From the NCBI GenBank assembly GCA_023473595.1, contig JAMCYV010000025.1, positions 1 to 51,667 of the forward strand: 51,667 bases of DNA, in the 5' to 3' direction. Below are positions 1 through 51,667 of the stretch, in pieces. A program made the translations under genes and the position numbers. The stretch's first letter is position 1. Each line of letters opens with the position of its first letter. The stretch is from Patescibacteria group bacterium. Its GTDB lineage: Bacteria; Patescibacteriota; CPR2; UBA1875; JAMCYV01. The notes below the pieces were generated by a model. That model did not search any database. It had not been told where the DNA came from and worked only from the letters and a program-made list of their open reading frames with translations.

Positions 1-207
1 TTATCCAAGCAGTAAAAGTCTCTTAGACAGTATCTTTAACACAATAACTTTTGATTAAGGTATAAATTTAAAGAGGGGTTTTGTAACACCTCCTTTTATC
101 TTCAACAATAGTCAAGACAACTTCTTTTTTTAGTTATTTTTTGGTCTCTCGGGATATTACTCCGTTTCCTTTGAACCTAGAATAGTTGGTTTAGGCAATT
201 TTTGTAT

Positions 208-954
208 TTAGTCCTCGATTTCGGTAAAAATTATTGTGCCTATAAGAAGGAGGATTAGGGAGACCAAAAGGAGAACGGCAAAATCATTTATAAAACCGAA
301 CCTAGGGTAGCTGACCAAGCTTCCTCTTAAGCCATCTATCCCATAAGATAAGGGATTTAAGAGAGCGATAATAGTTAAACCTCTCGGCAGTTGTTCCAGA
401 GGGAAAAGAGAGCCGGAAACAAAGAAAAGGGGGAGGACTATAAAATTTATAATAAGCTGAAAAGCTTGAGCATCAGTTAAAAGAAGAGCAGCCATTGTTC
501 CTAAAGAAGTTGTAAAAAGTGCTATTAAAAACATGTAAACAAAAGCCAAAGGCAGAAGACGGAAATTATTAATAGTAAATCCAACAAAGGTAGACAAAAA
601 AAGAGTGATAACTCCCTGGATAAATCCGACTGTTGCTCCCCCTAAAGACCGTCCGACCATAATACTCCAACGTGATGCCGGAGCAACCAAAGTTTCTTTA
701 AGGAAACCAAACTGCCTATCAAAAATAATCTCGTAACCTGCCAAGACTCCAGTAAAAATGATTCCCAAGGCGATGGCTCCGGGAGCTAAAAATTGGATGA
801 AATTTCCTTCGCCAGCTTTGGCAAAAATAGGGCCGAATCCCAAGCCGATAGCTAGAAGAAAAAGAAGCGATTGCCCTACAATACCTATGATTCTAGCTGG
901 AGCTCTTAAATAGTGAGTTATTTGTCTTATCCAAAGGACGTAAACTGCATTCAT
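208..954 (-). CDS. ABC-2 type transporter permease
   Basis: 248-aa polytopic hydrophobic ORF. It starts 1 nt after the stop of the ATPase gene on the same strand, a DrrB/ABC-2-like arrangement. Confidence 0.8.
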   Translation of the reverse strand: MNAVYVLWIRQITHYLRAPARIIGIVGQSLLFLLAIGLGFGPIFAKAGEGNFIQFLAPGAIALGIIFTGVLAGYEIIFDRQFGFLKETLVAPASRWSIMVGRSLGGATVGFIQGVITLFLSTFVGFTINNFRLLPLAFVYMFLIALFTTSLGTMAALLLTDAQAFQLIINFIVLPLFFVSGSLFPLEQLPRGLTIIALLNPLSYGIDGLRGSLVSYPRFGFINDFAVLLLVSLILLLIGTIIFTEIED

Positions 955-955
955 G

Positions 956-1732
956 TTAAATATTTCTTATTCGGGGGCCGCCTTTTTCTCCCCCTTCTCT
1001 AATATCTTTTCCAGTTAAAACCAAAAAAGCCTCTTCTAAAGATTCCGTTTCCGTTTCTTCTTCTAAACCTTTCGGGCTGTTTAAGGCAATAATCTGGCCG
1101 TGGTCAATGATAGCGATTCTATCAGCTTCTCTTTCGGCTTCTTCCATAAGATGAGTAGTAAAAAAAACGGTTAAGTCCTCTCTTTTTCTAAGATCCTGAA
1201 TATAAGACCAGATTCTATTTCTCGTTTGGGGGTCAAGTCCCACAGTCGGTTCGTCAAGAAAGAGAATTTTCGGCTGATGTAATAAAGCTCTGGCTATTTC
1301 AAGCCGTCTTCTCATCCCCCCCGAAAATTTCTTGATGATCTCGTTCCTTCTCTCAAAAAGCTGAAAGAACTTTAGTAAGTTTTCGGTCTTAATCCTTCTT
1401 TTTTCTTTTGGCACCTGGTACAAGATGCCGTGATATTCCATATTTTCATAGGCAGTCAGTTCATCATCTAAACTTGGTTCTTGGAAAACAATCCCAAAGG
1501 ATTTCCTGGCGGCAGCTTGATTAGAAACAACATCGTTATCATTTATAAAAATGCGGCCACTTGTTGGTTTTAAAATGGTAGTCATCATTTTGATAGTCGT
1601 TGTTTTACCGGCGCCGTTCGGGCCTAAAAAAGCGAATATCTCACCTCTTTTAACACTGAAACTGATATCGTCAACAGCTGTAAAATCCCTGAAAATTTTC
1701 GTCAAATTTTTGACCTTGATAACGTTTTCCAT
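956..1732 (-). CDS. ABC transporter ATP-binding protein (DrrA-like)
   Basis: Walker A GPNGAGKTTT, signature FSGGMRRRLEIARAL, Walker B ILFLDEPTVGLD. Confidence 0.93.
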   Translation of the reverse strand: MENVIKVKNLTKIFRDFTAVDDISFSVKRGEIFAFLGPNGAGKTTTIKMMTTILKPTSGRIFINDNDVVSNQAAARKSFGIVFQEPSLDDELTAYENMEYHGILYQVPKEKRRIKTENLLKFFQLFERRNEIIKKFSGGMRRRLEIARALLHQPKILFLDEPTVGLDPQTRNRIWSYIQDLRKREDLTVFFTTHLMEEAEREADRIAIIDHGQIIALNSPKGLEEETETESLEEAFLVLTGKDIREGGEKGGPRIRNI

Positions 1733-2075
1733 AAGGGTATCTTAGGTATTAATTTATTGTTTAGCATTAAGAAAAATCCCAAATAACCCTTGCCAAAGAA
1801 AAATTATTATGGTAAGGTAAATAAAATTAAATAAGAAAGATGGAAAGTCCAAATTGTTACAACTTTAAACATATGCTCATGCACGAGCCCTTCAACGGGG
1901 GTGCTATTTCTGTTTCAGATAATTATCTGGCCAAGGAAGTTTTTGCGTTTAAAAATAAATTGATTATGAATTAAGATAATTTTAATTAAACACTTTGAAG
2001 ATTTCCTCGGTTAGATAAGCCGGGGATTTTTTGTGCCCGTTTATCTAGGGAATCTTAAAAAGAGAGGAGGAAAAG

Positions 2076-2672
2076 GTGTTAGTTACTGCAGGCAGTTTAA
2101 CTGAAAGGGATGAGGAAAAGATGTCTGAAAGTATCCGTTTTTTGGAAGACGAAAGGATCTATCTCCGCCCGCTAGAAATGACGGATCTCGATCTTTGTGT
2201 CAAGTGGTTCAACGACAGGGAAGTGACGAAATATCTTTGCCAGACCCTGCCGATGACTCGTCTTGCTGAAGAGAAGTGGCTTAAGGAAACGATGGAGAAG
2301 AAGGAAGACTTTGTTCTTGTGATTGCACTAAAAGAGAATGATCGTTCAATTGGAACAATCGGTCTTCATGATTTCAAAAACATTCACCGTCATGGTGAGC
2401 TTGGAATCGCTATCGGTGAAAAGGATTGCTGGAGCCAGGGCTATGGAGCCGAAGCGATCAAGATTTTGCTTGATTATGCGTTCAATTCTTTGAATCTCCA
2501 TAAGGTCAATCTTGGGGTTATTCAACCGAATGCAAGGGCCTTCAGATGCTATTCAAAGTGTGGTTTTATCAAAGAGGGCGAGCAGAGAGAAGAACTCTGG
2601 ATCGACGGCGAGTACATCAACAAGATAACGATGTCGATTTTAAGGAGCGAATACTATGAAACAAAGAAGTAA
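2076..2672 (+). CDS. GNAT family N-acetyltransferase (RimJ/RimL-like)
   Basis: GTG start 6 nt after GGAGG. GNAT core motif ...GIAIGEKDCWSQGYGAEAIKILLDYAF... An ATG at 2121 is an alternative start. Confidence 0.8.
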   Translation: MLVTAGSLTERDEEKMSESIRFLEDERIYLRPLEMTDLDLCVKWFNDREVTKYLCQTLPMTRLAEEKWLKETMEKKEDFVLVIALKENDRSIGTIGLHDFKNIHRHGELGIAIGEKDCWSQGYGAEAIKILLDYAFNSLNLHKVNLGVIQPNARAFRCYSKCGFIKEGEQREELWIDGEYINKITMSILRSEYYETKK

Positions 2673-4140
2673 CCAACAGGGAGCCGAAAGGCTCCCTTTC
2701 ACTTTCTGCTATAATCAAGTCATGGTGATTTATTACCCCAAAAAACGCAAGAATAAAGTAAAAACATACCTAATTATTTTTACCATTTTTTTGCTTGGAA
2801 TTTTGATACCAAAAATTATCTCAGAGACGAAAGATTCTATTTCTTTACCAGTTGTTAATCCTAAAATCGACCGGTATTATGCGGCTGTGACTTATCTTTC
2901 CGATTCTCGAACAAATGTCGCTAAAAGCCAGCTTACTGAATCGGCCAAAACCGGGAAATTAATCGTCTTAGAGAAAGACAAAGGAGATTTAACCGGCTTT
3001 TTGGGCGTTGATTTAATTAATACTGCTGCCAAAAGCGAAGATATTAAGCTAGATACTGATAAGCTGGTGATTTTAAGAGCGAGCGACTTAACTCCGAATT
3101 TCAAAGTTCTCTCGATAGATGGAAAATCGCTTTTTTCTGATACTGATTATCCTTTGTTTGCAAGAGTAACCAAAGAGGAAGGAGAGGAGAAGTTCGATCC
3201 ATCAAAAGTTATCAAAATGACTTCGGTTGGCGATATTATCCTCGGCCGGTCGGTTTACGAAAAGATGCTCTCTTTGGGCTACATGAGTCCTTTTTCTAAT
3301 GTTTCAGAGAGGCTTAAGGCGGCTGATATCACCTTCGGCGACTTAGAAACGCCGCTTTCTAACAAGGTGACTCCGCCGACCGAAGGGATGTCCTTTCTGG
3401 CTCCGCAGGCGGCGATTGTAGGTATATTAGCTTCAGGATTTAACATTTTGGGTCTTGCTAATAACCATAGCACTAACTTCGGCGCTGAAACTTTCACCGA
3501 CACCTTGAATCTTTTAAAGAAAGAAAAAATCGAATATGTCGGCGGTGGAGAGAACTTAGCGGAGGCGAGGCAATATAAAATCTTAAATATAAAAAATAAA
3601 AAATTTGCGTTTTTAGATGTTAATAGTATCATTGGAGATTTAGAAGCAGGGCCGGACTCTCCTGGCGATTGGCATATTACTTTGAAACCTTGGGGGAATC
3701 TGAACCAGACTCAAGTGGATGAGCTTTTGGCCCAAGTTAGAAAGGCGAGGCAAGAATCTGATTACCTGACGGTGATGGTTCATTGGAGCGCCGAATATAC
3801 TCATGACCCCAATAGTGAAATGAGAAACTTAGCCCATCAGGTTCTTGATGCCGGTGCCGACCAGATTATCGGCACCCATCCCCACTGGACTCAAGGAACA
3901 GAGGTTTATAAAGGGAAATTTATCGCTTATTCCTTGGGAAATTTTATCTTTGACCAGGAATGGTCCGCTGAAACCAAACAAGGGCTCATTATGGATTCCT
4001 ATTTTTACGGCAGCAAATTGATTAGTGTTAATTTAACCCCAGTTTTGATCGAAAACTACCATCGGCCGCGAATTTTAGATTCAGTCGAAGGCAAGCCGAT
4101 CATGGATGCTGTCTGGGAAGCAAGTGAGAAGCTTAAGTAA
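2656..4140 (+). CDS. CapA family protein (poly-gamma-glutamate synthesis / metallophosphatase-like), N-terminal TM anchor
   Basis: Motifs NNHSTNFG, HWSAEY, GTHPHW and SLGNFIFDQ. AAGGAG lies 8 nt upstream of ATG 2656. An alternative start is at 2722. Confidence 0.8.
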   Translation: MKQRSNQQGAERLPFTFCYNQVMVIYYPKKRKNKVKTYLIIFTIFLLGILIPKIISETKDSISLPVVNPKIDRYYAAVTYLSDSRTNVAKSQLTESAKTGKLIVLEKDKGDLTGFLGVDLINTAAKSEDIKLDTDKLVILRASDLTPNFKVLSIDGKSLFSDTDYPLFARVTKEEGEEKFDPSKVIKMTSVGDIILGRSVYEKMLSLGYMSPFSNVSERLKAADITFGDLETPLSNKVTPPTEGMSFLAPQAAIVGILASGFNILGLANNHSTNFGAETFTDTLNLLKKEKIEYVGGGENLAEARQYKILNIKNKKFAFLDVNSIIGDLEAGPDSPGDWHITLKPWGNLNQTQVDELLAQVRKARQESDYLTVMVHWSAEYTHDPNSEMRNLAHQVLDAGADQIIGTHPHWTQGTEVYKGKFIAYSLGNFIFDQEWSAETKQGLIMDSYFYGSKLISVNLTPVLIENYHRPRILDSVEGKPIMDAVWEASEKLK

Positions 4141-4145
4141 AGTTT

Positions 4146-4403
4146 GTCATTCCGGACTATTCCTTTAGAAATATAATCAGTTGATCCGGAATCTAGAAGC
4201 TCTGCTTTTGTCATTCCGAGTGATAGCCGAGGAATCTGTTTTCTTTCTACTTTTGAATAACCAAAAGTAGCAAAAGTTACCGACAAAAACAGCTTTTCAA
4301 AGTGTCGTTCGTATGCTCGCTTCATGTTTGAGAAAATACAACAAGTCCGATTCCGGAAAGTATTTTCTCTAACTTTCCGTTCGCTTCTCACTCGCTTTGA
4401 AAA
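4146..4403. repeat. Array of hairpin-forming repeats (GTCATTCCGR family plus nested inverted repeats)
   Basis: Four elements: gtcattccgga...tccggaatc (4146-4193); gtcattccgagtgatagccgaggaatc (4210-4236); ctactttt/aaaagtag hairpin (4247-4270); nested IRs cttttcaaag/ctttgaaaa (4293-4302 / 4395-4403) and gagaaaatac/gtattttctc (4330-4339 / 4360-4369). Confidence 0.75.
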
Positions 4404-4573
4404 CTGATTGTCGGACTAACCTTTGCTTTTTCCGGTGAATTATCCTAAAATTAAACCATAACTAACAAGGAGAAAATACGGGAAAAAAAGGAATAAATGT
4501 AAAGAGGCTTTTTATCACACTTGGATTAATATTACTTACGGTCATAGTAACTGCCGGTGGGACCTATTATGTC

Positions 4574-5179
4574 ATGAGCAAGAATGCCCAGCAGGTGCAA
4601 GATGCTAACAACAAATCAGTCCAGGCACTGCAAAAACAGATTGATGAACTGAAGAAGATCCAAACGCAAGTTGCAACTCCAAATACTTCAACAACTACCA
4701 AAGAAAATATTCCTAGTTATGCTAACGACTGGTATAAGTATATAGATTCTGAATATGATTTCAGTTTTAGATATCCAAAAACAGGGGGAGGAGACCTTCT
4801 TGGGGGAACTAAGGCCTGCAAGAATCCTTTAATTCCTGTAAAGAGGACTGATTATACTGCATATGGTAATTTCTTTGGCATTACTGTAGTCAATAACCAA
4901 AATAATTTAACGTTGGATGAATATATAGCAAAGAAAGAGTTAGACAAATATATGACTTTCAAAAAACCAAATTATGGTAGTGCAAAAGAAGCATATATTG
5001 TAGATAAAAATAGGTCTGGAATTGGAATCGGTGGTGACCAATATCTTGTTGCACTATATAGAGACAAGAATAATATTTATGAAATGCATAGTTTCCAAAA
5101 TCCAGGATCATTAGAAGATTGTGACGGGAGTATCCCAGCTGGAATGTCAATTCTTGAAACCTTTAACTTTACTAATTAG
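4574..5179 (+). CDS. Secreted/membrane-anchored hypothetical protein, paralog 1 (canonical start lost; frame open from 4466)
   Basis: The in-frame upstream sequence 4478-4573 encodes the same TM anchor as paralogs 2 and 3, but the homologous start codon is ACG (4478-4480). Confidence 0.6.
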   Translation: MSKNAQQVQDANNKSVQALQKQIDELKKIQTQVATPNTSTTTKENIPSYANDWYKYIDSEYDFSFRYPKTGGGDLLGGTKACKNPLIPVKRTDYTAYGNFFGITVVNNQNNLTLDEYIAKKELDKYMTFKKPNYGSAKEAYIVDKNRSGIGIGGDQYLVALYRDKNNIYEMHSFQNPGSLEDCDGSIPAGMSILETFNFTN

Positions 5180-5188
5180 GAGAGAAAT

Positions 5189-6163
5189 ATGGAAGAAAAG
5201 GGGATAAATGTAAGAAGACTATCCATCACTCTGTGTTTAGTTTTAGTAACCGCTCTTGCCGTTGGCGGTGCAACTTATTACGTCATGGGTAAGAATGCCA
5301 AACAGGTACAGATCGCTAGTGAAAAAAGTATACAAACACTTCAAAGCCAGGTTAATTCGCTAAAAAATGAAAGAGGAAAGCAGGAAACAGGGAAACAAGA
5401 AGTAATTAAATGGGAAAATAATACTCTTAAGACAGACAAAGTTCCCATTTCTAAAACCTACCCAATTCATAAATTCCAAGACCCCTATACCGATATATCG
5501 CAAGTTAAAATAAAAGCTATCTATTTTTCCTCTAAAGACAAGGCTGCTCGGGCTGACTGGAGAGAGCAGATGGAAAGCGAATTAAACACAACCAAACAAT
5601 TTGTCGAAGAGCAATTTAATAATAAGATCTCTATCTCCTATGACATTTACCCTGAAGTGGTTTATGGCAACTATGATTGTCCTTCTTATTTTAATTTTTA
5701 TCAGTGTTCTTCAAGTGACATTCCTATCGGTTCTAAGGCTCAATATAGGATTGAAGACGATTTAAATAGCTTGCTATATAGAGAGGGTGGTAAGTATTAT
5801 AATGAACAATTCTTAAAAGACGATGGGAAAAGCTACACAATTTTTGGTGTCTTTAATTTTGATTCAACAGGTACAACTGATGTCGGTGGTGTCTTAGGTA
5901 ATAAATTTGAAGTGGTAGTTAACCCATCTCACACTAATTACCAAGGTGCAAAGGTTGAAGACCAGATGACTATACAACTTTTTCTAAAAGCAATTGGGCT
6001 TCCGAACGAAGGAACTGCTGGTCACACCGATGGTAGGATTTGTTCTCAAATGAAAGATGGTGTTAGGGTTGATTATCCTGATATATTGGCGATTGGCAGT
6101 TCGGATATTGACTTTACTAAGGCATATATTGATGACGATCTAAAGGCCGGAATGGGGATATAA
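5189..6163 (+). CDS. Membrane-anchored hypothetical protein, paralog 2 (divergent C-terminal domain)
   Basis: The N-terminus MEEKGINVRRLSITL...GGATYYV plus a Q-rich coiled segment are shared with its neighbours. GGAG lies upstream. Confidence 0.65.
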   Translation: MEEKGINVRRLSITLCLVLVTALAVGGATYYVMGKNAKQVQIASEKSIQTLQSQVNSLKNERGKQETGKQEVIKWENNTLKTDKVPISKTYPIHKFQDPYTDISQVKIKAIYFSSKDKAARADWREQMESELNTTKQFVEEQFNNKISISYDIYPEVVYGNYDCPSYFNFYQCSSSDIPIGSKAQYRIEDDLNSLLYREGGKYYNEQFLKDDGKSYTIFGVFNFDSTGTTDVGGVLGNKFEVVVNPSHTNYQGAKVEDQMTIQLFLKAIGLPNEGTAGHTDGRICSQMKDGVRVDYPDILAIGSSDIDFTKAYIDDDLKAGMGI

Positions 6164-6229
6164 GAAAAAGTAAATTTTCTTAGTTTTTAACTTTTTAATG
6201 ATTATTAACTTAACTAATTAGGAGAAAGT

Positions 6230-6904
6230 ATGGAAGAAAAAGGAATAAATGTAAAAAGACTATTTATCACTCTAGGATTGGTATTATTTACCGCTCTTAC
6301 TGTTGGCGGCGGTACTTACTATGTTCTTACCCAAAATGCTAAGAAAGAAAAAGAAGCGAATGATAAGGAGATTCAAGCATTACAGAATCAAGTTGATACC
6401 TTGAAGAAGGGGTCGGAAAAGAAAACAGAAACACCGGCAGCTAGTTCAACTAACAGTACGACAACACCAGCTGATGAAACGGCTAATTGGAAAAGTTATT
6501 CTAACTCAACCTATAAGTTCTCAATAAAGTATCCAGAAAATTGGTCTCTAAATACAGGGGGAACGATGCCTTTTGATATCAAGAATGGGGCAGATTATAT
6601 TTTTGTTAATCCATACCAAAGCAAATCAGATTATCCATCAACCGTCAAAACCTTGCAGCAATATATTCAGTATTCCTTAGTAACCCCCGCTCCAAAGAAT
6701 ATACAATCAGTGACAATGTCAGGATTTGATGAAGTTATAAAGTATCAACAGCTTCAAAATGCCTTTAAAAATACCATCTATAGTTATGCACTTAGAAAAG
6801 GAGATAGAATCCTGATTTTTACTTATGGCGCTCAAGATAAAAATCCTAGTCAGGATGCAATAGATATCGCTGAAAAGATGGTAAATACTTTAACCATTCA
6901 ATAG
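6230..6904 (+). CDS. Membrane-anchored hypothetical protein, paralog 3
   Basis: N-terminus MEEKGINVKRLFITL...GGGTYYV. The C-terminal domain starts with NWKSYSNSTYKFSIKYPENW. Confidence 0.65.
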   Translation: MEEKGINVKRLFITLGLVLFTALTVGGGTYYVLTQNAKKEKEANDKEIQALQNQVDTLKKGSEKKTETPAASSTNSTTTPADETANWKSYSNSTYKFSIKYPENWSLNTGGTMPFDIKNGADYIFVNPYQSKSDYPSTVKTLQQYIQYSLVTPAPKNIQSVTMSGFDEVIKYQQLQNAFKNTIYSYALRKGDRILIFTYGAQDKNPSQDAIDIAEKMVNTLTIQ

Positions 6905-6928
6905 TAAACAGTAAATAACCACAAGTTA

Positions 6929-6959
6929 AAACTATCGCCCAGTCTCGGGCGGTAGTTTT
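6929..6959. terminator. Bidirectional hairpin terminator between convergent genes
   Basis: aaactatcgccc-agtctc-gggcggtagttt forms a 12-bp stem with one G-U pair. It is flanked by A and T runs. Confidence 0.75.
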
Positions 6960-6979
6960 GTATTGATTTTAAAGAGCTT

Positions 6980-7651
6980 TTATTCCTTCACCAATTTTCC
7001 GTCTTTGATATGGAAGACAATATCGCTTCGTTTGGCGACGTCTTGGTCATGGGTGACAGCGATGATAGTCGTTTTCTCAATTTTTGCCAGCTTTTTCAGA
7101 AGATCGTCAATCATTTTACCCGTTTCGGTGTCCAAGTTTCCTGTCGGTTCGTCAGCCAAAATTAGCTTTGGTTTATTGGCGAGGGCTCTCGCAATAGCCA
7201 CTCTTTGTTGTTCGCCGCCGGAAAGTCGAGAAGGTTTTCTTAAGTGTTTATTTTCATCAAGATCGACTTCTAAGAGAAGATCTCTCGCTCTTTCTTTCCT
7301 TTTTGCTTTTGGCATCCCGGTAAGTTCCATGGGAATCATCACGTTTTCCAAGGCGGAAATATTCGGAATTAAATTATAATTTTGAAAGACAAAGCCGATT
7401 TCTTCTCTTCTGTAGGAAATCAGTTTGCGATCTGGCATTTTAGTAATCTCTTTTCCTCCAATTTCAATTTTCCCGGAAGTGGCTTTATCAAGGGCTCCCA
7501 AGAGAGCAAGGAGGGTGCTCTTCCCACTGCCGCTTTTTCCAATAATGGAAACAAAAGAACCCTCTTCGATTTCTAAACTTACTCCGTCTACAGCATTTAT
7601 AATCGTGTCCCCTGATTTAAATTGTTTTTTTAAATTCTCTACTTTAAGCAT
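6980..7651 (-). CDS. ABC transporter ATP-binding protein (MacB/LolD type)
   Basis: GKSGSGKSTLL, LSGGEQQRVAIARAL, LILADEPTGNLD. Confidence 0.93.
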   Translation of the reverse strand: MLKVENLKKQFKSGDTIINAVDGVSLEIEEGSFVSIIGKSGSGKSTLLALLGALDKATSGKIEIGGKEITKMPDRKLISYRREEIGFVFQNYNLIPNISALENVMIPMELTGMPKAKRKERARDLLLEVDLDENKHLRKPSRLSGGEQQRVAIARALANKPKLILADEPTGNLDTETGKMIDDLLKKLAKIEKTTIIAVTHDQDVAKRSDIVFHIKDGKLVKE

Positions 7652-7758
7652 ACGTTCCTTAAATTACTAATTGCTAATTTTTAATGATTAATTAATTTTA
7701 TAATTTAATAATTTCAAATTTTATTAGTAATTAGTTATTTTAAAATTAATAATTTACC
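7652..7758. repeat. AT-rich low-complexity word tract (TAATTA/ATTAGT words)
   Basis: 107-nt spacer between the permease and ATPase genes, made almost entirely of attactaattgctaatt...ttagtaattagtta words. Confidence 0.7.
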
Positions 7759-9101
7759 CTATTCTCCTCTTAAAACCTCTGATGGTCTTACTTTTGAAAT
7801 AAGCCAAGCTGGGATAGCACTGCCGATAATAGCGATAACTAAAGCGGCAGCCAGACCATAAAGAATAATATTATAACTAACCACTGCATTAAGATTGCGG
7901 ATGGTGCTCTGGCCGTTCATAATAACCATTCCCATTCTGCCGCCAATCCCGCCACCCATTATTCTCTCTGGCTGCTGACCCGAAGTAAGGCTGCTTGAAA
8001 CCAAGACATTCATAATCGGACTTGCAAGAAGCGCTCCGGCTACAAGACCGACAAGGGTGCCGAGAAAGGTTAAAGAAACCGATTCGGAGATAAATTGGGT
8101 TACAATCTTTATGTTTGAAGATCCGATGGCCTTCAAGACGCCGATCTCTTTTCTTCTTTCTCTAACAATCATAATCATTGTTAAGAAAATAATTGTTCCG
8201 CCGGATAGAATGGCGCCGATGAGGCTGTAAAATGAGATATTTTTGATATTCTCTAAGGGCTCCAAGGCTCTTTCTGAAGTGTCTTGTTGGGTGACAACAT
8301 CAGCCTTGCTCTCTAAGGCATTTTGAATATCGGATTTGACTTGGTTAAATTATTAATCGAATCTACTTGAATAATAGTGCTTGAGACTTCATTTGGCTGA
8401 CTTGAAAGCCTTTGGAGAGTTTTAATGGGAAAAACAATGACACTGTTTGACATCTTGTTACCGGCGTCAAAAATACCGCTCACGGTAATGTCAGTATTAT
8501 ATATCTTGAAAGTTGAGCCGACATTCAAATTATTTTTAGTTGCCAAGTCTTGACCAATATCCGCCGTATTTGTATCAGAATTACCGTCTATTAAAGAACC
8601 GGATTTAATAGTGACTGTCCCGCCGCCGAAAGCAGAAAGGGTAGTTGGATTATCGGTCCCGACAGTAAAAATCGGCATCCCTTGGTTAGAATTTTGATTT
8701 TGGTTTTGGTCAGGCCTTTCGGTCTCGCCTCCGTTAAATCTAAATTGCCTTTGCCCCAGTGTTCCCATTTCAATCGGTGATTGAAGAGTAGTGTCAGAAG
8801 TTGTCGCTCTGCCCATCAAAGTATTTGAAACACTAGAAATATGATTAAGGCCTTTTACTTTATTAATGTCATTCATCGTCAAGGGCTCGCCCCCACCTTC
8901 AAATCCCCGAGCTCCGGCTGGAGAAACAGTAATCATATTTCCTATCGAACCTTTGACACTATCGATTTTTTTCTGGACGCTTGCTCTGGCAATAAGCATC
9001 GTGACCGCGAGCCCGATGCTTAAGCCAAGGATAAGGACAATTGCCAAAGTTCTAATTGGGCTTCTGAAAGTATTTTTAATTCCTCTTTTTACAAATCCCA
9101 T
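7759..9101 (-). pseudogene. MacB-like FtsX-family ABC permease split by a frameshift (fragments 8313..9101 and 7759..8265)
   Basis: The N-terminal fragment has TM1 plus a periplasmic domain. The C-terminal fragment has the FtsX motif RERRKEIGVLKAIG. Upstream of 8265 the C-fragment frame reads FNQVKSDIQNALESKADVVTQQDTSERALEPLEN and is open back to 8349. Confidence 0.75.
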
Positions 9102-9104
9102 TTT

Positions 9105-9542
9105 TTACCTCATGACTCTAATTAATTTTGCTTCCACTTTATTATCCTGGTTTGGCGAACCCATGATTATTACATGATCGTCAGCCTTAGGGTCAGAAAT
9201 TTTAAGGCTTTCTCCCAGGTGATCTATCTCTGTTTTATCTGTTACAAGAACTTCTTTCTCTTGGCCATCATTATTTTTCACCCAGATGCTGTTACCTTCG
9301 ATTTTAGAGATAATTCCAGCAACGCCATGGCGACCTTCCGGCATCATATTTCTTCTACCAGCTGGCATCATAGTATTCTCTGGTCTTTCCGGTAAAAATG
9401 GCCTTCTAAATCTCCCGACAATTACTCCGACACTGAAAATTCCAAATAAGATTACCAACACAGCGACAATCGCAATGCCAATCTTCAGCCACTTTGTATC
9501 AATCTCAATCTTTCGATTTTTAGGCTTTTCCTGATTTTCCAT
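9105..9542 (-). CDS. Membrane-anchored protein with DUF5666-like beta domain
   Basis: One N-terminal TM helix, then GIISKIEGNSIWVKNNDGQEKEVLVTDKTEI. Its start overlaps the stop of the upstream gene. Confidence 0.5.
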   Translation of the reverse strand: MENQEKPKNRKIEIDTKWLKIGIAIVAVLVILFGIFSVGVIVGRFRRPFLPERPENTMMPAGRRNMMPEGRHGVAGIISKIEGNSIWVKNNDGQEKEVLVTDKTEIDHLGESLKISDPKADDHVIIMGSPNQDNKVEAKLIRVMR

Positions 9543-9913
9543 TATCTTTTAGCGATTAATCTAATGTCTCTAATAATGAAATTCAAGGAGATTAGCATGA
9601 TCAGAAGAGAAGAAAGGGCGCTCATGCTACTTGAAACCGGGAGAGTCTCGGCCAGAGAAAAGATTAGCTCCCGCCAATAACTGATTAGGATCCTTGAATC
9701 GCTAATAGCCAGGGAGACAAACTCTCTAAATTCTGATTGGCTTATTTCTTTCTGAAAGTAGCTGAACGCCGGAATGAAGGCCAAAAGAGAGATTATAAAG
9801 ATCATTAGAAATATAAAAAGCTGCTTTTTCACTTCCTCAATTCTCGATTCTCTTTCGATCCTTTTTATAACCTTTTCATAAAGGTATTTGGGGGTCTCAA
9901 TCTCTTTTTTCAT
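9542..9913 (-). CDS. Putative anti-sigma factor-like membrane protein
   Basis: 123-aa ORF with a short cytoplasmic N-terminus and TM helices. It lies immediately downstream of the ECF sigma gene. Confidence 0.4.
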   Translation of the reverse strand: MKKEIETPKYLYEKVIKRIERESRIEEVKKQLFIFLMIFIISLLAFIPAFSYFQKEISQSEFREFVSLAISDSRILISYWRELIFSLAETLPVSSSMSALSSLLIMLISLNFIIRDIRLIAKR

Positions 9914-9932
9914 TCTCTAATTAATACGTTAA

Positions 9933-10529
9933 TTAATAAATATTTGGTGCGTCGTCTTCTTCAATCAGTTTTTTTAAGAAAATAAGACTCCGGCGATGCC
10001 GGCTTTTTATCGTATTTATCGGAGACTTTAAAAAGCTAGAGATCTCTTTGAAAGTCATTGTTTTTTGATATCTTAAGTTCAAAATTTCCTGGTCTTTTTG
10101 GGAAAGCTTGCTTATTAAATCTCTTATCTCCTGCCTGAATTCCTTCTTTAAGATTTCTTCTGAAGGTAGCGGTTTTTTATCCTTGATCTGTTCAAGCAAG
10201 TTATAATCAGTTTCCGATTTCTCAAAGCTAGAGAAAGGGATTAAGGATTTTTTTCTAAAAAAATCAATAGCAGTATTTTTAATGATAGTTAAAAGCCAGG
10301 GTTTGACCTCTTTTTTGGGATCAAACTTGGACAAGCTCTTCCAAAACTTTACAAAACTTTCTTGGACAATATCTTCAGCAGTCTCTTGCTCCCTAGTAAG
10401 GTCGAAAGCAAAGCGGTAGGCGTCATCTAAATATTTGGCAATTAAAATTTCAAGGCTTAGCTTTTCGCCGTTCAAATAATCTTTGATCAATTCCTGGTCA
10501 GATTTCTTATCCCAATTTGACATAGCCAT
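9933..10529 (-). CDS. RNA polymerase ECF-type sigma-70 family factor
   Basis: Region 2 DIVQESFVKFWKSL. Region 4 HTH LNLRYQKTMTFKEISSFLKSPINTIKSRHRRSL. Confidence 0.88.
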   Translation of the reverse strand: MAMSNWDKKSDQELIKDYLNGEKLSLEILIAKYLDDAYRFAFDLTREQETAEDIVQESFVKFWKSLSKFDPKKEVKPWLLTIIKNTAIDFFRKKSLIPFSSFEKSETDYNLLEQIKDKKPLPSEEILKKEFRQEIRDLISKLSQKDQEILNLRYQKTMTFKEISSFLKSPINTIKSRHRRSLIFLKKLIEEDDAPNIY

Positions 10530-10605
10530 TAATAATACGCATGAATAATAAAAAAAGGTTCAATTAAAGACTAAATCTTATCGCTCAAAAAAGAAAGCTC
10601 AAGTT

Positions 10606-11076
10606 CTAATGAAGTTGAGAGAGTTCGATTTTTCTTATTTTATCTCCCAGCCATTTTAAAATTTTTTCATTTTCTTTTTTGGCTTTTTCGGAAGGATTAA
10701 GTCTTGTGTCTTCCTTTTCTTTGCAACCCTCTAGAATTTTCCAATTATAGTGATTCATAGTTTCCATTAGATATGCTTTGTAAACAGCTCGGTAAGTTTC
10801 GTCTTTATTAAAAGAGATATTTGTTACAACTTCGTCAAAGCTTTTTATAGCAACATCCGCAAGCTCTTCGATATTTGTCATAATCCCTCCCTGGAGAGAC
10901 TCGATTATTTCTAAAAGAGTATTGATATTTTCTTGTGAAAGCCTCGCAAATTCATTAAATTTAGTTCTGATTTCTGTATTATCTACTATCTCACCGCTTT
11001 TTTGATAATTGTTCAAAACAGCTGTTTGAACTACAAGCATCTCATTTATTTTTCCGATAACTTCCTGTTCTTTCAT
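10606..11076 (-). CDS. Hypothetical helical protein
   Basis: 156-aa ORF with composition typical of neighbouring genes. No family was recognised. Confidence 0.5.
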   Translation of the reverse strand: MKEQEVIGKINEMLVVQTAVLNNYQKSGEIVDNTEIRTKFNEFARLSQENINTLLEIIESLQGGIMTNIEELADVAIKSFDEVVTNISFNKDETYRAVYKAYLMETMNHYNWKILEGCKEKEDTRLNPSEKAKKENEKILKWLGDKIRKIELSQLH

Positions 11077-11157
11077 ACTTAAAAGTTACCATTGGTAAGA
11101 AAATAATTTATCGGAAATATTTCCAAAGACTTATTACTTTAAAAAAAGGTTATGCTG

Positions 11158-11166
11158 TGCTATAAT
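11158..11166 (+). promoter_or_regulatory. Candidate extended -10 element (TGcTATAAT)
   Basis: tgctataat lies about 60 nt upstream of the small Zn-ribbon ORF. Confidence 0.3.
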
Positions 11167-11227
11167 TTTTTGTTAGGCAAGTTATTGATTGCAGTTTACA
11201 TATTCGCCAAAATGATTGGAGGTAGGT

Positions 11228-11392
11228 ATGCCGCGTCGAAAGGAAAAGAAGCATCATCAAAACAAACCCGAGAAAAGATGCCCGGGTTGTGGCAGAACTC
11301 ATCGGGAGAACACTATTTACTGTAAACAATGCAAGAAAGAGCGGGAACATCAGCCGGTGAAACCCGGCTATGCCTTTAGCAAAGGAGTGTGA
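11228..11392 (+). CDS. Small basic zinc-ribbon protein (54 aa, not in the ORF track)
   Basis: GGAGG lies 5 nt upstream of the ATG. Sequence: MPRRKEKKHHQNKPEKRCPGCGRTHRENTIYCKQCKKEREHQPVKPGYAFSKGV, with CxxC...CxxC. Confidence 0.45.
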   Translation: MPRRKEKKHHQNKPEKRCPGCGRTHRENTIYCKQCKKEREHQPVKPGYAFSKGV

Positions 11393-11393
11393 G

Positions 11394-11618
11394 GTGACTG
11401 GTGATCCATATAGGTTGAATAATCCTCCTATGGATGCTGGATGGATAGGTTTCAGGCTGGGGATGGATGACTACTTCAAAGCGAGAAATAATCTCATCCA
11501 AGCGATTAAGCGTTTTCCTCTTTTCGTCATTGTTCGTTTCTCTTCAATGAAGCAGGTGGTAGAGGAAATCGTTCAGGAGGAATTGTTCGAGGCTTCGGCT
11601 TTGGCGGCATGCTACTAG
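11394..11618 (+). CDS. Hypothetical protein (GTG start after AAGGAG)
   Basis: AAGGAG lies 6 nt upstream of GTG 11394, immediately after the Zn-ribbon stop. It sits in a locally G+C-rich stretch. No family was recognised. Confidence 0.3.
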   Translation: MTGDPYRLNNPPMDAGWIGFRLGMDDYFKARNNLIQAIKRFPLFVIVRFSSMKQVVEEIVQEELFEASALAACY

Positions 11619-11736
11619 AACAGGAGAGAAGCCAAGGGGTGTATGAAAGTTCAAGGGCTTTGCAACGGCCCACCCTCCTTCCTCTTTGGCCAATCTCCTT
11701 TAAGGTACTGGTGTGGCCCTCCTCGCCGGTACCATA

Positions 11737-11761
11737 CGGGCGCCCCTTCGCGGGGCGCCCG
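11737..11761. terminator. GC-rich perfect hairpin (10-bp stem) without a canonical T-tract
   Basis: cgggcgcccc-ttcgc-ggggcgcccg. Confidence 0.35.
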
Positions 11762-11809
11762 CTCGCTATCTATTTGATTTAATCGCTCTCATCAGTTAGC
11801 ATAAAAGAG

Positions 11810-12175
11810 ATGAATGATTTTCAAAAAAGGATTCATAAATTTGCCCAAGACAGGGATTGGAAACAGTTCCATAATCCCAAGGATCTTCTTTTGGGGATAG
11901 TCGAGGAAGTCGGCGAAATCCGAAACATTGTCAAATGGGAGCAGGATCCGGCAAAGATTGAAAAGGTTTTAGAAGACAATAAATCCGAGCTCAAAAATCA
12001 TATTGGCGATATTTATTGGTTCTTATCTCTTCTTGCTAATGGCACGAATATTAATTTGGATGAGGCAATCGACGAGGTTATTACTGAAAACGAAGGAAGG
12101 TTTCCTGTCAAAGAGGTTAAATCAGCCCATACCAACCGCTACCTAGGCGGCAAAGACAAACAATACGACGATTAA
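11810..12175 (+). CDS. MazG-like nucleotide pyrophosphohydrolase
   Basis: FAQDRDWKQFHNPKDLLLGIVEEVGEI...IGDIYWFLSLLAN matches the all-alpha NTP-PPase pattern. Confidence 0.8.
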   Translation: MNDFQKRIHKFAQDRDWKQFHNPKDLLLGIVEEVGEIRNIVKWEQDPAKIEKVLEDNKSELKNHIGDIYWFLSLLANGTNINLDEAIDEVITENEGRFPVKEVKSAHTNRYLGGKDKQYDD

Positions 12176-12227
12176 TTTAGCTTGTTAATACATGTAAATC
12201 CCTTTCCCAATCTGTTAGACAAAGTAA

Positions 12228-12716
12228 ATGGGAAGAAAAAAGGGATTTTTTTATATTCTTATTCCTTTAATTGCTGTAATGACAGCTTTAATCGGGGGTT
12301 ATTATACGAATAAGGGACTAGGCGATTGGTACCAGAAATTAAAAAAGCCTAGTTGGACGCCGCCTGGAAATTTCATTGGTTTAGTTTGGACTATTATTTA
12401 CACTCTAACTTCTATTTCAGCGATTTTTGTTTTAAGAAAAGCTAAGAGGGAAGAAAAACCAAAATTGGCTTTTTTATATCTCTTGAACGCATTTCTAAAT
12501 GCTTTTTGGAGCTATCTTTTCTTTTATAGGCATAAGATTAGGTCGGCGTCGGCTTTCTTAGAAGCGAATGCTTTGAATCTTTCAGTTCTTTCAATAATAA
12601 AAACCGATTGGAAGATTTCTCCAGTCGCTTCTCTCCTTTTAATCCCTTATGCTCTTTGGGTTAGTTTCGCTACCTTTCTTACCTATAAAATTGAGGAATT
12701 GAACCGAAAACGCTAA
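12228..12716 (+). CDS. TspO/MBR family tryptophan-rich sensory protein
   Basis: WYQKLKKPSWTPPGNFIGLVWTIIY, with five TM helices. Confidence 0.85.
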   Translation: MGRKKGFFYILIPLIAVMTALIGGYYTNKGLGDWYQKLKKPSWTPPGNFIGLVWTIIYTLTSISAIFVLRKAKREEKPKLAFLYLLNAFLNAFWSYLFFYRHKIRSASAFLEANALNLSVLSIIKTDWKISPVASLLLIPYALWVSFATFLTYKIEELNRKR

Positions 12717-12753
12717 TTTGCTCATCTTTTAGGTTTCAGCTACAATATTTCCT

Positions 12754-13425
12754 ATGGAAAAGAAAATGAAGCTTTGGACTAAGACTGACTGGATGCTTCT
12801 TACTCTAGTTATTTCCTCCTTTGTTATTTCCCTTCTTCTAGCTCCGAAACTTCCGGATATTGTTCCGACCCATTGGGGATTTTCCGGTGAGATAGATGGC
12901 TGGGGCAGCAAATGGATCAATCTTTTACTCTCGCCTTCGATTGCTCTTCTTATTCTTCTTGGGATGGCGTTTATGCCTAAAATCGACCCCTTATTTAAAA
13001 GTTACAAAGAGTTTGAGAAAGAATATATTAACTTAAGATCAATTTTTGTCATCTTTTTCTTGTTTTTTCATGCAGTTCTTCTCTATAACTCCTTCTATCC
13101 TTCGGTTAATTTGGTGCCGAAAGCGATTCCTCTGGGAATTGGGATTTTCATTGGCTACATTGGCTACATTATGCCGAAATTTAAAAGAAACTGGTTTGTC
13201 GGCATCAAAACAGCTTGGACCATTTCTTCACAGAAAAGCTGGGATGCCACTCATAATCTGGGAGGAAAGCTTTTTATGCTAGCAGGAGCAATAGGAATTA
13301 TTAGTACTCTTTTTGCTCCTAAATTTACTTTTATATTATTTTTGACAGCTATCCTTTTTGCCGGAATCATTCCCATAATTTACTCTTATTATGTTTGGAA
13401 AGAGGATAAAGGTAAAATTAGTTAA
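12754..13425 (+). CDS. SdpI/YhfL family membrane protein (DUF1648 + SdpI)
   Basis: PTHWGFSGEIDGWGSKW and NWFVGIKTAWTISSQKSWDATHNLGGKLF. Confidence 0.8.
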   Translation: MEKKMKLWTKTDWMLLTLVISSFVISLLLAPKLPDIVPTHWGFSGEIDGWGSKWINLLLSPSIALLILLGMAFMPKIDPLFKSYKEFEKEYINLRSIFVIFFLFFHAVLLYNSFYPSVNLVPKAIPLGIGIFIGYIGYIMPKFKRNWFVGIKTAWTISSQKSWDATHNLGGKLFMLAGAIGIISTLFAPKFTFILFLTAILFAGIIPIIYSYYVWKEDKGKIS

Positions 13426-13434
13426 GGAGGGAAA

Positions 13435-14127
13435 ATGGCCGAAGAAAATGAAACAATCCCAGAACAAAAGCCTAAAAGCAAAAAATTCTTTATCATTTTA
13501 ACGATAGTTTTTCTTATTCTGGCTGTCGGGATTATTAGTGCAGGCTGGTATTTTGCAAGCAAAAAAGAAGCCAAGGCTAAGCAAGATTTCGAAAAACAAA
13601 TTCAGGATCTAACAAAGCAGATTGATGAGGAAAAATCCAAAGCCGAGGCCGCTAAGAAAGAGGAGAAAAAAGAGGAACCCAAGCGGGTAAAGGCGCTTTG
13701 TGCTTCAACCTTAACACAAGCAGACCAAGACTCAATAACTACTTGGAAAACTTACTCAAAAGATAATTACTCCTTCAAATACCCTGAAGACTGGACTATA
13801 GACAGGGAATCAGAAGGGTATGTTCTAATGAAAGATAATTATGGGACTTCCTTTGAATTTATGGTTGGGGAAGAAGCATCTGCTACTATATCAGGGTATG
13901 AGACAGAAGCGACTAAGGATATAAAAATTGCCTGCCAAGATGCGACTGAAACTTTTAAAATTGGGCTTTCGGGACTTGAGGATTACCGCTTAATTGTCAC
14001 AGAGTTCACCAAAGATTCTATTCCTTATAAGATAAATTTTAACTATAAATATACGATCGGGGCTTCAATTTCTAGCGATTTTGTCGAGGGCTATGAGCTC
14101 ACTTTAAAGTTGGTCGTAATTAACTAA
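13435..14127 (+). CDS. Membrane-anchored secreted hypothetical protein
   Basis: TM anchor, Lys/Glu-rich coiled segment, then TWKTYSKDNYSFKYPEDW. Confidence 0.6.
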   Translation: MAEENETIPEQKPKSKKFFIILTIVFLILAVGIISAGWYFASKKEAKAKQDFEKQIQDLTKQIDEEKSKAEAAKKEEKKEEPKRVKALCASTLTQADQDSITTWKTYSKDNYSFKYPEDWTIDRESEGYVLMKDNYGTSFEFMVGEEASATISGYETEATKDIKIACQDATETFKIGLSGLEDYRLIVTEFTKDSIPYKINFNYKYTIGASISSDFVEGYELTLKLVVIN

Positions 14128-14511
14128 ATGGCGACTTATCCAACTCACAGAACGGAGCCTTATTTTTCTCTTGTTAGAGAAGGCAAAAAAACCATTGAAG
14201 TTCGCTTAAACAGAGGCAAGTTTAAGGAAATGAAGCCTGGTGACCTCATAGAAGTCCAAAATAATGAAGAGACTGACCAGTACTTGGTTAAAATCATTGA
14301 CATTCGTAAATATAGAGACTCTAATGAAATGTTTGAAAATGAAGATTTTAAAATGGTTAATCCGAATGCCAGTACAATTGAAGAAACGATTTCTGGAATC
14401 AGGGAGTTTTATTCAAGGGAAAATGAGAAAAAGCATGGCATTAATGCCATTGAAGTTCAAGTGGTAACCGTAGATAAATTTGGTATTTTGAAAGTAACAT
14501 TAAACTCCTAA
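14128..14511 (+). CDS. ASCH domain protein
   Basis: EPYFSLVREGKKTIEVRLNRGKFKEMKPGDLIEV. The start abuts the previous stop. Confidence 0.7.
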   Translation: MATYPTHRTEPYFSLVREGKKTIEVRLNRGKFKEMKPGDLIEVQNNEETDQYLVKIIDIRKYRDSNEMFENEDFKMVNPNASTIEETISGIREFYSRENEKKHGINAIEVQVVTVDKFGILKVTLNS

Positions 14512-14529
14512 AAAAGCTATCTTAAAGCC

Positions 14530-15003
14530 ATGCAGATAAAAAGCCCAGCTTTTGAGAACGAAAACTTTGTTCCCGAAAAATACACTTGCGACGGGTCAAA
14601 TATCAACCCTTCTTTCGAGTTCATAGACGTTCCTGAAGAGACTAAGAGCTTGGTCTTTATCATGGACGATCCGGATGCTCCCAGAGAGACTTTTGTCCAT
14701 TGGCTTCTTTTCAATATCAACCCTAAAGTAAAAAAGATAGAAGAGGATAGTTTCCCGGAAGGAGCGACTCAAGGACACACCAGTCTTGACGATCACGGCT
14801 ACATAGGTCCTTGTCCGCCTTCAGGAGTTCACAGGTATTACTTTAAGCTGTATGCTCTAGATACAATTTTTACAGAACTTTCGGAAGAGGCTGATAAAGA
14901 AGCTGTTGAGATGGCAATGGAAGGGCATATCTTAGCCGAGGCTGAAATTATGGGACTCTATGGAAAGAGGCTGATGAGGAACCAGCCTTGGGATACGGAA
15001 TAA
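14530..15003 (+). CDS. YbhB/YbcL family Raf-kinase-inhibitor-like (PEBP) protein
   Basis: DDPDAP, HWLLFNI, GPCPPSGVHRYYFKLYALD. Confidence 0.9.
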   Translation: MQIKSPAFENENFVPEKYTCDGSNINPSFEFIDVPEETKSLVFIMDDPDAPRETFVHWLLFNINPKVKKIEEDSFPEGATQGHTSLDDHGYIGPCPPSGVHRYYFKLYALDTIFTELSEEADKEAVEMAMEGHILAEAEIMGLYGKRLMRNQPWDTE

Positions 15004-16386
15004 TTAATGGGTGAGTAACATTTTATCTATCTCTTGGGGAGACAAATCCTTGGCTTTTTTGCTCTCCTTTAAAGTAAGAGGGATCTTAAAGCCAAAAAGG
15101 CTTCCTTTCTTTTCCTTGCTTTCGAAAATGATCTCTCCTTCATGTTTTTCAACGATCTCTTTAGCTAAATAAAGCTGGAGGCCGGTGCCGTCCGGTCGGA
15201 TTCTTACGGCATTATCCGAACGGTAAAATTTATGGAAGATGTTTAACTTATCTTCTATTTTAATCCCGATTCCAGTGTCGGCAACTTTGAAAACAAAGTT
15301 ATTTTTTTCTTTTTTCAAAGTAATTTTGATTTGGCCCTTCTCGGTGTAGCTAATGGCGTTTTCAATGAAATAACTTATAACTCTGCCTATCTTTTCTTCA
15401 TCTATAGTAGCGGTAATCTCCTCTTTAGGTTTTTCATAAATAAGCTCGACCGGTTTTTCTTTAACCTGTGGCGAAAGAAGTTTCACCTTGTCTTCGACCA
15501 AGCGACTGATATTTGTAGGAATCAAAGTAAGCCCAAACCTTCCGGCTTCAATGCTTGAGACATCTATAACTTCACCAACTACATTTGAAAGCCCGACGAC
15601 GCCCTGGTTTAATTGGTCTAGAAAGAAAGTCTCTTCTTTAGTGAAAGATTTTCTGGTCGTGATTTTATTAAACATTTCGAGGTAACCCTTAACTAAAGTT
15701 AAGGGCGTTCTCATTTGATGCGAAATAATCCTTATAAAATCACCCTTGATTTTATCAGTTTTTTTCAGCTCCTCGTAATTTTTTTCCAAGGTTTTGTAGA
15801 GCTTATCAAGCTCATTTCTTTCTTTTTTTTCAGAACGAATTGAACTTACTAAATAAGTACTATAATAAGCGGTAAAAAACAGAATCATTGCTCTTAAAAG
15901 GAGGCTAATGACAGTAAACAGATTGAAGACTATTTCGCCCGTTTGAAGCAGATATAAAAATTCGATGGCTAGACTTAATGAGCCGATTATTGCAACCAAA
16001 TAAGGAAGATAGATACTTAAATTGTAAGCTCCCCCGATAATAATAAAGAGGTAGATAAAAACAAAAGGTCCGTTGATCCGACCCAGATGATGCAAAATCA
16101 AGCTTAAGAGTATAGCTCCACCTAAATATTCTGCATAACGGAAGATTCCCAAGACTTTTTTCCCTCTTGAAAAAAGATAATAGCCCAAGACAGAGGTAAG
16201 AAAAAACCAATAAAAAGCAATAATCGTAAAAAGTCTGATCATTTGGGGATCAAAAGTAGAGGGGAGATTGAGATTCATCCCGGCAATAATATAAAGAGCA
16301 AAAAGACTAGTTCCAGAGCCTAAAATTTTTATTAGGATTGAAGCACGGTGAATTCTTTTTTCTATCTCTGTTGGTTTTTCATTCAT
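15004..16386 (-). CDS. Sensor histidine kinase (polytopic N-terminus; no adjacent response regulator)
   Basis: H-box SHQMRTPLT. HATPase motifs NAISYT, DTGIGI and GTGLQLYLAKEIV. Confidence 0.88.
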   Translation of the reverse strand: MNEKPTEIEKRIHRASILIKILGSGTSLFALYIIAGMNLNLPSTFDPQMIRLFTIIAFYWFFLTSVLGYYLFSRGKKVLGIFRYAEYLGGAILLSLILHHLGRINGPFVFIYLFIIIGGAYNLSIYLPYLVAIIGSLSLAIEFLYLLQTGEIVFNLFTVISLLLRAMILFFTAYYSTYLVSSIRSEKKERNELDKLYKTLEKNYEELKKTDKIKGDFIRIISHQMRTPLTLVKGYLEMFNKITTRKSFTKEETFFLDQLNQGVVGLSNVVGEVIDVSSIEAGRFGLTLIPTNISRLVEDKVKLLSPQVKEKPVELIYEKPKEEITATIDEEKIGRVISYFIENAISYTEKGQIKITLKKEKNNFVFKVADTGIGIKIEDKLNIFHKFYRSDNAVRIRPDGTGLQLYLAKEIVEKHEGEIIFESKEKKGSLFGFKIPLTLKESKKAKDLSPQEIDKMLLTH

Positions 16387-16441
16387 TTAACTCTAATGGT
16401 ATAACAATTTTTCTGTATTTTAAAGCGAGCATATGAAAAAT

Positions 16442-16469
16442 TTTACAAATACAGAAAGCAGTGTATAAT
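16442..16469 (+). promoter_or_regulatory. Candidate sigma70-type promoter (TTTACA-16 nt-TATAAT)
   Basis: -35 tttaca at 16442-16447 and -10 tataat at 16464-16469, about 30 nt upstream of ATG 16498. GGGGGAGG serves as the RBS. Confidence 0.45.
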
Positions 16470-16497
16470 AAGGTGTGATTAATAAAGGGGGAGGAAA

Positions 16498-17100
16498 ATG
16501 AAAAGAAATACATACATCATTATTGGAGTTATCGTTGTTTTGACCTTGGGAGGAGGCTACTACTTCTTATCAAATAATAAAAAATCTTCAGAAAATAAGA
16601 CTCAGACGACTGAAGGCCAGAACCAATCTAAACCTACAGAGAGCCAAGAAATAAAAAATGAACAAGCTACAAATAATGAAAATCCCCAAGGGACTAAAGA
16701 GGAAGTAACTCCGAAAACTTATTCTAACAGCAGGTACTCTTTTTCTTTTAACTATCCTTCTGACTGGGCGATAGAGACTACTTTAAATCCTGATAATTTT
16801 ATCCTTAAAAAAGGCAATGAAAAGATTAATGTCAGTATTTTGCAGCAGGAGTCGTGGTCACAGACCTTGGACCAATTCTTTGAAAATGCTAGCCAGCTTA
16901 CTATTACCGATAAAATAACGGTAAATGGCATTGAAGGCGGAAAATATACCTCAAGCTCCCAAACTTTGGGGGAGAGGGTCGGCCAAACCTTCTATCTTCC
17001 TTCGGCTAAGGTCTTTCTGGATTTTCAAACTTCATATAAGCCTTCTGATAATACCAAACAAGTCTTAGAAAACCTTACAAAGACGCTTAAATTAAATTAA
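16498..17100 (+). CDS. Membrane-anchored secreted hypothetical protein
   Basis: TM anchor, low-complexity Q/N/E linker, then KTYSNSRYSFSFNYPSDW. Confidence 0.6.
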   Translation: MKRNTYIIIGVIVVLTLGGGYYFLSNNKKSSENKTQTTEGQNQSKPTESQEIKNEQATNNENPQGTKEEVTPKTYSNSRYSFSFNYPSDWAIETTLNPDNFILKKGNEKINVSILQQESWSQTLDQFFENASQLTITDKITVNGIEGGKYTSSSQTLGERVGQTFYLPSAKVFLDFQTSYKPSDNTKQVLENLTKTLKLN

Positions 17101-17104
17101 GAAA

Positions 17105-18148
17105 TTGACGCCTCAAGAATTCAAAAAACTTTTCTTTGAAAGAGTAGAGAAAGCTGATTCTATTCTAATTACTACTCACATGGCTCCGGATGGGGATGCA
17201 ATCGCTTCTCTTCTTGTAATGTTTGCTTTCTTGAAAGAAAAGTATCCCACAAAAAGGCTTGAGATGGCAATTACCGGCGAAGTGAAACAGAAGTGGTCTG
17301 GTTTTTTAAACTTTCAACAAATAATAGCGGTTTCAGACATTGCCGAGAAAATAAATTTTGCTGATCTTGTTATTATCTTGGATGCCAACCAGTCTTTAAC
17401 GATTACAAGGGATCCAAGAGTTCTAGAAGAAAATAAAGAAAAGATAGTCGTTATCGATCACCATCAGAAAACAGGAGAAAAGTTCGGGCTCTCTTGGGTT
17501 AAAAATGATCAAGGACCAACGGCTCAAGTCATTTATTATCTTTTTTATGAAGACCAGCCAAAGATTAAAAAAGAGATTGCCGAACTTCTCTATATGGGTA
17601 TTTCTTCAGACACCGGACATTTTAGCTTTATTACCGATAAAGATGCAGAGTCGTATGAAGTCGCCGCCAGATTGATTAAAGGGGGAAAAATAAAAGTTGA
17701 AGATTTAAAAGCCAGATATTCAGGTTTTGATTGGAATACGATAGAGGCTTATAAGGAGTTGATTAATAACTGCCAGCTTTATAAAATTCCTGGTTGGCCG
17801 AACTTTATTGCCACCTTTATTCCTCGGAAATTTATGGAAGGCAAAAACCATGGGCCGGTTACCTTAAACGAGGCTTCGGCAATGTACCAAGGAAGTTTTT
17901 TTAGAGAAGTTTTAGACGCCGACTGGTCGATTGTTCTTTATCCAAAAGAGAATAGTGAGATTAGGCTTTCTCTTAGATCAAAGCCGGACAAAGTCAATGT
18001 TAGGGAACTTGTAACTAGGCTTGGAATTCCCGGAGGCGGCCACATCCCGGCGGCCGGCGGAAGCTATCTAGATTCTAAAAAAGATTCGCCGGAAATTTTA
18101 GAAGAAATTTTAAGCTGGCTAAAAGAGAACAAATTGCTTGTAACATAA
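17105..18148 (+). CDS. DHH/DHHA1 family phosphoesterase (NrnA-like)
   Basis: HMAPDGDAIAS, DHHQ, GGGHIPAAG. TTG start. Confidence 0.85.
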   Translation: MTPQEFKKLFFERVEKADSILITTHMAPDGDAIASLLVMFAFLKEKYPTKRLEMAITGEVKQKWSGFLNFQQIIAVSDIAEKINFADLVIILDANQSLTITRDPRVLEENKEKIVVIDHHQKTGEKFGLSWVKNDQGPTAQVIYYLFYEDQPKIKKEIAELLYMGISSDTGHFSFITDKDAESYEVAARLIKGGKIKVEDLKARYSGFDWNTIEAYKELINNCQLYKIPGWPNFIATFIPRKFMEGKNHGPVTLNEASAMYQGSFFREVLDADWSIVLYPKENSEIRLSLRSKPDKVNVRELVTRLGIPGGGHIPAAGGSYLDSKKDSPEILEEILSWLKENKLLVT

Positions 18149-18246
18149 GGGTTTTAATCTTATAATAAGGCCAAGATTTATACTAGAGAAGAAAGGGTTA
18201 CCAGAACTTTCACATGCTAATTTTTTCAAGAAAAGGGGTGAAATAG

Positions 18247-18579
18247 ATGGTCGTCATCAATTGGCTGATAGTGCATTGGTTTGCGCTCATTGGGATAGCT
18301 TTTGGGTTTATCATCGGAGCCCTCGGCTCCTATTATGCCCACGATTATAATCGCAAAGTCGCTTTCCAAGCGGCTACCTTCGGGGTTTTTGCTGCTGGAG
18401 CGATGTTAATGATTTGGGGATGGAGCAAAGTTGTTCATGTGTCTGATCCCCAATCTACAGTAGGACTCTTTATTATGCTGATTATTGCAATACCGCCCTG
18501 GGTCATTGGTGAAACGCTATTAGATCGGCGGAAAAGCAAGGAAGTAAAAAGGCTGGTGAGGGAGGTGAAAGCATGGTGA
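18247..18579 (+). CDS. Small membrane protein (3 TM), locally G+C-rich
   Basis: 110-aa ORF with AAGGGGTG upstream. Its stop overlaps the next start (ATGGTGA). Confidence 0.5.
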   Translation: MVVINWLIVHWFALIGIAFGFIIGALGSYYAHDYNRKVAFQAATFGVFAAGAMLMIWGWSKVVHVSDPQSTVGLFIMLIIAIPPWVIGETLLDRRKSKEVKRLVREVKAW

Positions 18580-18860
18580 TAGGTCAGATTGCCATGTATC
18601 TGATTGGCCTTGGGATCTGTACAGCCTGCCTAAAGGGTTTCATGAGCGATTGCATTACCCATGGCCGTCCAATCAGGCCTTACCTCTTTGCCTTGGCTGG
18701 AGTTGGCGCCTACATAAGCTGGCTTTATGGAGATTTCTTTAAATTTTCCATCTGGGGTTTTGAGGGCTCGATGCGAGAAAGTAGCGTCTTAATAGCTCTC
18801 ATTGCAGCTGCCTGTTGGAAAACCTTCTCTTTCAGGCAAAATAAAGCCCGGCTCAGCTAG
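18573..18860 (+). CDS. Small membrane protein, locally G+C-rich
   Basis: 95-aa hydrophobic ORF, translationally coupled to 18247..18579. Confidence 0.5.
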   Translation: MVIGQIAMYLIGLGICTACLKGFMSDCITHGRPIRPYLFALAGVGAYISWLYGDFFKFSIWGFEGSMRESSVLIALIAAACWKTFSFRQNKARLS

Positions 18861-18881
18861 CCTACAAGAAATTGAGGTTGT

Positions 18882-18905
18882 GGCGGGGATCACTGGATCC
18901 CCGCC
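18882..18905 (+). terminator. Perfect 10-bp GC hairpin after the two-gene membrane module
   Basis: ggcggggatc-actg-gatccccgcc. The T-run follows only about 25 nt later. Confidence 0.5.
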
Positions 18906-18977
18906 TGAGAGATCGCTCAATGAGTGGTCTTTTTTTATTTATCTTTTCTCTGTAAAATGGTTTAGTTAAAAACTTTT

Positions 18978-19994
18978 ATGATAATAAAATTTAAAGACTT
19001 AAAAAAATTACAAAAAGAAAAAACCGTCTATACGGCCGGCTGCTTTGATATCCTCCATCAAGGACACTTAAATCATTTTCAGATCGTTAAAGGGAACTTT
19101 CCCAATCATAAGCTAGTGGTTGGTATTTTACCGGATAAAAAAGTTAAAAAACTGAAGGGGGTAGGACGGCCGATTTTGAGTGAAAAAGAAAGAGCGAGGA
19201 TTGTAGATTCTTTGAAATACGTCGATTATGTCTTTGTTTGTCCCTTTAGCGAAGAGAGTATTACTTTTCAAGTTATCAAAAAAATGCAAGGTGATTATGT
19301 AGTTGTTGAGGAAAGATGGAGGCCCTTTGAAAGGGATTTTAATAAAATCGGCGCCAAATTCTTTTATAAAAAACGTTATCCTTATCAGGCATCGTCTAAA
19401 ATTATTAGGAAAATAAGGGAAGAAGGCCAAGTAGAAAAATTTATATTGAAAATAACTAAAAATAAAAAACCCGACAAGAAGCCCTTGGCAATAATGCTTT
19501 ACGGTCTTTCCGCTTCAGGGAAGACGACAGTTGCCAACATTCTCGAGAAAGAGCTCGGTTTTGTTGCCTTGGGAAGACTTAGCATGGAAGGGTTTTTCGA
19601 CATCCCTATGAGTGTTGACTATGAAAGGGCTTTAGGGAAAATAAGACGGTTGGTGACAGAAAAAATATTAGCTAATAACTTTAGTATAATCCTTGATTTC
19701 TGCCATCTTAAGCCAAAAACTAGGGAGATTTATCGAAAAATTTGCCAAAAATACAATATCCCCATTATCCTTGTCATGGTTATCTGCGATCCTATCGATT
19801 TAAAAGAAAGGCTTAAAAAAAGAGAAGAGACAATTGACGATTATCCTCTAAAATTCTCAAATATTAAATTCCAAGAAAAAATACTCGGATTTGATGACGA
19901 TGCTGTTATTGTTAACACTTCCAAGGATTTGAAGCCCCAGATCGGAAAAGTCTTAGAGAAAATAGCAGAACTAAACGAATTAATTAAAGTTTAA
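18978..19994 (+). CDS. Fusion: cytidylyl/adenylyltransferase (HldE domain II/TagD-like) + P-loop kinase-like domain
   Basis: N-terminal half: TAGCFDILHQGHLNHF...LKGVGRPILSEKERARIVDSLKYVDYVFV. C-terminal half: Walker A LYGLSASGKTTVA. Confidence 0.7.
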   Translation: MIIKFKDLKKLQKEKTVYTAGCFDILHQGHLNHFQIVKGNFPNHKLVVGILPDKKVKKLKGVGRPILSEKERARIVDSLKYVDYVFVCPFSEESITFQVIKKMQGDYVVVEERWRPFERDFNKIGAKFFYKKRYPYQASSKIIRKIREEGQVEKFILKITKNKKPDKKPLAIMLYGLSASGKTTVANILEKELGFVALGRLSMEGFFDIPMSVDYERALGKIRRLVTEKILANNFSIILDFCHLKPKTREIYRKICQKYNIPIILVMVICDPIDLKERLKKREETIDDYPLKFSNIKFQEKILGFDDDAVIVNTSKDLKPQIGKVLEKIAELNELIKV

Positions 19995-20004
19995 TCGACA
20001 TGGA

Positions 20005-20030
20005 GAAGCCCGGCCTTTAGGCCGGGCTTC
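20005..20030. terminator. Perfect 11-bp hairpin between convergent genes
   Basis: gaagcccggcc-ttta-ggccgggcttc. Confidence 0.6.
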
Positions 20031-20055
20031 AACGCCATCGATTGACGGCGGCAGG

Positions 20056-20418
20056 TCAGAATGGGATTGTCGATAAGTCGGCGGCTGGTTCTTTGCACTG
20101 CATAAAGGTATAAAAGAAACGTTCGCCATGGATCGATTCGATGGCTTTGATAGTCGAGAGACTGGGGTTTATGACCTTGACTTCGCAAACCTTCTCATCG
20201 ATCGCTTTGACCAATCGAATTAGAACTTCGTCGTCGGCATGGACACTGTTGAAGTCGAGAACGACCTTTTGAACTTGGAAGGCGTCAATGACCGCCATAG
20301 CGGGTGTCCTCAACATGTCTATCTGATCCTGATTCAGGGTTTTACTACCGTTGGCTTTAACCTTGAGGACAAGGTTGCCGTCTTCGTAAGCTAAATCGAT
20401 CGATACTCCCATTTTCAT
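20056..20418 (-). CDS. Hypothetical protein, possibly STAS-like; locally G+C-rich
   Basis: The 120-aa ORF contains VVLDFNSVHADDEVLIRLVKAI...VKVINPSLSTIKAIE, which loosely resembles anti-sigma antagonist folds. Confidence 0.45.
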   Translation of the reverse strand: MKMGVSIDLAYEDGNLVLKVKANGSKTLNQDQIDMLRTPAMAVIDAFQVQKVVLDFNSVHADDEVLIRLVKAIDEKVCEVKVINPSLSTIKAIESIHGERFFYTFMQCKEPAADLSTIPF

Positions 20419-20577
20419 TTTTTAAGGTTCACCTCCCAGAGAACTTGAAAATTATTTTTCTAATCTTACCATTAGCCTTTTTTCTTGTCTAGGGTTTTGT
20501 CCACTCTTAGAAATCCTCGAACTATAATTTTATTGTAAAAAAAGCATTTTATTATTATAATTAGGGAAAATTAGACC

Positions 20578-21264
20578 ATGAAAGATATCAACATAAAGAA
20601 ATGTTTGGAATTTCAGGAATGCTTTATCCATGACGGAGTTATTTCGCCTTATGAGTTTGCAAAGGACTACAAGGTATTCTTTCCTCTTGCTATTCTTGGT
20701 GAGATAGGTGGTATATTGAACTGCTATTGCAAAACCATTAGAAGTCCTCATTCTTATAAAGATGATCTAGAAAATGAAGCAGTGGATGTGTTCATTTATT
20801 TTCTCCATTTGATCCAGATGCAAGAAATGAATGAAACAATAAACATTTCTAGTACATTGGAAGCAAACTGGGATAAAAAAATTGAAAAAATTATAAATGG
20901 GGAGGAATTTTATAAAAAGATACTTGAATTACATGGATATGTTTCAGAGTTTTTAAATATCAAAGAAAAACTTTCAGATAAAGAGCATTATAAAAAAATA
21001 TTTTTCTGTATAAAAAGCATAGATAACTTCTTAAGTGGTCAGCCTTGGCAGGAATCTATAAATAATTTTCATAGAATGGCTATTCAGGAGTTCACTAATG
21101 TTCAAAAATATACCCCCGATTTCTGGTACAATGGGAGCTGTTTTGTAAATTTTAATAAATTGCTTGATTTTATTTTAGATAACGATATAGAACTACCTCA
21201 AAAAAGAATCCTCTTTTTAGAGAGAATGTCTCATCTGCAAAAAGAGAAGACAATCTCTAAGTAA
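20578..21264 (+). CDS. Hypothetical protein with MazG-like N-terminal domain
   Basis: LAILGEIGGILNCYCKTIR...LENEAVDVFIYFLHLIQ resembles the NTP-PPase helix pair. The roughly 130-aa C-terminal part is of unknown function. Confidence 0.45.
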   Translation: MKDINIKKCLEFQECFIHDGVISPYEFAKDYKVFFPLAILGEIGGILNCYCKTIRSPHSYKDDLENEAVDVFIYFLHLIQMQEMNETINISSTLEANWDKKIEKIINGEEFYKKILELHGYVSEFLNIKEKLSDKEHYKKIFFCIKSIDNFLSGQPWQESINNFHRMAIQEFTNVQKYTPDFWYNGSCFVNFNKLLDFILDNDIELPQKRILFLERMSHLQKEKTISK

Positions 21265-21314
21265 CTAAAGGGTTTTGTCTACTGGTTTATAAAAATTCTC
21301 AAACTATAATTGGG

Positions 21315-21370
21315 GGTAGGTAACTAGGTAATTAGGAAACTAGGGAATTAGTTGATTAAGGAATTGGGGG
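21315..21370. repeat. Low-complexity TAGG/TAATTAG word tract
   Basis: ggtaggtaactaggtaattaggaaactagggaattagttgattaaggaattggggg. Confidence 0.65.
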
Positions 21371-21386
21371 ATTATACTCTGAAAGA

Positions 21387-21437
21387 GATTCCTCGACTAT
21401 CGCTCGGAATGACAGATTCTGGTCAAGCCAGAATGAC
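21387..21437. repeat. Two adjacent GTCATTCYGR-family hairpin units (reverse orientation)
   Basis: gattcctcgactatcgctcggaatgac matches the reverse complement of 4210-4236 at 25 of 27 positions. gattctggtcaagccagaatgac is identical to 33243-33265. Confidence 0.8.
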
Positions 21438-21490
21438 AAATTATTTGTAATATTTGTATGATTTGTATCTGATTAGTAGATTTGTAACTT

Positions 21491-22636
21491 ATGAAAAGAG
21501 GAATTGCGACTTTTACTTTGGACTGGGGCAAATGTCCGCCATGGCTTTACGAAAGGATGGTAAAGCTGGGACGGGAGATGGTTCGTGTCTTGGCCCAAGA
21601 ATACGGACCGGATGAATTTATAAAAAGAATGGGGGACCCGGTCTGGTTCCAGTCTTTGGGTACTGTTCTCGCTTTTGATTGGAATGCAAGCGGGCTTACG
21701 ACGATTCTCACTGCTGCTCTCAAAGATTCCATCAAAGGCCAGGAAAAAGACTTGGGTATTTTTATCTGTGGCGGGAAGGGGAAGACTTCTCGGAAAACTC
21801 CGGATCAAATTACAGAATGGGGATACAAACTTTCTTTGCCGGAGCCGGACACAAAAAATCTCATTTACAATTCCAAAATGAGTGCCAAAGTGGACAGCTC
21901 CTTAATCCAAGATGGGTTTCAAATTTATCATCATTCCTTCATGTTTTCTCGAAATGGCGCCTGGACAGTGGTCCAGCAGGGGATGAACACAGAGAATCAG
22001 ACCGCTCGTCGCTACCATTGGCATTCGGGAAATGTTAAGGATTTGATAAATGAACCTCACACTGGGATTGCTTCCCAGTCATTTAAAAAAGAGGTCTTAA
22101 ATATGACCGCAAGCGAGAGCGATAAAAACCGAGCGCTTTCAACTGACCTTATTAAGGCCGGCTACAAGACGGTCATGAAAGATATTGAGCTTCTTAGGAA
22201 GCACTCGACCGAGTTTTCGCGGATGATTTCTCTAAAAAAAGGCTCCGAAACCTTGACAGCTGTTGAACTCCGAAGAGAAGACTTTAAAACCCATCCGGTT
22301 TTAGGAGAAGATTTCGGCAAAAGTAAATATTTAGAGAAGATTCTGGCAAAATTAACCGAGGAGAAACCGGAAAGTTACGAAAGACTTCTGGCGACGGAAG
22401 GGGTGGGGCCGAAAACTATCCGAGCTCTTTCCTTGGTTTCCGAAATTATCTACGGCGCAGAACCCTCCTATACCGACCCGGCTCGCTATTCTTTTGCTCA
22501 TGGTGGGAAAGATAGTATCCCTTATCCTGTAGATCGTAAAACTTACGACCAGACAATTGAGACTATGCAAAAGGCAGTTAAAAAAACCAGACTCTCAGGC
22601 AGTGAAAAATCTCAAATATTAGTAAGGCTGAAATGA
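21491..22636 (+). CDS. DUF763 domain-containing protein
   Basis: The N-terminus FTLDWGKCPPWLYERMVKLGREMVRVLAQEYGPDEF is typical of DUF763. The gene is locally G+C-rich. Confidence 0.75.
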   Translation: MKRGIATFTLDWGKCPPWLYERMVKLGREMVRVLAQEYGPDEFIKRMGDPVWFQSLGTVLAFDWNASGLTTILTAALKDSIKGQEKDLGIFICGGKGKTSRKTPDQITEWGYKLSLPEPDTKNLIYNSKMSAKVDSSLIQDGFQIYHHSFMFSRNGAWTVVQQGMNTENQTARRYHWHSGNVKDLINEPHTGIASQSFKKEVLNMTASESDKNRALSTDLIKAGYKTVMKDIELLRKHSTEFSRMISLKKGSETLTAVELRREDFKTHPVLGEDFGKSKYLEKILAKLTEEKPESYERLLATEGVGPKTIRALSLVSEIIYGAEPSYTDPARYSFAHGGKDSIPYPVDRKTYDQTIETMQKAVKKTRLSGSEKSQILVRLK

Positions 22637-22690
22637 TTCTTTAGAAAAATCATTAATGAATCTTTTCCTAGCCTCTAAGAAAATAAAGGA

Positions 22691-23407
22691 ATGAATAAAA
22701 TTCCTTCAGGATATAGTCTTGCCGATATTCATATTCATTCCGATTGCAGTGACGGTCTGGATTCAGTTAAGACTATTTTAGATAAAGTAAAAGATGATGG
22801 ATTTCTGTCTATAGTTTGTGTTACTGACCACGACACTTTGAAAGGATCGGAGATTGCTTGGGAAAAAAGAGAAAATTATTCTTTTGAAATTATTAAAGGG
22901 GTCGAGGTTATGAGTGGCGATGGGGAAATAATCGGCCTTTTTATTAATAAAAATATTCCAAAAGGTTTATCTGGTGAAGAGACAATAAAAAGGATTCATA
23001 ACCAAAACGGGCTAGCAATCGCTACACATCCTTTCGTTTTCCCTTATTTAGAATTAGGAGGAAAAGGGGTTGGTTTTAAGGCGCGAAAGCTGGATTTGGA
23101 TGGGGTTGAAATGATAAACGGCGGCCCCCTGGCCTCTTATTCCAACTTTTTTGCCCGTTTTTTTACCGCAAATTGGGTGTTGCTTAGATTAGGCGGCAGC
23201 GACTCTCATCTAGCTAAAAGTGTAGGCTCGGTAGTCACAATTTTCCCAGGGGAGACTGCCGAAGACTTTCGAAAAGCAATTTTAGAAAATACCGTAATTC
23301 CTGTGCGTTTAAAGCCCATCTTAAAAGAAGTTTTTATTTATGGAACGCATGGGCTTAATTTTAAAGCAAGGATTAGAAGGCGGAAAAAAAGATGCGGCGA
23401 AGATTAG
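22691..23407 (+). CDS. PHP domain metal-dependent phosphoesterase
   Basis: ADIHIHSDCSDG, VTDHDT, ATHPF, GGSDSH. Confidence 0.85.
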   Translation: MNKIPSGYSLADIHIHSDCSDGLDSVKTILDKVKDDGFLSIVCVTDHDTLKGSEIAWEKRENYSFEIIKGVEVMSGDGEIIGLFINKNIPKGLSGEETIKRIHNQNGLAIATHPFVFPYLELGGKGVGFKARKLDLDGVEMINGGPLASYSNFFARFFTANWVLLRLGGSDSHLAKSVGSVVTIFPGETAEDFRKAILENTVIPVRLKPILKEVFIYGTHGLNFKARIRRRKKRCGED

Positions 23408-23445
23408 AAATTTTATTAATGAAATAAATTCTAATTTAAGAAAAG

Positions 23446-23874
23446 ATGGGATTATACCTTAAAAATGGAGTGGTGCCTGTGGATCGGGAAGTGATAGAGG
23501 AGATAAGAAAGATCAGAGAAAGAGCAAGGAGAACGGCCGATTTTTTGAAGGAACATCCTGCTTCCAATCGAAAGACAGAATCTATTCGTCAGCTCTTAAC
23601 TGAGGCAACTGAAGATATTGATGCTCTTTTTATCACCAAGAACAAAACGATTCTAAAAGAAGAGCATTATCGAGATATCTACGTCAAAGTGAAACGTACC
23701 AAGTGGTATCGGGATCTTGTAGCGAGGATCAAGAGTCTGGAGATTGATTTTCGAGTTTGGCCACTGGAAATGGTCATTTTCCTTTTAGGAGCCAAGATTG
23801 GCCAGCCGGTAAAAGAACTTGAGAAAAAAGAAGTCATCGAAATAATGGAAATCATTGCCGAGACTAAACTGTAG
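23446..23874 (+). CDS. Hypothetical protein
   Basis: 142-aa ORF followed by a strong terminator. No family was recognised. Confidence 0.55.
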   Translation: MGLYLKNGVVPVDREVIEEIRKIRERARRTADFLKEHPASNRKTESIRQLLTEATEDIDALFITKNKTILKEEHYRDIYVKVKRTKWYRDLVARIKSLEIDFRVWPLEMVIFLLGAKIGQPVKELEKKEVIEIMEIIAETKL

Positions 23875-23879
23875 AAAAA

Positions 23880-23906
23880 GGCTCCGTCAAAAGCGGAGCC
23901 TTTTTA
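23880..23906 (+). terminator. Rho-independent terminator
   Basis: ggctccg-tcaaaag-cggagcc followed by ttttt. Confidence 0.8.
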
Positions 23907-23953
23907 TAAAAAATGCCAATTAAATTTTGACCGAAGAATCCTATCATTTAGCA

Positions 23954-24175
23954 ATGAAAAAAAAGTTATATAGGTCGAAAACCAATCGGGTCTTTTTCGG
24001 GATTTGCGGCGGAATGGGGGAATACTTCGGGATTGATCCGGTAATCGTCAGGGTCATTTTTGTTATCCTTGCGGTAATTACCGGCGGTCTTTGGATTATT
24101 GCCTATATTATTATGATCTTCATAATCCCGGAAAAGCCGAGACAGGAACAGACTGAAGAGGAAAAAAGAGAATAA
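23954..24175 (+). CDS. PspC domain-containing membrane protein
   Basis: KKLYRSKTNRVFFGICGGMGEYFGIDPVIVRVIFVIL. The ORF track starts at TTG 23927; ATG 23954 is preferred. Confidence 0.8.
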   Translation: MKKKLYRSKTNRVFFGICGGMGEYFGIDPVIVRVIFVILAVITGGLWIIAYIIMIFIIPEKPRQEQTEEEKRE

Positions 24176-24185
24176 CCTCTAAGAG

Positions 24186-24542
24186 ATGATTAAAATCAAG
24201 CGAGTTTACGAGGGAAAAAGCCCTGAAGATGGCAAGCGGATCTTAATAGATAGACTTTGGCCAAGAGGGCTTAAAAAAGAAATAGCCCAAATAGACCTTT
24301 GGGCTAAAGAAATCGCTCCTAGTACCGAACTTAGAAAAAAGTTTGGCCACAGGGAGGATAACTGGGACGAATTTGCAAAAGAATATTTTAGGGAGCTGGA
24401 TCAGAAAAAGGAAATTACCTCTCTTATCAAAGAAGAAATGGGGGAAAACCCTGAAATAACTTTTGTCTATTCAGCAAAAGATAAGGAGCATAACAATGCT
24501 ATTGCTTTGAAAGATTATTTGGAGGGGAGGAAAAATGTTTAA
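24186..24542 (+). CDS. DUF488 domain-containing protein
   Basis: IKRVYEGKSPEDGKRILIDRLWPRGLKKE...WAKEIAPSTELRKKFGH. Confidence 0.85.
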   Translation: MIKIKRVYEGKSPEDGKRILIDRLWPRGLKKEIAQIDLWAKEIAPSTELRKKFGHREDNWDEFAKEYFRELDQKKEITSLIKEEMGENPEITFVYSAKDKEHNNAIALKDYLEGRKNV

Positions 24543-24735
24543 GTGGAAAACCAAGGAAGAAAAAGAAGAGCTTACAAGAAAAAGGATTATCATTCTTTTA
24601 TCTATTCTTACTGTTCTTATATTCCTCTCCATTTTTAGGTTTCTTACTGAAGAGGATACCTGGATTTGCCAAGACGGAGCCTGGGTCAAACACGGAAAAC
24701 CCATAAGCGAAATGCCAGAGGAACCCTGTGAGTAG
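24535..24735 (+). CDS. Small single-TM protein
   Basis: 66-aa ORF that overlaps the DUF488 stop, with GGAGGGGAGG upstream. Confidence 0.45.
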   Translation: MFKWKTKEEKEELTRKRIIILLSILTVLIFLSIFRFLTEEDTWICQDGAWVKHGKPISEMPEEPCE

Positions 24736-24811
24736 TTAAAAATGGAAAAAGTAACAATGAAAATCTTCACACTCAAAGTTAATCTTTTCCTAGACGTAAA
24801 TAGGAGGTCTT

Positions 24812-25198
24812 ATGGCAGATAACCAAGAAGAATACAAAGAAAGAAGAAAGACTGTTCCCAGAGGGGTTACTTATATTTACATCCTGGATTGGATTACATT
24901 TGCGCTTTTAATTTTAGGGCTTTTTGGTGTCTTGGTTCCGCTTCTAATAGTCCCTCCTTACCCGATTAGCGGGGGGAGAATCGGCGGCGGAGCCGCTGGT
25001 GTCAGCGTTACCGGATTTTTTGCGCTTCTTACTTTGATAGCAATTTACGCAGTTTATTCTCGAAAGCGCTGGGGAAAAATTTACCATACAATTTTTAGCC
25101 TCGTTCTTCTTCTTGCTTTTCCTATTGGCACGATCTTGCAGGGCTTAGTCCTATATTTTCTTTACGCCGATCCCAAGGTAGGAGAATATTTTAAATAG
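24812..25198 (+). CDS. Membrane protein (3-4 TM)
   Basis: 128-aa ORF with AGGAGG 6 nt upstream. Confidence 0.55.
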   Translation: MADNQEEYKERRKTVPRGVTYIYILDWITFALLILGLFGVLVPLLIVPPYPISGGRIGGGAAGVSVTGFFALLTLIAIYAVYSRKRWGKIYHTIFSLVLLLAFPIGTILQGLVLYFLYADPKVGEYFK

Positions 25199-25213
25199 TT
25201 CTTAAAAGAAGAA

Positions 25214-25240
25214 CGACCGCGTCAGGCGCGGCCGTTTTTG
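25214..25240. terminator. Hairpin plus T-run between convergent genes
   Basis: cgaccgcg-tcagg-cgcggccg followed by ttttt. Confidence 0.6.
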
Positions 25241-25243
25241 ATT

Positions 25244-25627
25244 CTACCCAGGAATGACGATCTCATGAGCGAAGCAGGGGAAACGTCCTAAATAGTCGAG
25301 GCGTTCTGCAAACCCCCTCTTGAAGGGGTAAAAAAAAGTCATTCCTGCAATGCCAGGATCAGGGAAGATTTGGTTTATGACCGATCCTTCCGCACAATCT
25401 TGAATGCGATAATTCTGGAGAATCCGGCCATCTTCATCTTCTAGCGAAAGCTGAAATTCTCTGTTTAGGGAAGTTAATGTTTGCCCCAGGTATGGAACTA
25501 CGCTCTCTAAGCAAACGAGGATTTCCGCTATGTCGTTTTCCAGAATTAATCCTGGCATATGAACTCGGTGGAAATGGTCGATAAAGACTACCCGAATAAG
25601 CGCGGGGGTTCCCAAAACCTTTATCAT
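25244..25627 (-). CDS. Hypothetical protein, locally G+C-rich
   Basis: The start was moved to the internal ATG (MIKVLG...), which lies 5 nt after AAGGAGG. No family was recognised. Confidence 0.5.
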   Translation of the reverse strand: MIKVLGTPALIRVVFIDHFHRVHMPGLILENDIAEILVCLESVVPYLGQTLTSLNREFQLSLEDEDGRILQNYRIQDCAEGSVINQIFPDPGIAGMTFFYPFKRGFAERLDYLGRFPCFAHEIVIPG

Positions 25628-25764
25628 CAAATCCTCCTTAAGATTTGAACGTCCTTTACCAGCTCTGAAACTCGCGACTATTTTAACATAAAAACTATAG
25701 AAAATCAAGGTTTTCTCGTATTAATAGCTCTTTAAAAGCCTCTTTTTGGGTTTAAAATTGGAGT

Positions 25765-26493
25765 ATGAAACTTGGTGATTTATTTAAAAGAAAAATTAAA
25801 ATTTCAGTTATTATCCCTGCTTTAAATGAAGAAAATTTCATTGGCGACACAGTAAAAGCGGTAAGAAAGCAGAAGTTTTCAAAAAAAGAATATGAAATTA
25901 TCGTTGTCGATAACGGGAGCACTGATAAAACGGCCCTTAGAGCTAAAGCTGCCGGTGCTGATAAAATCGTTTACGAGGAAAATAGAGGAATTAATTTTGC
26001 TAAGTCTAAAGGAATTTCAGTTTCGAAGGGCGAAATTATCGCCTTTTTAGATGCTGACTGCCGTCCAAAGCCGGGATGGCTTCAATCGATAGAAAAGTCT
26101 TTTAAAGAAAATCATAACCTCGGCTGTCTGTCTGGACCTTACGGCTATGAACTTGAGAAAATCGGCGTCTTTTATGATTTTACTCAAAAAGTAATTTTCC
26201 CTTTAGCCATAAAAGCCTTGAATTTGCTTACCGGCAAAAAGGGGGCCTTAGCACTTGGCGGGAATATGGCTCTTAAAAGAAGCGCGATAGAAGAAATCGG
26301 CGGATTAGACGTACATTACACTTTCTGGGGCGAAGATACCGATACTGTTCTTAGAATCGTTCGGAAAGGATATGAAGCTGTTTTTGATTCTGAATTTGCC
26401 GTTTTTAGCTCGCCAAGGAGGCTTAAAGAAGGCCATATCAATATTGCTTTAAAATATATTTCTGTTTATTTGGAGCGTTATTTCAAAGATTAA
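25765..26493 (+). CDS. Glycosyltransferase family 2
   Basis: ISVIIPALNEE, VVDNGSTD, FLDADC. Confidence 0.88.
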   Translation: MKLGDLFKRKIKISVIIPALNEENFIGDTVKAVRKQKFSKKEYEIIVVDNGSTDKTALRAKAAGADKIVYEENRGINFAKSKGISVSKGEIIAFLDADCRPKPGWLQSIEKSFKENHNLGCLSGPYGYELEKIGVFYDFTQKVIFPLAIKALNLLTGKKGALALGGNMALKRSAIEEIGGLDVHYTFWGEDTDTVLRIVRKGYEAVFDSEFAVFSSPRRLKEGHINIALKYISVYLERYFKD

Positions 26494-26562
26494 CTTCTTT
26501 GGAGCTTTTGATGATGATAGTCAAATCACAAGATGGAAAAATATTCTTAAGGGTTTAAACCA

Positions 26563-26754
26563 ATGAAATTTTGGGAGTGGTTAGCTATAATACTTATTAT
26601 TATTGGAGCTTTGAATTGGGGATCAATTGGTTTCTTTAGGTTTGATTTTGTAGCTTTTGTTTTCGGAACTTTATCCGTCGTTTCAAGAGTCATCTATGCT
26701 GTAATCGGCTTGGCCGGGATCTACTTTATTATTTTCTTGGTTGAAAAAGAATGA
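26563..26754 (+). CDS. DUF378 domain membrane protein
   Basis: IIIGALNWGSIGFFRFDFVAFVFG. Confidence 0.8.
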   Translation: MKFWEWLAIILIIIGALNWGSIGFFRFDFVAFVFGTLSVVSRVIYAVIGLAGIYFIIFLVEKE

Positions 26755-26772
26755 AATAATACGAGGGTTTTA

Positions 26773-27645
26773 ATGGCTAAAAGAACAAGTATTTTATTCT
26801 GGATTTTATTTTTAATCTTTGTTTTTGGATTTGGGGGTTATTCGCTAAGTAAAATTAGAAATACTAAAAATCCTATTAGAGTTTCAAACGAAAAAGTTTT
26901 TATAAAACCCGAAGAGCCAAAAAAAGAGGAAAAGCTTGCGCCAAGCTCTTTTCTGATCCCTAAGTCGGACAGGACAGTCAAAAATTTTAAAATTCCGATT
27001 TTGATGTACCACCAGATAAGGGACTATAATAATCCTAAAGACAATATTAATACCAATCTTTCGGTCTCTCCTTTAAATTTCAAAAAACAGCTTGACTTTC
27101 TTAAAGCGAGCGGCTACGAAACGATAGGTTTCGAAGAGCTTTTAAAAATCTATTCAGGGGAAGCGGATTTTGCCAAGAAACCGGTTATTTTAACTTTTGA
27201 CGACGGCTATCGAAATTTCTACACAGACGCCTTTCCGCTTTTAAAGGAGAGGCAGATGAAAGGTGTTGTTTTTATCCCTTCGAATTTTGTCGGGGCGCTA
27301 GCCTATCTTACCGGGGAGCAGATTAAATTTTTAAGTGATTGGGGCATTATTATCGGCGACCACTCTGTTTCCCATATCGATCTTGCTAAGGGCTCTATTT
27401 CTCTCCAGACGGAAGAACTTAAATCGAGCAAAATAGCTCTAGAAAAAATCATCGGGAAACCGGTTTTAGACCTTGCTTATCCTTTGGGCAAATATAATAA
27501 CCAAACGATAGAAATAGCGAAATCTTTAGGTTTTCGGACGGCTGTTACCACAAACTATGGCCTTATATCACCTTCATCCAATCTAATGCAGCTTCAAAGG
27601 ATTCGGGTGACCAATAATACCAACTTAGCCGGTTTCTTGCCCTAG
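26773..27645 (+). CDS. Polysaccharide deacetylase (NodB homology) family protein
   Basis: TM anchor, LTFDDGYRNFYTDAFPLL, GDHSVSH. Confidence 0.85.
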   Translation: MAKRTSILFWILFLIFVFGFGGYSLSKIRNTKNPIRVSNEKVFIKPEEPKKEEKLAPSSFLIPKSDRTVKNFKIPILMYHQIRDYNNPKDNINTNLSVSPLNFKKQLDFLKASGYETIGFEELLKIYSGEADFAKKPVILTFDDGYRNFYTDAFPLLKERQMKGVVFIPSNFVGALAYLTGEQIKFLSDWGIIIGDHSVSHIDLAKGSISLQTEELKSSKIALEKIIGKPVLDLAYPLGKYNNQTIEIAKSLGFRTAVTTNYGLISPSSNLMQLQRIRVTNNTNLAGFLP

Positions 27646-28176
27646 TTACTCTATGCAGCAGTCAATCGCCTTTTTTACCAGTTCTCCGAGTTTTCCTATA
27701 AAACCCTTCTTTTCAGTATCATGTTGGTTAAGAGCCTTTTCATCGATTTTCTTTATCCCTTTGGTATCGACTATTCCCATATTGATGCCCCAGAAGAGAG
27801 AGTAGAGGTCGTAAGCTTTCTCAAAAAGGTCGTTAGCTTCTTCTTTTTTGCCAAGACCCAGCTGCTTGGTTCCAACTTCCATAAGCCTCATGGAAGCAGC
27901 AAGTAGATGTTTTGAGATGCACCATTGTTCGCCCTCGGGATTTTTAACAATTTTTTTTAGAAGTTCTCCGCGCATGCTTCTAACTTCTTGAAGCAAATCG
28001 TAATATTCTGGCTTTCCAAGCTTTGCCCCGGTAAAGAAAAAGTGTTCCTCAATTGAGACTAGGTTCATAATAGCGATCGAAAGGTCTTGATCGGAAGAAA
28101 GGTCCATTTTCTCTCTTTTTTTCATGCTATCGACCTTTTTGATAAGAGCATTTATGTCATCAATTTTTTTATCCAT
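27646..28176 (-). CDS. Hypothetical soluble protein
   Basis: 176-aa ORF that overlaps the stop of the upstream membrane-protein gene by 8 nt. It ends in ...AIDCCIE. Confidence 0.55.
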   Translation of the reverse strand: MDKKIDDINALIKKVDSMKKREKMDLSSDQDLSIAIMNLVSIEEHFFFTGAKLGKPEYYDLLQEVRSMRGELLKKIVKNPEGEQWCISKHLLAASMRLMEVGTKQLGLGKKEEANDLFEKAYDLYSLFWGINMGIVDTKGIKKIDEKALNQHDTEKKGFIGKLGELVKKAIDCCIE

Positions 28177-28711
28177 GGGTGTGAATTTTAGTTAGATGAT
28201 AGAATATTATACTTAAAATAGCGAGAAAAGAAAGGGGCATTATTACTTTTTGAAAAGGGAAATAGGGTTTGTCGCCTCGAGCCTTTTTTATTTTTTCATA
28301 TAAGTATTCGCTTAGGTAAAAAACGATACTCCCCAAAACAATCCCTAAAACCAGTTTGTCGAGACCCCAGATTTTATCCAAGGGCTTGCCGATTATTTTC
28401 TTAAAATAAAGGGGCACTAAAACAAAGAGATAAAAAGCAACGGGGATTAGCGCTTTCTCACCCGGGAACTGATAATTTTTCTTCTTCATCCAATTCAAAG
28501 CCCACATTGCTCCGGAAGTTAAAAAGGCTCCAATCCAGATACCGGAGATGGTGTTATCAACGCCGTATCTCTGGGCGAAAAAAAGCCCGCTCCCGACTGC
28601 TAAAGTGCAGACTGGGCAAACGGCGAAAACTCTGTCAGGAGTCAGAAGATTTGCCAGAAAGGAGGTTAGAAGAAGAGGTATAGTTGAGTATTTAAAACTT
28701 GATTTCATCAT
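28169..28711 (-). CDS. Hypothetical polytopic membrane protein
   Basis: 180-aa ORF with a CPVC motif in the first helix. It is coupled to 27646..28176. Confidence 0.55.
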   Translation of the reverse strand: MMKSSFKYSTIPLLLTSFLANLLTPDRVFAVCPVCTLAVGSGLFFAQRYGVDNTISGIWIGAFLTSGAMWALNWMKKKNYQFPGEKALIPVAFYLFVLVPLYFKKIIGKPLDKIWGLDKLVLGIVLGSIVFYLSEYLYEKIKKARGDKPYFPFQKVIMPLSFLAILSIIFYHLTKIHTHG

Positions 28712-28787
28712 ATCTACGATATCTTATCTTAGCTTAGGTTGTCAATCGAACGTTTTTCCTTTATAATAGGAAATCTTAAGGAGGAGA

Positions 28788-29195
28788 ATGATTAAAGTTT
28801 TTACTGATGGCGGTTCTAGAAACAACCCTGGTCCGGCTGGCATAGGAATAGTTATTCAAGATTTGACGGGGACTGTTTTAGAGACCAAAAATGAGTATAT
28901 CGGAGAGAAGACTAATAATGAAGCTGAATATCTGGCCTTGATTCAGGGCTTAAAGTTGGCTTTAAAATACGGCAAAGAAGCTTTAGTTTTCTTAGACAGT
29001 GAGCTTGTTGTCAGGCAACTAAACGGCCAGTACAAGGTTAAAAATGCCGGTCTTAAGCCGCTTTTTGATGAAGTTCAGGTTTTAAAGATGGGTTTTACCA
29101 ACCTTTCTTTTAAGCATATTATAAGAGAAAAAAATAGATTAGCAGATAAGCTAGTGAATGAGGCTATCAATAGGGAGTTATCAAAAAATAATTAA
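28788..29195 (+). CDS. Ribonuclease H family protein
   Basis: TDGGSRNNPGPAGIG, NNEAEYLAL, DSELVVRQLNGQYKVKN. GGAGGAG lies upstream. Confidence 0.85.
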   Translation: MIKVFTDGGSRNNPGPAGIGIVIQDLTGTVLETKNEYIGEKTNNEAEYLALIQGLKLALKYGKEALVFLDSELVVRQLNGQYKVKNAGLKPLFDEVQVLKMGFTNLSFKHIIREKNRLADKLVNEAINRELSKNN

Positions 29196-29199
29196 TTGT

Positions 29200-30072
29200 A
29201 TGGGGGTAAAAAAAGCGGTTATTTTGGTAGGGGGATATGGCACAAGGTTTTTGCCGGCAACTAAAGCTCAGCCAAAAGAAATGCTGCCAATAGTTGACAA
29301 ACCGGTCGTTCAATACATTGTCGAAGAAATGGCTGCTTCAGGGATAAGAGAGATAATTTTTGTGACCAGCCAGACAAAAAGAGCAATCGAAGATCATTTT
29401 AATGCTAATCTCGAGTTGGAAAATAGACTGAAAAAAACAGGGAATTTAAAAGCTTTAAAGGAAATTCAGGAACTTTCCAAAAAGGTGAAATTTGTTTATA
29501 TAAAGGAGCCTGAGCCTTGCGGGAACGGTTATGCTCTTCTTTATGCAAGAAAATTTGTAGGCAATGAAGCCTTTGCCTTTTCTGATGGGGATAGCATTAT
29601 AGATTCAAAGATACCGGTCACAAAACAGCTCCTTGCAGTATTTAAAAAATACCGAAAGCCAATGGTTGCGGTAAATACCGTAGAGAAGAAAGAAGTTTCA
29701 AAATATGGGATCATAGATGGCCAAAAAATTGCGACTTGTTTATATAAGATAAAGGGGATAATTGAAAAGCCGGACCTTGGCAAAGCACCTTCAAATATAG
29801 CAATTCTTGGGATGAGATATATCCTGACTCCTGATATTTTTCCTGTCCTAGAGAAACAAAAGCCCGGCAAAGATGGAGAAATATGGCTTTCTGACGCTAT
29901 AAACCAGCTTGCGAAAAAGACAGAAATTTTAGCTTTCAAGTATAAAGGGAAATACCATGACTGTGGAAATAAACTAGGATATTTAAAAGCTGTCGTTGAG
30001 TACGGGCTCAAACATACAGATTTAAATAACGATTTTAGAAGATATCTTAAGAGTTTACGATTTAAGTTGTAA
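29200..30072 (+). CDS. galU: UTP--glucose-1-phosphate uridylyltransferase
   Basis: KAVILVGGYGTRFLPATKAQPKEMLPIVDKP. The start was set to ATG 29200 rather than the overlapping 29158. Confidence 0.88.
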   Translation: MGVKKAVILVGGYGTRFLPATKAQPKEMLPIVDKPVVQYIVEEMAASGIREIIFVTSQTKRAIEDHFNANLELENRLKKTGNLKALKEIQELSKKVKFVYIKEPEPCGNGYALLYARKFVGNEAFAFSDGDSIIDSKIPVTKQLLAVFKKYRKPMVAVNTVEKKEVSKYGIIDGQKIATCLYKIKGIIEKPDLGKAPSNIAILGMRYILTPDIFPVLEKQKPGKDGEIWLSDAINQLAKKTEILAFKYKGKYHDCGNKLGYLKAVVEYGLKHTDLNNDFRRYLKSLRFKL

Positions 30073-30176
30073 TTCTTGTTATATAATATTACTAAGGTCT
30101 AGCAAAAACATTTTGTTTGTTTTATTATTTATTTAACAAATAAATTATTTATTTAAATTAATAAAAAAGGATAAAT

Positions 30177-31250
30177 ATGGCAGCGACCAAGAGCATAAAA
30201 ATAGAAGACCTCTTGGAAGAAGTGGTCAAAAATAATTCTTCCGACCTCCATCTTACTGTCGGAGCGGCGCCAATGCTTCGTATTGACGGAGCCTTAAAGC
30301 CGGTTCCCGATATGTCGCCTTTAAATGCTGATGATGTTGAAGCTTTAACTTTTTCGGTTTTAGACGATGCCCAAAAAGATATCCTTTTAAAAGATAAAGA
30401 AGTCGACTTTTCATTTGCTTACGGCGATGTCTGCCGATTTCGTGCCAATGCCTACCATCAGAAAGGGAACACTGCTCTCGCTCTAAGAATGATTCCGGTT
30501 GAAATCCGAGATTTGGAAAAACTAGGCCTTCCAAAAGTTTGCGGCACCTTTACCGAGTTTCCCCGGGGCTTGGTTTTAGTCACCGGGCCTACTGGAAGCG
30601 GGAAATCAACGACTCTTGCAGCAATGATTGATAAGATCAATTCTGAAAGAAGTGACCACATTATTACCGTTGAAGATCCGATTGAGTATACCCATCAGCA
30701 TAAAAAATCGATTATTGAACAAAGAGAAGTCCATTATGATACCAGGTCCTTTGCGGCTGCCTTAAGAAGTATCCTTCGTGAAGACCCTGATGTTGTTTTA
30801 ATTGGGGAGATGCGAGATCTTGAGACCATCGCGGCGGCGATTACCATCGCTGAGACCGGCCACTTGGTCTTTGCTACTTTGCATACTAACAACGCTGCTC
30901 AAAGTATCGATCGTATCATCGACGTTTTCCCGCCTCATCAGCAGCAGCAGATCAAAGTCCAGCTTTCAAACACCCTTCAAGGAATTGTCTCCCAAAGGCT
31001 TATCCCGGCTTTGGGCGGAGGGAGAGTAGTTGGTGCAGAGATTATGGTGGCGACTCCGGCAGTCCGAAATATTATTCGTGAAGGAAAGACTCATCAGCTT
31101 GATGCTATCATTCAGACTGGGGCGGAACATGGAATGCAATCTATGGATAGGACCCTTGCCGGCCTTGTCAAATCCGGGAGAATTACTGCCGAAGAAGCCA
31201 AGGGCTATGCTATTGATATTCAAGAGCTCGAGAGGCTTATTAGAGGATAA
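30177..31250 (+). CDS. pilT: Type IV pilus twitching-motility (retraction) ATPase PilT
   Basis: 357-aa ORF with GPTGSGKSTT, VEDPIEY, REDPDVVLIGEMRDLET and AETGHLVFATLHTN. Confidence 0.9.
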   Translation: MAATKSIKIEDLLEEVVKNNSSDLHLTVGAAPMLRIDGALKPVPDMSPLNADDVEALTFSVLDDAQKDILLKDKEVDFSFAYGDVCRFRANAYHQKGNTALALRMIPVEIRDLEKLGLPKVCGTFTEFPRGLVLVTGPTGSGKSTTLAAMIDKINSERSDHIITVEDPIEYTHQHKKSIIEQREVHYDTRSFAAALRSILREDPDVVLIGEMRDLETIAAAITIAETGHLVFATLHTNNAAQSIDRIIDVFPPHQQQQIKVQLSNTLQGIVSQRLIPALGGGRVVGAEIMVATPAVRNIIREGKTHQLDAIIQTGAEHGMQSMDRTLAGLVKSGRITAEEAKGYAIDIQELERLIRG

Positions 31251-31294
31251 ATTCTAGTTAGTTATTAGAATTTAGAAATTAGAATTTAATAAAA
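31251..31294. repeat. TTAGAA/ATTAGA low-complexity word tract
   Basis: attctagttagttattagaatttagaaattagaatttaat. Confidence 0.6.
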
Positions 31295-32497
31295 ATGCTT
31301 GATTATACTTACACTGCAAAAAACCACGAAGGCGATATAGTAAAAGGAGATGTCGAAGCCGAAAATGATTTGGCGGCGGCAAGGCTTCTGACTGCTAAAA
31401 ACTTAACTCCGATTGATATCTTGCCGAAAAAGGCTAAAAAAAGCTTTGATTTTCTAAATCGAGTTACGACGAAAGACAAAGCTCTTTTTGCAAGGCAACT
31501 AGCGACAATGATTAATGCCGGTCTTCCGATTTCCCAGGCTCTTACAACTTTAAGCGAACAGACCGCAAACCAAAAATTAAAGGGCATTATTGAGACAGTT
31601 GGCCGTGACATTGAAGGCGGGGCGACCCTCTCAGCTTCCTTCTCCCAATTTCCCAAAGTCTTTAAAGAAACCGAGCTTAGTCTTATAGCTTCAGGAGAGG
31701 CTTCGGGAAGCTTAGATAAAGTACTCTTGAAATTAGCTGGTCAGATCGAAAAAGATTATAGCATTAATAAGAGAATTAGAAGTGCCTTCACCTATCCGGC
31801 TTTTATCGTCGTTGTTATTGCGGGGGTTCTTGTTATTATGACTATTTATGTAATGCCGAAAATGGAGGAGTTATATGCCGATTTCAAGTCCCAGCTTCCT
31901 TTTCTTACAAGAATAGTCTTGGGGTTTAGTCATATCATCTCAAGGTACGGCATATTAGTGCTGCTAGCTCTGATAGGCTTTGCAAGCATTTTAAGGATAT
32001 ATATTAGGAAGCCTCAAGGAAGGAAAATGTGGGATACCTTGAAATTAAGGACGCCTATTTTCGGCAATTTTTTCCAAAAGGTTTATATTACAAGATTTGC
32101 CAGCACTCTTTCGAGTCTTGTAAGCTCCGGAGTCCCTCTCTTGGACAGCTTGAGGATTGTTTCGGATGCGATTGGCAATGTTGTTATAGCGAACGTCATT
32201 AAAGACGCCGCCGAAAAGGTCAAAGGAGGTATTCCGCTTTCTACTCCCATTAAAGAGAGCGGCGAATTTCCTTTATTAGTTAGCCAGATGATAAGCGTTG
32301 GAGAAAAAACAGGTGAATTGGACGGAATGCTCGAAAACCTAGCGAATTTTTATTCTGAAGAAGTAGACAATATGGTTAGAAATTTTTCAGCTCTTCTGGA
32401 ACCGGTCATTATTGTCATAATGGGTATCGTTATCGGCATTCTTTTAGTAGCTATTATGATGCCTATTTATGGCTTATCGACAGTTTTGTTTAAATAA
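31295..32497 (+). CDS. pilC: Type II secretion system F family / type IV pilus platform protein PilC
   Basis: Two T2SSF repeats (ARQLATMINAGLP and RFASTLSSLVSSGVPLL) and three TM helices. Confidence 0.9.
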   Translation: MLDYTYTAKNHEGDIVKGDVEAENDLAAARLLTAKNLTPIDILPKKAKKSFDFLNRVTTKDKALFARQLATMINAGLPISQALTTLSEQTANQKLKGIIETVGRDIEGGATLSASFSQFPKVFKETELSLIASGEASGSLDKVLLKLAGQIEKDYSINKRIRSAFTYPAFIVVVIAGVLVIMTIYVMPKMEELYADFKSQLPFLTRIVLGFSHIISRYGILVLLALIGFASILRIYIRKPQGRKMWDTLKLRTPIFGNFFQKVYITRFASTLSSLVSSGVPLLDSLRIVSDAIGNVVIANVIKDAAEKVKGGIPLSTPIKESGEFPLLVSQMISVGEKTGELDGMLENLANFYSEEVDNMVRNFSALLEPVIIVIMGIVIGILLVAIMMPIYGLSTVLFK

Positions 32498-32503
32498 ACG
32501 CTA

Positions 32504-32532
32504 TTGACAAGTATTAGCATACTTCTTAAACT
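32504..32532 (+). promoter_or_regulatory. Candidate sigma70-type promoter for the pilin gene (TTGACA-17 nt-TAAACT)
   Basis: ttgaca at 32504-32509 and taaact at 32527-32532, about 50 nt upstream of ATG 32581. Confidence 0.4.
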
Positions 32533-32580
32533 TAAAGTAAGAGAATTATTAAAAGGATTTATTCCTATGGAGAGAAACAA

Positions 32581-33027
32581 ATGAAAAAGTTATCTAAGAA
32601 AGGGCTTGACTTGAGTAAATCGAAAGGTTTCACCCTCATCGAACTTATGGTAGTAATGGCAATTATCGCTGTTCTTGCTGTTCTTATTATCGGAGCTATT
32701 CAAGCTGCCAGAAGAACCCAGACAGAGACAGCCAACAGGTCAAATGCCAAGACTTTGCAAACCGGTCTTGAGGCTTTTTATGCTAGAAACAAGGCATATT
32801 GTCTTGCTACTGCTAATAATACTTGTACTACGGGAACTTTCTCAACAAAAGCGGCTCAATTATTCAGTGATGGGTTCTTAAGTTCAACCGCTTTATCCAG
32901 TTCTTCATCTGCAGGCGGCGGTGGCGACGTTACCGCTTTACCTGCTCCGCCTGCTACTCCAACATACACTTTAACTATCGATGATTATAAAGGTGATGCT
33001 ACTTCTGAAACGATTATTGTTCCTTAA
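32581..33027 (+). CDS. Type IV (major) pilin with prepilin N-terminal cleavage/methylation domain
   Basis: KSKG|FTLIELMVVMAIIAVLAVL. It has its own promoter candidate and a strong terminator. Confidence 0.85.
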   Translation: MKKLSKKGLDLSKSKGFTLIELMVVMAIIAVLAVLIIGAIQAARRTQTETANRSNAKTLQTGLEAFYARNKAYCLATANNTCTTGTFSTKAAQLFSDGFLSSTALSSSSSAGGGGDVTALPAPPATPTYTLTIDDYKGDATSETIIVP

Positions 33028-33039
33028 ATTCAGTCTTTA

Positions 33040-33066
33040 AAAGCCGCCCTAAGGGCGGCTTTTTTG
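33040..33066 (+). terminator. Rho-independent terminator after the pilin gene
   Basis: aaaagccgccc-taa-gggcggctttttt. Confidence 0.8.
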
Positions 33067-33080
33067 TTATAATAATTTAT

Positions 33081-33980
33081 ATGCTGGAACAAATTTTACT
33101 TTTTCTTCTTTTTATCTTTGGTCTTATTGTCGGCAGTTTTTTGAATGTTGTTATTTATTGGCTAGAAAGCAAAGAGAATAGTTTAACTAGACTGGTCATT
33201 CTGGGGACCAACGGGACGCCAGAATCAAAAAAAACAGGTAAAGATTCTGGTCAAGCCAGAATGACGCGAGAGAACTTAGGTGGCCGATCTTTCTGTCCTC
33301 ATTGCCAGCATCAACTTAATTTCTTCGATTTAATTCCGGTAGCAAGCTGGTTTTTTTTAAAAGGGAAGTGCAGATATTGTCGAAAAAAAATTTCTTATCA
33401 GTATCCATTAGTTGAAATTGCTACAGGATTCATTTTTTTGTTAACTTTTACTTACAAAAATTCTATCTTTAATCAACCTAGCTACTTGCTACTTGCTACT
33501 GTGCTACTGCTAATTGTTAACTGTTTACTGCTTACTATCTTCGTTTTCGACCTTAAGCACCAAATAATCCCTGACTCAATCATCTATCCTGCGATTATTC
33601 TCGCTGTTTTTTATCTAATATTCTTAAACGCTAATCCTTTTTCTTTAGGGCCAGTTCTTTTTTCATTAGGCTCTGCTTTTCTTGCTGGCGGTTTTTTCTA
33701 TGCAATTGCTGCTATTTCAGATGGCAAATGGATGGGTGGGGGAGATATAAAACTTGCCTTTCTTTTGGGGCTTCTTCTCGGCTGGCCGAATATTTTGGTA
33801 GGTCTTTTTCTAGGCTTTTTCTCCGGAGCAATCGTAGGTCTTTTACTTATTGCTTTAAAAAAGGAGAAGTTAAATAGTGCTATCCCTTTTGGTCCGTTTC
33901 TTATAGTCTCGGCCTGGGCTACTTTATTTCTAGGGGAAAAGATAATACAATGGTACTTAAGGATTATGGGGTTTAATTGA
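33081..33980 (+). CDS. pilD: Prepilin peptidase (A24 family) PilD carrying an in-frame repeat-derived insertion
   Basis: GSFLNVVIY, CPHC...CRYC, DLKHQIIPD, GGGDIKL. Confidence 0.88.
   Translation: MLEQILLFLLFIFGLIVGSFLNVVIYWLESKENSLTRLVILGTNGTPESKKTGKDSGQARMTRENLGGRSFCPHCQHQLNFFDLIPVASWFFLKGKCRYCRKKISYQYPLVEIATGFIFLLTFTYKNSIFNQPSYLLLATVLLLIVNCLLLTIFVFDLKHQIIPDSIIYPAIILAVFYLIFLNANPFSLGPVLFSLGSAFLAGGFFYAIAAISDGKWMGGGDIKLAFLLGLLLGWPNILVGLFLGFFSGAIVGLLLIALKKEKLNSAIPFGPFLIVSAWATLFLGEKIIQWYLRIMGFN
33195..33265. repeat. Palindromic GTCATTCTGG...CCAGAATGAC element inside the pilD ORF
   Basis: gtcattctgg(33195-33204)...ccagaatc...gattctggtcaagccagaatgac(33243-33265). The last 23 nt are identical to 21415-21437. 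Confidence 0.8.
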
Positions 33981-34024
33981 TCTAATTACTTCTAATTATT
34001 CTAATTAATCCTAATCAAATCCTA
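33981..34024. repeat. CTAATTA word tract (left flank of the four-helix-bundle gene)
   Basis: tctaattacttctaattattctaattaatcctaatcaaatccta. Confidence 0.65.
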
Positions 34025-34402
34025 ATGACTGCCAAACCCAAAAATAAAACCAAATACGACTTGGAAGAGAGGACTGCAAAGTTTGGCGAAGCTATTATCT
34101 TACTCGCTAAGAAGATAATTCAAAATCCAATAACATTACCGTTGGTTTCTCAGCTAGTAAGAGCGGCAACAAGCATTGGGGCTAATTATGCAGAGGCAGA
34201 TGACGCGGAATCCGGTAAGGATTTCAAACATAAAATAGGGATATGTAAGAAAGAGTCAAGAGAAGTCAAACATTGGTTAAGAATGATTGCCGCTGCTTGT
34301 CCAGAACTAAAAGATGAGTCCAGAGCTTTATGGAACGAAGCCAAAGAGTTAAATCTAATCTTCAATTCAATTATAATAAAAATTAAGAGTAAAAAAGATT
34401 GA
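34025..34402 (+). CDS. Four-helix-bundle protein (23S rRNA intervening-sequence protein family)
   Basis: LVSQLVRAATSIGANYAEADDAESGKDFKHKIGICKKESREVKHWLRMI. Confidence 0.85.
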   Translation: MTAKPKNKTKYDLEERTAKFGEAIILLAKKIIQNPITLPLVSQLVRAATSIGANYAEADDAESGKDFKHKIGICKKESREVKHWLRMIAAACPELKDESRALWNEAKELNLIFNSIIIKIKSKKD

Positions 34403-34469
34403 TTGTTAAAGCATTTATTAATTAGAACTTAGTTAGAATAATTAGGTTAATTAGAAATTAGAGTAATTT
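34403..34469. repeat. TAATTAG word tract (right flank; partly the reverse complement of the left flank)
   Basis: The reverse complement of 34421-34445 is ctaattattctaactaagttctaat. Compare 33992-34015, ctaattattctaattaatcctaat. Confidence 0.6.
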
Positions 34470-35162
34470 ATGAGAGATCAAGGATATAAAGAAAATCACT
34501 ATTCCAAATTTAATATTCTCAACTCAAAATTCTTAAACAATACTGGGTTTACTGTCGTTGAGATGCTGGTTGTTATGACGATCATTGCTATGCTCTTTAC
34601 GCTTAGCGTTGTCTCAATGATCCTGGCTGAAAGGCAGACAAAAGTCAAAAGCACAGCCAAAGCTTTGCAATCAGCAATAAGGGAAATGGCAAATAAAGCA
34701 ATTACCGTTACCCCTGATCTTAGAAATAATACGACGCCAACAAAAGCTTGGGTTATTAAAGTACCCGGAGGGACCGGAACTAATACTTACTACCAGGAAA
34801 GTTTTACCCAAAACGATATTAGCACTTTAATCGAACCCAATTCTTCCCCAACAGATCCTAAGCCGTTAAGAACAGAGAGCAATGTTATTATTCAATCCTT
34901 AGCTCCGACAGTAGCTTCGAGTAACAGCCTTTATCTTGTTTTTGGAACGCCCTTTGCCAAGTTTCGAGCGGTAAATGGTAGCAGCATTTCAGCTTGGTCT
35001 ACTGATTTAACCACTAAGGAAGCCTATCCTGCCGACACAATTTCTATAACTAGTCTGTCGCCTAATAACAAGATAATTTTAAGAGTGAGCGAAGCAAGCA
35101 ACCCGAATAATTATATGGATGTCGAAGTCAATGTCCTTTCTGGAGAAGCTTCGGTTAAATAA
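34470..35162 (+). CDS. Prepilin-type N-terminal domain protein (minor pilin/pseudopilin)
   Basis: NNTG|FTVVEMLVVMTIIAMLF. Confidence 0.75.
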   Translation: MRDQGYKENHYSKFNILNSKFLNNTGFTVVEMLVVMTIIAMLFTLSVVSMILAERQTKVKSTAKALQSAIREMANKAITVTPDLRNNTTPTKAWVIKVPGGTGTNTYYQESFTQNDISTLIEPNSSPTDPKPLRTESNVIIQSLAPTVASSNSLYLVFGTPFAKFRAVNGSSISAWSTDLTTKEAYPADTISITSLSPNNKIILRVSEASNPNNYMDVEVNVLSGEASVK

Positions 35163-35163
35163 A

Positions 35164-35565
35164 ATGAATAAAAAGAAAATTATAAATAATAAAGGTCAAA
35201 GCTTGGTAGAAGTAGTGGTTGCTTTGACTATTCTAGCGATAGTCTTTATCGGGATCGTGACCTTAGCGGCAAATACTATTAAGCTTATGCTATCAAGCCG
35301 CCAGAAGATGCAGGCTGTCGCTATCGCCCAACAACAGTTAGAATTAGAGAAAAGTAATACCGGTAACAGCTGTACTGCTAGAACAGTTCCCTCTAACCCG
35401 GTAATTCCTTCTCAAACAATTGACGGTACCGCTTATACTATTACGAAGTCATTAGCATCAAGTGCAAATTATCCTAATGCCGTTTTAGTAACGATTACCG
35501 TTAGTTGGCCAGTCCAAAGTCAAACAATGTCACTGACAGTAAGAGAATTAGTAAATACCTTATGA
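35164..35565 (+). CDS. Prepilin-type minor pilin
   Basis: NNKG|QSLVEVVVALTILAIVF. The ATG lies 1 nt after the previous stop. Confidence 0.7.
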   Translation: MNKKKIINNKGQSLVEVVVALTILAIVFIGIVTLAANTIKLMLSSRQKMQAVAIAQQQLELEKSNTGNSCTARTVPSNPVIPSQTIDGTAYTITKSLASSANYPNAVLVTITVSWPVQSQTMSLTVRELVNTL

Positions 35566-36122
35566 GAAAAATTAGAAATAAAAAAGGAATGACTATTATC
35601 GAACTAGTTGTCGCTATGACAATCTTTCTAGTGGTTGTAACTTTGGCTGTCGGTGGGTTTGTCTCTCTTCTAAATCTTCAGACTCAATCGGAGACAATGA
35701 CGGGCGTCCAGCAAAATGCCAGGATTGCGATCGAACAAATTACCAGGCAAGCAAGAGAAGCTTTAAAAGTAACGATTGGTCAAAATAATATTACTGTTAA
35801 CGGGACTACTTTTACTTGCACCGCAACCTATAACTGTTTCAGTCTGACAATTCAGGAGTCGCTTACTCTAAGAACCTTTACTTTTTATGTCGATCCTGCC
35901 GATAGCAAGTTAAAAGTGAATGATTCTAGCGTTGGATATCCCTTGACTATAACAAGTGAGGATGTTAGAGTTACACAGCTAAATTTTACTCAGCCTCCGG
36001 TTAATAAAATCCCGCCTATTGTAGACATATCTTTGGGCCTTGCCCCGAGGGTATCAACTTCAGCTTTTACTCAAGATCAGACCACCATAAATACCACAGT
36101 AATTATGACAGGAATCAAATAA
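35562..36122 (+). CDS. Prepilin-type minor pilin
   Basis: NKKG|MTIIELVVAMTIFLVV. ATGA overlap with the previous stop. Confidence 0.7.
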   Translation: MRKIRNKKGMTIIELVVAMTIFLVVVTLAVGGFVSLLNLQTQSETMTGVQQNARIAIEQITRQAREALKVTIGQNNITVNGTTFTCTATYNCFSLTIQESLTLRTFTFYVDPADSKLKVNDSSVGYPLTITSEDVRVTQLNFTQPPVNKIPPIVDISLGLAPRVSTSAFTQDQTTINTTVIMTGIK

Positions 36123-36132
36123 AATAAAAAAA

Positions 36133-37131
36133 GTGAAAAAGGAAAAAATTAAAATTATAAGAAATGAAAAAGGGATAGCACTTCTTTGGTCTTTAGTGAC
36201 AATCTCTATTCTTCTGGCAATAGCGAGTTCAATGACTAACCTTATTATCAAAGAAAGCCAGCTTTCTACCAGCATTTCCGACTCAATAGGGGCTTATGCA
36301 GCGGCAGAATCTGGCATTCAGCATGGTTTGGCTATTTACAAAGATCAGAATTATTCAGGTGGTCCTTATACTTTAAATGGTAAAATGCTTGATCCTAGTG
36401 ACCAAAATATTAAATATGATTTAAAAATTACCAAAAACTCTGACACTAGTTATACCATTGAGTCTATCGGGTATAGCGGTAACACTATTAGAAAAATTGA
36501 AAGAACTATGGATCAATCATTAAATTCCCAGCCAAAAACCGGTGTTTATTCGAGTACAAGCCCTGTTTTAACTGCTAACGCGACCAAAACTCTATATACC
36601 CATCCCATAAATCCTTTCATTTTGACAAGCAATATTGACATTAATAACAAAAATTATAAGCAGACCTTCTTGCTTGATGTTACTAGCGCCGTTCCTAGCG
36701 GAAGATCAGTCGCTATTGGAGCCACTAATAATAATCAAGGGATATCTGTTAAGTTTTTTAGCAATGGCTATAGTTTGGTAATCGGAGATCCTATTGATAC
36801 CTATAATACCGTCGACAGACCATATACTCTAACTGCCGGAAACAAATACCGGGTTTATATTACTTATAAGAAGACGGTAGCTCAAGTAAGAATAAATCGA
36901 ATCAGTTATTCCTCGGGAGCCGAGGTTGAAAATTGCGGCGACATCCTGACTAAAAACGTTCCTTCAGCTCTAGTTCTCACGAATCCTTTTGATAAGATTT
37001 TCTTCTATAATAGTTCAGGAACAAGTACTTCTCCCGGGTTAGCCTGGGACGCAGCTACAAGCGAGTTGCAGTTCAAAAATAGGGCAGCAAATCTTGCTGG
37101 GATGTTCTATATGAGTCTTAGCATTGAGTAA
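36133..37131 (+). CDS. PilX-like pilus assembly protein
   Basis: NEKGIALLWSLVTISILLAIASSMTNLIIKESQLS. GTG start. Confidence 0.55.
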   Translation: MKKEKIKIIRNEKGIALLWSLVTISILLAIASSMTNLIIKESQLSTSISDSIGAYAAAESGIQHGLAIYKDQNYSGGPYTLNGKMLDPSDQNIKYDLKITKNSDTSYTIESIGYSGNTIRKIERTMDQSLNSQPKTGVYSSTSPVLTANATKTLYTHPINPFILTSNIDINNKNYKQTFLLDVTSAVPSGRSVAIGATNNNQGISVKFFSNGYSLVIGDPIDTYNTVDRPYTLTAGNKYRVYITYKKTVAQVRINRISYSSGAEVENCGDILTKNVPSALVLTNPFDKIFFYNSSGTSTSPGLAWDAATSELQFKNRAANLAGMFYMSLSIE

Positions 37132-38148
37132 TTATTTTGTTCTCTTCCGGTGATATTTTTGGTGAACTCCCCTTAATTTTTGATTGGTAATATGAGTATA
37201 AATCTGGGTAGTAGTAATTGAGGCATGGCCAAGCATCTCCTGGACGCTCCTAATGTCAGCACCGTTTACCAAAAGGTCAGTGGCAAAGGAGTGTCTTAAG
37301 ACATGGGGAGTGACTTTTTTTAAGATACCGGCTAAAGCGGCGTACTTCTTAATCATCCTTTGAATACTTCTTGATGTCAGTCTCAAGTATTCGCCTTCGT
37401 CAACTCCGCCTTTTGAAAATCGAACGAAGAGGGGTTCGAAATTGTCTTCTCTTTTATTTAGATAATTTTTAATGGAATCCTTGGCTCTCTCGGAAAGAAA
37501 TACGATTCTTTCTTTGCCTCCCTTACCTTTTATTAGAAGCTCTCCTCTATCTAGGTTTATCTGCTTCCTATTTAAAGAAACTAGCTCTGAAACCCGAAGC
37601 CCTGTTGAAAAAAGGGTTTCTAAGATTGCTTTGTCTCGAAGATAAATTAAAGTTTCTTTGGTTGTCATCCCGGCTTGCTTGCCCGTCTGAAGCGAAGCAA
37701 AAGAGGGTCCGGAATCTTGATTCCGGTCTCTCCCGACTTTCGTCGGGATCGCCAGAATGACTTGATAAGGTGCCGCTAAAATTCTTTCCACCTCATCAGC
37801 TTCTAAGAAGTCAATTGTCCTTTTTTCATTTGATCCCAGTTCAACTTTTTCAGCCGTTAAGGTAGGGATATCTCTTTTAGACAGATACTTTAGAAAAGCG
37901 CGAAGGGCGATAATATGGTAATTTTGGGTTATCTTTTTTAAACCTTTATTATCTTCTGTTGGATAACGGTTAAGAAAAAGGCGGTATTTTCTAATAAGTT
38001 CAGGGCTGATTTTATTAGGATTAATATCGCCGGCAAATTCGGTAAAACGGTTTAAATAATGTTCGTAATTTCGAATCGTTAAGACTGAACGGTTTTTTTC
38101 TACCTCTAAGTATTCGAGAAAATCGATTATGAGATCGTTGATATTCAT
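37132..38148 (-). CDS. Tyrosine recombinase XerC/XerD-like with an in-frame repeat-derived insertion
   Basis: SAM-like N domain (YLEVEKNRSVLTIRNY), TGLRVSELVSL, RHSFATDLL, LGHASITTTQIYTH. The ORF track extends it to 38193. Confidence 0.85.
   Translation of the reverse strand: MNINDLIIDFLEYLEVEKNRSVLTIRNYEHYLNRFTEFAGDINPNKISPELIRKYRLFLNRYPTEDNKGLKKITQNYHIIALRAFLKYLSKRDIPTLTAEKVELGSNEKRTIDFLEADEVERILAAPYQVILAIPTKVGRDRNQDSGPSFASLQTGKQAGMTTKETLIYLRDKAILETLFSTGLRVSELVSLNRKQINLDRGELLIKGKGGKERIVFLSERAKDSIKNYLNKREDNFEPLFVRFSKGGVDEGEYLRLTSRSIQRMIKKYAALAGILKKVTPHVLRHSFATDLLVNGADIRSVQEMLGHASITTTQIYTHITNQKLRGVHQKYHRKRTK
37664..37761. repeat. Composite palindromic element (GTCATCCCGG...CGCCAGAATGAC) inside the recombinase ORF
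   Basis: Contains the palindromes ccggaatc-tt-gattccgg (37709-37726) and tcccgac-tttc-gtcggga, plus the terminal inverted GTCATYC words. Confidence 0.75.
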
Positions 38149-38255
38149 AAAACAGTAAACAATTAACAGTAAACAAGAAATATTGTGCGACATAAATATT
38201 GTAGCATTTATGAGAACCTCTAGCTACTCAGAGCTAATCGCTATATACTATATTC

Positions 38256-39059
38256 ATGGGGATTTTACAGGCAATATTTTTAGGCGTAATCCAAGGGGCG
38301 ACCGAAATTTTGCCGATAAGCTCTTCCGGGCATTTGGTAATCGCTCCCTGGCTTTTTAATTTCAAGGATCCTGGGCTTTCTTTTGATATCGCCCTTCACC
38401 TGGGAACGTTACTTGCAATTCTTGTTTTCTTTTACAAAGATATTCAAAAAGTCCTCATGGGCGGGCTTAACATGCTTTTAGAAAGAAGAGTTGGAGAGAG
38501 CTATGAAAAGCTTTTTCTTTATATCCTAATTGCCACTATCCCCGGGGTTTTAGCCGGGGCTTTCCTGGAAAGCAAAGCAGAGACTCTTTTTAGAAGTCCG
38601 CTTCTTGTCGCTTTTTCGCTTTTTGCCTTTGCATTTGTCATCTTTTATGCCGATCGGTTTGCCAAAAACCCAAAGCCTTTGGAAAAGATGGATTTAAAAG
38701 ACAGTATTTTTATCGGTCTTTCGCAGGCTCTCGCTATCATCCCGGGGGTTTCCCGCTCCGGAGTGACTATTTCCGCCGGGCTTTTAAGAAAGTTAAATAG
38801 AGCAGACGCCGCCAGATTTTCTTTCCTCCTGGCGGTACCGATCATTCTGGGAGCGGCTCTTTATAATCTGCTGAAAATCGATGTTTCCACTCTTTTTTCG
38901 ACTTATTTTATTGCTGGGTTTTTAGCGTCGGCTGTCTCGGGATTTTTAGCGATTAAGTTTCTTGATAGTTTCCTAAAAACAAAGAACTTTAATTTATTTG
39001 TTTACTACCGAGTCTTTCTGGCAGCCGGCATAGTTATTATTTATTTCTACTTGAGATGA
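38256..39059 (+). CDS. uppP: Undecaprenyl-diphosphate phosphatase
   Basis: EILPISSSGHL, PGVSRSG, eight TM helices. Confidence 0.9.
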   Translation: MGILQAIFLGVIQGATEILPISSSGHLVIAPWLFNFKDPGLSFDIALHLGTLLAILVFFYKDIQKVLMGGLNMLLERRVGESYEKLFLYILIATIPGVLAGAFLESKAETLFRSPLLVAFSLFAFAFVIFYADRFAKNPKPLEKMDLKDSIFIGLSQALAIIPGVSRSGVTISAGLLRKLNRADAARFSFLLAVPIILGAALYNLLKIDVSTLFSTYFIAGFLASAVSGFLAIKFLDSFLKTKNFNLFVYYRVFLAAGIVIIYFYLR

Positions 39060-39664
39060 TTGAATTTTTGAGTAGCCTTATTATCCAAGCTATTAGTCAA
39101 TTCCGTTATTTTGCGGTCTTTGGCCTTATGTTTTTGGAAAGCGCCCTTATTCCTGTTCCCTCGGAAGTTGTAATGCCCTTTTCAGGATTTGTCTCTTTAA
39201 GCGGGACCTTAAATTTCTGGCTGGTGGTTTTCTTCGGGACCTTAGGGCAGATAACCGGCTCAGTCTTTATCTTCTATGTCGGAAAGTACGAAGGTCGAAG
39301 CCTCCTCGAAAAATACGGCAAATATATTCTGATCAAGAAAAAGGATATTGCCCACGCCGACCACCTCTTCCAAAAACATGGGGATGCTATTGTTTTTTTC
39401 GGCCGGCTGATTCCGGTAGTTAGGACATTCATTTCCCTGCCGGCCGGGGTTTCAAAAATGAAAGTTTCTAAATTTATCCTTTACTCTTCGGCTGGGATTT
39501 TGCCATGGACTCTTCTTTTTGCTTGGCTGGGAGTTAAAATGGGGGAGAGCTGGGTCAGACTCAAAGGATATTTCCATATTTTTGATGCTTTAATAATAGG
39601 CTTAATTGTGCTTTACTTTCTTTTAAAAGTTATAAGAAAGGCAAATGTTAGACAGAGTTCTTGA
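39056..39664 (+). CDS. DedA family membrane protein
   Basis: LESALIPVPSEVVMPF and GRLIPVVRTFISLPAG. ATGA overlap with uppP. Confidence 0.85.
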   Translation: MIEFLSSLIIQAISQFRYFAVFGLMFLESALIPVPSEVVMPFSGFVSLSGTLNFWLVVFFGTLGQITGSVFIFYVGKYEGRSLLEKYGKYILIKKKDIAHADHLFQKHGDAIVFFGRLIPVVRTFISLPAGVSKMKVSKFILYSSAGILPWTLLFAWLGVKMGESWVRLKGYFHIFDALIIGLIVLYFLLKVIRKANVRQSS

Positions 39665-40256
39665 TTTTTTAGGAGTATACGCTCAAAACTACGGGATTAT
39701 TATAGGTTTTAGCTTTGCAATGCTAGAGGATCTTATATTTTTAGGGGCAATTTTTCCTGGTGAGACAACTCTCCTCCTTCTGGGATTTTTTGCCGCCCAA
39801 GGAAAATTAAGTATTTTTTACCTTATTCCGGCGGTTATTTTGGGTTATCTTCTTGGCGATAATCTGGGCTACTATCTTGGTTATCATCACGGGAGAAAGT
39901 TTTTAAAAAAATTCGGCAAGTATTTTTTCTTTGAAGAAGATAAGCTTCATTTAGCTGAAGGGTTTTACAAAAGGCACGGATCGAAAACAGTTCTTTTAGG
40001 GAAATTGATTGGTTTTATCCGATCATTTGTGCCCTTTACTGCTGGAATGTCTAAGATGACTTATTCTAAGTTTTTCATTTTAGACTTTTTGGGAACTGTT
40101 TTAAGCGCCTTTTTCATTACTCTTTTAGGCTATTTCTTTGGCAGCAATTGGCGATTTGTCAAAACCACACTTGGAGATATCGGGATTATAGCTTTTATTT
40201 TTATTGCTATTATTATTTATAACTACTTAAAAAAAGTTAAAAGTGAAAGCGCATAG
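39645..40256 (+). CDS. DedA family membrane protein (second paralog)
   Basis: IFPGETTLLLLGF and GKLIGFIRSFVPFTAG. It overlaps the previous gene by 20 nt. Confidence 0.85.
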   Translation: MLDRVLDFLGVYAQNYGIIIGFSFAMLEDLIFLGAIFPGETTLLLLGFFAAQGKLSIFYLIPAVILGYLLGDNLGYYLGYHHGRKFLKKFGKYFFFEEDKLHLAEGFYKRHGSKTVLLGKLIGFIRSFVPFTAGMSKMTYSKFFILDFLGTVLSAFFITLLGYFFGSNWRFVKTTLGDIGIIAFIFIAIIIYNYLKKVKSESA

Positions 40257-41502
40257 AGAAATCCTAAAAAATGGCATAAGAGTTGTCGCTTATCCAACTC
40301 CAACAGAGTCTATATCTCTTATCGTGGGGGTTAAAGCCGGAGTAGTAAACGAGAATTTGAAAAATAATGGAATTTCGCATTTTTTTGAGCATATGGCCTT
40401 TAAAGGGACTTCAAAAAGACCTACAGCTTCAGAAATTTCCAGAGAAATAGACGAAATCGGCGCCGAAGTAAATGCTTACACTGAAAAAGATTATACAGAG
40501 TATTTTGTAAAAGCAAGGCCAATTCATTTTGAAAAGATCGCAGACCTTCTGGCCGATATAATATTTCAAGGCTTTTTTAGCGAAGAAGAGATAGAAAAGG
40601 AGAGAAATGTTATCTTTGAAGAAGAAAAAATTGGGATTGATGACCCAATTATTTTTTTAGAAGATCTTTTCTTAGAAACCCTTTTTAAGGGGACAACTTA
40701 CGCCTATAGGACCATAGGGACTAGAAAATCACTTTCTACTATCAAACGCAAGGATATTTTTGATTACCGGAAGGAATATTACATAGCCGAAAACACTATC
40801 ATCGCGGTTGCCGGAAAAATTCCCGAGGATTGGAAAGAAATTCTAGAAGAAAATTTTTCAGGGGTTTGCCGGGGTAAGCCGAAAGATATAAAAAAGCAAG
40901 AGAGAAAAACTGGAAAGCGTTTAGTTGTTAAAAAAAAGGAAATGAAACAAGCCAATCTGGCTTTAGGATTTCCTACCACAGGTTTTTTGAAACAGGATTA
41001 TATTGAAATTAATCTTCTTAGCAGTATCCTAGGCGGGAGCTTTAGTTCAAGGCTTTATACTGAGATTAGGGAAAAAAGAGGTTTGGCTTACAGTGTTAGA
41101 TCCTTTCCTTTTTATTTCAAAGAGACTGGGTATCTTCAGGTTTACGCCGGCGTAGCCCAAGAAAAAGTTGAAGAAACTTTAAGAATTATTTTATCTGAGC
41201 TTAATAAAATAAAAAAAGATATAACAGAAGCCGAACTTGAAAAAGGCAAAGAACAGCTTAGAAGCAGCCTGGTTTTGGGCTTTGAAGATACCTTAAGGCA
41301 AGCGGGATTAGCCTTAAGAAGAGAGATCTATGATTTAAGTCTTTTTTCTTTAGAAGAAGAAATCAAAAAAATTGATAAAGTCACTCTGGAACAGCTTTTT
41401 TCTAAAGCCGAAGAAATAATCGATTTCAACGAATTAAATCTCACTATTCTAGGCCCCTTTAAAGATGGCGAAAAATTTGCTAAAATATTAAATACTATTT
41501 AA
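40243..41502 (+). CDS. M16 family (pitrilysin/insulinase-like) metallopeptidase
   Basis: HxxEH motif in GISHFFEHMAFKGT. GTG start overlapping the dedA stop. Confidence 0.88.
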   Translation: MKAHREILKNGIRVVAYPTPTESISLIVGVKAGVVNENLKNNGISHFFEHMAFKGTSKRPTASEISREIDEIGAEVNAYTEKDYTEYFVKARPIHFEKIADLLADIIFQGFFSEEEIEKERNVIFEEEKIGIDDPIIFLEDLFLETLFKGTTYAYRTIGTRKSLSTIKRKDIFDYRKEYYIAENTIIAVAGKIPEDWKEILEENFSGVCRGKPKDIKKQERKTGKRLVVKKKEMKQANLALGFPTTGFLKQDYIEINLLSSILGGSFSSRLYTEIREKRGLAYSVRSFPFYFKETGYLQVYAGVAQEKVEETLRIILSELNKIKKDITEAELEKGKEQLRSSLVLGFEDTLRQAGLALRREIYDLSLFSLEEEIKKIDKVTLEQLFSKAEEIIDFNELNLTILGPFKDGEKFAKILNTI

Positions 41503-41509
41503 AAAGCCT

Positions 41510-42100
41510 ATGAATCCATTAAAAGAGAGGACTTTAATTTTAGTTAAGCCTGACGGGGTTAGAAGAGCGTTAATCGGGGAAGTCATTGCCCGATTTGAAA
41601 GAGTCGGGCTTAAGGTAGTCGGGATTAAGATGGTTAATCCCGATAGAGCTTTCATAGAGAAGCATTATCCCAGTAGCAAGGAATGGACTGTCGGCTTGGG
41701 ACAAAAAAGCCTGTCTGATTATGAGCAGTATAATCTTGATCCTGTAGAGCAAGTCGGGACTAAAGATCCTTATGAAGTTGGCAAGCTGGTAACCGGATGG
41801 CTTTTTGACTATATGTCTTCAGGCCCATCGGTAGCGATTGTCTTCGAAGGCAATCAAGCGGTAGCCATGGGGAGGAAAATTGTTGGGAATACTATTCCTT
41901 CCTTTGCCCCTACGGGGACGATAAGAGGCGATTTTGCCAAGGATTCTCCGATTCTCGCTAACCTTCGGAAAAGGGGAGTGAAAAATGTCGTCCATGCTTC
42001 AGGATCGATTGAGGAGGCAGAGTTTGAAATCAGCCATTGGTTTACTAAAAAAGAATTGGTAGAATACAAAAGAGCTGACGAAGAAGCAATGTTTGCTTAA
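41510..42100 (+). CDS. ndk: Nucleoside-diphosphate kinase (long form)
   Basis: ERTLILVKPDGVRRALIGEVIARFE, NVVHASGS. Confidence 0.9.
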   Translation: MNPLKERTLILVKPDGVRRALIGEVIARFERVGLKVVGIKMVNPDRAFIEKHYPSSKEWTVGLGQKSLSDYEQYNLDPVEQVGTKDPYEVGKLVTGWLFDYMSSGPSVAIVFEGNQAVAMGRKIVGNTIPSFAPTGTIRGDFAKDSPILANLRKRGVKNVVHASGSIEEAEFEISHWFTKKELVEYKRADEEAMFA

Positions 42101-42113
42101 AGGCAACGAATTT

Positions 42114-42135
42114 ATCCCGATGCTTCGATCGGGAT
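42114..42135. terminator. Hairpin after ndk (ATCCCGAT/ATCGGGAT), related to the palindromes in the recombinase insert
   Basis: atcccgat-gcttcg-atcgggat. No immediate T-run follows. Confidence 0.4.
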
Positions 42136-42253
42136 CCCGAACCTCTTTAATTTATTTTATTATTGTAACAATGGGACGAGTTTCTACGAATCTACTAATA
42201 TACGAATATCCAGTTATTGATAATTGATAATCGTGAATTATTAATTAAATTAT

Positions 42254-42330
42254 GGCCCCGTAGCTCAGTTGGATAGAGCGAGACACTCCTAACGTCTAGG
42301 TCGCAGGTTCAAATCCTGCCGGGGTCACCA
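42254..42330 (+). tRNA. tRNA-Arg (anticodon CCU), genomically encoded CCA
   Basis: A manual cloverleaf folds as follows. Acceptor ggccccg/cggggtc, D arm gctc-agttggata-gagc, anticodon arm agaca-ctCCTaa-cgtct, T arm gcagg-ttcaaat-cctgc, then discriminator a and cca. Confidence 0.9.
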
Positions 42331-42427
42331 GAAACAGCTTTCCTCTTTTGAGATGGCTATTTTTTAACCCTAAAGATGAGAATCTACTATATAATGGTTT
42401 ATAATATAAGTAAGATAAAAGGGTTAT

Positions 42428-42892
42428 ATGGATATACGGTTAGTTAAAGAAAAAGACTTAATTCAGTTAGCAACGGTTTATAAAAAAGCCTTTAATGGGA
42501 GTTCCTTTGCAGAAGATTGGACTGAAAAGACCGCTTTTGAATTTGTAAAATGGTTATTTGAAAAGCAAAAGGACTTATTTTTTATTGCAATTGAGAATGG
42601 TAAAATTGTAGGCGGAGTAGCTGCATTTGCTAAGCGTTGGTGGAACGGGATAAATCTTTCAGATCTCGAAATATTTGTTGAACCAAGTAGTCAGAAAAAA
42701 GGAGTTGGTTCTGCTCTCTTAAAGAGACTTTTAGAAGAATCTTTAAGAAAATATAATGTTACCTACATTGATGGACTGACGACAGGAGAAATAAGCTTTC
42801 CTTTAAATTGGTATCAAAAGCTGGGTTTTAAAAAAGATAATATGGTTCATATTTGGGCAGAAGTAAAGGATACTCTTAAGGAGTTATCATAA
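42428..42892 (+). CDS. GNAT family N-acetyltransferase
   Basis: VEPSSQKKGVGSALLKRLLEE. Confidence 0.8.
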   Translation: MDIRLVKEKDLIQLATVYKKAFNGSSFAEDWTEKTAFEFVKWLFEKQKDLFFIAIENGKIVGGVAAFAKRWWNGINLSDLEIFVEPSSQKKGVGSALLKRLLEESLRKYNVTYIDGLTTGEISFPLNWYQKLGFKKDNMVHIWAEVKDTLKELS

Positions 42893-42901
42893 TTCAGAGC
42901 T

Positions 42902-43382
42902 ATGTATTTTGAGCCGAAAAAAGACGAAGAATTAATTGAAATTGTAAGGAAAAGCCTTTTCACCCTTTTCCCGCCATTTTTTCAATCTTTTGCTTTATCC
43001 CTTCCGGCTGTTTACTTCCTGATTTATTTGGATATTCCGCTTCTGAATCTCGGTTCTTTTGTCTGGCTGGGTCCTGTCGGTCAGCTATATTTTTTTCAAC
43101 TGGTATGTCTGGTTTTTTGATGTCTATATTATAACCGATAAAAGAATCATTGAAGTGAAAAATAGAGGCGTTTTTTCGAGAGAAATTACCGAACTTCCAC
43201 TGGGAAAAATCGAAGATTTAAATTATAAGCTTACCGGTTTTTTTTCGACTCTTTTTGATTTCGGGACAATCAATCTTTTTTCAACTTCTAAGATGGATAT
43301 TATAATAAAAAACGTTCCTGACCCCAAGAGAATCCAAAACTTGATAAGGGAACTTAAGAGAGAGTCTTTTGTTGTTGAATAA
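42902..43382 (+). pseudogene. bPH/YdbS-like membrane protein apparently split by a frameshift (42902..43120 and 43059..43382)
   Basis: Fragment 1 holds the N-terminus and TM1. Fragment 2 holds TM2 plus WFFDVYIITDKRIIEVKNRGVFSREITELPLGKIEDL. The second frame is open only from 43047, and the T-run at 43054-43060 is the likely shift site. Confidence 0.5.
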
Positions 43383-43405
43383 AATTTGTTATAGTAAAGA
43401 TAGCT

Positions 43406-44350
43406 ATGGCTAAAAGGTTTAAAATACTAGTAGATAGAGAAGCAATTTCAGGAGCTCTTAAGAGGAATAAGTTTGCAACTGCTGTTTTTTCTCTGGCGGG
43501 AATCAGTCTTATTTTTTATCTGACTTTTGCTGTTGGGATTTATAAGTTTGGCTGGCAAGATAATTTTACTCGGAGAGTTGCTAGCATTCTTCCTTATCCG
43601 GTTGAAAAAGTCGGCGGCAAACTTGTTTTTTACGGGGATTATCTTTCAAAAGTCGATTTTTTCACGAGCTATCAGACAAATTTTAATAATGTCGATTTTA
43701 ATTCTGAAGCTGGTAAAAAGAAGATAGCGGAGATAAAAGCTACAGTTCTAAATCAGATGGCAGAAGACATCATTATTGCCGAGGAAGCCAAAAAAAGGAA
43801 CATTTCCGTTTCTCAAAAAGAGCTTGATGATTCCTTTAATGATCTTATAAAAAGCAATGGCGGCGAAGAAAGGGTTAAGGAAAATTTAAATAAATACTAT
43901 AGCGGGATGTCTCTTGCAGAATTTAAAGATCAATATGGAGATAAAATTTTAAGACAAAAACTGGCGGAAGTGGTCGTTTCCGATCCTGCTCTTCTTATGG
44001 ATGCCAAAAAGATAGCCGATGATGTTTTAGTTCAGGTAAAAAGCGGCGGAGATTTTGCGGTTCTTGCTAAAAAATATAGCCAGGATACTACGGCAGCTAA
44101 TGGTGGCGACCTCGGGTTTTTCTCTAAAGGAAAAATGGTCCCCGAATTTGAAAAAGCGGCTTTTGCTCTTTCGGTTGGCCAGACCAGCGATCTCGTTAAA
44201 ACCATTTATGGCTACCATATTATTAAATTAACCGAAGTAAAGGGCGATCAGATAAGGGCAAGCCATATTCTAATAAAAACTAAAGATTTCAATGACTGGC
44301 TTCAAGATCAGCTTAAAGCCTACAGCGTAAGAAGATATATAAAGTTTTAA
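43406..44350 (+). CDS. Parvulin-type peptidylprolyl isomerase (PrsA/SurA-like), membrane-anchored
   Basis: FAVLAKKYSQDTTAANGGDLGFFSKGKMVPEFEKAAF...YGYHIIK. Confidence 0.85.
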   Translation: MAKRFKILVDREAISGALKRNKFATAVFSLAGISLIFYLTFAVGIYKFGWQDNFTRRVASILPYPVEKVGGKLVFYGDYLSKVDFFTSYQTNFNNVDFNSEAGKKKIAEIKATVLNQMAEDIIIAEEAKKRNISVSQKELDDSFNDLIKSNGGEERVKENLNKYYSGMSLAEFKDQYGDKILRQKLAEVVVSDPALLMDAKKIADDVLVQVKSGGDFAVLAKKYSQDTTAANGGDLGFFSKGKMVPEFEKAAFALSVGQTSDLVKTIYGYHIIKLTEVKGDQIRASHILIKTKDFNDWLQDQLKAYSVRRYIKF

Positions 44351-44367
44351 CTTCAAAATTCAAGTTT

Positions 44368-44395
44368 AAAAATCCCCTTAAAGGGGATTTTTTAT
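44368..44395 (+). terminator. Rho-independent terminator
   Basis: aatcccc-ttaaa-ggggatt followed by tttt. Confidence 0.85.
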
Positions 44396-44536
44396 TTACT
44401 AGAAATTGGTAGGAAGACTTACAAATCTCTCTTCAAAAATCTTTCATATTTAAGACCTTCTCATAATTATATGTCTCTTTAGAGCGGTTAATATCGGAAT
44501 TGAAAATATGAAAACAATGGTAAGGAGGTGAGGCAA

Positions 44537-44698
44537 ATGGCAGGCCAAAAAGGAAAAATGACTGTTCAGGAAGCTGGCCGAAAAGGCGGCAGGGCCACAA
44601 GTTCTACTCGAGGCCGAGAGTTCTATCAAGAAATTGGAAGAAAAGGCGGCCAAAGAGTCAGGTCTCTCATAAATAAAGGGAAAAAAGCAGGTAGGTAA
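44537..44698 (+). CDS. KGG-repeat general stress protein (GsiB/YciG-like), 53 aa, not in the ORF track
   Basis: AAGGAGGTG lies upstream. Sequence: MAGQKGKMTVQEAGRKGGRATSSTRGREFYQEIGRKGGQRVRSLINKGKKAGR. Confidence 0.75.
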   Translation: MAGQKGKMTVQEAGRKGGRATSSTRGREFYQEIGRKGGQRVRSLINKGKKAGR

Positions 44699-44738
44699 TT
44701 ATTTGGCCAAATAATTAATGCATTAGGAAGGAGGAAAT

Positions 44739-44915
44739 ATGGTGGAAGAAAAAGGAAAAATGACTGTTGAAGAAGCCGGTAAAAAAGGCGGACAAAGAAC
44801 GAGTGAAACCCATGGAAGAGACTTTTATTCTGAAATCGGGAAAATGGGTGGCTCAAAAGGCGGCCAGAGAGTCAAAAGACTGATAGAAGAAGGTAAAGAA
44901 AGGGAACAGCGATAA
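44739..44915 (+). CDS. KGG-repeat general stress protein (GsiB/YciG-like), 58 aa, not in the ORF track
   Basis: GGAAGGAGG lies upstream. Sequence: MVEEKGKMTVEEAGKKGGQRTSETHGRDFYSEIGKMGGSKGGQRVKRLIEEGKEREQR. Confidence 0.75.
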   Translation: MVEEKGKMTVEEAGKKGGQRTSETHGRDFYSEIGKMGGSKGGQRVKRLIEEGKEREQR

Positions 44916-44946
44916 TACTAATTAATCAAATAGGGAGGTGAATAAT

Positions 44947-45168
44947 ATGGCAGAAGAAAAAGGAAAAATGACTGTTGAAGAAGCTGGCCGAAAAGGCGGC
45001 CAGACCACAAGCTCTACCAGAGGTCGAGAATTCTACCAAGAAATCGGGAAAAAGGGCGGAAGGACGACTAGCTCGACTCATGGCCGAGAATTCTACCAAG
45101 AAATCGGGCATAAAGGCGGCCAAAGGGTCCGATCATTAATTGAGGAAGGCAAAGAACAAGAGAGATAA
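44947..45168 (+). CDS. KGG-repeat general stress protein (GsiB/YciG-like), three repeats
   Basis: GGGAGGTG lies upstream of ATG 44947. The unit GRKGGQTTSSTRGREFYQEIG is repeated. Confidence 0.8.
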   Translation: MAEEKGKMTVEEAGRKGGQTTSSTRGREFYQEIGKKGGRTTSSTHGREFYQEIGHKGGQRVRSLIEEGKEQER

Positions 45169-45202
45169 TTAGTAGAGATTACTTTTCTAGGAAGGAGGAA
45201 AT

Positions 45203-45454
45203 ATGGCGGAAGAAAAAGGAAAAATGACTGTTGAAGAAGCCGGTAAAAAAGGCGGACAAATGACAAGCTCAACCCACGGAAAAGACTTTTATTCTGAAAT
45301 TGGAAGAAAAGGCGGACAGAGGGGAGGTCGCAAAGGTGGCGAAACAACAAGTAAAAGATATGGTCACGATTTTTATTCTGAAATCGGGCATAAAGGCGGC
45401 CAAAGAGTCCGGGAGCTAATCAGCGAAGGCAAAGAAACTGAGATAGAAGAATAG
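45203..45454 (+). CDS. KGG-repeat general stress protein (GsiB/YciG-like), four repeats
   Basis: GGAAGGAGG lies upstream. Repeats of the form KKGGQMTSSTHGKDFYSEIG... Confidence 0.8.
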   Translation: MAEEKGKMTVEEAGKKGGQMTSSTHGKDFYSEIGRKGGQRGGRKGGETTSKRYGHDFYSEIGHKGGQRVRELISEGKETEIEE

Positions 45455-45461
45455 GATTCAA

Positions 45462-45496
45462 AAAGGAAATGGAGTCTAAAAGGCTCCCTTTCCTTT
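45462..45496. terminator. Bidirectional hairpin terminator between convergent genes
   Basis: aaaggaaatggag...ctccctttccttt forms a roughly 13-bp stem with one mismatch. It is flanked by A and T runs. Confidence 0.7.
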
Positions 45497-45503
45497 TTGA
45501 ATT

Positions 45504-47420
45504 TTAGAAATTTTTCAAAAATTGAGCAGTGTCTTCTTGCTCTTTCAGGGCCTCTTTAGCCGCCTTTTCAATAGGAATAAAAAATTGTGTCAGGCCGGCG
45601 TCGTCTTCAATAAGCGGTATTTTCTTCAAGGAATCTTTGGATATTTTTATATGTTTAAGGACAGTTTCGCACATTTTAGAAACCGTCTTCTCCCAGAAAA
45701 TCTTTTGGAGAGAAAAAAGATCTTTATCTAAGCAAATTATCCTTTTATTATTTGATTTCATCCATTCTTTGATTAAAGGGACAGAAGCGCTGTTTAAATG
45801 TCCCTTCTTAAGGTCCTTTTCCCAGTCATGCATATCATCATTTATTTGGCGGGCGATAATGTAATTTTTTAACCATTTCGAGGTATTTTTTACCTCCTTT
45901 GAATTTTTGCCATAACCTAAAGAAAGAAGGATTGCAAGGGGCCCCAGTCCATGGCCAAGCGATTTTTCAGCCAAGATAGAATAGTCTTTATAATTTGGGA
46001 GCCTCTTTGGCAAAGTTAGGACTCCTTCTTTCAAATGAGTTCGGCAATTTTCTACCTCCCAAAGATTAGCAAAGTCTATTTTATCCATAATGCCTTTAAA
46101 AACTGGCATAAAATCTTTGTTTTCTACTGGTAAGCTGATAGAAATTACTGTTAGTTCCCTTAAGCAAATGTTTGCCAATGATAATTCCTTGGGTTTTCCT
46201 TCATCATCGAAAAAATCGTCATAAATAGTATAGGCAATCCAGCCATATAGATTAATAAGACCTAAATCGATCAGTAACTTTTTCTGTATTTTTTGTTTGT
46301 TGCCCAATGTCTGGCTGAAAAAGTAAGGCAGGAGGGCAATTTGATCGCCGAGTTCATGGGATTTTATTTCGTTTAAGGTCTTAAGGGCAATTTTTTTTAA
46401 AGCAGGCTCAAGACTTTGGAACTTTTTAGCAGCTTCTGAAAAGATTCTGTTTTTTAAATTTTCTGACTCTTCCGATTCTTTCTTTTCTACATTTGTTAAT
46501 TTTTGGTATTTTAAAAGAGCTTCTAAAAAGAAAGAAGCAGTGAGGGCCGGCGATCCACCAAAAATTTTCCTGCCGTTATGATTTGACTCAATAATCAAAG
46601 GATAAGGCTTAAAAGAACTGTTTTTTAAGAGGTATGATATGCTTTTTTCAAGTTTTTTTGCCGGATAATTTAAGTTTAGAAGCGAGCTTATGGCAAGGGA
46701 TGTGTCCAAAGGATTATTCCAATATCCATTCTTTTTCTTTTTGGCAAGATAATCTATTAATTTTTCTGAATTGCCTTTAAAAGATCTGGAAATAAAATAG
46801 ATTACCGGATACTCGGAAGCATAATAAGGAGAGGAAAATTTACCTTTCTTTACTGCTTCTTCCATTAATTTAGTTAGATTAGGGAGAATGATTTCCTCAA
46901 GGGATAAAAAATAGGCGATATTGGCATTTACCGCTAGATCAATATCTTTCCAGCTTTTTCCAGCGTTTTTTGGGACTAACCAAGTATAATAAGGGCCTCC
47001 TTCTTTTACTTCTAAATTGGTAAGGAGATTTGCTATCTTTGCAAAAATATTCCCTTTAATAAGAGAGTTTTCAGCAAGAAAAAGACCGGAAAGAGCGCAG
47101 AAAGTATCATCCAAATCATCCGGATAGGGCATAGCCTCATATTCTTTAGAATCCTTAACCCAATAATTGAAAGACCAGTTTTTGCTTCTTTCGTTTAAAA
47201 GGAATCGGACAATTTTATTGTTCATTTCTTTTAATTTTTGCTCATCAAAAGGAGCGAGGGAAGCTAAAATAAGGCTAGCCGAAAAGGTTGTTTGTCTTTT
47301 AAGGGGTTTTTGAAAATCTCTGTTTTTGGAAGCGAAATCTATAAAGCTACCATTACTTTTTTGCTGTGAGGCTAAGAACTTTATCGCTTTTTCTTTTGCT
47401 TGATTTAAGTTTTTGGCCAT
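45504..47420 (-). CDS. Fusion protein: N-terminal prenyltransferase/terpene-cyclase-like alpha/alpha toroid (DxDDT) + C-terminal isoprenoid-synthase-like domain (two DDxxD)
   Basis: The 638-aa ORF has AIKFLASQQKSNGSF-type toroid repeats. YPDDLDDTF is at residues 99-107 (nt 47103-47120), YDDFFDDEG at 400-408 (nt 46203-46220) and QINDDMHD at 525-532 (nt 45825-45839). Confidence 0.6.
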   Translation of the reverse strand: MAKNLNQAKEKAIKFLASQQKSNGSFIDFASKNRDFQKPLKRQTTFSASLILASLAPFDEQKLKEMNNKIVRFLLNERSKNWSFNYWVKDSKEYEAMPYPDDLDDTFCALSGLFLAENSLIKGNIFAKIANLLTNLEVKEGGPYYTWLVPKNAGKSWKDIDLAVNANIAYFLSLEEIILPNLTKLMEEAVKKGKFSSPYYASEYPVIYFISRSFKGNSEKLIDYLAKKKKNGYWNNPLDTSLAISSLLNLNYPAKKLEKSISYLLKNSSFKPYPLIIESNHNGRKIFGGSPALTASFFLEALLKYQKLTNVEKKESEESENLKNRIFSEAAKKFQSLEPALKKIALKTLNEIKSHELGDQIALLPYFFSQTLGNKQKIQKKLLIDLGLINLYGWIAYTIYDDFFDDEGKPKELSLANICLRELTVISISLPVENKDFMPVFKGIMDKIDFANLWEVENCRTHLKEGVLTLPKRLPNYKDYSILAEKSLGHGLGPLAILLSLGYGKNSKEVKNTSKWLKNYIIARQINDDMHDWEKDLKKGHLNSASVPLIKEWMKSNNKRIICLDKDLFSLQKIFWEKTVSKMCETVLKHIKISKDSLKKIPLIEDDAGLTQFFIPIEKAAKEALKEQEDTAQFLKNF

Positions 47421-48822
47421 TTTTCTTTATTAATTCCTTTTTCATTGGAAGCTCAATCTTAAAAACAGTTCCTTCTTCTTTATTGCTTTTTGCGGCGATA
47501 GTTCCAGAAAAGTCTTTTTCAATAATATTTTTAGTCATTGCTAGTCCGATGCCCATTCCTTTGCTTAAGTCTTTAGTAGTAAAGAAGGGATTAAAAATTT
47601 TCTCCAAATTTTTTTCCGGTATCCCTTGGCCAAAATCACAAACTTCCAAATTAATTTTATTTTTGGCTTTATAAAGTTTTATTTGGACGGTTTTTCCAAG
47701 CGAGCTTTTATGATAGGCATCGATGGCATTCGTTAAAAGATTAGTTATCGCCTGATGCAATTTCAAAGGATTGCCGAAGATTTTTATTCTCTCACCTTCG
47801 TTAAAAATCAATTTGACATTGGCTTTTCTCGCTTTATAAGAAAGAATTTGAATAGCTTGTTCGACTTCCTTGTTGATTAAAAAGTAAGTATTTATTTCTG
47901 TCTGCTGAACTTGTTTGCGTACAGCACTTATGAAGCTCTCCATCTTTTTTGTCGCTTGCAGAGCGAGTTTTAAATGAGGCTTAATGCTCTCGATTCTTTT
48001 GGAATCTTCTTGCCTCATTTGTTCGAGATTTAGAGAGACGGCTGACAAGGGATTTACTAGATCGTGAAAAATTCCGGAGGCTAGCCACCCGAATTCGGCA
48101 AAGTGGGCCATCTGGGCCATCTTTTCAAGCTGGGTTTTCTGAAGTTCTTTGGTTCTTTTTATAACCCTAATCTCTAAGAGGTCTCTTTCTTTCTTTAAAG
48201 CGGCTTCCGACTGGTGGGCCCTTTTCAAGGATTTTTCTATTTCCCTGTTGTATAGCCAAGAAATAACCGTGATAATTGACAAGGTAATGACAGCGACGAT
48301 AACATCGCTAAAATCAGCGCTTCTGTTCCGCCAATAAGCGTCAGGATGATAGATAGAGATTGATTGGAGATATGACAAAATCAAACAATAGACAGAAATA
48401 GTAAAAGTAGTAATGACTGCTAACCGAGTGCCCATAAGTATGCCGGACATAACGATAATTAAAGAGTAAGTGATAAAGGCTTGAGGAAGGTCGGGACCCC
48501 AGACAAAAACGGTATAAGAGATAGGAGCTGTAAACATAAAGATCAGGATGTAACAGGCCCAGTCAATTTTTCCCTTCTTAGAAAGCCGGTAGAGAAAAAC
48601 TAATATCCCGATAATTATAAGAGCGATCCGAGCGGGGATGCCGGGTACATGATGGAATCTGACAACATCAACAATAATCCTTAAAAGAGCAGCCGAAGCG
48701 AGGATAATTGTGCTTAATAAAATAACGTTTAGGATAAATTCACGACGCCTAATATCCTCCTTCTTTGAGCGAGGCTCTACTAATTTCCTAATCAGTTTTC
48801 TTGTTGGTAAAGGTATTTTCAA
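47353..48822 (-). CDS. Sensor histidine kinase with six-TM sensor region
   Basis: About six TM helices lie in the first 190 aa, with no large loop. H-box FHDLVNPLS, N-box LLTNAIDA, G1 DFGQGI, G2 GMGIGLAM. TTG start. The 3' end overlaps the next gene by 68 nt. Confidence 0.88.
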   Translation of the reverse strand: MKIPLPTRKLIRKLVEPRSKKEDIRRREFILNVILLSTIILASAALLRIIVDVVRFHHVPGIPARIALIIIGILVFLYRLSKKGKIDWACYILIFMFTAPISYTVFVWGPDLPQAFITYSLIIVMSGILMGTRLAVITTFTISVYCLILSYLQSISIYHPDAYWRNRSADFSDVIVAVITLSIITVISWLYNREIEKSLKRAHQSEAALKKERDLLEIRVIKRTKELQKTQLEKMAQMAHFAEFGWLASGIFHDLVNPLSAVSLNLEQMRQEDSKRIESIKPHLKLALQATKKMESFISAVRKQVQQTEINTYFLINKEVEQAIQILSYKARKANVKLIFNEGERIKIFGNPLKLHQAITNLLTNAIDAYHKSSLGKTVQIKLYKAKNKINLEVCDFGQGIPEKNLEKIFNPFFTTKDLSKGMGIGLAMTKNIIEKDFSGTIAAKSNKEEGTVFKIELPMKKELIKKNGQKLKSSKRKSDKVLSLTAKK

Positions 48823-48838
48823 ATCTTAAGGCTTATTG

Positions 48839-48955
48839 TTACTTCTTCCAACCCCAGGGAGAAGCAACAACGGCAGAAGATACGGTGAATGCCTCAAGAG
48901 TTTTATGATCGCGGGCTCTTTTGTCAGTAAGGACTTTTTCGAGCACTTTTTTCAT
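48839..48955 (-). CDS. Small peptide ORF (38 aa), candidate signalling-peptide/RiPP precursor; not in the ORF track
   Basis: AAGGAGGG lies 4 nt upstream of the ATG. Sequence: MKKVLEKVLTDKRARDHKTLEAFTVSSAVVASPWGWKK. Its stop is 16 nt before the HK start. Confidence 0.5.
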   Translation of the reverse strand: MKKVLEKVLTDKRARDHKTLEAFTVSSAVVASPWGWKK

Positions 48956-49032
48956 AAATCCCTCCTTTTTATTATTAGTTCTCCCTTTACTTTAAATTAT
49001 AAGTTGTTAAAGAAAAATTAAGAAAAGATAAA

Positions 49033-49713
49033 CTATTTGGCCAAGTCCAACTTATAGCCTCGTCCGGGGATAGTATATAAAAGCTTTACTTGATTTTTTA
49101 AATGGATTTTCCGCCTCAAATTGGAAACATGGACCTCGATTGCGTTTGAGAAAAGATCGGCATTCATATCCCAGACATGCTCCATAATCATTCCTCTCGT
49201 TACAACGTTTCCTTTATTTCGCATAAGGTATTCCAAAAGCTCATATTCCTTTAAGGTAAGGTAAATTTTTTTATCGCCTCTTTTAAAGATTTGCTTTTTA
49301 GTGTCCAAAACTAAATTATCAATTTTTAAAATATCTCCCTTAGCTTCCTTCGGCCTTCTAAGAAGCGCTCTTATCCTTGCCAGAAGTTCGGCAAAAGAGA
49401 ATGGCTTGGTTAAGTAATCATCGGCTCCGGTATTTAAAAAATCAACTTTGGTAGCGGATTCCGAAACGACAGAGAGCATTAGTATCGGCATATTCTGGCC
49501 GTCTTCTCGGATCTCTTTTAAGACCAAAAGCCCGTCTTTCTCCGGTAAATTCTTATCCAAGATAATGAGGTCATATTCGTTGGTGCAGGCATAATAAACG
49601 CCCTTTTCGCCATCGGTGGCGGTGTCTACTTCGAAGCATTCCGCTTCTAGCATATTTTTCAAAGATTTATTTAAGACTTTATCGTCATCAATGATTAAGA
49701 TGCGCATTTTCAC
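49033..49713 (-). CDS. OmpR-family response regulator (receiver + winged helix)
   Basis: ILIIDDD, DLIILDKNLP, LTKPF, LTLKEYELLEYLMRN...GRGYKL. Confidence 0.92.
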   Translation of the reverse strand: MKMRILIIDDDKVLNKSLKNMLEAECFEVDTATDGEKGVYYACTNEYDLIILDKNLPEKDGLLVLKEIREDGQNMPILMLSVVSESATKVDFLNTGADDYLTKPFSFAELLARIRALLRRPKEAKGDILKIDNLVLDTKKQIFKRGDKKIYLTLKEYELLEYLMRNKGNVVTRGMIMEHVWDMNADLFSNAIEVHVSNLRRKIHLKNQVKLLYTIPGRGYKLDLAK

Positions 49714-49790
49714 CTCCTTGCTTCTATATGATAATTGAATTTGTTCTTATGGTAAATGTTTTGGCTTAGGAAAATAGTAAATATGCAAGA

Positions 49791-50516
49791 TCAGATCGGT
49801 AATCTTTTCTTCCTCCAAAAAAGAAGGTAGGTGATAGGTCCGATTAAAATAATTGAAATAACGTAAGTTCCGGAGCCAGCTGTTTTAAAAGTAGTACCGA
49901 CAACTGCTTGAGTTAACAAATAGGCAATGATAATAACATTAAAAATCTGGTTTTCTTTTACAAGCGGAAATTCAGACTTTGTCTGGCGATCCCAATAAAA
50001 AAGACCCGTAAAAATTAAGATTAAAAGAAGGACAAAGCCGCCGGCCGGATTATTCAGGGGCCCGAGCTGGCTTTGCCAGAAAAGAAGAAGAGTCAGAAAC
50101 AAAGCTAAAAAGACAAAAAACGGCCATTTGCTGCCTAATTTTTCTTCTTTTCTAGGAAGGAATTTACCGCCGAAGTAGAAAGGGAGAACGGTCGCCATTA
50201 GCCCCCAAGCAATAATCTGGACGGCGACAATAAACCAGTTAATTCCTAAAAAAAGCGGAGGAGCGGCGTAAAAACTGCGGTGAAGGAAACCCTCGACTAC
50301 AAAGCCGAAAATGGCGCCGGCTAAGAAAAGCTGGCGGTCAGTTAGTTTAAAGGTTCTTATAGCGTTTTCGAGAGTTAAAATATATAAAAAATAGAAAAGA
50401 ATTAAAACCCCCTGGGTGAGAAGCGTCGGTCCATGGGCAAAATACTCGCCGTTTAGAAAGATCGCAAGAGCCGTGATCAATAGTATTCTTAGAAATGAAC
50501 GCAATTTGCCTTGCAT
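49791..50516 (-). CDS. Polytopic membrane protein, unknown function
   Basis: 241-aa ORF with about seven hydrophobic helices. Confidence 0.55.
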   Translation of the reverse strand: MQGKLRSFLRILLITALAIFLNGEYFAHGPTLLTQGVLILFYFLYILTLENAIRTFKLTDRQLFLAGAIFGFVVEGFLHRSFYAAPPLFLGINWFIVAVQIIAWGLMATVLPFYFGGKFLPRKEEKLGSKWPFFVFLALFLTLLLFWQSQLGPLNNPAGGFVLLLILIFTGLFYWDRQTKSEFPLVKENQIFNVIIIAYLLTQAVVGTTFKTAGSGTYVISIILIGPITYLLFWRKKRLPI

Positions 50517-50531
50517 AATTCAATTATAGCA

Positions 50532-50858
50532 TTAGTGAGATACAAAGAATTCGCCGATAAGGAGTATAACAAACAAAGTCCCTATGGCAATGGACGGGTA
50601 AATTAAAAGAGCTCTTTCCTTTTGTTTAATAAAAGCGACCATTCCTGTAACAAATGCGGAAATACCGCAAGCCATACCAGTTAGCATTGAAAGGGAAAGG
50701 AACGGCCTTACAGTAATATCTTCTAAAATAGCCCCGGCCGGTACAGACTTATATAAAGTATTTGCCAAAAGTCCGCCGGTAAAAAATAATACCGGCATTG
50801 CGATGATGAGTAATATCGACCACTTGCCCAGTTTGCTCTTAGGGAAAATAGTTGCCAT
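50532..50858 (-). CDS. Small membrane protein (3 TM)
   Basis: 108-aa hydrophobic ORF, co-oriented with 49791..50516. Confidence 0.5.
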   Translation of the reverse strand: MATIFPKSKLGKWSILLIIAMPVLFFTGGLLANTLYKSVPAGAILEDITVRPFLSLSMLTGMACGISAFVTGMVAFIKQKERALLIYPSIAIGTLFVILLIGEFFVSH

Positions 50859-50956
50859 AAGATAATTATAGCATTATTCATTTAAATGATTAAAAAGCGA
50901 AAAGCGCCTCACCGGATAATATCCGTATATTGGCGCTTAAGGCGGTCGTTGGGCAG

Positions 50957-51202
50957 CTAGCTCATGAGATAGCTGGCATAGGCGCGCTCTATTAGCGCGC
51001 GTTCGCTTGGGCTCATTTGAATCCTATAGTATGAGCCTCGAAGCAGCTCTCCGACTACCTCGCGAGCTCGGTTTTCAGTCCCTTTCGCGCTTGGCGAATC
51101 GAAGATCAAATGATCCCTTTCGGCTTGGTCCAGCAAGCTGTCTATGAGGTGACCAGGGAGACCAGCATTCCCCGCCGCCTCTCTGATTTCAGAGGTGCAC
51201 AT
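50957..51202 (-). CDS. Hypothetical protein, G+C-rich, paralog of 51214..51456
   Basis: AAGGAG lies 5 nt upstream. It shares A(A/G)xAG(V/L)PxHLI...L..AE.DH..F.S.S......RA.E.V..L and a C-terminal Y(L/F)MS with its neighbour. Confidence 0.55.
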   Translation of the reverse strand: MCTSEIREAAGNAGLPGHLIDSLLDQAERDHLIFDSPSAKGTENRAREVVGELLRGSYYRIQMSPSERALIERAYASYLMS

Positions 51203-51213
51203 TATCGCTCCTT

Positions 51214-51456
51214 TCAGCTCATAAAGTAGTGCTGAAGCTCACAGACGATTGTCATGTGAGCATCAGGGCCCATCGAGATGCCGGCCGTGATAAGTCTCTG
51301 GACTGCTTCTTGGGCACGACTGTTTGCAGGTGCTTCCGACTCGGAACCGAAGAAGGAGTGATCAGACTCAGCGTTGCTAAGCATCTTTTCGATCAAGTGC
51401 TCGGGGACTCCGGCGGCTTCTGCTGCCGCTCTGACTTTCTTCAAACTGCCTTCCAT
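51214..51456 (-). CDS. Hypothetical protein, G+C-rich, paralog of 50957..51202
   Basis: The start was moved to the internal ATG (MEGSLKK...), which lies 6 nt after GAGGAGGA. The ORF track extends it to 51522. Confidence 0.55.
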   Translation of the reverse strand: MEGSLKKVRAAAEAAGVPEHLIEKMLSNAESDHSFFGSESEAPANSRAQEAVQRLITAGISMGPDAHMTIVCELQHYFMS

Positions 51457-51603
51457 TTCTAATCCTCCTCTGTAGGAATAACTGATTTCGCTTATTATAT
51501 AATAATTTTTATGCTTTGTCAATCTTTCTTAAATCGGTCTTATCCAGGGTCCAGACATCTTGGACACTTTTAGCTGAATCATTAAGAATGGAAGGAGTTA
51601 AAA

Positions 51604-51667
51604 GTGGATATCAAGATGACAGAAAAGCAATTAAAGATCTATGGAGCAAGACTTAGATTAGCTTGGT
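51604..51667 (+). CDS. Partial CDS running off the window edge (possible HTH protein)
   Basis: GGAG lies 6 nt upstream of GTG 51604. It reads VDIKMTEKQLKIYGARLRLAW... before truncation. Confidence 0.3.
   Translation, partial: MDIKMTEKQLKIYGARLRLAW

Follow-up and report, generated by a model that had tools for sequence, protein, structure and literature searches.

A Patescibacteria fusion of a class II cyclase-like and a prenyl-synthase-like domain, encoded with a two-component system, is a candidate terpenoid synthase

Almost no specialised or lipid metabolism has been characterised in CPR bacteria. A Patescibacteria (CPR) bacterium with a tiny genome encodes a 638-aa protein for which motifs of two kinds of terpenoid chemistry had been proposed: the original prediction likened its N-terminal half to class II terpene cyclases and its C-terminal half to prenyl synthases or class I terpene synthases. 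Are these likenesses genuine and, if so, what could such a fusion do? To answer, we analysed the protein, its homologs and its genomic surroundings in the window, i.e. the whole stretch of 51,667 nucleotides on which the gene lies. Members of this family are at present labelled in databases either ‘hypothetical protein’ or, automatically, ‘terpene cyclase/mutase family protein’.

The fusion gene and its N-terminal toroid

The features of the gene and of its N-terminal part are the following.

45504..47420, minus strand: full ORF, fusion of a beta (class II cyclase-like) and an alpha (putatively prenyl-synthase-derived) domain; 638 aa, ATG start
46488..47420, minus strand: alpha/alpha-toroid beta domain, residues 1 to ~311 (profile against PDB, Foldseek, weak Pfam matches)
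47103..47129, minus strand: PYPDDLDDT, class II DxDD(T) motif (aligned to FPDDLDTT of AsDMS; conservation)
46980..47012, minus strand: E137-x3-GGPY-x-T-W147, invariant family-specific loop (conservation, AsDMS alignment)
45471..45487, no strand assigned: GC-rich hairpin, possible bidirectional terminator (consensus match only, detected on the plus strand)

The public gene call for the same protein (P0001) is 573 aa long and begins at M66. Residues 1–65 of the 638-aa reading align with all homologs, and Q20 and G24 are invariant; the longer reading is therefore correct. With this start, the first 68 nt of the ORF coincide with the end of the upstream kinase ORF. The hairpin lies 17 nt beyond the cyclase stop, where the cyclase gene and the last of a row of KGG-repeat genes converge. 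The protein is soluble, with zero predicted TM helices, and its AF2 model has a mean pLDDT of 89.4 and a pTM of 0.79.

Since Asp-rich strings this short may occur by chance, it is by their conservation that the motifs have to be judged. The family comprises 1427 clusters at 50% identity (E<=1e-30), and the full-length fusion is present in all of the best 150 of these 1427 clusters. Conservation was scored in 319 non-identical members, which share 33–48% identity with the window protein. Nine acidic or polar motif residues are conserved in 100% of these sequences (D102, D104, D401, D405, Q525, D528, H531, D532 and D536); D105, T106 and D529 are conserved in 95%, 98% and 97%, respectively, and D402 in 83%, with N in the remainder. 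The Asp motifs are thus not a peculiarity of a single sequence, the lack of conservation among homologs being one outcome that the original prediction had said would count against it. Where the source names the organism, homologs are almost all of Patescibacteria type. At several loci the taxon label is odd (Gammaproteobacteria, Vitreimonas and others); these look like mislabelled MAGs. Some homologs have a precomputed match to PF28380.

A search of the PDB with the window protein as a single sequence gave no match. The family profile, by contrast, retrieved the drimenol synthase AsDMS, which was found only in this way: residues 12–311 match residues 235–523 of 9mhs/9m7d with E 4e-12. Foldseek matches of the beta domain were again 9m7d/9mhs (E 3e-8), together with the 345-aa monodomain cyclases 8pak/8paj and SsDMS. 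Matches of this domain to Pfam families were weak (Prenyltrans, SQHop_cyclase, TED); every Pfam match of the window protein fell below threshold, and an NCBIfam scan of it gave no meaningful match. The toroid repeats quoted in the original prediction, AIKFLASQQKSNGSF and IDYLAKKKKNGYWNNPLDTSLAISSLL, are found at the residues given for them, and PYPDDLDDTFCAL, at residues 98–110, does carry the DxDDT motif. In the profile alignment its PDDLDDT falls on PDDLDTT of AsDMS, D102-L-D104-D105-T106 lying on D321-L-D323-T-T and D104 on D323. The class II cyclase likeness of the N-terminal half is therefore upheld by the profile match, by the alignment of the motif and by Foldseek. That the toroid is single and spans ~300 aa had been noted correctly; like those of MstE and AsDMS, it belongs to the beta-only type. 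The beta domain and the single-beta class II cyclase domain of drimenol synthase are homologs. In AsDMS, D323 is the general acid (PMC12232559); from the alignment, D104 is the predicted general acid here.

Two further features separate this domain from that of AsDMS. The segment 137–147 is missing from AsDMS in the profile alignment, while in the family E137, G142, P143, Y144 and W147 are conserved in 100% of the 319 sequences; in the AF2 model pLDDT is <50 at residues 138–150. This loop could cap the active site or serve as an interface with a partner. In addition, the phosphate-binding R368, R370 and R415 of the AsDMS beta domain are replaced by W157, D159 and P198 in the window protein, according to the same alignment. 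Because these arginines are replaced, the substrate of the beta domain may carry no diphosphate.

The C-terminal isoprenoid-synthase-like domain

The C-terminal part contains three features.

45507..46472, minus strand: all-helical alpha domain with an isoprenoid-synthase fold, residues ~317–638 (Foldseek, hhalign, weak Pfam matches)
46197..46223, minus strand: YDDFFDDEG, first Asp-rich motif, with D401, D402 and D405 (aligned to the IPPS FARM, IHDDIxD)
45801..45848, minus strand: QINDDMHDWEKDLKKG, second Asp-rich motif, with Q525, D528, D529, H531, D532 and D536 (IPPS SARM alignment, conservation)

The nearest structures in Foldseek were trans-polyprenyl diphosphate synthases (4jyx, 1rqi (IspA), 3aqb, 5jfq and 3lmd), with E 1e-4 to 2e-3 and target-normalised TM of 0.6–0.7. 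Among the 50 Foldseek matches listed, those of the C-terminal domain were all prenyl synthases and none were terpene cyclases. From predicted structure mainly, the alpha domain appears to have the isoprenoid-synthase fold and to be closest to trans-polyprenyl diphosphate synthases. Structure prediction and Foldseek thus did not place the two halves in unrelated folds, the other outcome that would have spoken against the original prediction.

At the sequence level, we aligned the domain with IPPSs encoded in the operons of homologs. Using hhalign in local mode with low mact, a collinear but weak alignment of 281 columns was obtained (P 0.0015, probability 17%); global mode gave a meaningless terminal alignment. 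The collinear alignment places DDFxD on the FARM and RQxNDDxHD on the FQxxDD SARM. The first Asp-rich motif anticipated in this half, AYTIYDDFFDDEG, occupies residues 396–408, and the second, ARQINDDMHDWEKDLKKGHLN, residues 523–543; the distance between them, from D401 to D528, is 127 residues, as predicted. NDDMHDWEKD lies within the second motif region, at the position given for it. The positions of both motifs, like those of PYPDDLDDT and of the loop 137–147, were verified by translating the DNA again. With the nearest structures and both motif alignments pointing the same way, the proposed likeness to prenyl synthases or class I enzymes stands.

The first motif provides a class I DDxxD (D401-D-F-F-D405). 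The second aligns with the IPPS pattern FQxxDDxx(D/G)...D(I/L)xEGK, with an 11-residue deletion, and its N527-D528-D529-x-H531-D532-x-x-x-D536 can be read either as DDxxDxxxD, an all-Asp variant of (N,D)Dxx(S,T)xxxE, or as a SARM. In the same weak hhalign alignment, no counterpart in the alpha domain was found for the basic IPPS residues GGKxxR, RRG after the FARM and KT; the sequence at these positions reads QIxLLPY, a 4-residue gap and LAxRS. With the IPP-binding residues missing, the alpha domain is unlikely to elongate chains. No match to PF00348 (polyprenyl_synt) was found by Pfam/HMMER in the window protein or in 38 members, and Terpene_syn_C_2 matched residues 397–467 of the window protein with 19.1 bits, below the 23.7-bit cut-off.

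Genomic neighbourhood and precursor supply

Upstream of the fusion gene, and on the same strand, lie the genes of a two-component system.

47353..48822, minus strand: histidine kinase with ~6 TM helices, HisKA and HATPase_c (domain and TM prediction)
49033..49713, minus strand: OmpR-family response regulator (Response_reg and Trans_reg_C), first gene of the putative operon
49728..49756, minus strand: sigma-70-like promoter match just upstream of the regulator gene (consensus match only)

The promoter match, TTTACC-17-TATCAT, scores 9/12, and such matches in this region are not above shuffled expectation. The linkage of the three genes is a property of the family. A kinase ortholog (30–47% identity, E 1e-60 to 1e-140) adjoins the cyclase gene, directly upstream on the same strand, at 72 of the 75 loci with upstream DNA, and stop/start overlap of the two genes is frequent across loci. 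The regulator ortholog is found upstream on the same strand at 52/66 loci; at several others it is immediately downstream on the opposite strand. One homolog, P0233 (770 aa), is the same fusion extended by a C-terminal receiver domain (PF00072, E 3e-21), and its gene sits in a regulator-kinase-(cyclase-REC) operon. The TM helices of the kinase are joined by short loops, so that the kinase, having only short extracytoplasmic loops, must sense within the membrane or via a partner. A plain biosynthetic enzyme is not usually linked so strictly to a kinase, and the linkage would also suit a role in signalling. The regulator-kinase-cyclase operon was absent from the original prediction.

That prediction had instead proposed a neighbouring peptide as a possible partner, and this was not borne out. 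The four tandem small ORFs at 44528–45454 encode KGG-repeat stress proteins; they run towards the cyclase gene from the opposite side and do not occur near the 82 homologs, and for these reasons are probably unrelated to it. Other neighbours were set aside in the same way. The membrane proteins at 49791–50516 and 50532–50858 are not conserved beside homologs, and the PPIase at 43406–44350 is found beside homologs only in the closest CPR2 relative. An ABC exporter cluster occurs near 14 loci at variable distance and orientation, too inconsistently to be counted as part of the system.

What could supply a substrate? Canonical polyprenyl synthase genes are present in the operon at 15/82 loci (about one fifth of lineages). 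At 12/76 loci the gene is immediately downstream on the same strand, with stop and start mostly adjacent or overlapping, and at 3 further loci it lies between the regulator and kinase genes. The encoded proteins match Pfam polyprenyl_synt with E 1e-54, and their nearest PDB entries are GGPPS and FPPS. About 80% of loci are without an adjacent IPPS. No IPPS, MVA or MEP genes were found among the 45 ORFs surveyed in the 51.7-kb window, where UppP/BacA (38256–39059) is the only isoprenoid-related gene besides the cyclase. The host had been described as having very limited lipid metabolism; this does not exclude isoprenoid supply, which is plausible in CPR, where mevalonate-pathway, IDI and IPPS genes are commonly carried (PMC6107057).

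Possible functions and relation to known systems

We think it rather probable that we are dealing with a soluble terpenoid synthase whose two active sites are combined in an undescribed beta-alpha layout, and which would use FPP- or GGPP-like substrates under two-component control. A separate polyprenyl synthase would make the short prenyl diphosphate (FPP or GGPP-like), and the fusion would convert it into a cyclic terpenoid without diphosphate. In the beta domain, D104 of PDDLDDT would protonate the terminal C=C of the isoprenoid, leading to ring closure. The alpha domain would descend from a trans-prenyl diphosphate synthase; since both Asp-rich Mg2+/diphosphate-binding motifs are kept and the IPP site is lost, it would most likely bind the diphosphate and ionise or remove it (class I chemistry) and not elongate chains. 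Judging from the aligned sequences, the alpha domain could act first and the beta domain second. Functional parallels would be found in HAD-TCbeta drimenol synthases and alpha-beta-gamma diterpene synthases. Expression, and probably control, of the enzyme would lie with a two-component system of its own, in which a 6-TM intramembrane-type kinase is joined by an OmpR-type regulator. That fusion and kinase are encoded together suggests that terpenoid synthesis is regulated in this lineage, to which little lipid production is ascribed.

The same linkage can be read in another way, which we regard as unlikely: the protein would be an isoprenoid-sensing accessory that binds FPP, GGPP or undecaprenyl-PP, perhaps with slow turnover, and signals to the neighbouring 6-TM kinase. 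In that role it would be a cytoplasmic input module monitoring the supply of isoprenoid or cell-wall carrier lipid and not a producer of an end-product lipid. The near-universal adjacency of kinase and cyclase, the frequent overlap of their genes and the short extracytoplasmic loops of the kinase are in its favour, as is the receiver-domain fusion in P0233, although a REC fusion usually marks the fused domain as a regulated output and not as an input. The invariant, disordered loop 137–147 could be a protein-protein interface, and in reduced genomes the operon IPPS could be a housekeeping FPP/GGPP synthase feeding undecaprenyl-PP. Against this, the absolute conservation of DxDD and of the two metal motifs is needed by catalysis more than by binding. 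We know of no precedent for a terpene-cyclase fold as a kinase co-sensor.

Two other explanations concern the chemistry itself. That the alpha domain makes FPP or GGPP, which the beta domain then cyclises to a product of the drimenyl- or copalyl-PP type, would follow the logic of the fungal PvCPS, and fusions of prenyltransferase and class II cyclase do exist (PvCPS, PMC12393454). The nearest structures of the C-terminal domain are indeed trans-IPPSs, and the FARM-like and SARM-like motifs are conserved, including the Gln of the FQ element. This explanation nevertheless appears improbable to us: in the profile alignment QIxLLPY stands in place of GGKxxR, and neither the RRG after the FARM nor KT is retained; none of the members scores above the Pfam threshold for polyprenyl_synt, and the separate canonical IPPS of some operons would be redundant. 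We give still less credit to a function outside terpenoid metabolism, with a toroid acting on a glycan-, peptide- or thioester-type substrate (as in TED/A2M, LanC-like proteins or glycoside hydrolases), a helical C-terminal domain of structural role and Asp motifs serving some other purpose. The Pfam matches of members are weak and scattered (TED_complement in 18/38, SQHop_cyclase_C in 15/38, also Prenyltrans and Pec_lyase), and the window protein has none at curated threshold, which speaks for such a function. Among solved structures, however, a significant sequence match was obtained only to the beta domain of a terpene cyclase, and there the catalytic motif is in register; the toroid, read directly, has neither a CGEQ thioester motif nor a Cys-Cys-His zinc-site motif, the second domain is independently of isoprenoid-synthase fold, and polyprenyl synthase genes recur in the operon.

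The two-site terpenoid synthase that we favour could be part of a wider arrangement, which we put forward as a speculation of low probability. It would be a membrane-terpenoid homeostat common to the phylum, in which the 6-TM kinase senses the membrane or isoprenoid state and controls a minimal beta-alpha cyclase through the regulator or, in some lineages, by direct phosphotransfer to a fused receiver, the cyclase converting FPP or GGPP into a cyclic surrogate lipid that resembles sterols or hopanoids. If so, organisms unable to synthesise fatty acids would tune membranes built from scavenged lipids, and the beta-alpha layout with its IPPS-like alpha domain would be a living example of early multidomain terpene synthase assembly. 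A cyclic terpenoid from CPR would change views of their membranes and host interactions. That a terpene-cyclase-type enzyme is almost obligatorily paired with a two-component system, to the point of a cyclase-receiver fusion, is unusual, and it gives a concrete handle on the signal of one of the few conserved CPR sensor kinases. The family is large, is found in many Patescibacteria and has a testable function.

We found no published description of this family in the literature on Patescibacteria/CPR/Saccharibacteria terpene cyclases, BGCs or two-component systems. The catalogue of terpene synthase architectures comprises alpha, alpha-alpha, alpha-beta, alpha-beta-gamma, beta-gamma, beta and HAD-beta. 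To our knowledge, it does not include a didomain of a putatively active class II beta and a motif-complete prenyl-synthase-like alpha, which would be a compact addition to the known scaffolds and would bear on the origin of multidomain enzymes.

Of known systems, the HAD-TCbeta drimenol synthases (AsDMS of Aquimarina spongiae, PDB 9mhs/9m7d, and the fungal AstC type) share with this family a homologous beta-only domain, a general-acid motif in register, the lack of a gamma domain and the fusion of the cyclase to a second, diphosphate-handling domain. Their second domain is an N-terminal HAD phosphatase, whereas here an isoprenoid-synthase alpha domain that carries two Asp-rich motifs follows the cyclase at the C-terminus, so that the domain order is reversed; no HAD domain was found in the fusion by Pfam or NCBIfam scans or in the AF2 model. 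The phosphate-binding arginines of AsDMS are not conserved in this family, which has the extra invariant GGPYxTW loop, occurs in Patescibacteria and is nearly always encoded in a two-component-system operon. In monodomain cyclases (the merosterolic acid synthase MstE and the 345-aa myxobacterial ‘squalene-hopene cyclases’ 8pak/8paj), a single beta toroid likewise carries the class II site (Foldseek E 1e-7 to 3e-6, target-normalised TM 0.60–0.64 with the beta domain). These are stand-alone proteins, and the MstE substrate is without diphosphate, whereas here beta is joined covalently to alpha.

The alpha-beta-gamma bifunctional diterpene synthases (abietadiene synthase, fungal CPS/KS, bacterial fused DCSs) also have both a DxDD and an Asp-rich metal site per chain, and in the plant enzymes, which are considerably larger than 638 aa, beta precedes alpha along the chain as in this family. 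In the AF2 model and by Foldseek, one toroid (residues 1 to ~311) is followed directly by the alpha domain with no gamma domain, and the class II site therefore cannot lie at a beta-gamma interface. Their second motif is a canonical NSE/DTE, in place of which this family has DDxHDxxxD, and the alpha domain here is more like prenyl synthases than terpene cyclases. The trans-IPPSs (E. coli IspA 1rqi, GGPPS, HexPPS 3aqb) have the same fold, with the FARM-like DDxxD and SARM-like QxxDDxxD in the same helices at comparable spacing, and the D-L-x-x-G element after the SARM is also present here. They differ from this family, which lacks GGKxxR, RRG after the FARM and KT, has an 11-residue deletion after the SARM and is fused to a cyclase. 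The last comparison is with Penicillium PvCPS, whose class II cyclase region is multi-domain. There, as here, a single polypeptide holds both an IPPS-fold domain and a class II cyclase; the IPPS domain of PvCPS is a bona fide GGPP synthase joined to a larger class II cyclase region (PMC12393454), whereas in the Patescibacteria family the IPPS-like domain is without the IPP site and the cyclase is beta-only.

The fusion gene and its family

The original prediction placed a 638-aa ORF at 45504-47420. ORF calling confirmed that it is real and on the minus strand, and the peptides and residue numbers quoted from it were all correct. Its motifs, the three Asp-rich ones re-translated, are located as follows:

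47103-47129, minus strand: PYPDDLDDT
46980-47012, minus strand: family-invariant loop E-x3-GGPY-x-T-W, residues 137-147
46197-46223, minus strand: YDDFFDDEG
45801-45848, minus strand: second Asp-rich motif, QINDDMHDWEKDLKKG

The start of the gene overlaps the C-terminal tail of an upstream kinase ORF by 68 nt (47353-47420). As a result, the public call of the identical protein (P0001, 573 aa) begins at M66, 65 residues late, and loses 65 conserved residues. Since residues 1-65 can be aligned with all homologs, with Q20 and G24 invariant, the 638-aa form is the correct one.

A word-indexed search with the window protein gave 830 matches; the best 120 (its own shorter public call aside) show 40-48% identity, nearly all with at least 98% query coverage. 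Exhaustive profile search extended this to 1427 clusters (50% identity) at E<=1e-30, and the best 150 of these all have the same full-length beta-alpha architecture. A few members are automatically named ‘terpene cyclase/mutase family protein’ by NCBI, and some have a precomputed match to PF28380. A pattern scan covering a single genome for each GTDB species finds the family in 228 species; where sensibly labelled, the carriers belong to CPR2, Microgenomates, Parcubacteria, Saccharibacteria, Doudnabacteria and similar groups. The operon described below was also found in MAGs labelled Gammaproteobacteria, Vitreimonas, Methylomirabilota, Sulfotelmatobacter, Bacillota and Dormiibacterota (L046, L011, L013, L047, L065, L078 and others); these non-CPR labels are probably taxonomic errors, not signs that the operon really occurs beyond CPR.

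Across 319 aligned, non-identical members, which share 33-48% identity with the window protein, D102, D104, D401, D405, Q525, D528, H531, D532 and D536 are 100% conserved, and D105, T106 and D529 at least 95%. With the key residues conserved at 95-100%, the Asp motifs are kept among homologs, and the reading of this protein as a class II plus class I fusion does not fail on that account.

Fold of the two domains

No Pfam model matched the N-terminal half of the window protein above threshold: only Prenyltrans and TED appeared, both sub-threshold, while other family members also touch SQHop_cyclase. When a 38-member profile was searched against solved structures, a single kind was matched, the C-terminal TCbeta domain of the Aquimarina spongiae drimenol synthase AsDMS (E 4e-12; query residues 12-311 against chain residues 235-523). 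In this alignment YPDDLDDT lies opposite FPDDLDTT, with D104 on D323. According to PMC12232559, D323 is the catalytic general acid of AsDMS and the ‘middle’ Asp in its class II motif. A confident AF2 model of the fusion built on the alignment (mean pLDDT 89.4, pTM 0.79) was compared to PDB with Foldseek; AsDMS came top (E 3e-8), followed by 8pak and 8paj, 345-aa monodomain proteins deposited as squalene-hopene cyclases, and then by a Streptomyces drimenyl diphosphate synthase. Because of the profile match, the D104/D323 register and the Foldseek matches, the toroid is assigned, from sequence and model, as a beta-only class II cyclase domain, a rare type known from MstE and HAD-TCbeta enzymes (PMC12365925, PMC12324236). 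Two differences from AsDMS appear. Its phosphate-holding R368, R370 and R415 correspond in the window protein to W157, D159 and P198 (profile alignment), and the family has an extra loop, E137-xxx-GGPYxTW147, absent from AsDMS. Though invariant across the family, this loop has the lowest confidence in the AF2 model (pLDDT <50); it may serve as a cap loop or as an interface with a partner.

For the C-terminal half, HMMER found no relative among solved structures. Among the Foldseek matches listed, all C-terminal ones are trans-polyprenyl diphosphate synthases (E 1e-4 to 2e-3; target-normalised TM-scores 0.6-0.7): 4jyx, E. coli IspA (1rqi), hexaprenyl-PP synthase (3aqb), GGPPSs, and solanesyl-, octaprenyl- and decaprenyl-PP synthases. 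Local profile-profile alignment of residues 316-638 with 15 canonical operon-encoded trans-isoprenyl diphosphate synthases (IPPSs) was collinear over 281 columns but weak (P 0.0015, probability 17%). It sets YTIYDDFLD opposite LLIHDDIxD, the first Asp-rich motif (FARM), IARQLNDDAHD opposite FQIxDDxL(G/D), the second (SARM) with its FQ element, and, after deletion of 11 residues, DLKKG opposite D(I/L)xEGK. The basic residues which IPPSs use for IPP and diphosphate are unmatched in this same weak alignment: QIxLLPY stands opposite GGKxxR, a gap opposite the RRG after FARM, and LAxRS opposite KT. The second Asp-rich motif can be read as a SARM or, equally, as a DDxxDxxxD variant of the class I motif (N,D)Dxx(S,T)xxxE, which would account for the invariant D536, outside the classical SARM. 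We read the alpha domain as probably derived from a prenyl synthase, one that would bind Mg2+ and an allylic-type diphosphate and would have lost IPP binding; the fold prediction argues for this together with weak sequence evidence. For fold and motifs, the predicted pairing of class II and class I domains is supported by profile and model.

Linkage to a two-component system

The most distinctive feature of the fusion gene is its genomic context, which the original prediction did not mention. In the window, the minus-strand order is regulator, kinase, fusion gene, an order repeated at two distant homolog loci:

49033-49713, minus strand: OmpR-type response regulator, first in the gene order
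47353-48822, minus strand: histidine kinase with about 6 TM helices and short loops, then HisKA and HATPase_c; overlaps the fusion start
44528-45454, plus strand: four tandem paralogous small ORFs (56, 58, 76 and 83 aa), KGG-repeat, GsiB/LEA-like stress proteins
2565-4877 of homolog locus L084: gene of P0233, a 770-aa relative, in a regulator-kinase-(cyclase-REC) operon

The small ORFs, of which the last matches Pfam KGG (E 6e-15), correspond to the ‘neighbouring peptide’ of the original prediction; they were rejected as partners, being convergent with the fusion gene and not kept beside its homologs.

ORFs were called at 80 loci from different species and searched with the window proteins. 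Of the 75 loci with sufficient upstream DNA, 72 have a same-strand kinase ortholog (30-47% identity to the window kinase, E 1e-60 to 1e-140) next to the fusion gene, and two of the remaining three have this ortholog less than 0.8 kb away. The regulator lies upstream on the same strand in 52/66 loci; several other loci carry it just downstream, on the opposite strand. When all neighbour ORFs were clustered without bias, the only additional partner to recur was a polyprenyl synthetase of about 345 aa (PF00348, E about 1e-54) whose closest solved relatives are GGPP and FPP synthases. In 12/76 loci its gene lies directly 3′ of the fusion gene and in the same orientation, mostly with adjacent or overlapping stop and start; in 3 further loci it lies between the regulator and kinase genes. 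Independently of homology, this linkage ties the fusion protein to prenyl diphosphate metabolism. P0233 carries the same beta-alpha fusion followed by a C-terminal receiver domain (PF00072, E 3e-21); this REC fusion and the kinase linkage tie the fusion protein to phosphorelay control. The L084 contig also has stand-alone receiver genes and a PAS kinase near P0233.

Elsewhere in the window, a second histidine kinase (HisKA and HATPase_c; 15004-16386, minus strand) has no adjoining response regulator among scanned ORFs. Carrier-lipid recycling genes (38256-40256) lie on the plus strand, about 6 kb away from the cyclase operon: a UppP/BacA undecaprenyl-diphosphatase (E 4e-78), then two DedA-like membrane proteins (by eye). 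A TspO/MBR protein (12228-12716, plus strand; E 2e-38), whose family comprises tetrapyrrole/sterol-binding membrane proteins, precedes an SdpI-like membrane protein (12754-13425), unusual content for a reduced genome. Other genes are a type IV pilus/competence-like cluster (30177-36122, plus strand: T2SSE ATPase, T2SSF platform protein, prepilin peptidase A24, several N-methyl pilins), a DUF763 protein (21491-22636, plus strand; E 3e-125), a stand-alone RNase H/RVT_3 domain protein (28788-29195, plus strand) and two adjoining small paralogous ORFs (81 and 102 aa; 50957-51522, minus strand) with the motif AG(V/L)P(E/G)HLI...D(H)..F.S and no Pfam match.

Proposed reaction scheme and relation to known synthases

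The fusion, predicted to be soluble, joins one domain from each of the two terpene-synthase fold classes, and the catalytic motif is conserved in both. We favour, with some reserve, a two-step terpenoid synthase that would turn a short prenyl diphosphate into a cyclic terpene or terpenol through its beta and alpha sites. Since GGPPS and FPPS are the nearest relatives of the operon IPPSs, a C15-C20 substrate is suggested. D104 would start cyclisation in the beta domain, and the Asp-rich motifs of the alpha domain with Mg2+ would ionise or remove the diphosphate, giving the cyclic terpene or terpenol. The beta domain does not keep the AsDMS phosphate-binding residues, so the alpha reaction could precede the beta reaction. 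The same order, alpha-type step first, is followed by Bacillus YtpB then SqhC, and by squalene synthase then squalene-hopene cyclase. Precursor supply is plausible because mevalonate-pathway, IDI and IPPS genes are common in CPR genomes (PMC6107057); none lies within the 51.7-kb window.

The near-obligatory, translationally coupled pairing with a kinase whose 6-TM region is loop-less might instead indicate that the fusion is the kinase's isoprenoid-sensing partner. We consider this unlikely, given that the catalytic triads are fully conserved and that the REC fusion marks the enzyme as an output. A true prenyltransferase-cyclase fusion of the PvCPS type is harder still to sustain, as the IPP-site residues are missing and some of the operons encode a separate IPPS. 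Least probable is a toroid with a non-terpenoid function, since a terpene cyclase is matched in register, the second domain has an isoprenoid fold and IPPS genes occur as neighbours.

By sequence and model, the two-step synthase would work like a class II plus class I bifunctional enzyme. The fusion does not belong to the curated class I terpene synthase families. With the IPP-site residues missing and no match to the PF00348 model, it falls outside the PF00348 prenyl synthases; the lack of a gamma domain excludes it from the alpha-beta-gamma diterpene synthases. The beta-alpha composition is not listed in the reviews and papers on terpene synthases surveyed, and a targeted literature search found no description of the family. 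Its significance lies in an undescribed architecture, in phylum-wide conservation among minimal-metabolism organisms and in an unusual, hard-wired link to a sensor kinase. Among characterised relatives, the HAD-TCbeta drimenol synthases come closest. Without a HAD domain and with reversed domain order, the fusion lies outside that family, but both have a homologous beta domain and follow the same logic, a cyclase joined to a diphosphate-handling domain.

Follow-up and report, generated by a model that had tools for sequence, protein, structure and literature searches.

A candidate terpene-modified peptide signalling module conserved across CPR bacteria

What do a response regulator, a 38-residue peptide, a histidine kinase and a two-domain enzyme with terpenoid-type motifs do together in the genome of a CPR bacterium? 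These four genes lie in a 51,667-nt stretch of DNA (contig JAMCYV010000025.1) of a Patescibacteria group bacterium, referred to here as the window. In the original prediction, they formed a candidate prenylated-peptide signalling (or RiPP) module resembling ComQXPA of Bacillus. All four ORFs are present where they had been placed, on the minus strand and in the order regulator-peptide-kinase-enzyme (Table 1). The kinase and fusion ORFs overlap by 68 nt; this overlap is real as annotated, and the first 22 residues of the fusion enzyme, including an invariant Gln20, are alignable with its homologues. Ten window ORFs were tested for isoprenoid genes, and none was found. We consider it rather probable that the ribosomal peptide is prenylated on Trp34, that the prenyl group is then cyclised and that the kinase senses the resulting product, which would make this a terpene-modified signalling module.

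Table 1. Features of the locus, with positions in the window
Feature	Position	Strand	Description
OmpR-family response regulator gene	49033..49713	minus	226 aa; receiver and winged-helix DNA-binding domain
Putative regulator-dependent promoter of the peptide gene	48996..49026	minus	Direct repeats and TATAAT
Shine-Dalgarno AAGGAGG of the peptide gene	48961..48967	minus	6 nt before ATG
Precursor peptide gene (small ORF)	48839..48955	minus	38 aa
Sensor histidine kinase gene	47353..48822	minus	489 aa; polytopic membrane sensor, DHp (His253), HATPase_c
Kinase sensor region (residues 33-190)	48253..48726	minus	Six hydrophobic segments, short loops
Fusion enzyme gene	45504..47420	minus	638 aa
Fusion N-domain (residues 1 to ~335)	46416..47420	minus	Monodomain class II terpene cyclase, alpha/alpha toroid
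DLDDT acid motif (Asp102-Thr106)	47103..47117	minus	Class II cyclase
Fusion C-domain (residues 339-638)	45507..46406	minus	Trans-isoprenyl-diphosphate-synthase (trans-IPPS) fold; proposed Trp prenyltransferase
First aspartate-rich motif DDFFD (Asp401-Asp405)	46206..46220	minus	Asp401 and Asp405 invariant
Second motif Q525-I-N-D528-D-M-H531-D532-W-E-K-D536 (QxxDDxxDxxxD)	45813..45848	minus	

Linkage was assessed in 63 GTDB species-level loci with at least 2.7 kb of sequence upstream of the fusion gene. The kinase gene is adjacent, co-directional and immediately upstream in 59 of them and within 2.5 kb in 61, while a regulator homologue lies within 5 kb in 55. Thus, the fusion gene almost always occurs beside the two-component genes, a point on which the original prediction could have failed. 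The peptide is present in 62 loci, with a divergent copy in the remaining one, and independent gene calls return the same gene order. This gene set is shared by about 60 independent species-level loci whose proteins are 33-48% identical, and a profile HMM of the peptide gives exactly one strong match per locus (approximately 70 loci; 34,229 six-frame segments), which together go far beyond chance. The hosts belong to CPR2, Microgenomates-type, Parcubacteria-type, Doudnabacteria and Saccharibacteria groups, and the peptide is conserved over loci of 26-61% GC. Peptide divergence follows that of the C-domain (rho 0.50) and the kinase sensor (0.46) more than that of the regulator (0.33), differences that are small and confounded by shared phylogeny; they weakly support co-variation of the peptide with its presumed enzyme and sensor.

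The regulator matches the Pfam families Response_reg (E 5.3e-30) and Trans_reg_C (E 2e-23) and is therefore OmpR-type, as predicted. In the kinase, HATPase_c is matched at E 1e-22 and the H-box reads FHDLVNPL; the HisKA-type DHp domain claimed for it does return a match, which is weak (E 8e-4) and falls below Pfam's cut-off. A crude Kyte-Doolittle scan bears out the six-segment sensor with no extracytoplasmic domain, its longest loop being about 22 aa. By the same type of scan, 32 of 69 family kinases have six hydrophobic segments, 23 have five and 10 have four.

It is on what this kinase senses that the strongest rival turns. The peptide may be modified and its product nevertheless serve as an effector (for example a membrane-active lipopeptide, an antimicrobial or a factor in host interaction), with the two-component system controlling production from some other membrane or envelope cue. 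Known fused transferase-cyclases do make natural-product-type RiPPs, one product in the 2024 work of Hubrich reportedly having modest anti-cyanobacterial activity, and regulatory two-component systems are common in RiPP clusters. Evidence that pairs the enzyme with the peptide is, moreover, silent on the kinase ligand. However, in rearranged loci (L047, L057 and L073) the peptide gene stays attached to the kinase gene, and the peptide-kinase unit is sometimes inverted relative to the enzyme gene, yet still joined. Immunity and export genes are not conserved near the loci, the module occurs in single copy and is retained throughout a phylum with reduced genomes, and a polytopic, loop-less sensor is typical of peptide- or lipid-sensing kinases; on these three grounds a signal fits better than a weapon, and we regard the effector explanation as unlikely. 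The lack of conserved exporter, leader-protease and immunity genes nearby also weighs against the main reading, as does the negative result for isoprenoid genes in the ten window ORFs.

The proposed chemistry requires two activities of the fusion enzyme. Its N-domain is a genuine class II terpene cyclase, in agreement with the toroid/DxDDT domain of the original prediction: a profile of the family aligns with the drimenol synthase 9mhs over its cyclase domain (E 3.3e-12), the catalytic Asp included, and Foldseek retrieved 9mhs (E 7e-9), the small SHC-like 8pak and 8paj, and MstE 6sbg (E 3.4e-6). Its acid motif lies within PYPDDLDDT (residues 98-106); Asp102 and Asp104 are invariant in 69 fusion sequences, and the residue replaced in the D333N structure of AsDMS is the aligned counterpart of Asp104. 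The C-domain (AF2 model, pLDDT 94), previously described as prenyl-synthase-like with a DDxxD motif, has the trans-IPPS fold found in known Trp prenyltransferases. Foldseek matched it to polyprenyl synthases (E 3e-4) and to the Trp prenyltransferase Ord1 (9v4g, 9v4h and 9v4i; E 2e-3), the latter's target-normalised TM-scores (0.63-0.69) heading the list and its rmsd (5.1) being among the smallest; the best 50 matches include no class I terpene cyclase. The FARM and QxxDDxxD motifs are invariant. The first lies within YDDFFDDEG (residues 400-408), and the second, within RQINDDMHDWEKD (residues 524-536), has invariant Gln525, Asp528, His531, Asp532 and Asp536 and shows a local alignment to the SARM (FQxxDD) in the adjacent canonical synthase family. 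Profile comparison reveals no similarity to ComQ (hhalign probability 0.35%), and there is no significant match to Pfam or NCBIfam families, PF00348 being missed entirely, so the prenyltransferase assignment rests on fold, motifs and genomic context.

The retention of both aspartate-rich motifs, as in true synthases, also fits a different view of the enzyme, in which the C-domain is an elongating or ionising synthase, the N-domain cyclises its product as in drimenyl-diphosphate/drimenol synthases, and a free cyclic terpenoid results; the peptide would then do something unrelated, perhaps modulating the kinase. Free FPP is the substrate of the N-domain's closest solved relatives, and in 17 of 80 loci the neighbouring gene encodes a canonical polyprenyl synthase (PF00348, E 6e-47), which fits the main reading too, as a source of the prenyl donor. 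However, chain-elongating synthases carry an RRG motif after the FARM, and this segment is absent in the C-domain, where the family reads DDFLDxEGxP. The missing PF00348 match and the rank of Ord1 among the best structural matches also speak against a free product, which in addition gives no reason for an invariant-Trp peptide beside the enzyme in essentially every locus. We therefore judge a free terpenoid to be improbable.

The peptide itself (MKKVLEKVLTDKRARDHKTLEAFTVSSAVVASPWGWKK) contains Trp34 and Trp36. It begins with a leader, MKKVLEKVLTDKRAR, in which Leu9 and Arg15 are invariant; a variable middle leads to a C-terminus of Pro33-Trp34 plus a four-residue tail. It matches the family HMM (typical length ~37 aa) at E 1.4e-17, and the peptides detected by this HMM always lie just upstream of the kinase gene, here 16 nt from its start; that of L081 was independently called by JGI as a 47-aa gene. 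Conservation of the small ORF, on which the original prediction depended, is clear: Leu9, Arg15 and a Trp near the C-terminus are invariant in 70 of 70 peptides. Exactly one Trp is found in 68 and a Pro immediately precedes it in 58. Of the two tryptophans suggested as the target, Trp34, in its Pro-Trp context, is the family-conserved one and Trp36 is not. The conserved Trp is never last, being followed by one to six residues, a layout that matches ComX, whose single Trp also lies a few residues from the C-terminus before a short tail (e.g. ...QWGD). The position of the ORF, and the dependence of the arrest peptides TnaC and SecM on conserved Trp or Pro, could recall a regulatory leader peptide that is no substrate but acts by ribosome arrest or attenuation at Pro-Trp on translation or transcription of the downstream kinase and enzyme genes; this is very improbable, as conservation peaks in the N-terminal 15 residues and not, as in arrest peptides, in a C-terminal tunnel segment, the variable Trp-to-stop distance is at odds with the fixed stall site of such peptides, there is no space for an attenuator hairpin ahead of the kinase start, and no Rfam element is present.

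Upstream of the peptide start, an SD-like 4-mer occurs in 48 of 71 loci. In the window, the direct repeats TTTTCTTAA (49026-49018) and TTTTCTTTAA (49016-49007), 10 nt apart, precede TATAAT (49001-48996). Similar TCTTTAC repeats with an 11-bp period lie beside a -10 element in L004, L015, L030, L064 and others, and the paired regulator-box motif, which was defined post hoc, occurs in 7 of 69 loci where about 0.25 would be expected. As a lead only, these elements may constitute a promoter of the peptide gene under control of the regulator.

For a terpene-modified signal, the pathway that we infer, from substrate and chemistry through export to ligand-kinase pairing and signalling, would run as follows. 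The 38-aa gene would be translated, its conserved N-terminal leader (LTDKxxR) serving as a recognition handle. The C-domain would bind a prenyl diphosphate through DDxxD/Mg2+ and prenylate the invariant Trp, Trp34 in the window, on its indole ring, after which Asp104 of the DxDDT motif in the N-domain would protonate the distal double bond, so that the attached chain is cyclised. The lipophilic product, possibly trimmed, would partition into the membrane and be detected there by the six-helix intramembrane sensor of the kinase. The kinase would then phosphorylate the OmpR-type regulator, which would probably re-activate the peptide-kinase-enzyme operon via the direct repeats before the peptide gene.

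Several known systems share parts of this design. With ComQXPA, the locus has in common an isoprenoid-synthase-fold DDxxD enzyme, a small Trp-containing precursor, a polytopic kinase and a response regulator. The proposed ComQXPA likeness thus holds for logic and component classes and not for membership, given the lack of profile similarity to ComQ, the OmpR-type regulator (NarL-type in ComQXPA) and the different gene order. ComQ also has a pseudo-SARM (NDxxx), whereas the CPR enzyme has a full QxxDDxxD motif and an added cyclase domain; the CPR kinase differs in its approximately six membrane segments and HDLxNPL H-box, and the hosts are Firmicutes in one case and CPR in the other. The fusion enzymology has precedent in ChrPC and NctPC, described as fused prenyltransferase-cyclases that attach a prenyl group to Trp in ribosomal peptides before cyclising the attached chain (Hubrich et al. 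2024, Chem 10:3224, per PMC13290415). By that description, they join a prenyltransferase and an MstE-like monodomain class II cyclase in one polypeptide and target an internal Trp, and the ChrPC transferase is trans-IDS-like, as is the CPR C-domain fold. Their substrates are reportedly proteusin, Nif11 and lasso precursors, unlike the very short CPR precursor with its own leader type. In the CPR enzyme the cyclase domain is N-terminal, and the enzyme is hard-wired to a two-component system phylum-wide, whereas ChrPC and NctPC are sporadic.

In Paenibacillus alvei, PalP-PalX-PalQ combines a histidine kinase, a C-terminal-Trp precursor and a Trp prenyltransferase in one cluster (PMC10853753). 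PalQ is trans-IDS-like and retains the SARM aspartates, like the CPR C-domain, but has no cyclase domain and strictly requires a last-residue Trp; PalX is an NHLP-type precursor, unlike the CPR peptide, and no response regulator figures in the description of the three-gene cluster (PMC10853753). MstE (6sbg) and the AsDMS cyclase domain (9mhs, 9m7d) share the single alpha/alpha-toroid fold and DxDD(T) motif of the N-domain, and MstE cyclises a prenyl chain already on an aromatic ring, the chemistry proposed here. However, both act on small molecules as stand-alone or HAD-fused enzymes, whereas the CPR cyclase shares its polypeptide with a trans-IPPS-fold domain and its locus with a peptide gene. 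Ord1 and StheQ (the latter in bioRxiv 10.64898/2026.08.29.745113) are all-alpha Trp-indole prenyltransferases with the fold of the C-domain. The Gln-x-x-Asp spacing of Q525/D528 is that of Q216/D219 in Ord1, a pair whose role has been described, and characterised trans-IDS-like non-elongating transferases all target Trp (PMC13290415). StheX, like the CPR peptide, has its Trp near the C-terminus. Ord1 farnesylates free Trp, unlike the proposed peptide substrate, and StheQ, a homologue of ComQ, has a pseudo-SARM, unlike the C-domain. Neither has a cyclase domain, and no linked two-component system is described for either.

We found no published description of such a module in CPR bacteria, in line with the original prediction. 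If the proposed function is true, this would be the first known cell-to-cell signal of Patescibacteria/CPR, a group of tiny symbiotic bacteria.

The four minus-strand ORFs that had been assigned to this module (regulator, 38-aa peptide, kinase and 638-aa enzyme) are all present where the original prediction had placed them. A word-indexed search with the 638-aa enzyme yielded 830 matches, and an exhaustive search retrieved 1,922 clusters (50% identity) at E ≤ 1e-3, 1,065 of them at E ≤ 1e-30, with full-length relatives at 35-49% identity. The named sources of these relatives are all Patescibacteria, save for a few automatically labelled metagenome-assembled genomes (MAGs). A total of 80 species-representative loci (given here by L numbers) were fetched, and their ORFs were called and clustered. 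The three biggest clusters are the kinase (87 members), the regulator (85) and the enzyme (80), and the commonest local order is regulator, kinase and enzyme, all co-directional; with the small peptide gene included, the full order in the window and most loci is regulator-peptide-kinase-enzyme. A stricter tally (tblastn/HMM) was restricted to the 63 loci that extend 2.7 kb or more upstream of the enzyme gene. Here the kinase gene is adjacent and co-directional to the enzyme gene in 59 and lies within 2.5 kb of it in 61; of the other two loci, one has a split kinase and one a run of Ns. The regulator gene was found within 5 kb in 55 of the 63 loci and all four genes in 54. Linkage of the enzyme gene to the two-component genes, which had been put forward as a check on the original prediction, was thus borne out. 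Retention of the module in CPR2, Microgenomates-type, Parcubacteria-type and Saccharibacteria lineages suggests that its function is important and ancient.

Seven of the loci (L009, L010, L014, L043, L044, L062 and L077) come from MAGs labelled as Gammaproteobacteria, Vitreimonas, Methylomirabilota, Bacillota, Dormiibacterota or Sulfotelmatobacter. Locally, the gene content of these MAGs resembles that of CPR, and their local GC content is mostly 36-43%; L062 and L077 have about 54%, inside the range of the Saccharibacteria loci. These labels are probably errors of automated pipelines.

Features of the module, of its surroundings in the window and of homologous loci
Feature	Location	Strand	Characteristics
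OmpR-type regulator gene	window 49033-49713	minus	Response_reg, E = 5e-30; Trans_reg_C, E = 2e-23
Direct repeats	window 48996-49026	minus	TTTTCTTAA / TTTTCTTTAA, then TATAAT
Degenerate version of GGTCGA	window 48978-48990
Peptide gene (38 aa)	window 48839-48955	minus	MKKVLEKVLTDKRARDHKTLEAFTVSSAVVASPWGWKK
Kinase gene	window 47353-48822	minus	strong HATPase_c; weak, sub-threshold HisKA; H-box FHDLVNPL
Enzyme gene (638 aa)	window 45504-47420	minus	PYPDDLDDT (98-106), YDDFFDDEG (400-408), RQINDDMHDWEKD (524-536)
Enzyme loop, residues 137-150	window 46971-47012		EVKEGGPYYTWLVP
KGG-repeat genes (four, tandem)	window 44528-45454	plus	56-83 aa, lysine/glycine-rich
Membrane protein genes (241 and 108 aa)	window 49791-50516, 50532-50858	minus	co-directional, upstream of regulator gene
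Paralogous small protein genes (81 and 102 aa)	window 50957-51202, 51214-51522	minus	common motif ...AAG(V/L)P(E/G)HLI(E/D)...L..AE.DH
Type IV pilus-type genes, tyrosine recombinase/integrase gene, tRNA gene	window 30177-31250, 33081-33980, 37132-38193, 42254-42327		pilus-type genes: T2SSE ATPase and prepilin peptidase A24
Two or three TCTTTAC-like heptamers	L004, L005, L015, L022, L024, L030, L039, L041, L064
GGTCGA hexamer	L001, L003, L004, L005, L007, L013, L015, L017, L022-L024, L027, L030, L038, L039, L041, L045, L046, L059, L064
Polyprenyl synthase gene	L005-L009, L011, L027, L040, L052, L053, L056, L060, L063, L066, L071, L075, L076, L080
Methyltransferase-like gene	L037 1635-2351; L067; L027 3763-4470		in L037 and L067, between kinase and enzyme genes

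An ORF of 34-45 aa resembling the peptide of the window is located between the regulator and kinase genes in nearly every locus. An HMM built from 20 of these ORFs was used to search every six-frame stop-to-stop segment of the loci, 34,229 in total. About 70 loci each yielded a single strong match (E 1e-17 to 4e-6), always directly upstream of the kinase gene, and no further significant match was detected among the 34,229 segments. L012 is an apparent exception, in which a recognizable copy of the peptide (KKLLKKVFINKVIRDT...TTLVWS) lacks a canonical start codon. In an hmmalign alignment of 70 peptides, Leu9 and Arg15 are invariant and Thr10, Asp11 and Lys12 are common. All 70 contain Trp (exactly one in 68), which is directly preceded by Pro in 58 and followed by one to six residues, never by zero. 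Of the two Trp residues in the window peptide, Trp34 is the family-conserved one and Trp36 is lineage-specific. Since the GC content of the loci ranges from 26 to 61%, the peptide is conserved at the protein level. The start codon is preceded by an SD-like 4-mer in 48 of 71 loci, and in the window a Shine-Dalgarno sequence (AAGGAGG) lies 6 nt ahead of the ATG. Independent gene calls (JGI, ENA) have the same gene order as the window, including one called 47-aa gene. Moreover, the peptide and kinase genes are inverted together relative to the enzyme gene in L047 and L073, and likewise in L057, but with the kinase gene interrupted by a run of Ns; this movement as one unit indicates that the peptide is tied most tightly to the kinase. 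Judged by its conservation in sequence, the small ORF is a real gene, as the original prediction had required.

Further examination of the DNA upstream of the peptide gene revealed, in several loci, TCTTTAC-like direct repeats with a 10-11-bp periodicity adjoining a -10 element. The paired repeat motif, defined post hoc, is present in 7 of 69 loci, compared with about 0.25 expected. Direct repeats next to a -10 element are the layout of OmpR/PhoB-activated promoters, and this similarity suggests that the regulator induces the peptide-kinase-enzyme operon in a feedback loop. The -10 element beside the repeats is often TTTGATATAAT. Separately, 20 of 71 loci (about one expected) carry the conserved hexamer GGTCGA, usually as (A/T)AGGTCGA(G/A), in what is presumed to be the 5' UTR of the peptide gene, 26-54 nt upstream of the peptide start; most of these belong to lineages without a strong Shine-Dalgarno sequence. 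No Rfam family matched the module or the sequences 5' of the peptide genes, the hexamer included.

The regulator belongs to the OmpR type, in agreement with the original prediction, and its match to GerE reached only E = 0.03. For the kinase, a HisKA-type DHp domain had been proposed; a HisKA match does exist but is weak and below threshold, and the best matches are AtoS/ZraS-like. The proposed sensor architecture of six segments without a sizable loop was recovered in a simple hydropathy scan, which placed six hydrophobic segments at residues 33-190 with loops of at most about 22 residues. When used alone as the query, the sensor domain retrieved only five fragmentary matches from error-prone long-read assemblies, in which the gene order is still that of the module. 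Intact kinases were identified by tblastn in L004, L016, L027, L030 and L036. An alternative genetic code in these loci was rejected, as seven of the eight aligned segments are free of in-frame stops and the eighth, from L036, has just one TAA close to the end of its match.

The 68-nt overlap between the enzyme and kinase genes is real, since the first 22 residues of the enzyme align with its homologs. The AlphaFold2 model of the 638-aa protein is confident (pLDDT 90.3). As a single sequence, the enzyme had no match in the PDB, and drimenol synthase was found only with the family profile; PF28380 is a precomputed annotation on some of the homologs. All fold matches of the N-domain (Foldseek) are class II terpene cyclases, namely the drimenol synthase AsDMS (9mhs, E 7e-9), the monodomain cyclase MstE (6sbg, E 3.4e-6), drimenyl-diphosphate synthase and the 342-aa SHC-like proteins 8pak/8paj. 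The family profile also recovers the cyclase domain of AsDMS (E 3.3e-12), aligning FPDDLDTT of AsDMS with the family motif PYPDDLDDT, and the invariant Asp104 is aligned to the AsDMS Asp replaced by Asn in the D333N crystal form. Fold matches, profile match and aligned Asp104 together identify the N-domain as a bona fide class II cyclase, so the toroid/DxDDT domain of the original prediction was recovered by both fold and profile. The loop at residues 137-150 has invariant Glu137, Gly141, Gly142, Pro143, Tyr144 and Trp147, and residues 138-143 and 145-150 are the sole segments of the enzyme model with pLDDT below 50. The loop may serve as a mobile lid or in substrate binding.

The C-domain has no Pfam or NCBIfam family, and its profile found nothing significant among PDB sequences. 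Modelled alone (pLDDT 94), it adopts the fold of trans-isoprenyl-diphosphate synthases (E ~3e-4), with the Trp prenyltransferase Ord1 also among the matches (E ~2e-3); target-normalised TM-scores for Ord1 (0.63-0.69) are at the top of the list and its rmsd of 5.1 is among the lowest. The DDxxD domain proposed earlier is therefore present at the level of fold and motif. Asp401, Asp405, Gln525, Asp528, His531, Asp532 and Asp536 are invariant. Class I terpene synthases have a Terpene_syn_C-type alpha domain with DDxxD and an NSE/DTE triad. In the enzyme, D528/D532/D536 could be read as a DDxxDxxxD triad, and Terpene_syn_C_2 matches at E 0.0012, which falls short of the family cut-off; none of the top 50 fold matches of the C-domain is a class I terpene cyclase. 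For a chain-elongating synthase, the QxxDDxxD segment gives a weak local alignment to the second aspartate-rich motif of the canonical synthase encoded nearby in other loci, and hhalign against that family assigned 10% probability, confined to the same region. PF00348, against which the canonical family scores E 6e-47, has no match in the enzyme at E ≤ 0.1. Chain-elongating synthases carry xxRRG, an IPP-binding segment, after the first aspartate-rich motif; the enzyme family has DxEGxP in its place, which argues against IPP condensation and sets the enzyme apart from chain-elongating synthases. A relationship to ComQ was dismissed, as profile-profile comparison with 12 real ComQ sequences gave 0.35% probability, with the first aspartate-rich motif alone aligning.

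Compared with known systems, the module resembles ComQXPA in its small ribosomal precursor, encoded beside the enzyme and kinase genes with a Trp one to six residues from the end, and in its polytopic six-segment kinase. However, ComQ belongs to PF00348/IPR033965 and has a first aspartate-rich motif and a pseudo-second motif (NDxxx), whereas the module enzyme lacks PF00348, has a full QxxDDxxD and shares with ComQ the fold alone. The ComA regulator is NarL/FixJ-type rather than OmpR-type, and the order comQ-comX-comP-comA differs from that of the module. The ComQXPA-like reading therefore stands as an analogy but not as family membership. The PalP-PalX-PalQ cluster of Paenibacillus follows a logic like that of the module (PMC10853753). 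In architecture, the enzyme matches the fused prenyltransferase-cyclase maturases ChrPC and NctPC. According to PMC13290415, which refers to Hubrich et al. (2024), these attach a prenyl group to Trp of ribosomal peptides and afterwards cyclise it with an MstE-like domain. Within the outline that this account provides, the module enzyme corresponds to the ChrPC type at the level of fold and motif: the model has an MstE-like monodomain class II cyclase with the DxDD acid, a trans-IDS-like prenyltransferase domain in the same polypeptide, and an adjoining precursor peptide bearing a putative acceptor Trp. All characterized trans-IDS-like transferases target Trp, and the indole is recognized jointly by the first Asp of the second motif and a Gln shortly before that motif (PMC13290415); Gln525 and Asp528 of the module enzyme are invariant and spaced as Q216 and D219 of Ord1.

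In the reading best supported by these data, the ribosomal peptide would be the substrate and its leader the recognition handle. The C-domain would prenylate the invariant Trp, and the N-domain would cyclise the prenyl chain already attached to the peptide. Within the membrane, the loop-less six-helix kinase would then detect the lipophilic product and signal through the OmpR-type regulator. Pairwise-distance correlations of the peptide are 0.50 with the C-domain, 0.46 with the kinase sensor and 0.33 with the regulator, so its divergence appears closest to that of the first two and furthest from that of the regulator, a trend that is suggestive only. We consider it possible, at somewhat below an even chance, that CPR bacteria have an ancestral, phylum-wide, self-inducing pheromone, whose signal is a ribosomal peptide with a cyclised terpene on Trp and is read within the membrane by a dedicated six-helix kinase.

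In 17 of the 80 loci, the module is adjoined by a gene for a canonical polyprenyl synthase (PF00348, ~345 aa), which either follows the enzyme gene directly or separates the regulator gene from the peptide gene. In addition, a SAM-dependent-methyltransferase-like gene (~238 aa, IGCGRG motif) lies in or beside the module in three loci and may provide an extra tailoring step. The module of the window has neither gene adjoining it, and no isoprenoid genes were detected among the ten other window ORFs scanned. The KGG-repeat genes, which encode KGG stress-protein repeats (PF10685, E 5.8e-15 in the last of the four), converge on the end of the enzyme gene. For the two membrane proteins upstream of the regulator, neither a family match nor a counterpart in the other loci was found, and they thus lie outside the conserved module. 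The 81- and 102-aa paralogs adjoin each other and were assigned to no family, and pilus-type, integrase and tRNA genes are found elsewhere in the window.

CPR bacteria are obligate epibionts with very few regulators and genomes of about 1 Mb, and to our knowledge very little is known about how they sense one another or their hosts. A full-text literature search, whose reach did not extend to the ChrPC paper (Hubrich et al. 2024), returned no paper linking the module to CPR. The module is unmentioned in the Saccharibacteria genetics and genome papers, and the sole quorum-sensing work found for Saccharibacteria is, by its title, a study of the TM7x-host relationship. What appears to be new is the combination of a prenyltransferase-cyclase enzyme, a very short dedicated precursor family and a hard-wired two-component system, as well as its conservation across a whole phylum of reduced genomes. 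If the proposed activities are true, a large and compact enzyme family (at least 1,065 distinct clusters at E ≤ 1e-30) would combine a cyclase with a Trp prenyltransferase acting on very short substrates, making it attractive for peptide lipidation tools, and terpene-cyclised RiPPs, a feature of sporadic natural-product clusters, would gain a core signalling role. The module provides CPR biology with a concrete, testable candidate signalling system, and genetically tractable Saccharibacteria now allow direct testing of this idea. Should the pheromone reading be true, a cyclic terpenoid moiety would be found on a bacterial pheromone for the first time, and the system would be the first known for cell-cell (or density- or host-contact-) signalling in the ultra-small CPR episymbionts.

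Follow-up and report, generated by a model that had tools for sequence, protein, structure and literature searches.

A minus-strand reading frame of 38 codons was found to be a real, strongly conserved gene, present in a single copy, fixed in its position directly 5′ of a sensor kinase gene and subject to purifying selection. This frame lies in the window, the 51,667-nucleotide stretch of Patescibacteria DNA that was analyzed here. Judged by profile matches, the encoded peptide family occurs in hundreds of CPR/Patescibacteria lineages and is still without a name, and gene order indicates that the peptide gene is linked across hundreds of lineages to genes for a response regulator, a histidine kinase and a predicted two-domain terpenoid enzyme. 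By analogy with ComQXPA, the peptide may be the precursor of a signal that is prenylated on a Trp residue and sensed by the kinase, a reading which we prefer and regard as possible rather than probable.

Conservation of a small gene located 5′ of a kinase gene

The preliminary description of this DNA had noted an unannotated minus-strand open reading frame (ORF) of 38 amino acids (aa), preceded by a strong Shine-Dalgarno (SD) sequence, between the regulator and kinase genes, and this arrangement was present as stated. The ORF, read from 48955 to 48839, starts with an ATG and translates as MKKVLEKVLTDKRARDHKTLEAFTVSSAVVASPWGWKK.

48839 to 48955, minus strand: small peptide gene, member of an unnamed CPR-wide family; 38 aa plus stop, supported by ORF translation, orthologues, pN/pS and profile matches
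48960 to 48967, minus strand: SD sequence AAGGAGGG, read from the sequence, then a spacer of 4 nt (ATTT) and the ATG
48854 to 48859, minus strand: codons of Pro33 and Trp34; the Trp is the sole invariant residue and the Pro a near-invariant part of the family core

The placement of AAGGAGGG 4 nt 5′ of the ATG was confirmed by reading the sequence, and about 26 of 64 distinct loci have a similar SD sequence, GAAAGGAGGTGATAA, ahead of their peptide gene. A gap of 16 nt separates the TAA stop (48841 to 48839) from the TTG at 48822, the first codon of the kinase ORF, and no purine-rich SD was seen in the inspected sequence upstream of this TTG, so that both of these earlier observations hold. The translational coupling to the kinase proposed from them is not a family-wide property, as the distance from the peptide stop to the kinase start ranged from 16 nt in the window up to 39 to 103 nt in four related loci (L001, L002, L004 and L005). 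Positions 48700 to 49100 were identical across contigs of four other metagenome runs, which excludes an assembly artefact; being identical, these contigs carried no population-level signal. No RNA runs with the locus were found, only DNA metagenomes.

Related loci were searched for a conserved small ORF at the same position. Such an ORF, of 33 to 44 aa and directly 5′ of the orthologous kinase gene, was detected once in each of 81 of the 82 loci with enough upstream DNA (76 at E < 1e-3 against an HMM built from a 5-sequence seed and 5 of the 81 borderline). When all six-frame ORFs of 20 to 100 aa from the window and 84 related loci were scanned with the family HMM, exactly one match was obtained per locus, always directly 5′ of the kinase gene, and there were no further matches elsewhere in the window. 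The pN/pS ratios of close pairs of peptide genes were 0.0 to 0.55, mostly 0.04 to 0.18, and purifying selection covered the whole peptide, extending beyond a short C-terminal piece. These ratios, being far below 1, lend no support to an absence of coding-type conservation, and together with the retention of the frame they uphold the earlier claim that it is protein coding. The N-terminal 16 residues were conserved across lineages whose kinases share only 35 to 47% identity. An exhaustive profile search yielded 363 protein clusters (50% identity), almost all of 34 to 45 aa, none of them named and none in a Pfam or NCBIfam family.

Alternatively, the ORF might have arisen by chance in AT-rich spacer DNA, or the true gene might lie on the opposite strand, since small ORFs are common in AT-rich DNA and the track's gene caller lists a plus-strand ORF of 61 aa (48836 to 49021). 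The latter was present as listed, with a TTG start and without an SD. Both versions are refuted by the comparative sequence data. The minus-strand frame is kept in nearly all loci at low pN/pS, and a gene caller called the 38-aa gene on a near-identical contig; the peptide gene was left uncalled in two of the first five related contexts. Even the antisense frame that was most often free of stops was open in only 28 of 65 distinct orthologous peptide genes, indicating that the plus-strand ORF is not conserved.

Features of the peptide family

The family has a conserved N-terminal helix, M-K-K-L-I-K-K-I-L-T-D-K-x-x-R-N, a variable and often hydrophobic middle and a variable tail. The Trp at about position 34 was the only invariant column in family alignments; a Pro preceded it in about 90% of the peptides (52 of the 64 from the loci, 164 of the 173 from the database). 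It was followed by 0 to 11 residues, most often by 1 to 3 (42 of the 64 and 121 of the 173). A charged helical N terminus and a Trp near the C terminus, as first described for the window peptide, are hence found throughout the family. The two-Trp ending is not: W36 and the KK tail are restricted to the window peptide, only W34 is conserved, and 165 of 173 database members contain a single Trp.

A 15-residue stretch with a mean Kyte-Doolittle value of at least 1.6 was present between the positive N terminus and the Trp in 39 of 65 peptides, and the spacing from Arg15 to the Trp was 19 residues in 43 of 65. On scales that are rough, no 19-residue window in the 65 peptides had a summed Hessa energy below +3 kcal/mol. 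The middle was polar or strongly charged in about 15 of 65 peptides, including those of the window and of loci L109, L127 and L154, and these members still kept the N terminus and the Pro-Trp pair. These polar members, together with the lack of a favorable 19-residue insertion energy, indicate that a membrane anchor is not obligatory. No conserved GG cleavage motif was present in the alignment, where the only frequent Gly lay three residues before the Trp, and Cys was essentially absent from the family. The window peptide gave no Pfam match, 59 family members gave no relevant Pfam match even at E ≤ 10, and an NCBIfam search with the peptide returned nothing.

The position of the ORF, 16 nt 5′ of a kinase gene without an SD, and its two Trp codons near the end recall a cis-acting leader or arrest peptide, for example one that senses Trp as TnaC or the trp leader does. 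Translation of the ORF would then control expression of the kinase and the enzyme, and the peptide would be without function in trans. Such a role is very improbable, as the N-terminal 16 residues are conserved despite the divergence of the kinases, the Trp-to-stop distance varies from 0 to 11 residues, the stop-to-kinase distance varies from 16 to about 100 nt, and the great majority of members (165/173) have a single Trp. No terminator or anti-terminator was found between the peptide and kinase genes. A Trp-attenuation leader in particular was rejected on the variable Trp-to-stop distance, the single Trp and the missing terminator.

Other candidate roles were also discarded: a type I toxin, because the gene runs in sense orientation within the operon of the kinase and polar members are numerous; a lanthipeptide or other thioether peptide, because of the near absence of Cys; and a sorting signal, because there is no cargo protein.

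Linked regulator, kinase and terpenoid enzyme genes

The peptide gene is the second of four genes, in the order OmpR-type regulator, peptide, six-helix kinase and two-domain terpenoid enzyme.

49033 to 49706, minus strand: OmpR/PhoB-type response regulator with receiver and winged-helix domains (Pfam Response_reg, 5e-30; Trans_reg_C, 2e-23)
47353 to 48822, minus strand: sensor histidine kinase; N-terminal domain of about 190 aa, then HisKA-like and HATPase_c domains (Pfam)
45504 to 47420, minus strand: soluble terpenoid enzyme of 638 aa with two predicted domains (PDB profile match, AF2 model and Foldseek)

The response regulator gene was located 5′ of the kinase gene in 56 of 61 loci, and the gene for the enzyme fusion was located 3′ of it in 55 of 57; in the window, the enzyme and kinase genes overlap by 68 nt. 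A search that began from the enzyme recovered the same four-gene order in all five contexts. Exceptions were loci L109/L111 and L158, which keep the peptide and have no enzyme gene nearby, and L142, which keeps the enzyme domain and has no peptide gene. A canonical polyprenyl synthase gene adjoins the module in 8 loci and in L167. In five annotated contexts, there was no conserved protease or exporter and, specifically, no AgrB-like protease, C39 exporter or double-glycine leader.

The regulator probably starts at the ATG at 49706, which is preceded by AAGGAGGTG. The kinase N terminus, read from the TTG at 48822, aligns with those of orthologues, and hydropathy and charge distribution indicate six hydrophobic segments with short loops and no extracytoplasmic domain. 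Conserved residues include W108-G109 and W164, in loops that probably face outward, and there is a conserved N-terminal tail that would be cytoplasmic. The HisKA match was weak; HATPase_c was also matched. This six-segment, short-loop architecture resembles that of the peptide-pheromone receptors AgrC, ComD and ComP. The kinase is of the HisKA type, rather than the ComP type, and the regulator is of the OmpR type, rather than the NarL/LuxR type. Membership of the module parts in the ComX, ComQ, ComP or ComA families was rejected.

The enzyme joins a class II terpene cyclase domain to an isoprenyl diphosphate synthase (IPPS)-fold domain with Asp-rich motifs. Residues 1 to about 315 resemble a single-domain class II cyclase, with the DxDDT motif at D102-L-D-D-T106. 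A PDB profile match to the cyclase domain of drimenol synthase AsDMS (E, 8e-13) pairs P-Y-P-D-D-L-D-D-T of the enzyme with F-P-D-D-L-D-T-T, and the Asp that is mutated in the AsDMS D333N structure aligns with D104, which is invariant in the family. For an AF2 model with a pLDDT of 89.7, the best Foldseek matches of this half were AsDMS, small squalene-hopene-type cyclases, SsDMS and MstE, the last in a structure that carries a bound prenylated aromatic. Residues from about 330 to 638 adopt a trans-IPPS fold in the model, and Foldseek matched them to hexaprenyl-, farnesyl- and geranylgeranyl-diphosphate synthases and to the indole prenyltransferase Ord1 (target TM-score, 0.6 to 0.72; E, 2e-4 to 1e-3). 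Sequence comparisons did not recover this relationship: none of 44 enzyme members matched PF00348 at E ≤ 0.01, hhalign of the C-terminal domain against neighboring canonical polyprenyl synthases gave a nonsignificant probability of 0.3%, a PDB sequence-profile search found no IPPS chain, and Pfam/NCBIfam searches gave only sub-threshold matches. The public gene call is a truncation of 573 aa.

The first Asp-rich motif (FARM), D401-D-F-F-D405, is present, with D401 and D405 invariant and D402 nearly so in 44 homologues. The second, Q525-x-N527-D528-D529-x-H531-D532, is a full DDxxD when anchored on the conserved Gln; it can be read as NDxxx only with a shift of one residue, by way of the preceding Asn. 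The family motif is hence not the NDxxx or GDxxx pseudo-SARM of ComQ-type enzymes. As a full second motif of this kind is found in chain-elongating prenyltransferases, the enzyme may make a free cyclic terpenoid.

Sequences upstream of the peptide gene

Two elements of possible regulatory relevance lie between the regulator and peptide genes.

49007 to 49032, minus strand: T-rich direct repeats, a candidate OmpR-type regulator box; TTTATC-TTTT-CTTAAT-TTTT-CTTTAA, with a period of about 10 to 11 nt
48996 to 49001, minus strand: TATAAT, a candidate −10 element of an internal promoter, identified from sequence and not significant alone

The repeats start immediately 3′ of the regulator stop codon and the TATAAT lies just downstream of them; the same succession of repeats and TATAAT-like hexamer recurs in several related loci. 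Of 65 distinct loci, 11 had a pair of the form CTTWAH-N4-6-CTTWAH 5′ of the peptide gene, versus 0.6% of background windows. The repeats are a candidate binding site to which, we infer, an OmpR-type regulator would bind, and an 11-nt-period repeat followed by TATAAT points to possible autoregulation. The candidate −10 element proposed earlier (49001 to 48996) was indeed present; a consensus scan found no −35 element to match it, and promoter-like sites were no commoner than in shuffled sequences. Scanning for promoter and terminator consensus around the operon detected nothing above chance. A GGTCGA hairpin had no Rfam match, and, when single sequences were folded, a hairpin was supported in only roughly two thirds of them (mean z-score, −0.8).

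Possible roles of the peptide

Were the peptide a signal precursor like that of ComQXPA, its Lys-rich amphipathic N-terminal helix (residues 1 to 16) would be a recognition handle and the invariant Trp at about position 34, which is 2 to 5 residues from the C terminus in most members, would be the functional site. The IPPS-fold domain of the co-operonic enzyme would alkylate this Trp with an isoprenoid, as ComQ does ComX, and ring formation in the isoprenoid, either ahead of its transfer or following it, may be the task of the class II cyclase domain. The lipidated C-terminal part would reach the outer face of the membrane, where the adjacent kinase would sense it through the domain that is embedded there; the kinase would phosphorylate the regulator, which would feed back on a promoter just 5′ of the peptide gene. 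That the Trp is modified, that the peptide is processed or exported, that the kinase senses it and that the system regulates itself are all steps that we infer.

An invariant Trp near the end of the peptide, usually in a Pro-Trp pair, is what suggests a Trp-lipidated signal, as in ComX. The preliminary description missed the strongest clue to export or modification, namely that the fusion gene 3′ of the kinase gene encodes a terpenoid enzyme. A prenylated signal is also consistent with the leader-plus-core pattern of a conserved N terminus, a variable middle and tail and an invariant Trp; with the linkage of regulator, peptide, kinase and an enzyme that probably belongs to the trans-IPPS superfamily of ComQ; and with a kinase of six hydrophobic segments and short loops. 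Several findings argue against it. The peptide has no Pfam match, ComX included, and the near-invariant Pro before the Trp has no counterpart in ComX. The enzyme lacks both a PF00348 match and profile similarity to canonical synthases, and its second motif, Q-x-N-D-D-x-H-D, is full, unlike the ComQ pseudo-SARM. The kinase and regulator fall outside the ComP and ComA families, no protease or exporter is linked, and peptide and enzyme are uncoupled in L109/L111 and L158 (no enzyme) and in L142 (no peptide gene). A more specific form, in which this would be the first CPR peptide-pheromone system, resembling quorum sensing, and its product a ribosomal natural product of a new class, with the Trp alkylated by an isoprenoid cyclised in a drimane- or labdane-like manner and the resulting peptide-meroterpenoid signal read by the six-helix kinase, is unlikely.

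In the main alternative, which is somewhat less plausible, the peptide would not be secreted and would act at full length, at or in the membrane, as a small subunit or regulator of the kinase, like MgrB and SafA on PhoQ. The Lys-rich N terminus would then be cytoplasmic and the Pro-Trp would sit at the outer interface. Thirty-nine of 65 peptides have a 15-residue hydrophobic stretch and the distance from Arg15 to the Trp is nearly constant, so the peptide could be a ruler of membrane thickness or order, with the terpenoid enzyme as a regulated output that adjusts membrane lipids. This would accord with purifying selection on the whole peptide, with the absence of a linked processing or export gene, with the retention of the peptide in L109/L111 where no enzyme is nearby, and with the full DDxxD pair, which may mean that the product of the enzyme is a free cyclic terpenoid; the conserved cytoplasmic tail of the kinase and residues in its putative outward loops could dock such a partner. 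However, the hydrophobic stretch seems too short to span the membrane as a helix, with no 19-residue window below +3 kcal/mol, and the middle is polar or charged in about 15 of 65 members (among them those of the window, L109, L127 and L154). The tight and near-universal linkage to a soluble IPPS-fold enzyme and the position of the Trp, 2 to 5 residues from the end, would also be left unexplained.

It is improbable that the peptide is an exported signal which is unmodified, or modified by something other than the neighboring enzyme, with the enzyme as a target of the two-component system. In agrD/agrC, comC/comD and plnA/plnB, the peptide gene lies directly 5′ of the receptor kinase gene, and the gene order here follows this usual Gram-positive three-component layout. 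Most members resemble a signal peptide (a charged N-region and a hydrophobic core of 13 to 15 residues) followed by a few residues, and both DDxxD motifs are present in the enzyme, as in the assembly-line synthase PvCPS, a prenyltransferase plus class II cyclase. The inspected contexts, however, contain no double-glycine leader, AgrB-like protease or C39 exporter. The Pro that precedes the Trp would also block type I signal peptidase, were the cut to fall at this point. An invariant Trp beside an IPPS-superfamily enzyme would, moreover, have to be a coincidence repeated over hundreds of lineages.

Comparison with known systems

A 2014 census found comQXPA in Firmicutes only (PMC4008528). The module resembles it in having four linked, same-strand and partly overlapping genes for a peptide, a putative IPPS-superfamily enzyme, a polytopic kinase and a regulator. 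In both cases the kinase has no extracytoplasmic domain, and neither an exporter nor a protease dedicated to the system is encoded. The peptide is, like ComX, a short precursor with a conserved Trp near the C terminus, this Trp being the only invariant residue and the C-terminal part being otherwise variable. The Trp of ComX is third or fourth from the C terminus, and ComQ(RO-E-2) needs it second to fourth (PMC5331326). The differences are considerable. The gene order is Q-X-P-A in one case and regulator, peptide, kinase, enzyme in the other, and the host phylum here is Patescibacteria. ComX has 53 to 73 aa, versus 33 to 44 aa for the window family, and there is no sequence similarity; the family peptides have a strongly conserved N terminus and the near-invariant Pro before the Trp. 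The enzyme is twice the size of ComQ, has an extra predicted class II cyclase domain and no PF00348 match, and carries a full second DDxxD where ComQ has NDxxx, a pseudo-SARM in which an Asp in the first position strongly lowers activity (PMC5331326). A HisKA-type six-helix kinase and an OmpR-type regulator take the place of ComP-type and NarL-type proteins.

StheQ and StheX of Sphaerobacter thermophilus (bioRxiv 10.64898/2026.08.29.745113) likewise combine an IPPS-fold enzyme with a short peptide, whose Trp is second from the C terminus, outside Firmicutes. They share very little sequence identity with ComQ and ComX of Bacillus and, as here, recognition relied on motifs and context. StheQ is a single domain with a FARM and an NDXXX pseudo-SARM, and its gene is directly beside that of the peptide, whereas here a cyclase domain is fused to the IPPS-fold part, the second motif is of the DDxxD type and the kinase gene lies between the enzyme and peptide genes.

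The AgrD/AgrC/AgrA, ComC/ComD/ComE and PlnA/PlnB/PlnCD systems share with the module a small precursor gene immediately 5′ of the kinase gene and a regulator in the operon. Kinases of these Gram-positive systems have 5 to 8 transmembrane helices and short loops, and an autoregulated signal is expected in both cases. The module differs in lacking an AgrB-type protease and a double-glycine leader with a C39 ABC exporter, in a kinase that is not of the HPK10 type of AgrC and ComD, in an OmpR-type rather than LytTR-type regulator, and in a linked enzyme that appears to be a terpenoid enzyme. MgrB and SafA are comparably small (about 30 to 65 aa), and many family members share their positive N terminus followed by a hydrophobic stretch; their genes, however, lie outside the operon of the kinase and they possess a complete transmembrane helix, while here the gene belongs to the operon and the hydrophobic stretch is short, or missing from a quarter of members.

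Among terpenoid enzymes, the fungal PvCPS likewise pairs its class II cyclase with a prenyltransferase of the IPPS fold that has the DDxxD motifs of chain-elongating enzymes (PMC12393454), much as the enzyme here joins a DxDD(T) cyclase to a second catalytic domain. The PvCPS prenyltransferase is a canonical geranylgeranyl diphosphate synthase, unlike the IPPS-fold half here, which PF00348 does not recognize. AsDMS and MstE, the best structural matches of the cyclase half, differ in other ways, the former having a HAD phosphatase as its fusion partner where the enzyme here has an IPPS-fold domain and the latter cyclising a prenyl chain already attached to an aromatic ring. None of the three has a linked gene for a peptide or for a two-component system.

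Significance of the module

CPR/Patescibacteria make up a large share of bacterial diversity and live attached to other cells, with tiny genomes and few regulators. Retention of the module across hundreds of lineages with such reduced genomes indicates that it is likely to be important to their biology, and its central small gene belongs to an unnamed family and is overlooked by some gene callers. No peptide signaling system was found described for CPR/Patescibacteria in the literature searched. A signal lipidated on Trp, if this is what the peptide is, would take ComX-type chemistry well outside Firmicutes and would tie a class II terpene cyclase to peptide modification, a connection that to our knowledge has not been described before. 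If the peptide is instead a nonsecreted partner of the kinase, it would represent a new family of kinase partner proteins and would, in that case as well, offer a handle on what CPR organisms sense.

A conserved small gene between regulator and kinase

The preliminary description reported an unannotated minus-strand ORF of 38 aa with a Shine-Dalgarno (SD) sequence, ending 16 nt before the kinase start. All of these elements were present: AAGGAGGG is located four bases 5′ of the ATG, and the TTG opening the histidine kinase ORF is 16 bases past the TAA stop. The gap housing the small ORF is 210 nt in length and lies inside a row of genes on the same strand:

49706-49033, minus strand, OmpR-type response regulator (Response_reg and Trans_reg_C)
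48955-48839, minus strand, small peptide ORF of 38 codons, MKKVLEKVLTDKRARDHKTLEAFTVSSAVVASPWGWKK
48822-47353, minus strand, kinase of 489 aa (HATPase_c and a weak HisKA match)
47420-45504, minus strand, enzyme of 638 aa, with a 68-nt overlap with the kinase gene

A plus-strand 61-aa ORF, also reported previously, was present and is antisense to the small ORF. For the regulator, the mechanical ORF begins at a GTG (49713, minus strand); the ATG at 49706 has AAGGAGGTG upstream at good spacing and agrees with the 224-aa call on a near-identical contig (L003) and with the N termini of orthologues (MRILI...). The public enzyme call on that contig (4346-6067) is a 573-aa truncation, and the 638-aa form is backed by an alignment with 43 homologues.

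Related loci were gathered from two starting points, homologues of the 638-aa protein and the N-terminal membrane domain of the kinase. More than 830 homologues of the former were detected, the named ones all being from Patescibacteria/CPR except for one labelled Methylomirabilota, and a metagenome scan with the membrane domain yielded 80 loci with a kinase domain 35-47% identical to that of the window. The first two contexts examined exhibited a regulator, an uncalled gap, a kinase and the enzyme, and the gaps contained similar ORFs, MKNLIKNILTSKKSRNSKILSTLALVTVTNELLVWG and MKELIKKILTDKAYRNSRALSKLMLSLVVVGLPWATK. Sufficient upstream sequence to look for a peptide ORF was available for 82 of 85 loci, and a single ORF of 33-44 aa was found immediately 5′ of the kinase in 81 of these, the sole exception being locus L142. 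An HMM built from a five-sequence seed detected 76 of the ORFs at E < 1e-3; five borderline ORFs were counted in on the basis of position and the Trp pattern. When all six-frame ORFs of 20-100 aa from the window and 84 loci were searched with the family HMM, exactly one match per locus was obtained, always the kinase-upstream ORF. Values of pN/pS (Nei-Gojobori, close pairs) ranged from 0.0 to 0.55 and were mostly 0.04-0.18, and the best antisense frame was stop-free in only 28 of 65 distinct peptide genes. When 1.84 billion representative proteins were searched exhaustively with the family profile, 363 clusters were detected at E <= 1e-3, nearly all of 34-45 aa, and the 38-aa gene had been called by a gene caller on the near-identical contig. 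The 29 members in the annotated collection had no Pfam domain and no name except 'hypothetical protein', and the family has no model in Pfam or NCBIfam. Conservation of the ORF at this position and the substitution ratio, both suggested as checks in the preliminary description, together with the 363 clusters and the one HMM match per locus, therefore demonstrate that the small ORF is a real gene, that purifying selection acts on it and that it belongs to a large unnamed family; the probability that it is a chance ORF is next to nil.

Anatomy of the peptide family

Family alignments exhibited an N-terminal consensus, M-[KN]-K-L-I-K-K-[IV]-L-T-[DNS]-K-x-x-R-[NS], with near-invariant Met, Leu9 and Arg15, followed by ∼17 variable residues. 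The sole invariant column was a Trp, which in most members is residue 34 ± 1, is spaced 19 residues from Arg15 in 43 of 65 peptides, is preceded by Pro in 52/64 locus peptides and 164/173 database members, and is followed by 0-11 variable residues, most commonly two or three. A second Trp was detected in only 12 of 237 sequences; the WGWKK ending of the window peptide is, therefore, a local variant. Thus, the helix-type leader and C-terminal Trp that had been read from this one peptide extend across the family but the two-Trp ending does not. Such an anatomy, in which the N-terminal handle is conserved, the rest varies and a single Trp near the C terminus is invariant, is what is expected of a precursor peptide in which one residue is functional or modified. 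A cis-acting leader ORF is highly improbable, as the N-terminal protein sequence is conserved while the Trp-to-stop and stop-to-kinase distances are variable.

A 15-residue hydrophobic stretch was present within the variable middle of 39 of the 65 distinct peptides. In ∼15 of the 65, including that of the window, the middle is polar or even strongly charged (e.g., KRISKEVLKSAKAGH in L109 and SAEEIVLEEEGS in L127), and no 19-residue segment of any of the 65 peptides reached a favorable membrane-insertion energy on a rough scale. As the entire peptide is constrained, not the end alone, and the middle is signal-peptide-like or membrane-seeking in most members, a serious rival to a modified precursor is that the peptide is a non-secreted partner of the kinase, which would sense a membrane property, with the enzyme as output; we consider this somewhat unlikely.

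Linkage of the peptide, kinase and enzyme

The regulator was located 5′ of the kinase in 56 of the 61 loci with sufficient sequence, and the enzyme, or at least its C-terminal half, was 3′ of the kinase in 55 of 57. Enzyme-first sampling with five different homologues detected the order regulator, peptide, kinase and enzyme in all five contexts, with the peptide gene called in three and uncalled in two. The kinase has six hydrophobic segments, and its N terminus was placed inside the cell on account of positive charge in the N-terminal tail (11 Lys/Arg) and in the second loop. The inferred outward loops are short, with family-conserved W108-G109 and W164, and D173 is at the start of the sixth segment.

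The terpenoid enzyme

The enzyme is a soluble, two-domain protein (AF2 model, mean pLDDT 89.7). By sequence profile, the segment 7-311 matches the drimenol synthase AsDMS over its cyclase domain (E 8e-13). In this alignment the family motif P-Y-P-D-D-L-D-D-T pairs with F-P-D-D-L-D-T-T of AsDMS, and the invariant D104 pairs with the Asp replaced by Asn in the AsDMS D333N crystal form. The best Foldseek matches to this half were single-domain class II terpene cyclases, namely AsDMS, small squalene-hopene-type cyclases, MstE and SsDMS, of which MstE has been crystallized with a farnesylated aromatic compound bound (entry 6sbc).

The C-terminal half has the trans-IPPS fold, and its Foldseek matches included hexaprenyl-, farnesyl- and geranylgeranyl-diphosphate synthases and the indole prenyltransferase Ord1. 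This half contains the motifs D401-D-F-F-D405 and Q525-x-N-D-D-x-H-D532. Pfam PF00348 recognized it in none of 44 members, and its profile comparison with canonical synthases by hhalign gave nothing significant; in this non-significant alignment both Asp-rich motifs coincide and the Arg-Arg after the first canonical motif is absent from the enzyme. Seven loci retain only the IPPS-fold half, with no recognizable cyclase half (L142, 2051-6306; L147/L148, L150/L151, L162 and L163).

A canonical polyprenyl synthase gene adjoins the module in at least nine loci, which suggests that the enzyme uses a prenyl diphosphate from another enzyme; none was found near the module in the window. These neighbors (L001, 7889-8917, PF00348, E 2e-59; L167, 3292-4329; L142, 2753-3796; also L124, L110, L099, L117 and L139/L140) are located 3′ of the enzyme gene or between the regulator and peptide genes.

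DNA upstream of the peptide gene

Right after the regulator stop come direct repeats rich in T that recur every ∼10-11 nt (TTTATC-TTTT-CTTAAT-TTTT-CTTTAA; 49007-49032, minus strand), followed by TATAAT, the SD sequence and the ATG. Several lineages have clearer repeats, such as CTTTAC-N5-CTTTAC-N5-CTTTAC with TATAAT ∼10 nt downstream. Of 65 distinct loci, 11 have a strict two-repeat pattern 5′ of the peptide gene, many of these 11 being mutually related, compared to 0.6% of background windows (∼28-fold enrichment). This layout resembles a −35-replacing OmpR/PhoB-type box, a candidate element that would put the peptide gene under its own regulator from an internal promoter. The TATAAT proposed previously as a −10 element is present 3′ of the enriched repeats, but a consensus promoter scan detected no signal above chance. 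CTTTAC-type repeats with an 11-nt period just before TATAAT were also observed in L088-L090, L096, L098, L101, L114, L118, L134 and L158.

Related loci whose peptide gene has no SD sequence contain an (A)GGTCGA motif 25-75 nt 5′ of the peptide start and downstream of a TATAAT-like hexamer (e.g., L150, ∼2600; L159, ∼3810; L137, ∼133; L144, ∼1957). It was detected in 30 of 64 distinct upstream regions, compared to ∼0.14 per kb overall, and is absent from the window. The motif often forms a hairpin loop on stems differing by locus (e.g., GATTCC/GGAATC, GATCC/GGATC and GGATTC/GAGTCC) and may be a structured 5′-UTR element; no Rfam match was found for it.

Genomic setting

CPR genomes typically encode type IV pili, which are tied there to DNA uptake and host attachment. 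The window contains such a set at 30.2-34.0 kb (30177-33980, plus strand; T2SSE-family ATPase, T2SSF platform protein and prepilin peptidase A24), along with BacA, M16 peptidases, a tyrosine recombinase and a second kinase, and this content fits a CPR-type organism. The second HisKA/HATPase kinase (15004-16386, minus strand) is unrelated and has no peptide gene beside it by the family HMM. A phage integrase-family tyrosine recombinase (37132-38193, minus strand) and an insulinase-type M16 peptidase (40243-41502, plus strand) are ∼6 kb from the module, the peptidase being outside its conserved synteny. Four tandem paralogous genes of 56-83 aa (44528-45454, plus strand) encode KGG stress-protein repeats (EEKGKMTVEEAGKKGGQ...FYxEIGxKGGQRV; Pfam KGG, 6e-15 for the last) and are convergent with the 3′ end of the enzyme gene. 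Related loci have no equivalent of the two membrane-protein genes (49791-50858) right 5′ of the regulator. Adjacent paralogous ORFs at 50957-51202 (81 aa) and 51214-51522 (102 aa), both minus strand, share motifs such as AAG(V/L)P(E/G)HLI(E/D)..L..AE(S/R)DH..F, with no Pfam family for either. DNA of the locus was also found without changes in metagenomes from mine tailings, mine drainage and sediment, with 48700-49100 identical in contigs from four other runs.

Comparison with ComQXPA and proposed function

To our knowledge, ComQXPA is the only bacterial system uniting such a peptide with an IPPS-superfamily enzyme, a polytopic kinase and a regulator. The module is similar in working outline, yet each component falls outside the corresponding family: the CPR peptide has no sequence match to ComX, the IPPS-fold half lacks the PF00348 match of ComQ and has a different second motif (a full DDxxD), and the kinase and regulator are of other families than ComP and ComA. 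Unlike Agr-type and double-glycine systems, the module is without their proteases and exporters. A 2014 census found comQXPA in Firmicutes only (PMC4008528), and a pair resembling ComQ and ComX, with Trp as the penultimate residue of the peptide, was recently shown in a Chloroflexi species (bioRxiv 10.64898/2026.08.29.745113). In the literature searched, which was incomplete, no work linking CPR/Patescibacteria to ComX/ComQ, quorum sensing, terpene cyclases or RiPPs described the module, and this is absence of evidence.

The Trp third or fourth from the end of ComX is geranylated or farnesylated by ComQ (PMC5331326). Drawing on the peptide pattern and this likeness, we tentatively propose that Trp34 of the CPR peptide would be alkylated by the IPPS-fold domain, that the isoprenoid chain would be a substrate of the fused class II cyclase and that the adjacent kinase would sense the alkylated peptide. 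This proposal is weakened by loci with one partner, namely peptide without a nearby enzyme in L109/L111 and L158 versus an enzyme domain without a peptide in L142. The enzyme may instead make a free cyclic terpenoid only: its full DDxxD second motif is like those of chain-elongating prenyltransferases and unlike the NDxxx of ComQ, in which an Asp in the first position strongly lowers activity (PMC5331326), and fungal PvCPS combines a chain-elongating prenyltransferase with a class II cyclase (PMC12393454). Export of the peptide as an unmodified signal is quite unlikely. We rate the module as a candidate peptide and two-component signaling module with a putative dedicated modifying enzyme, built on a previously unnamed peptide family, in which Trp34 would be the modified residue.
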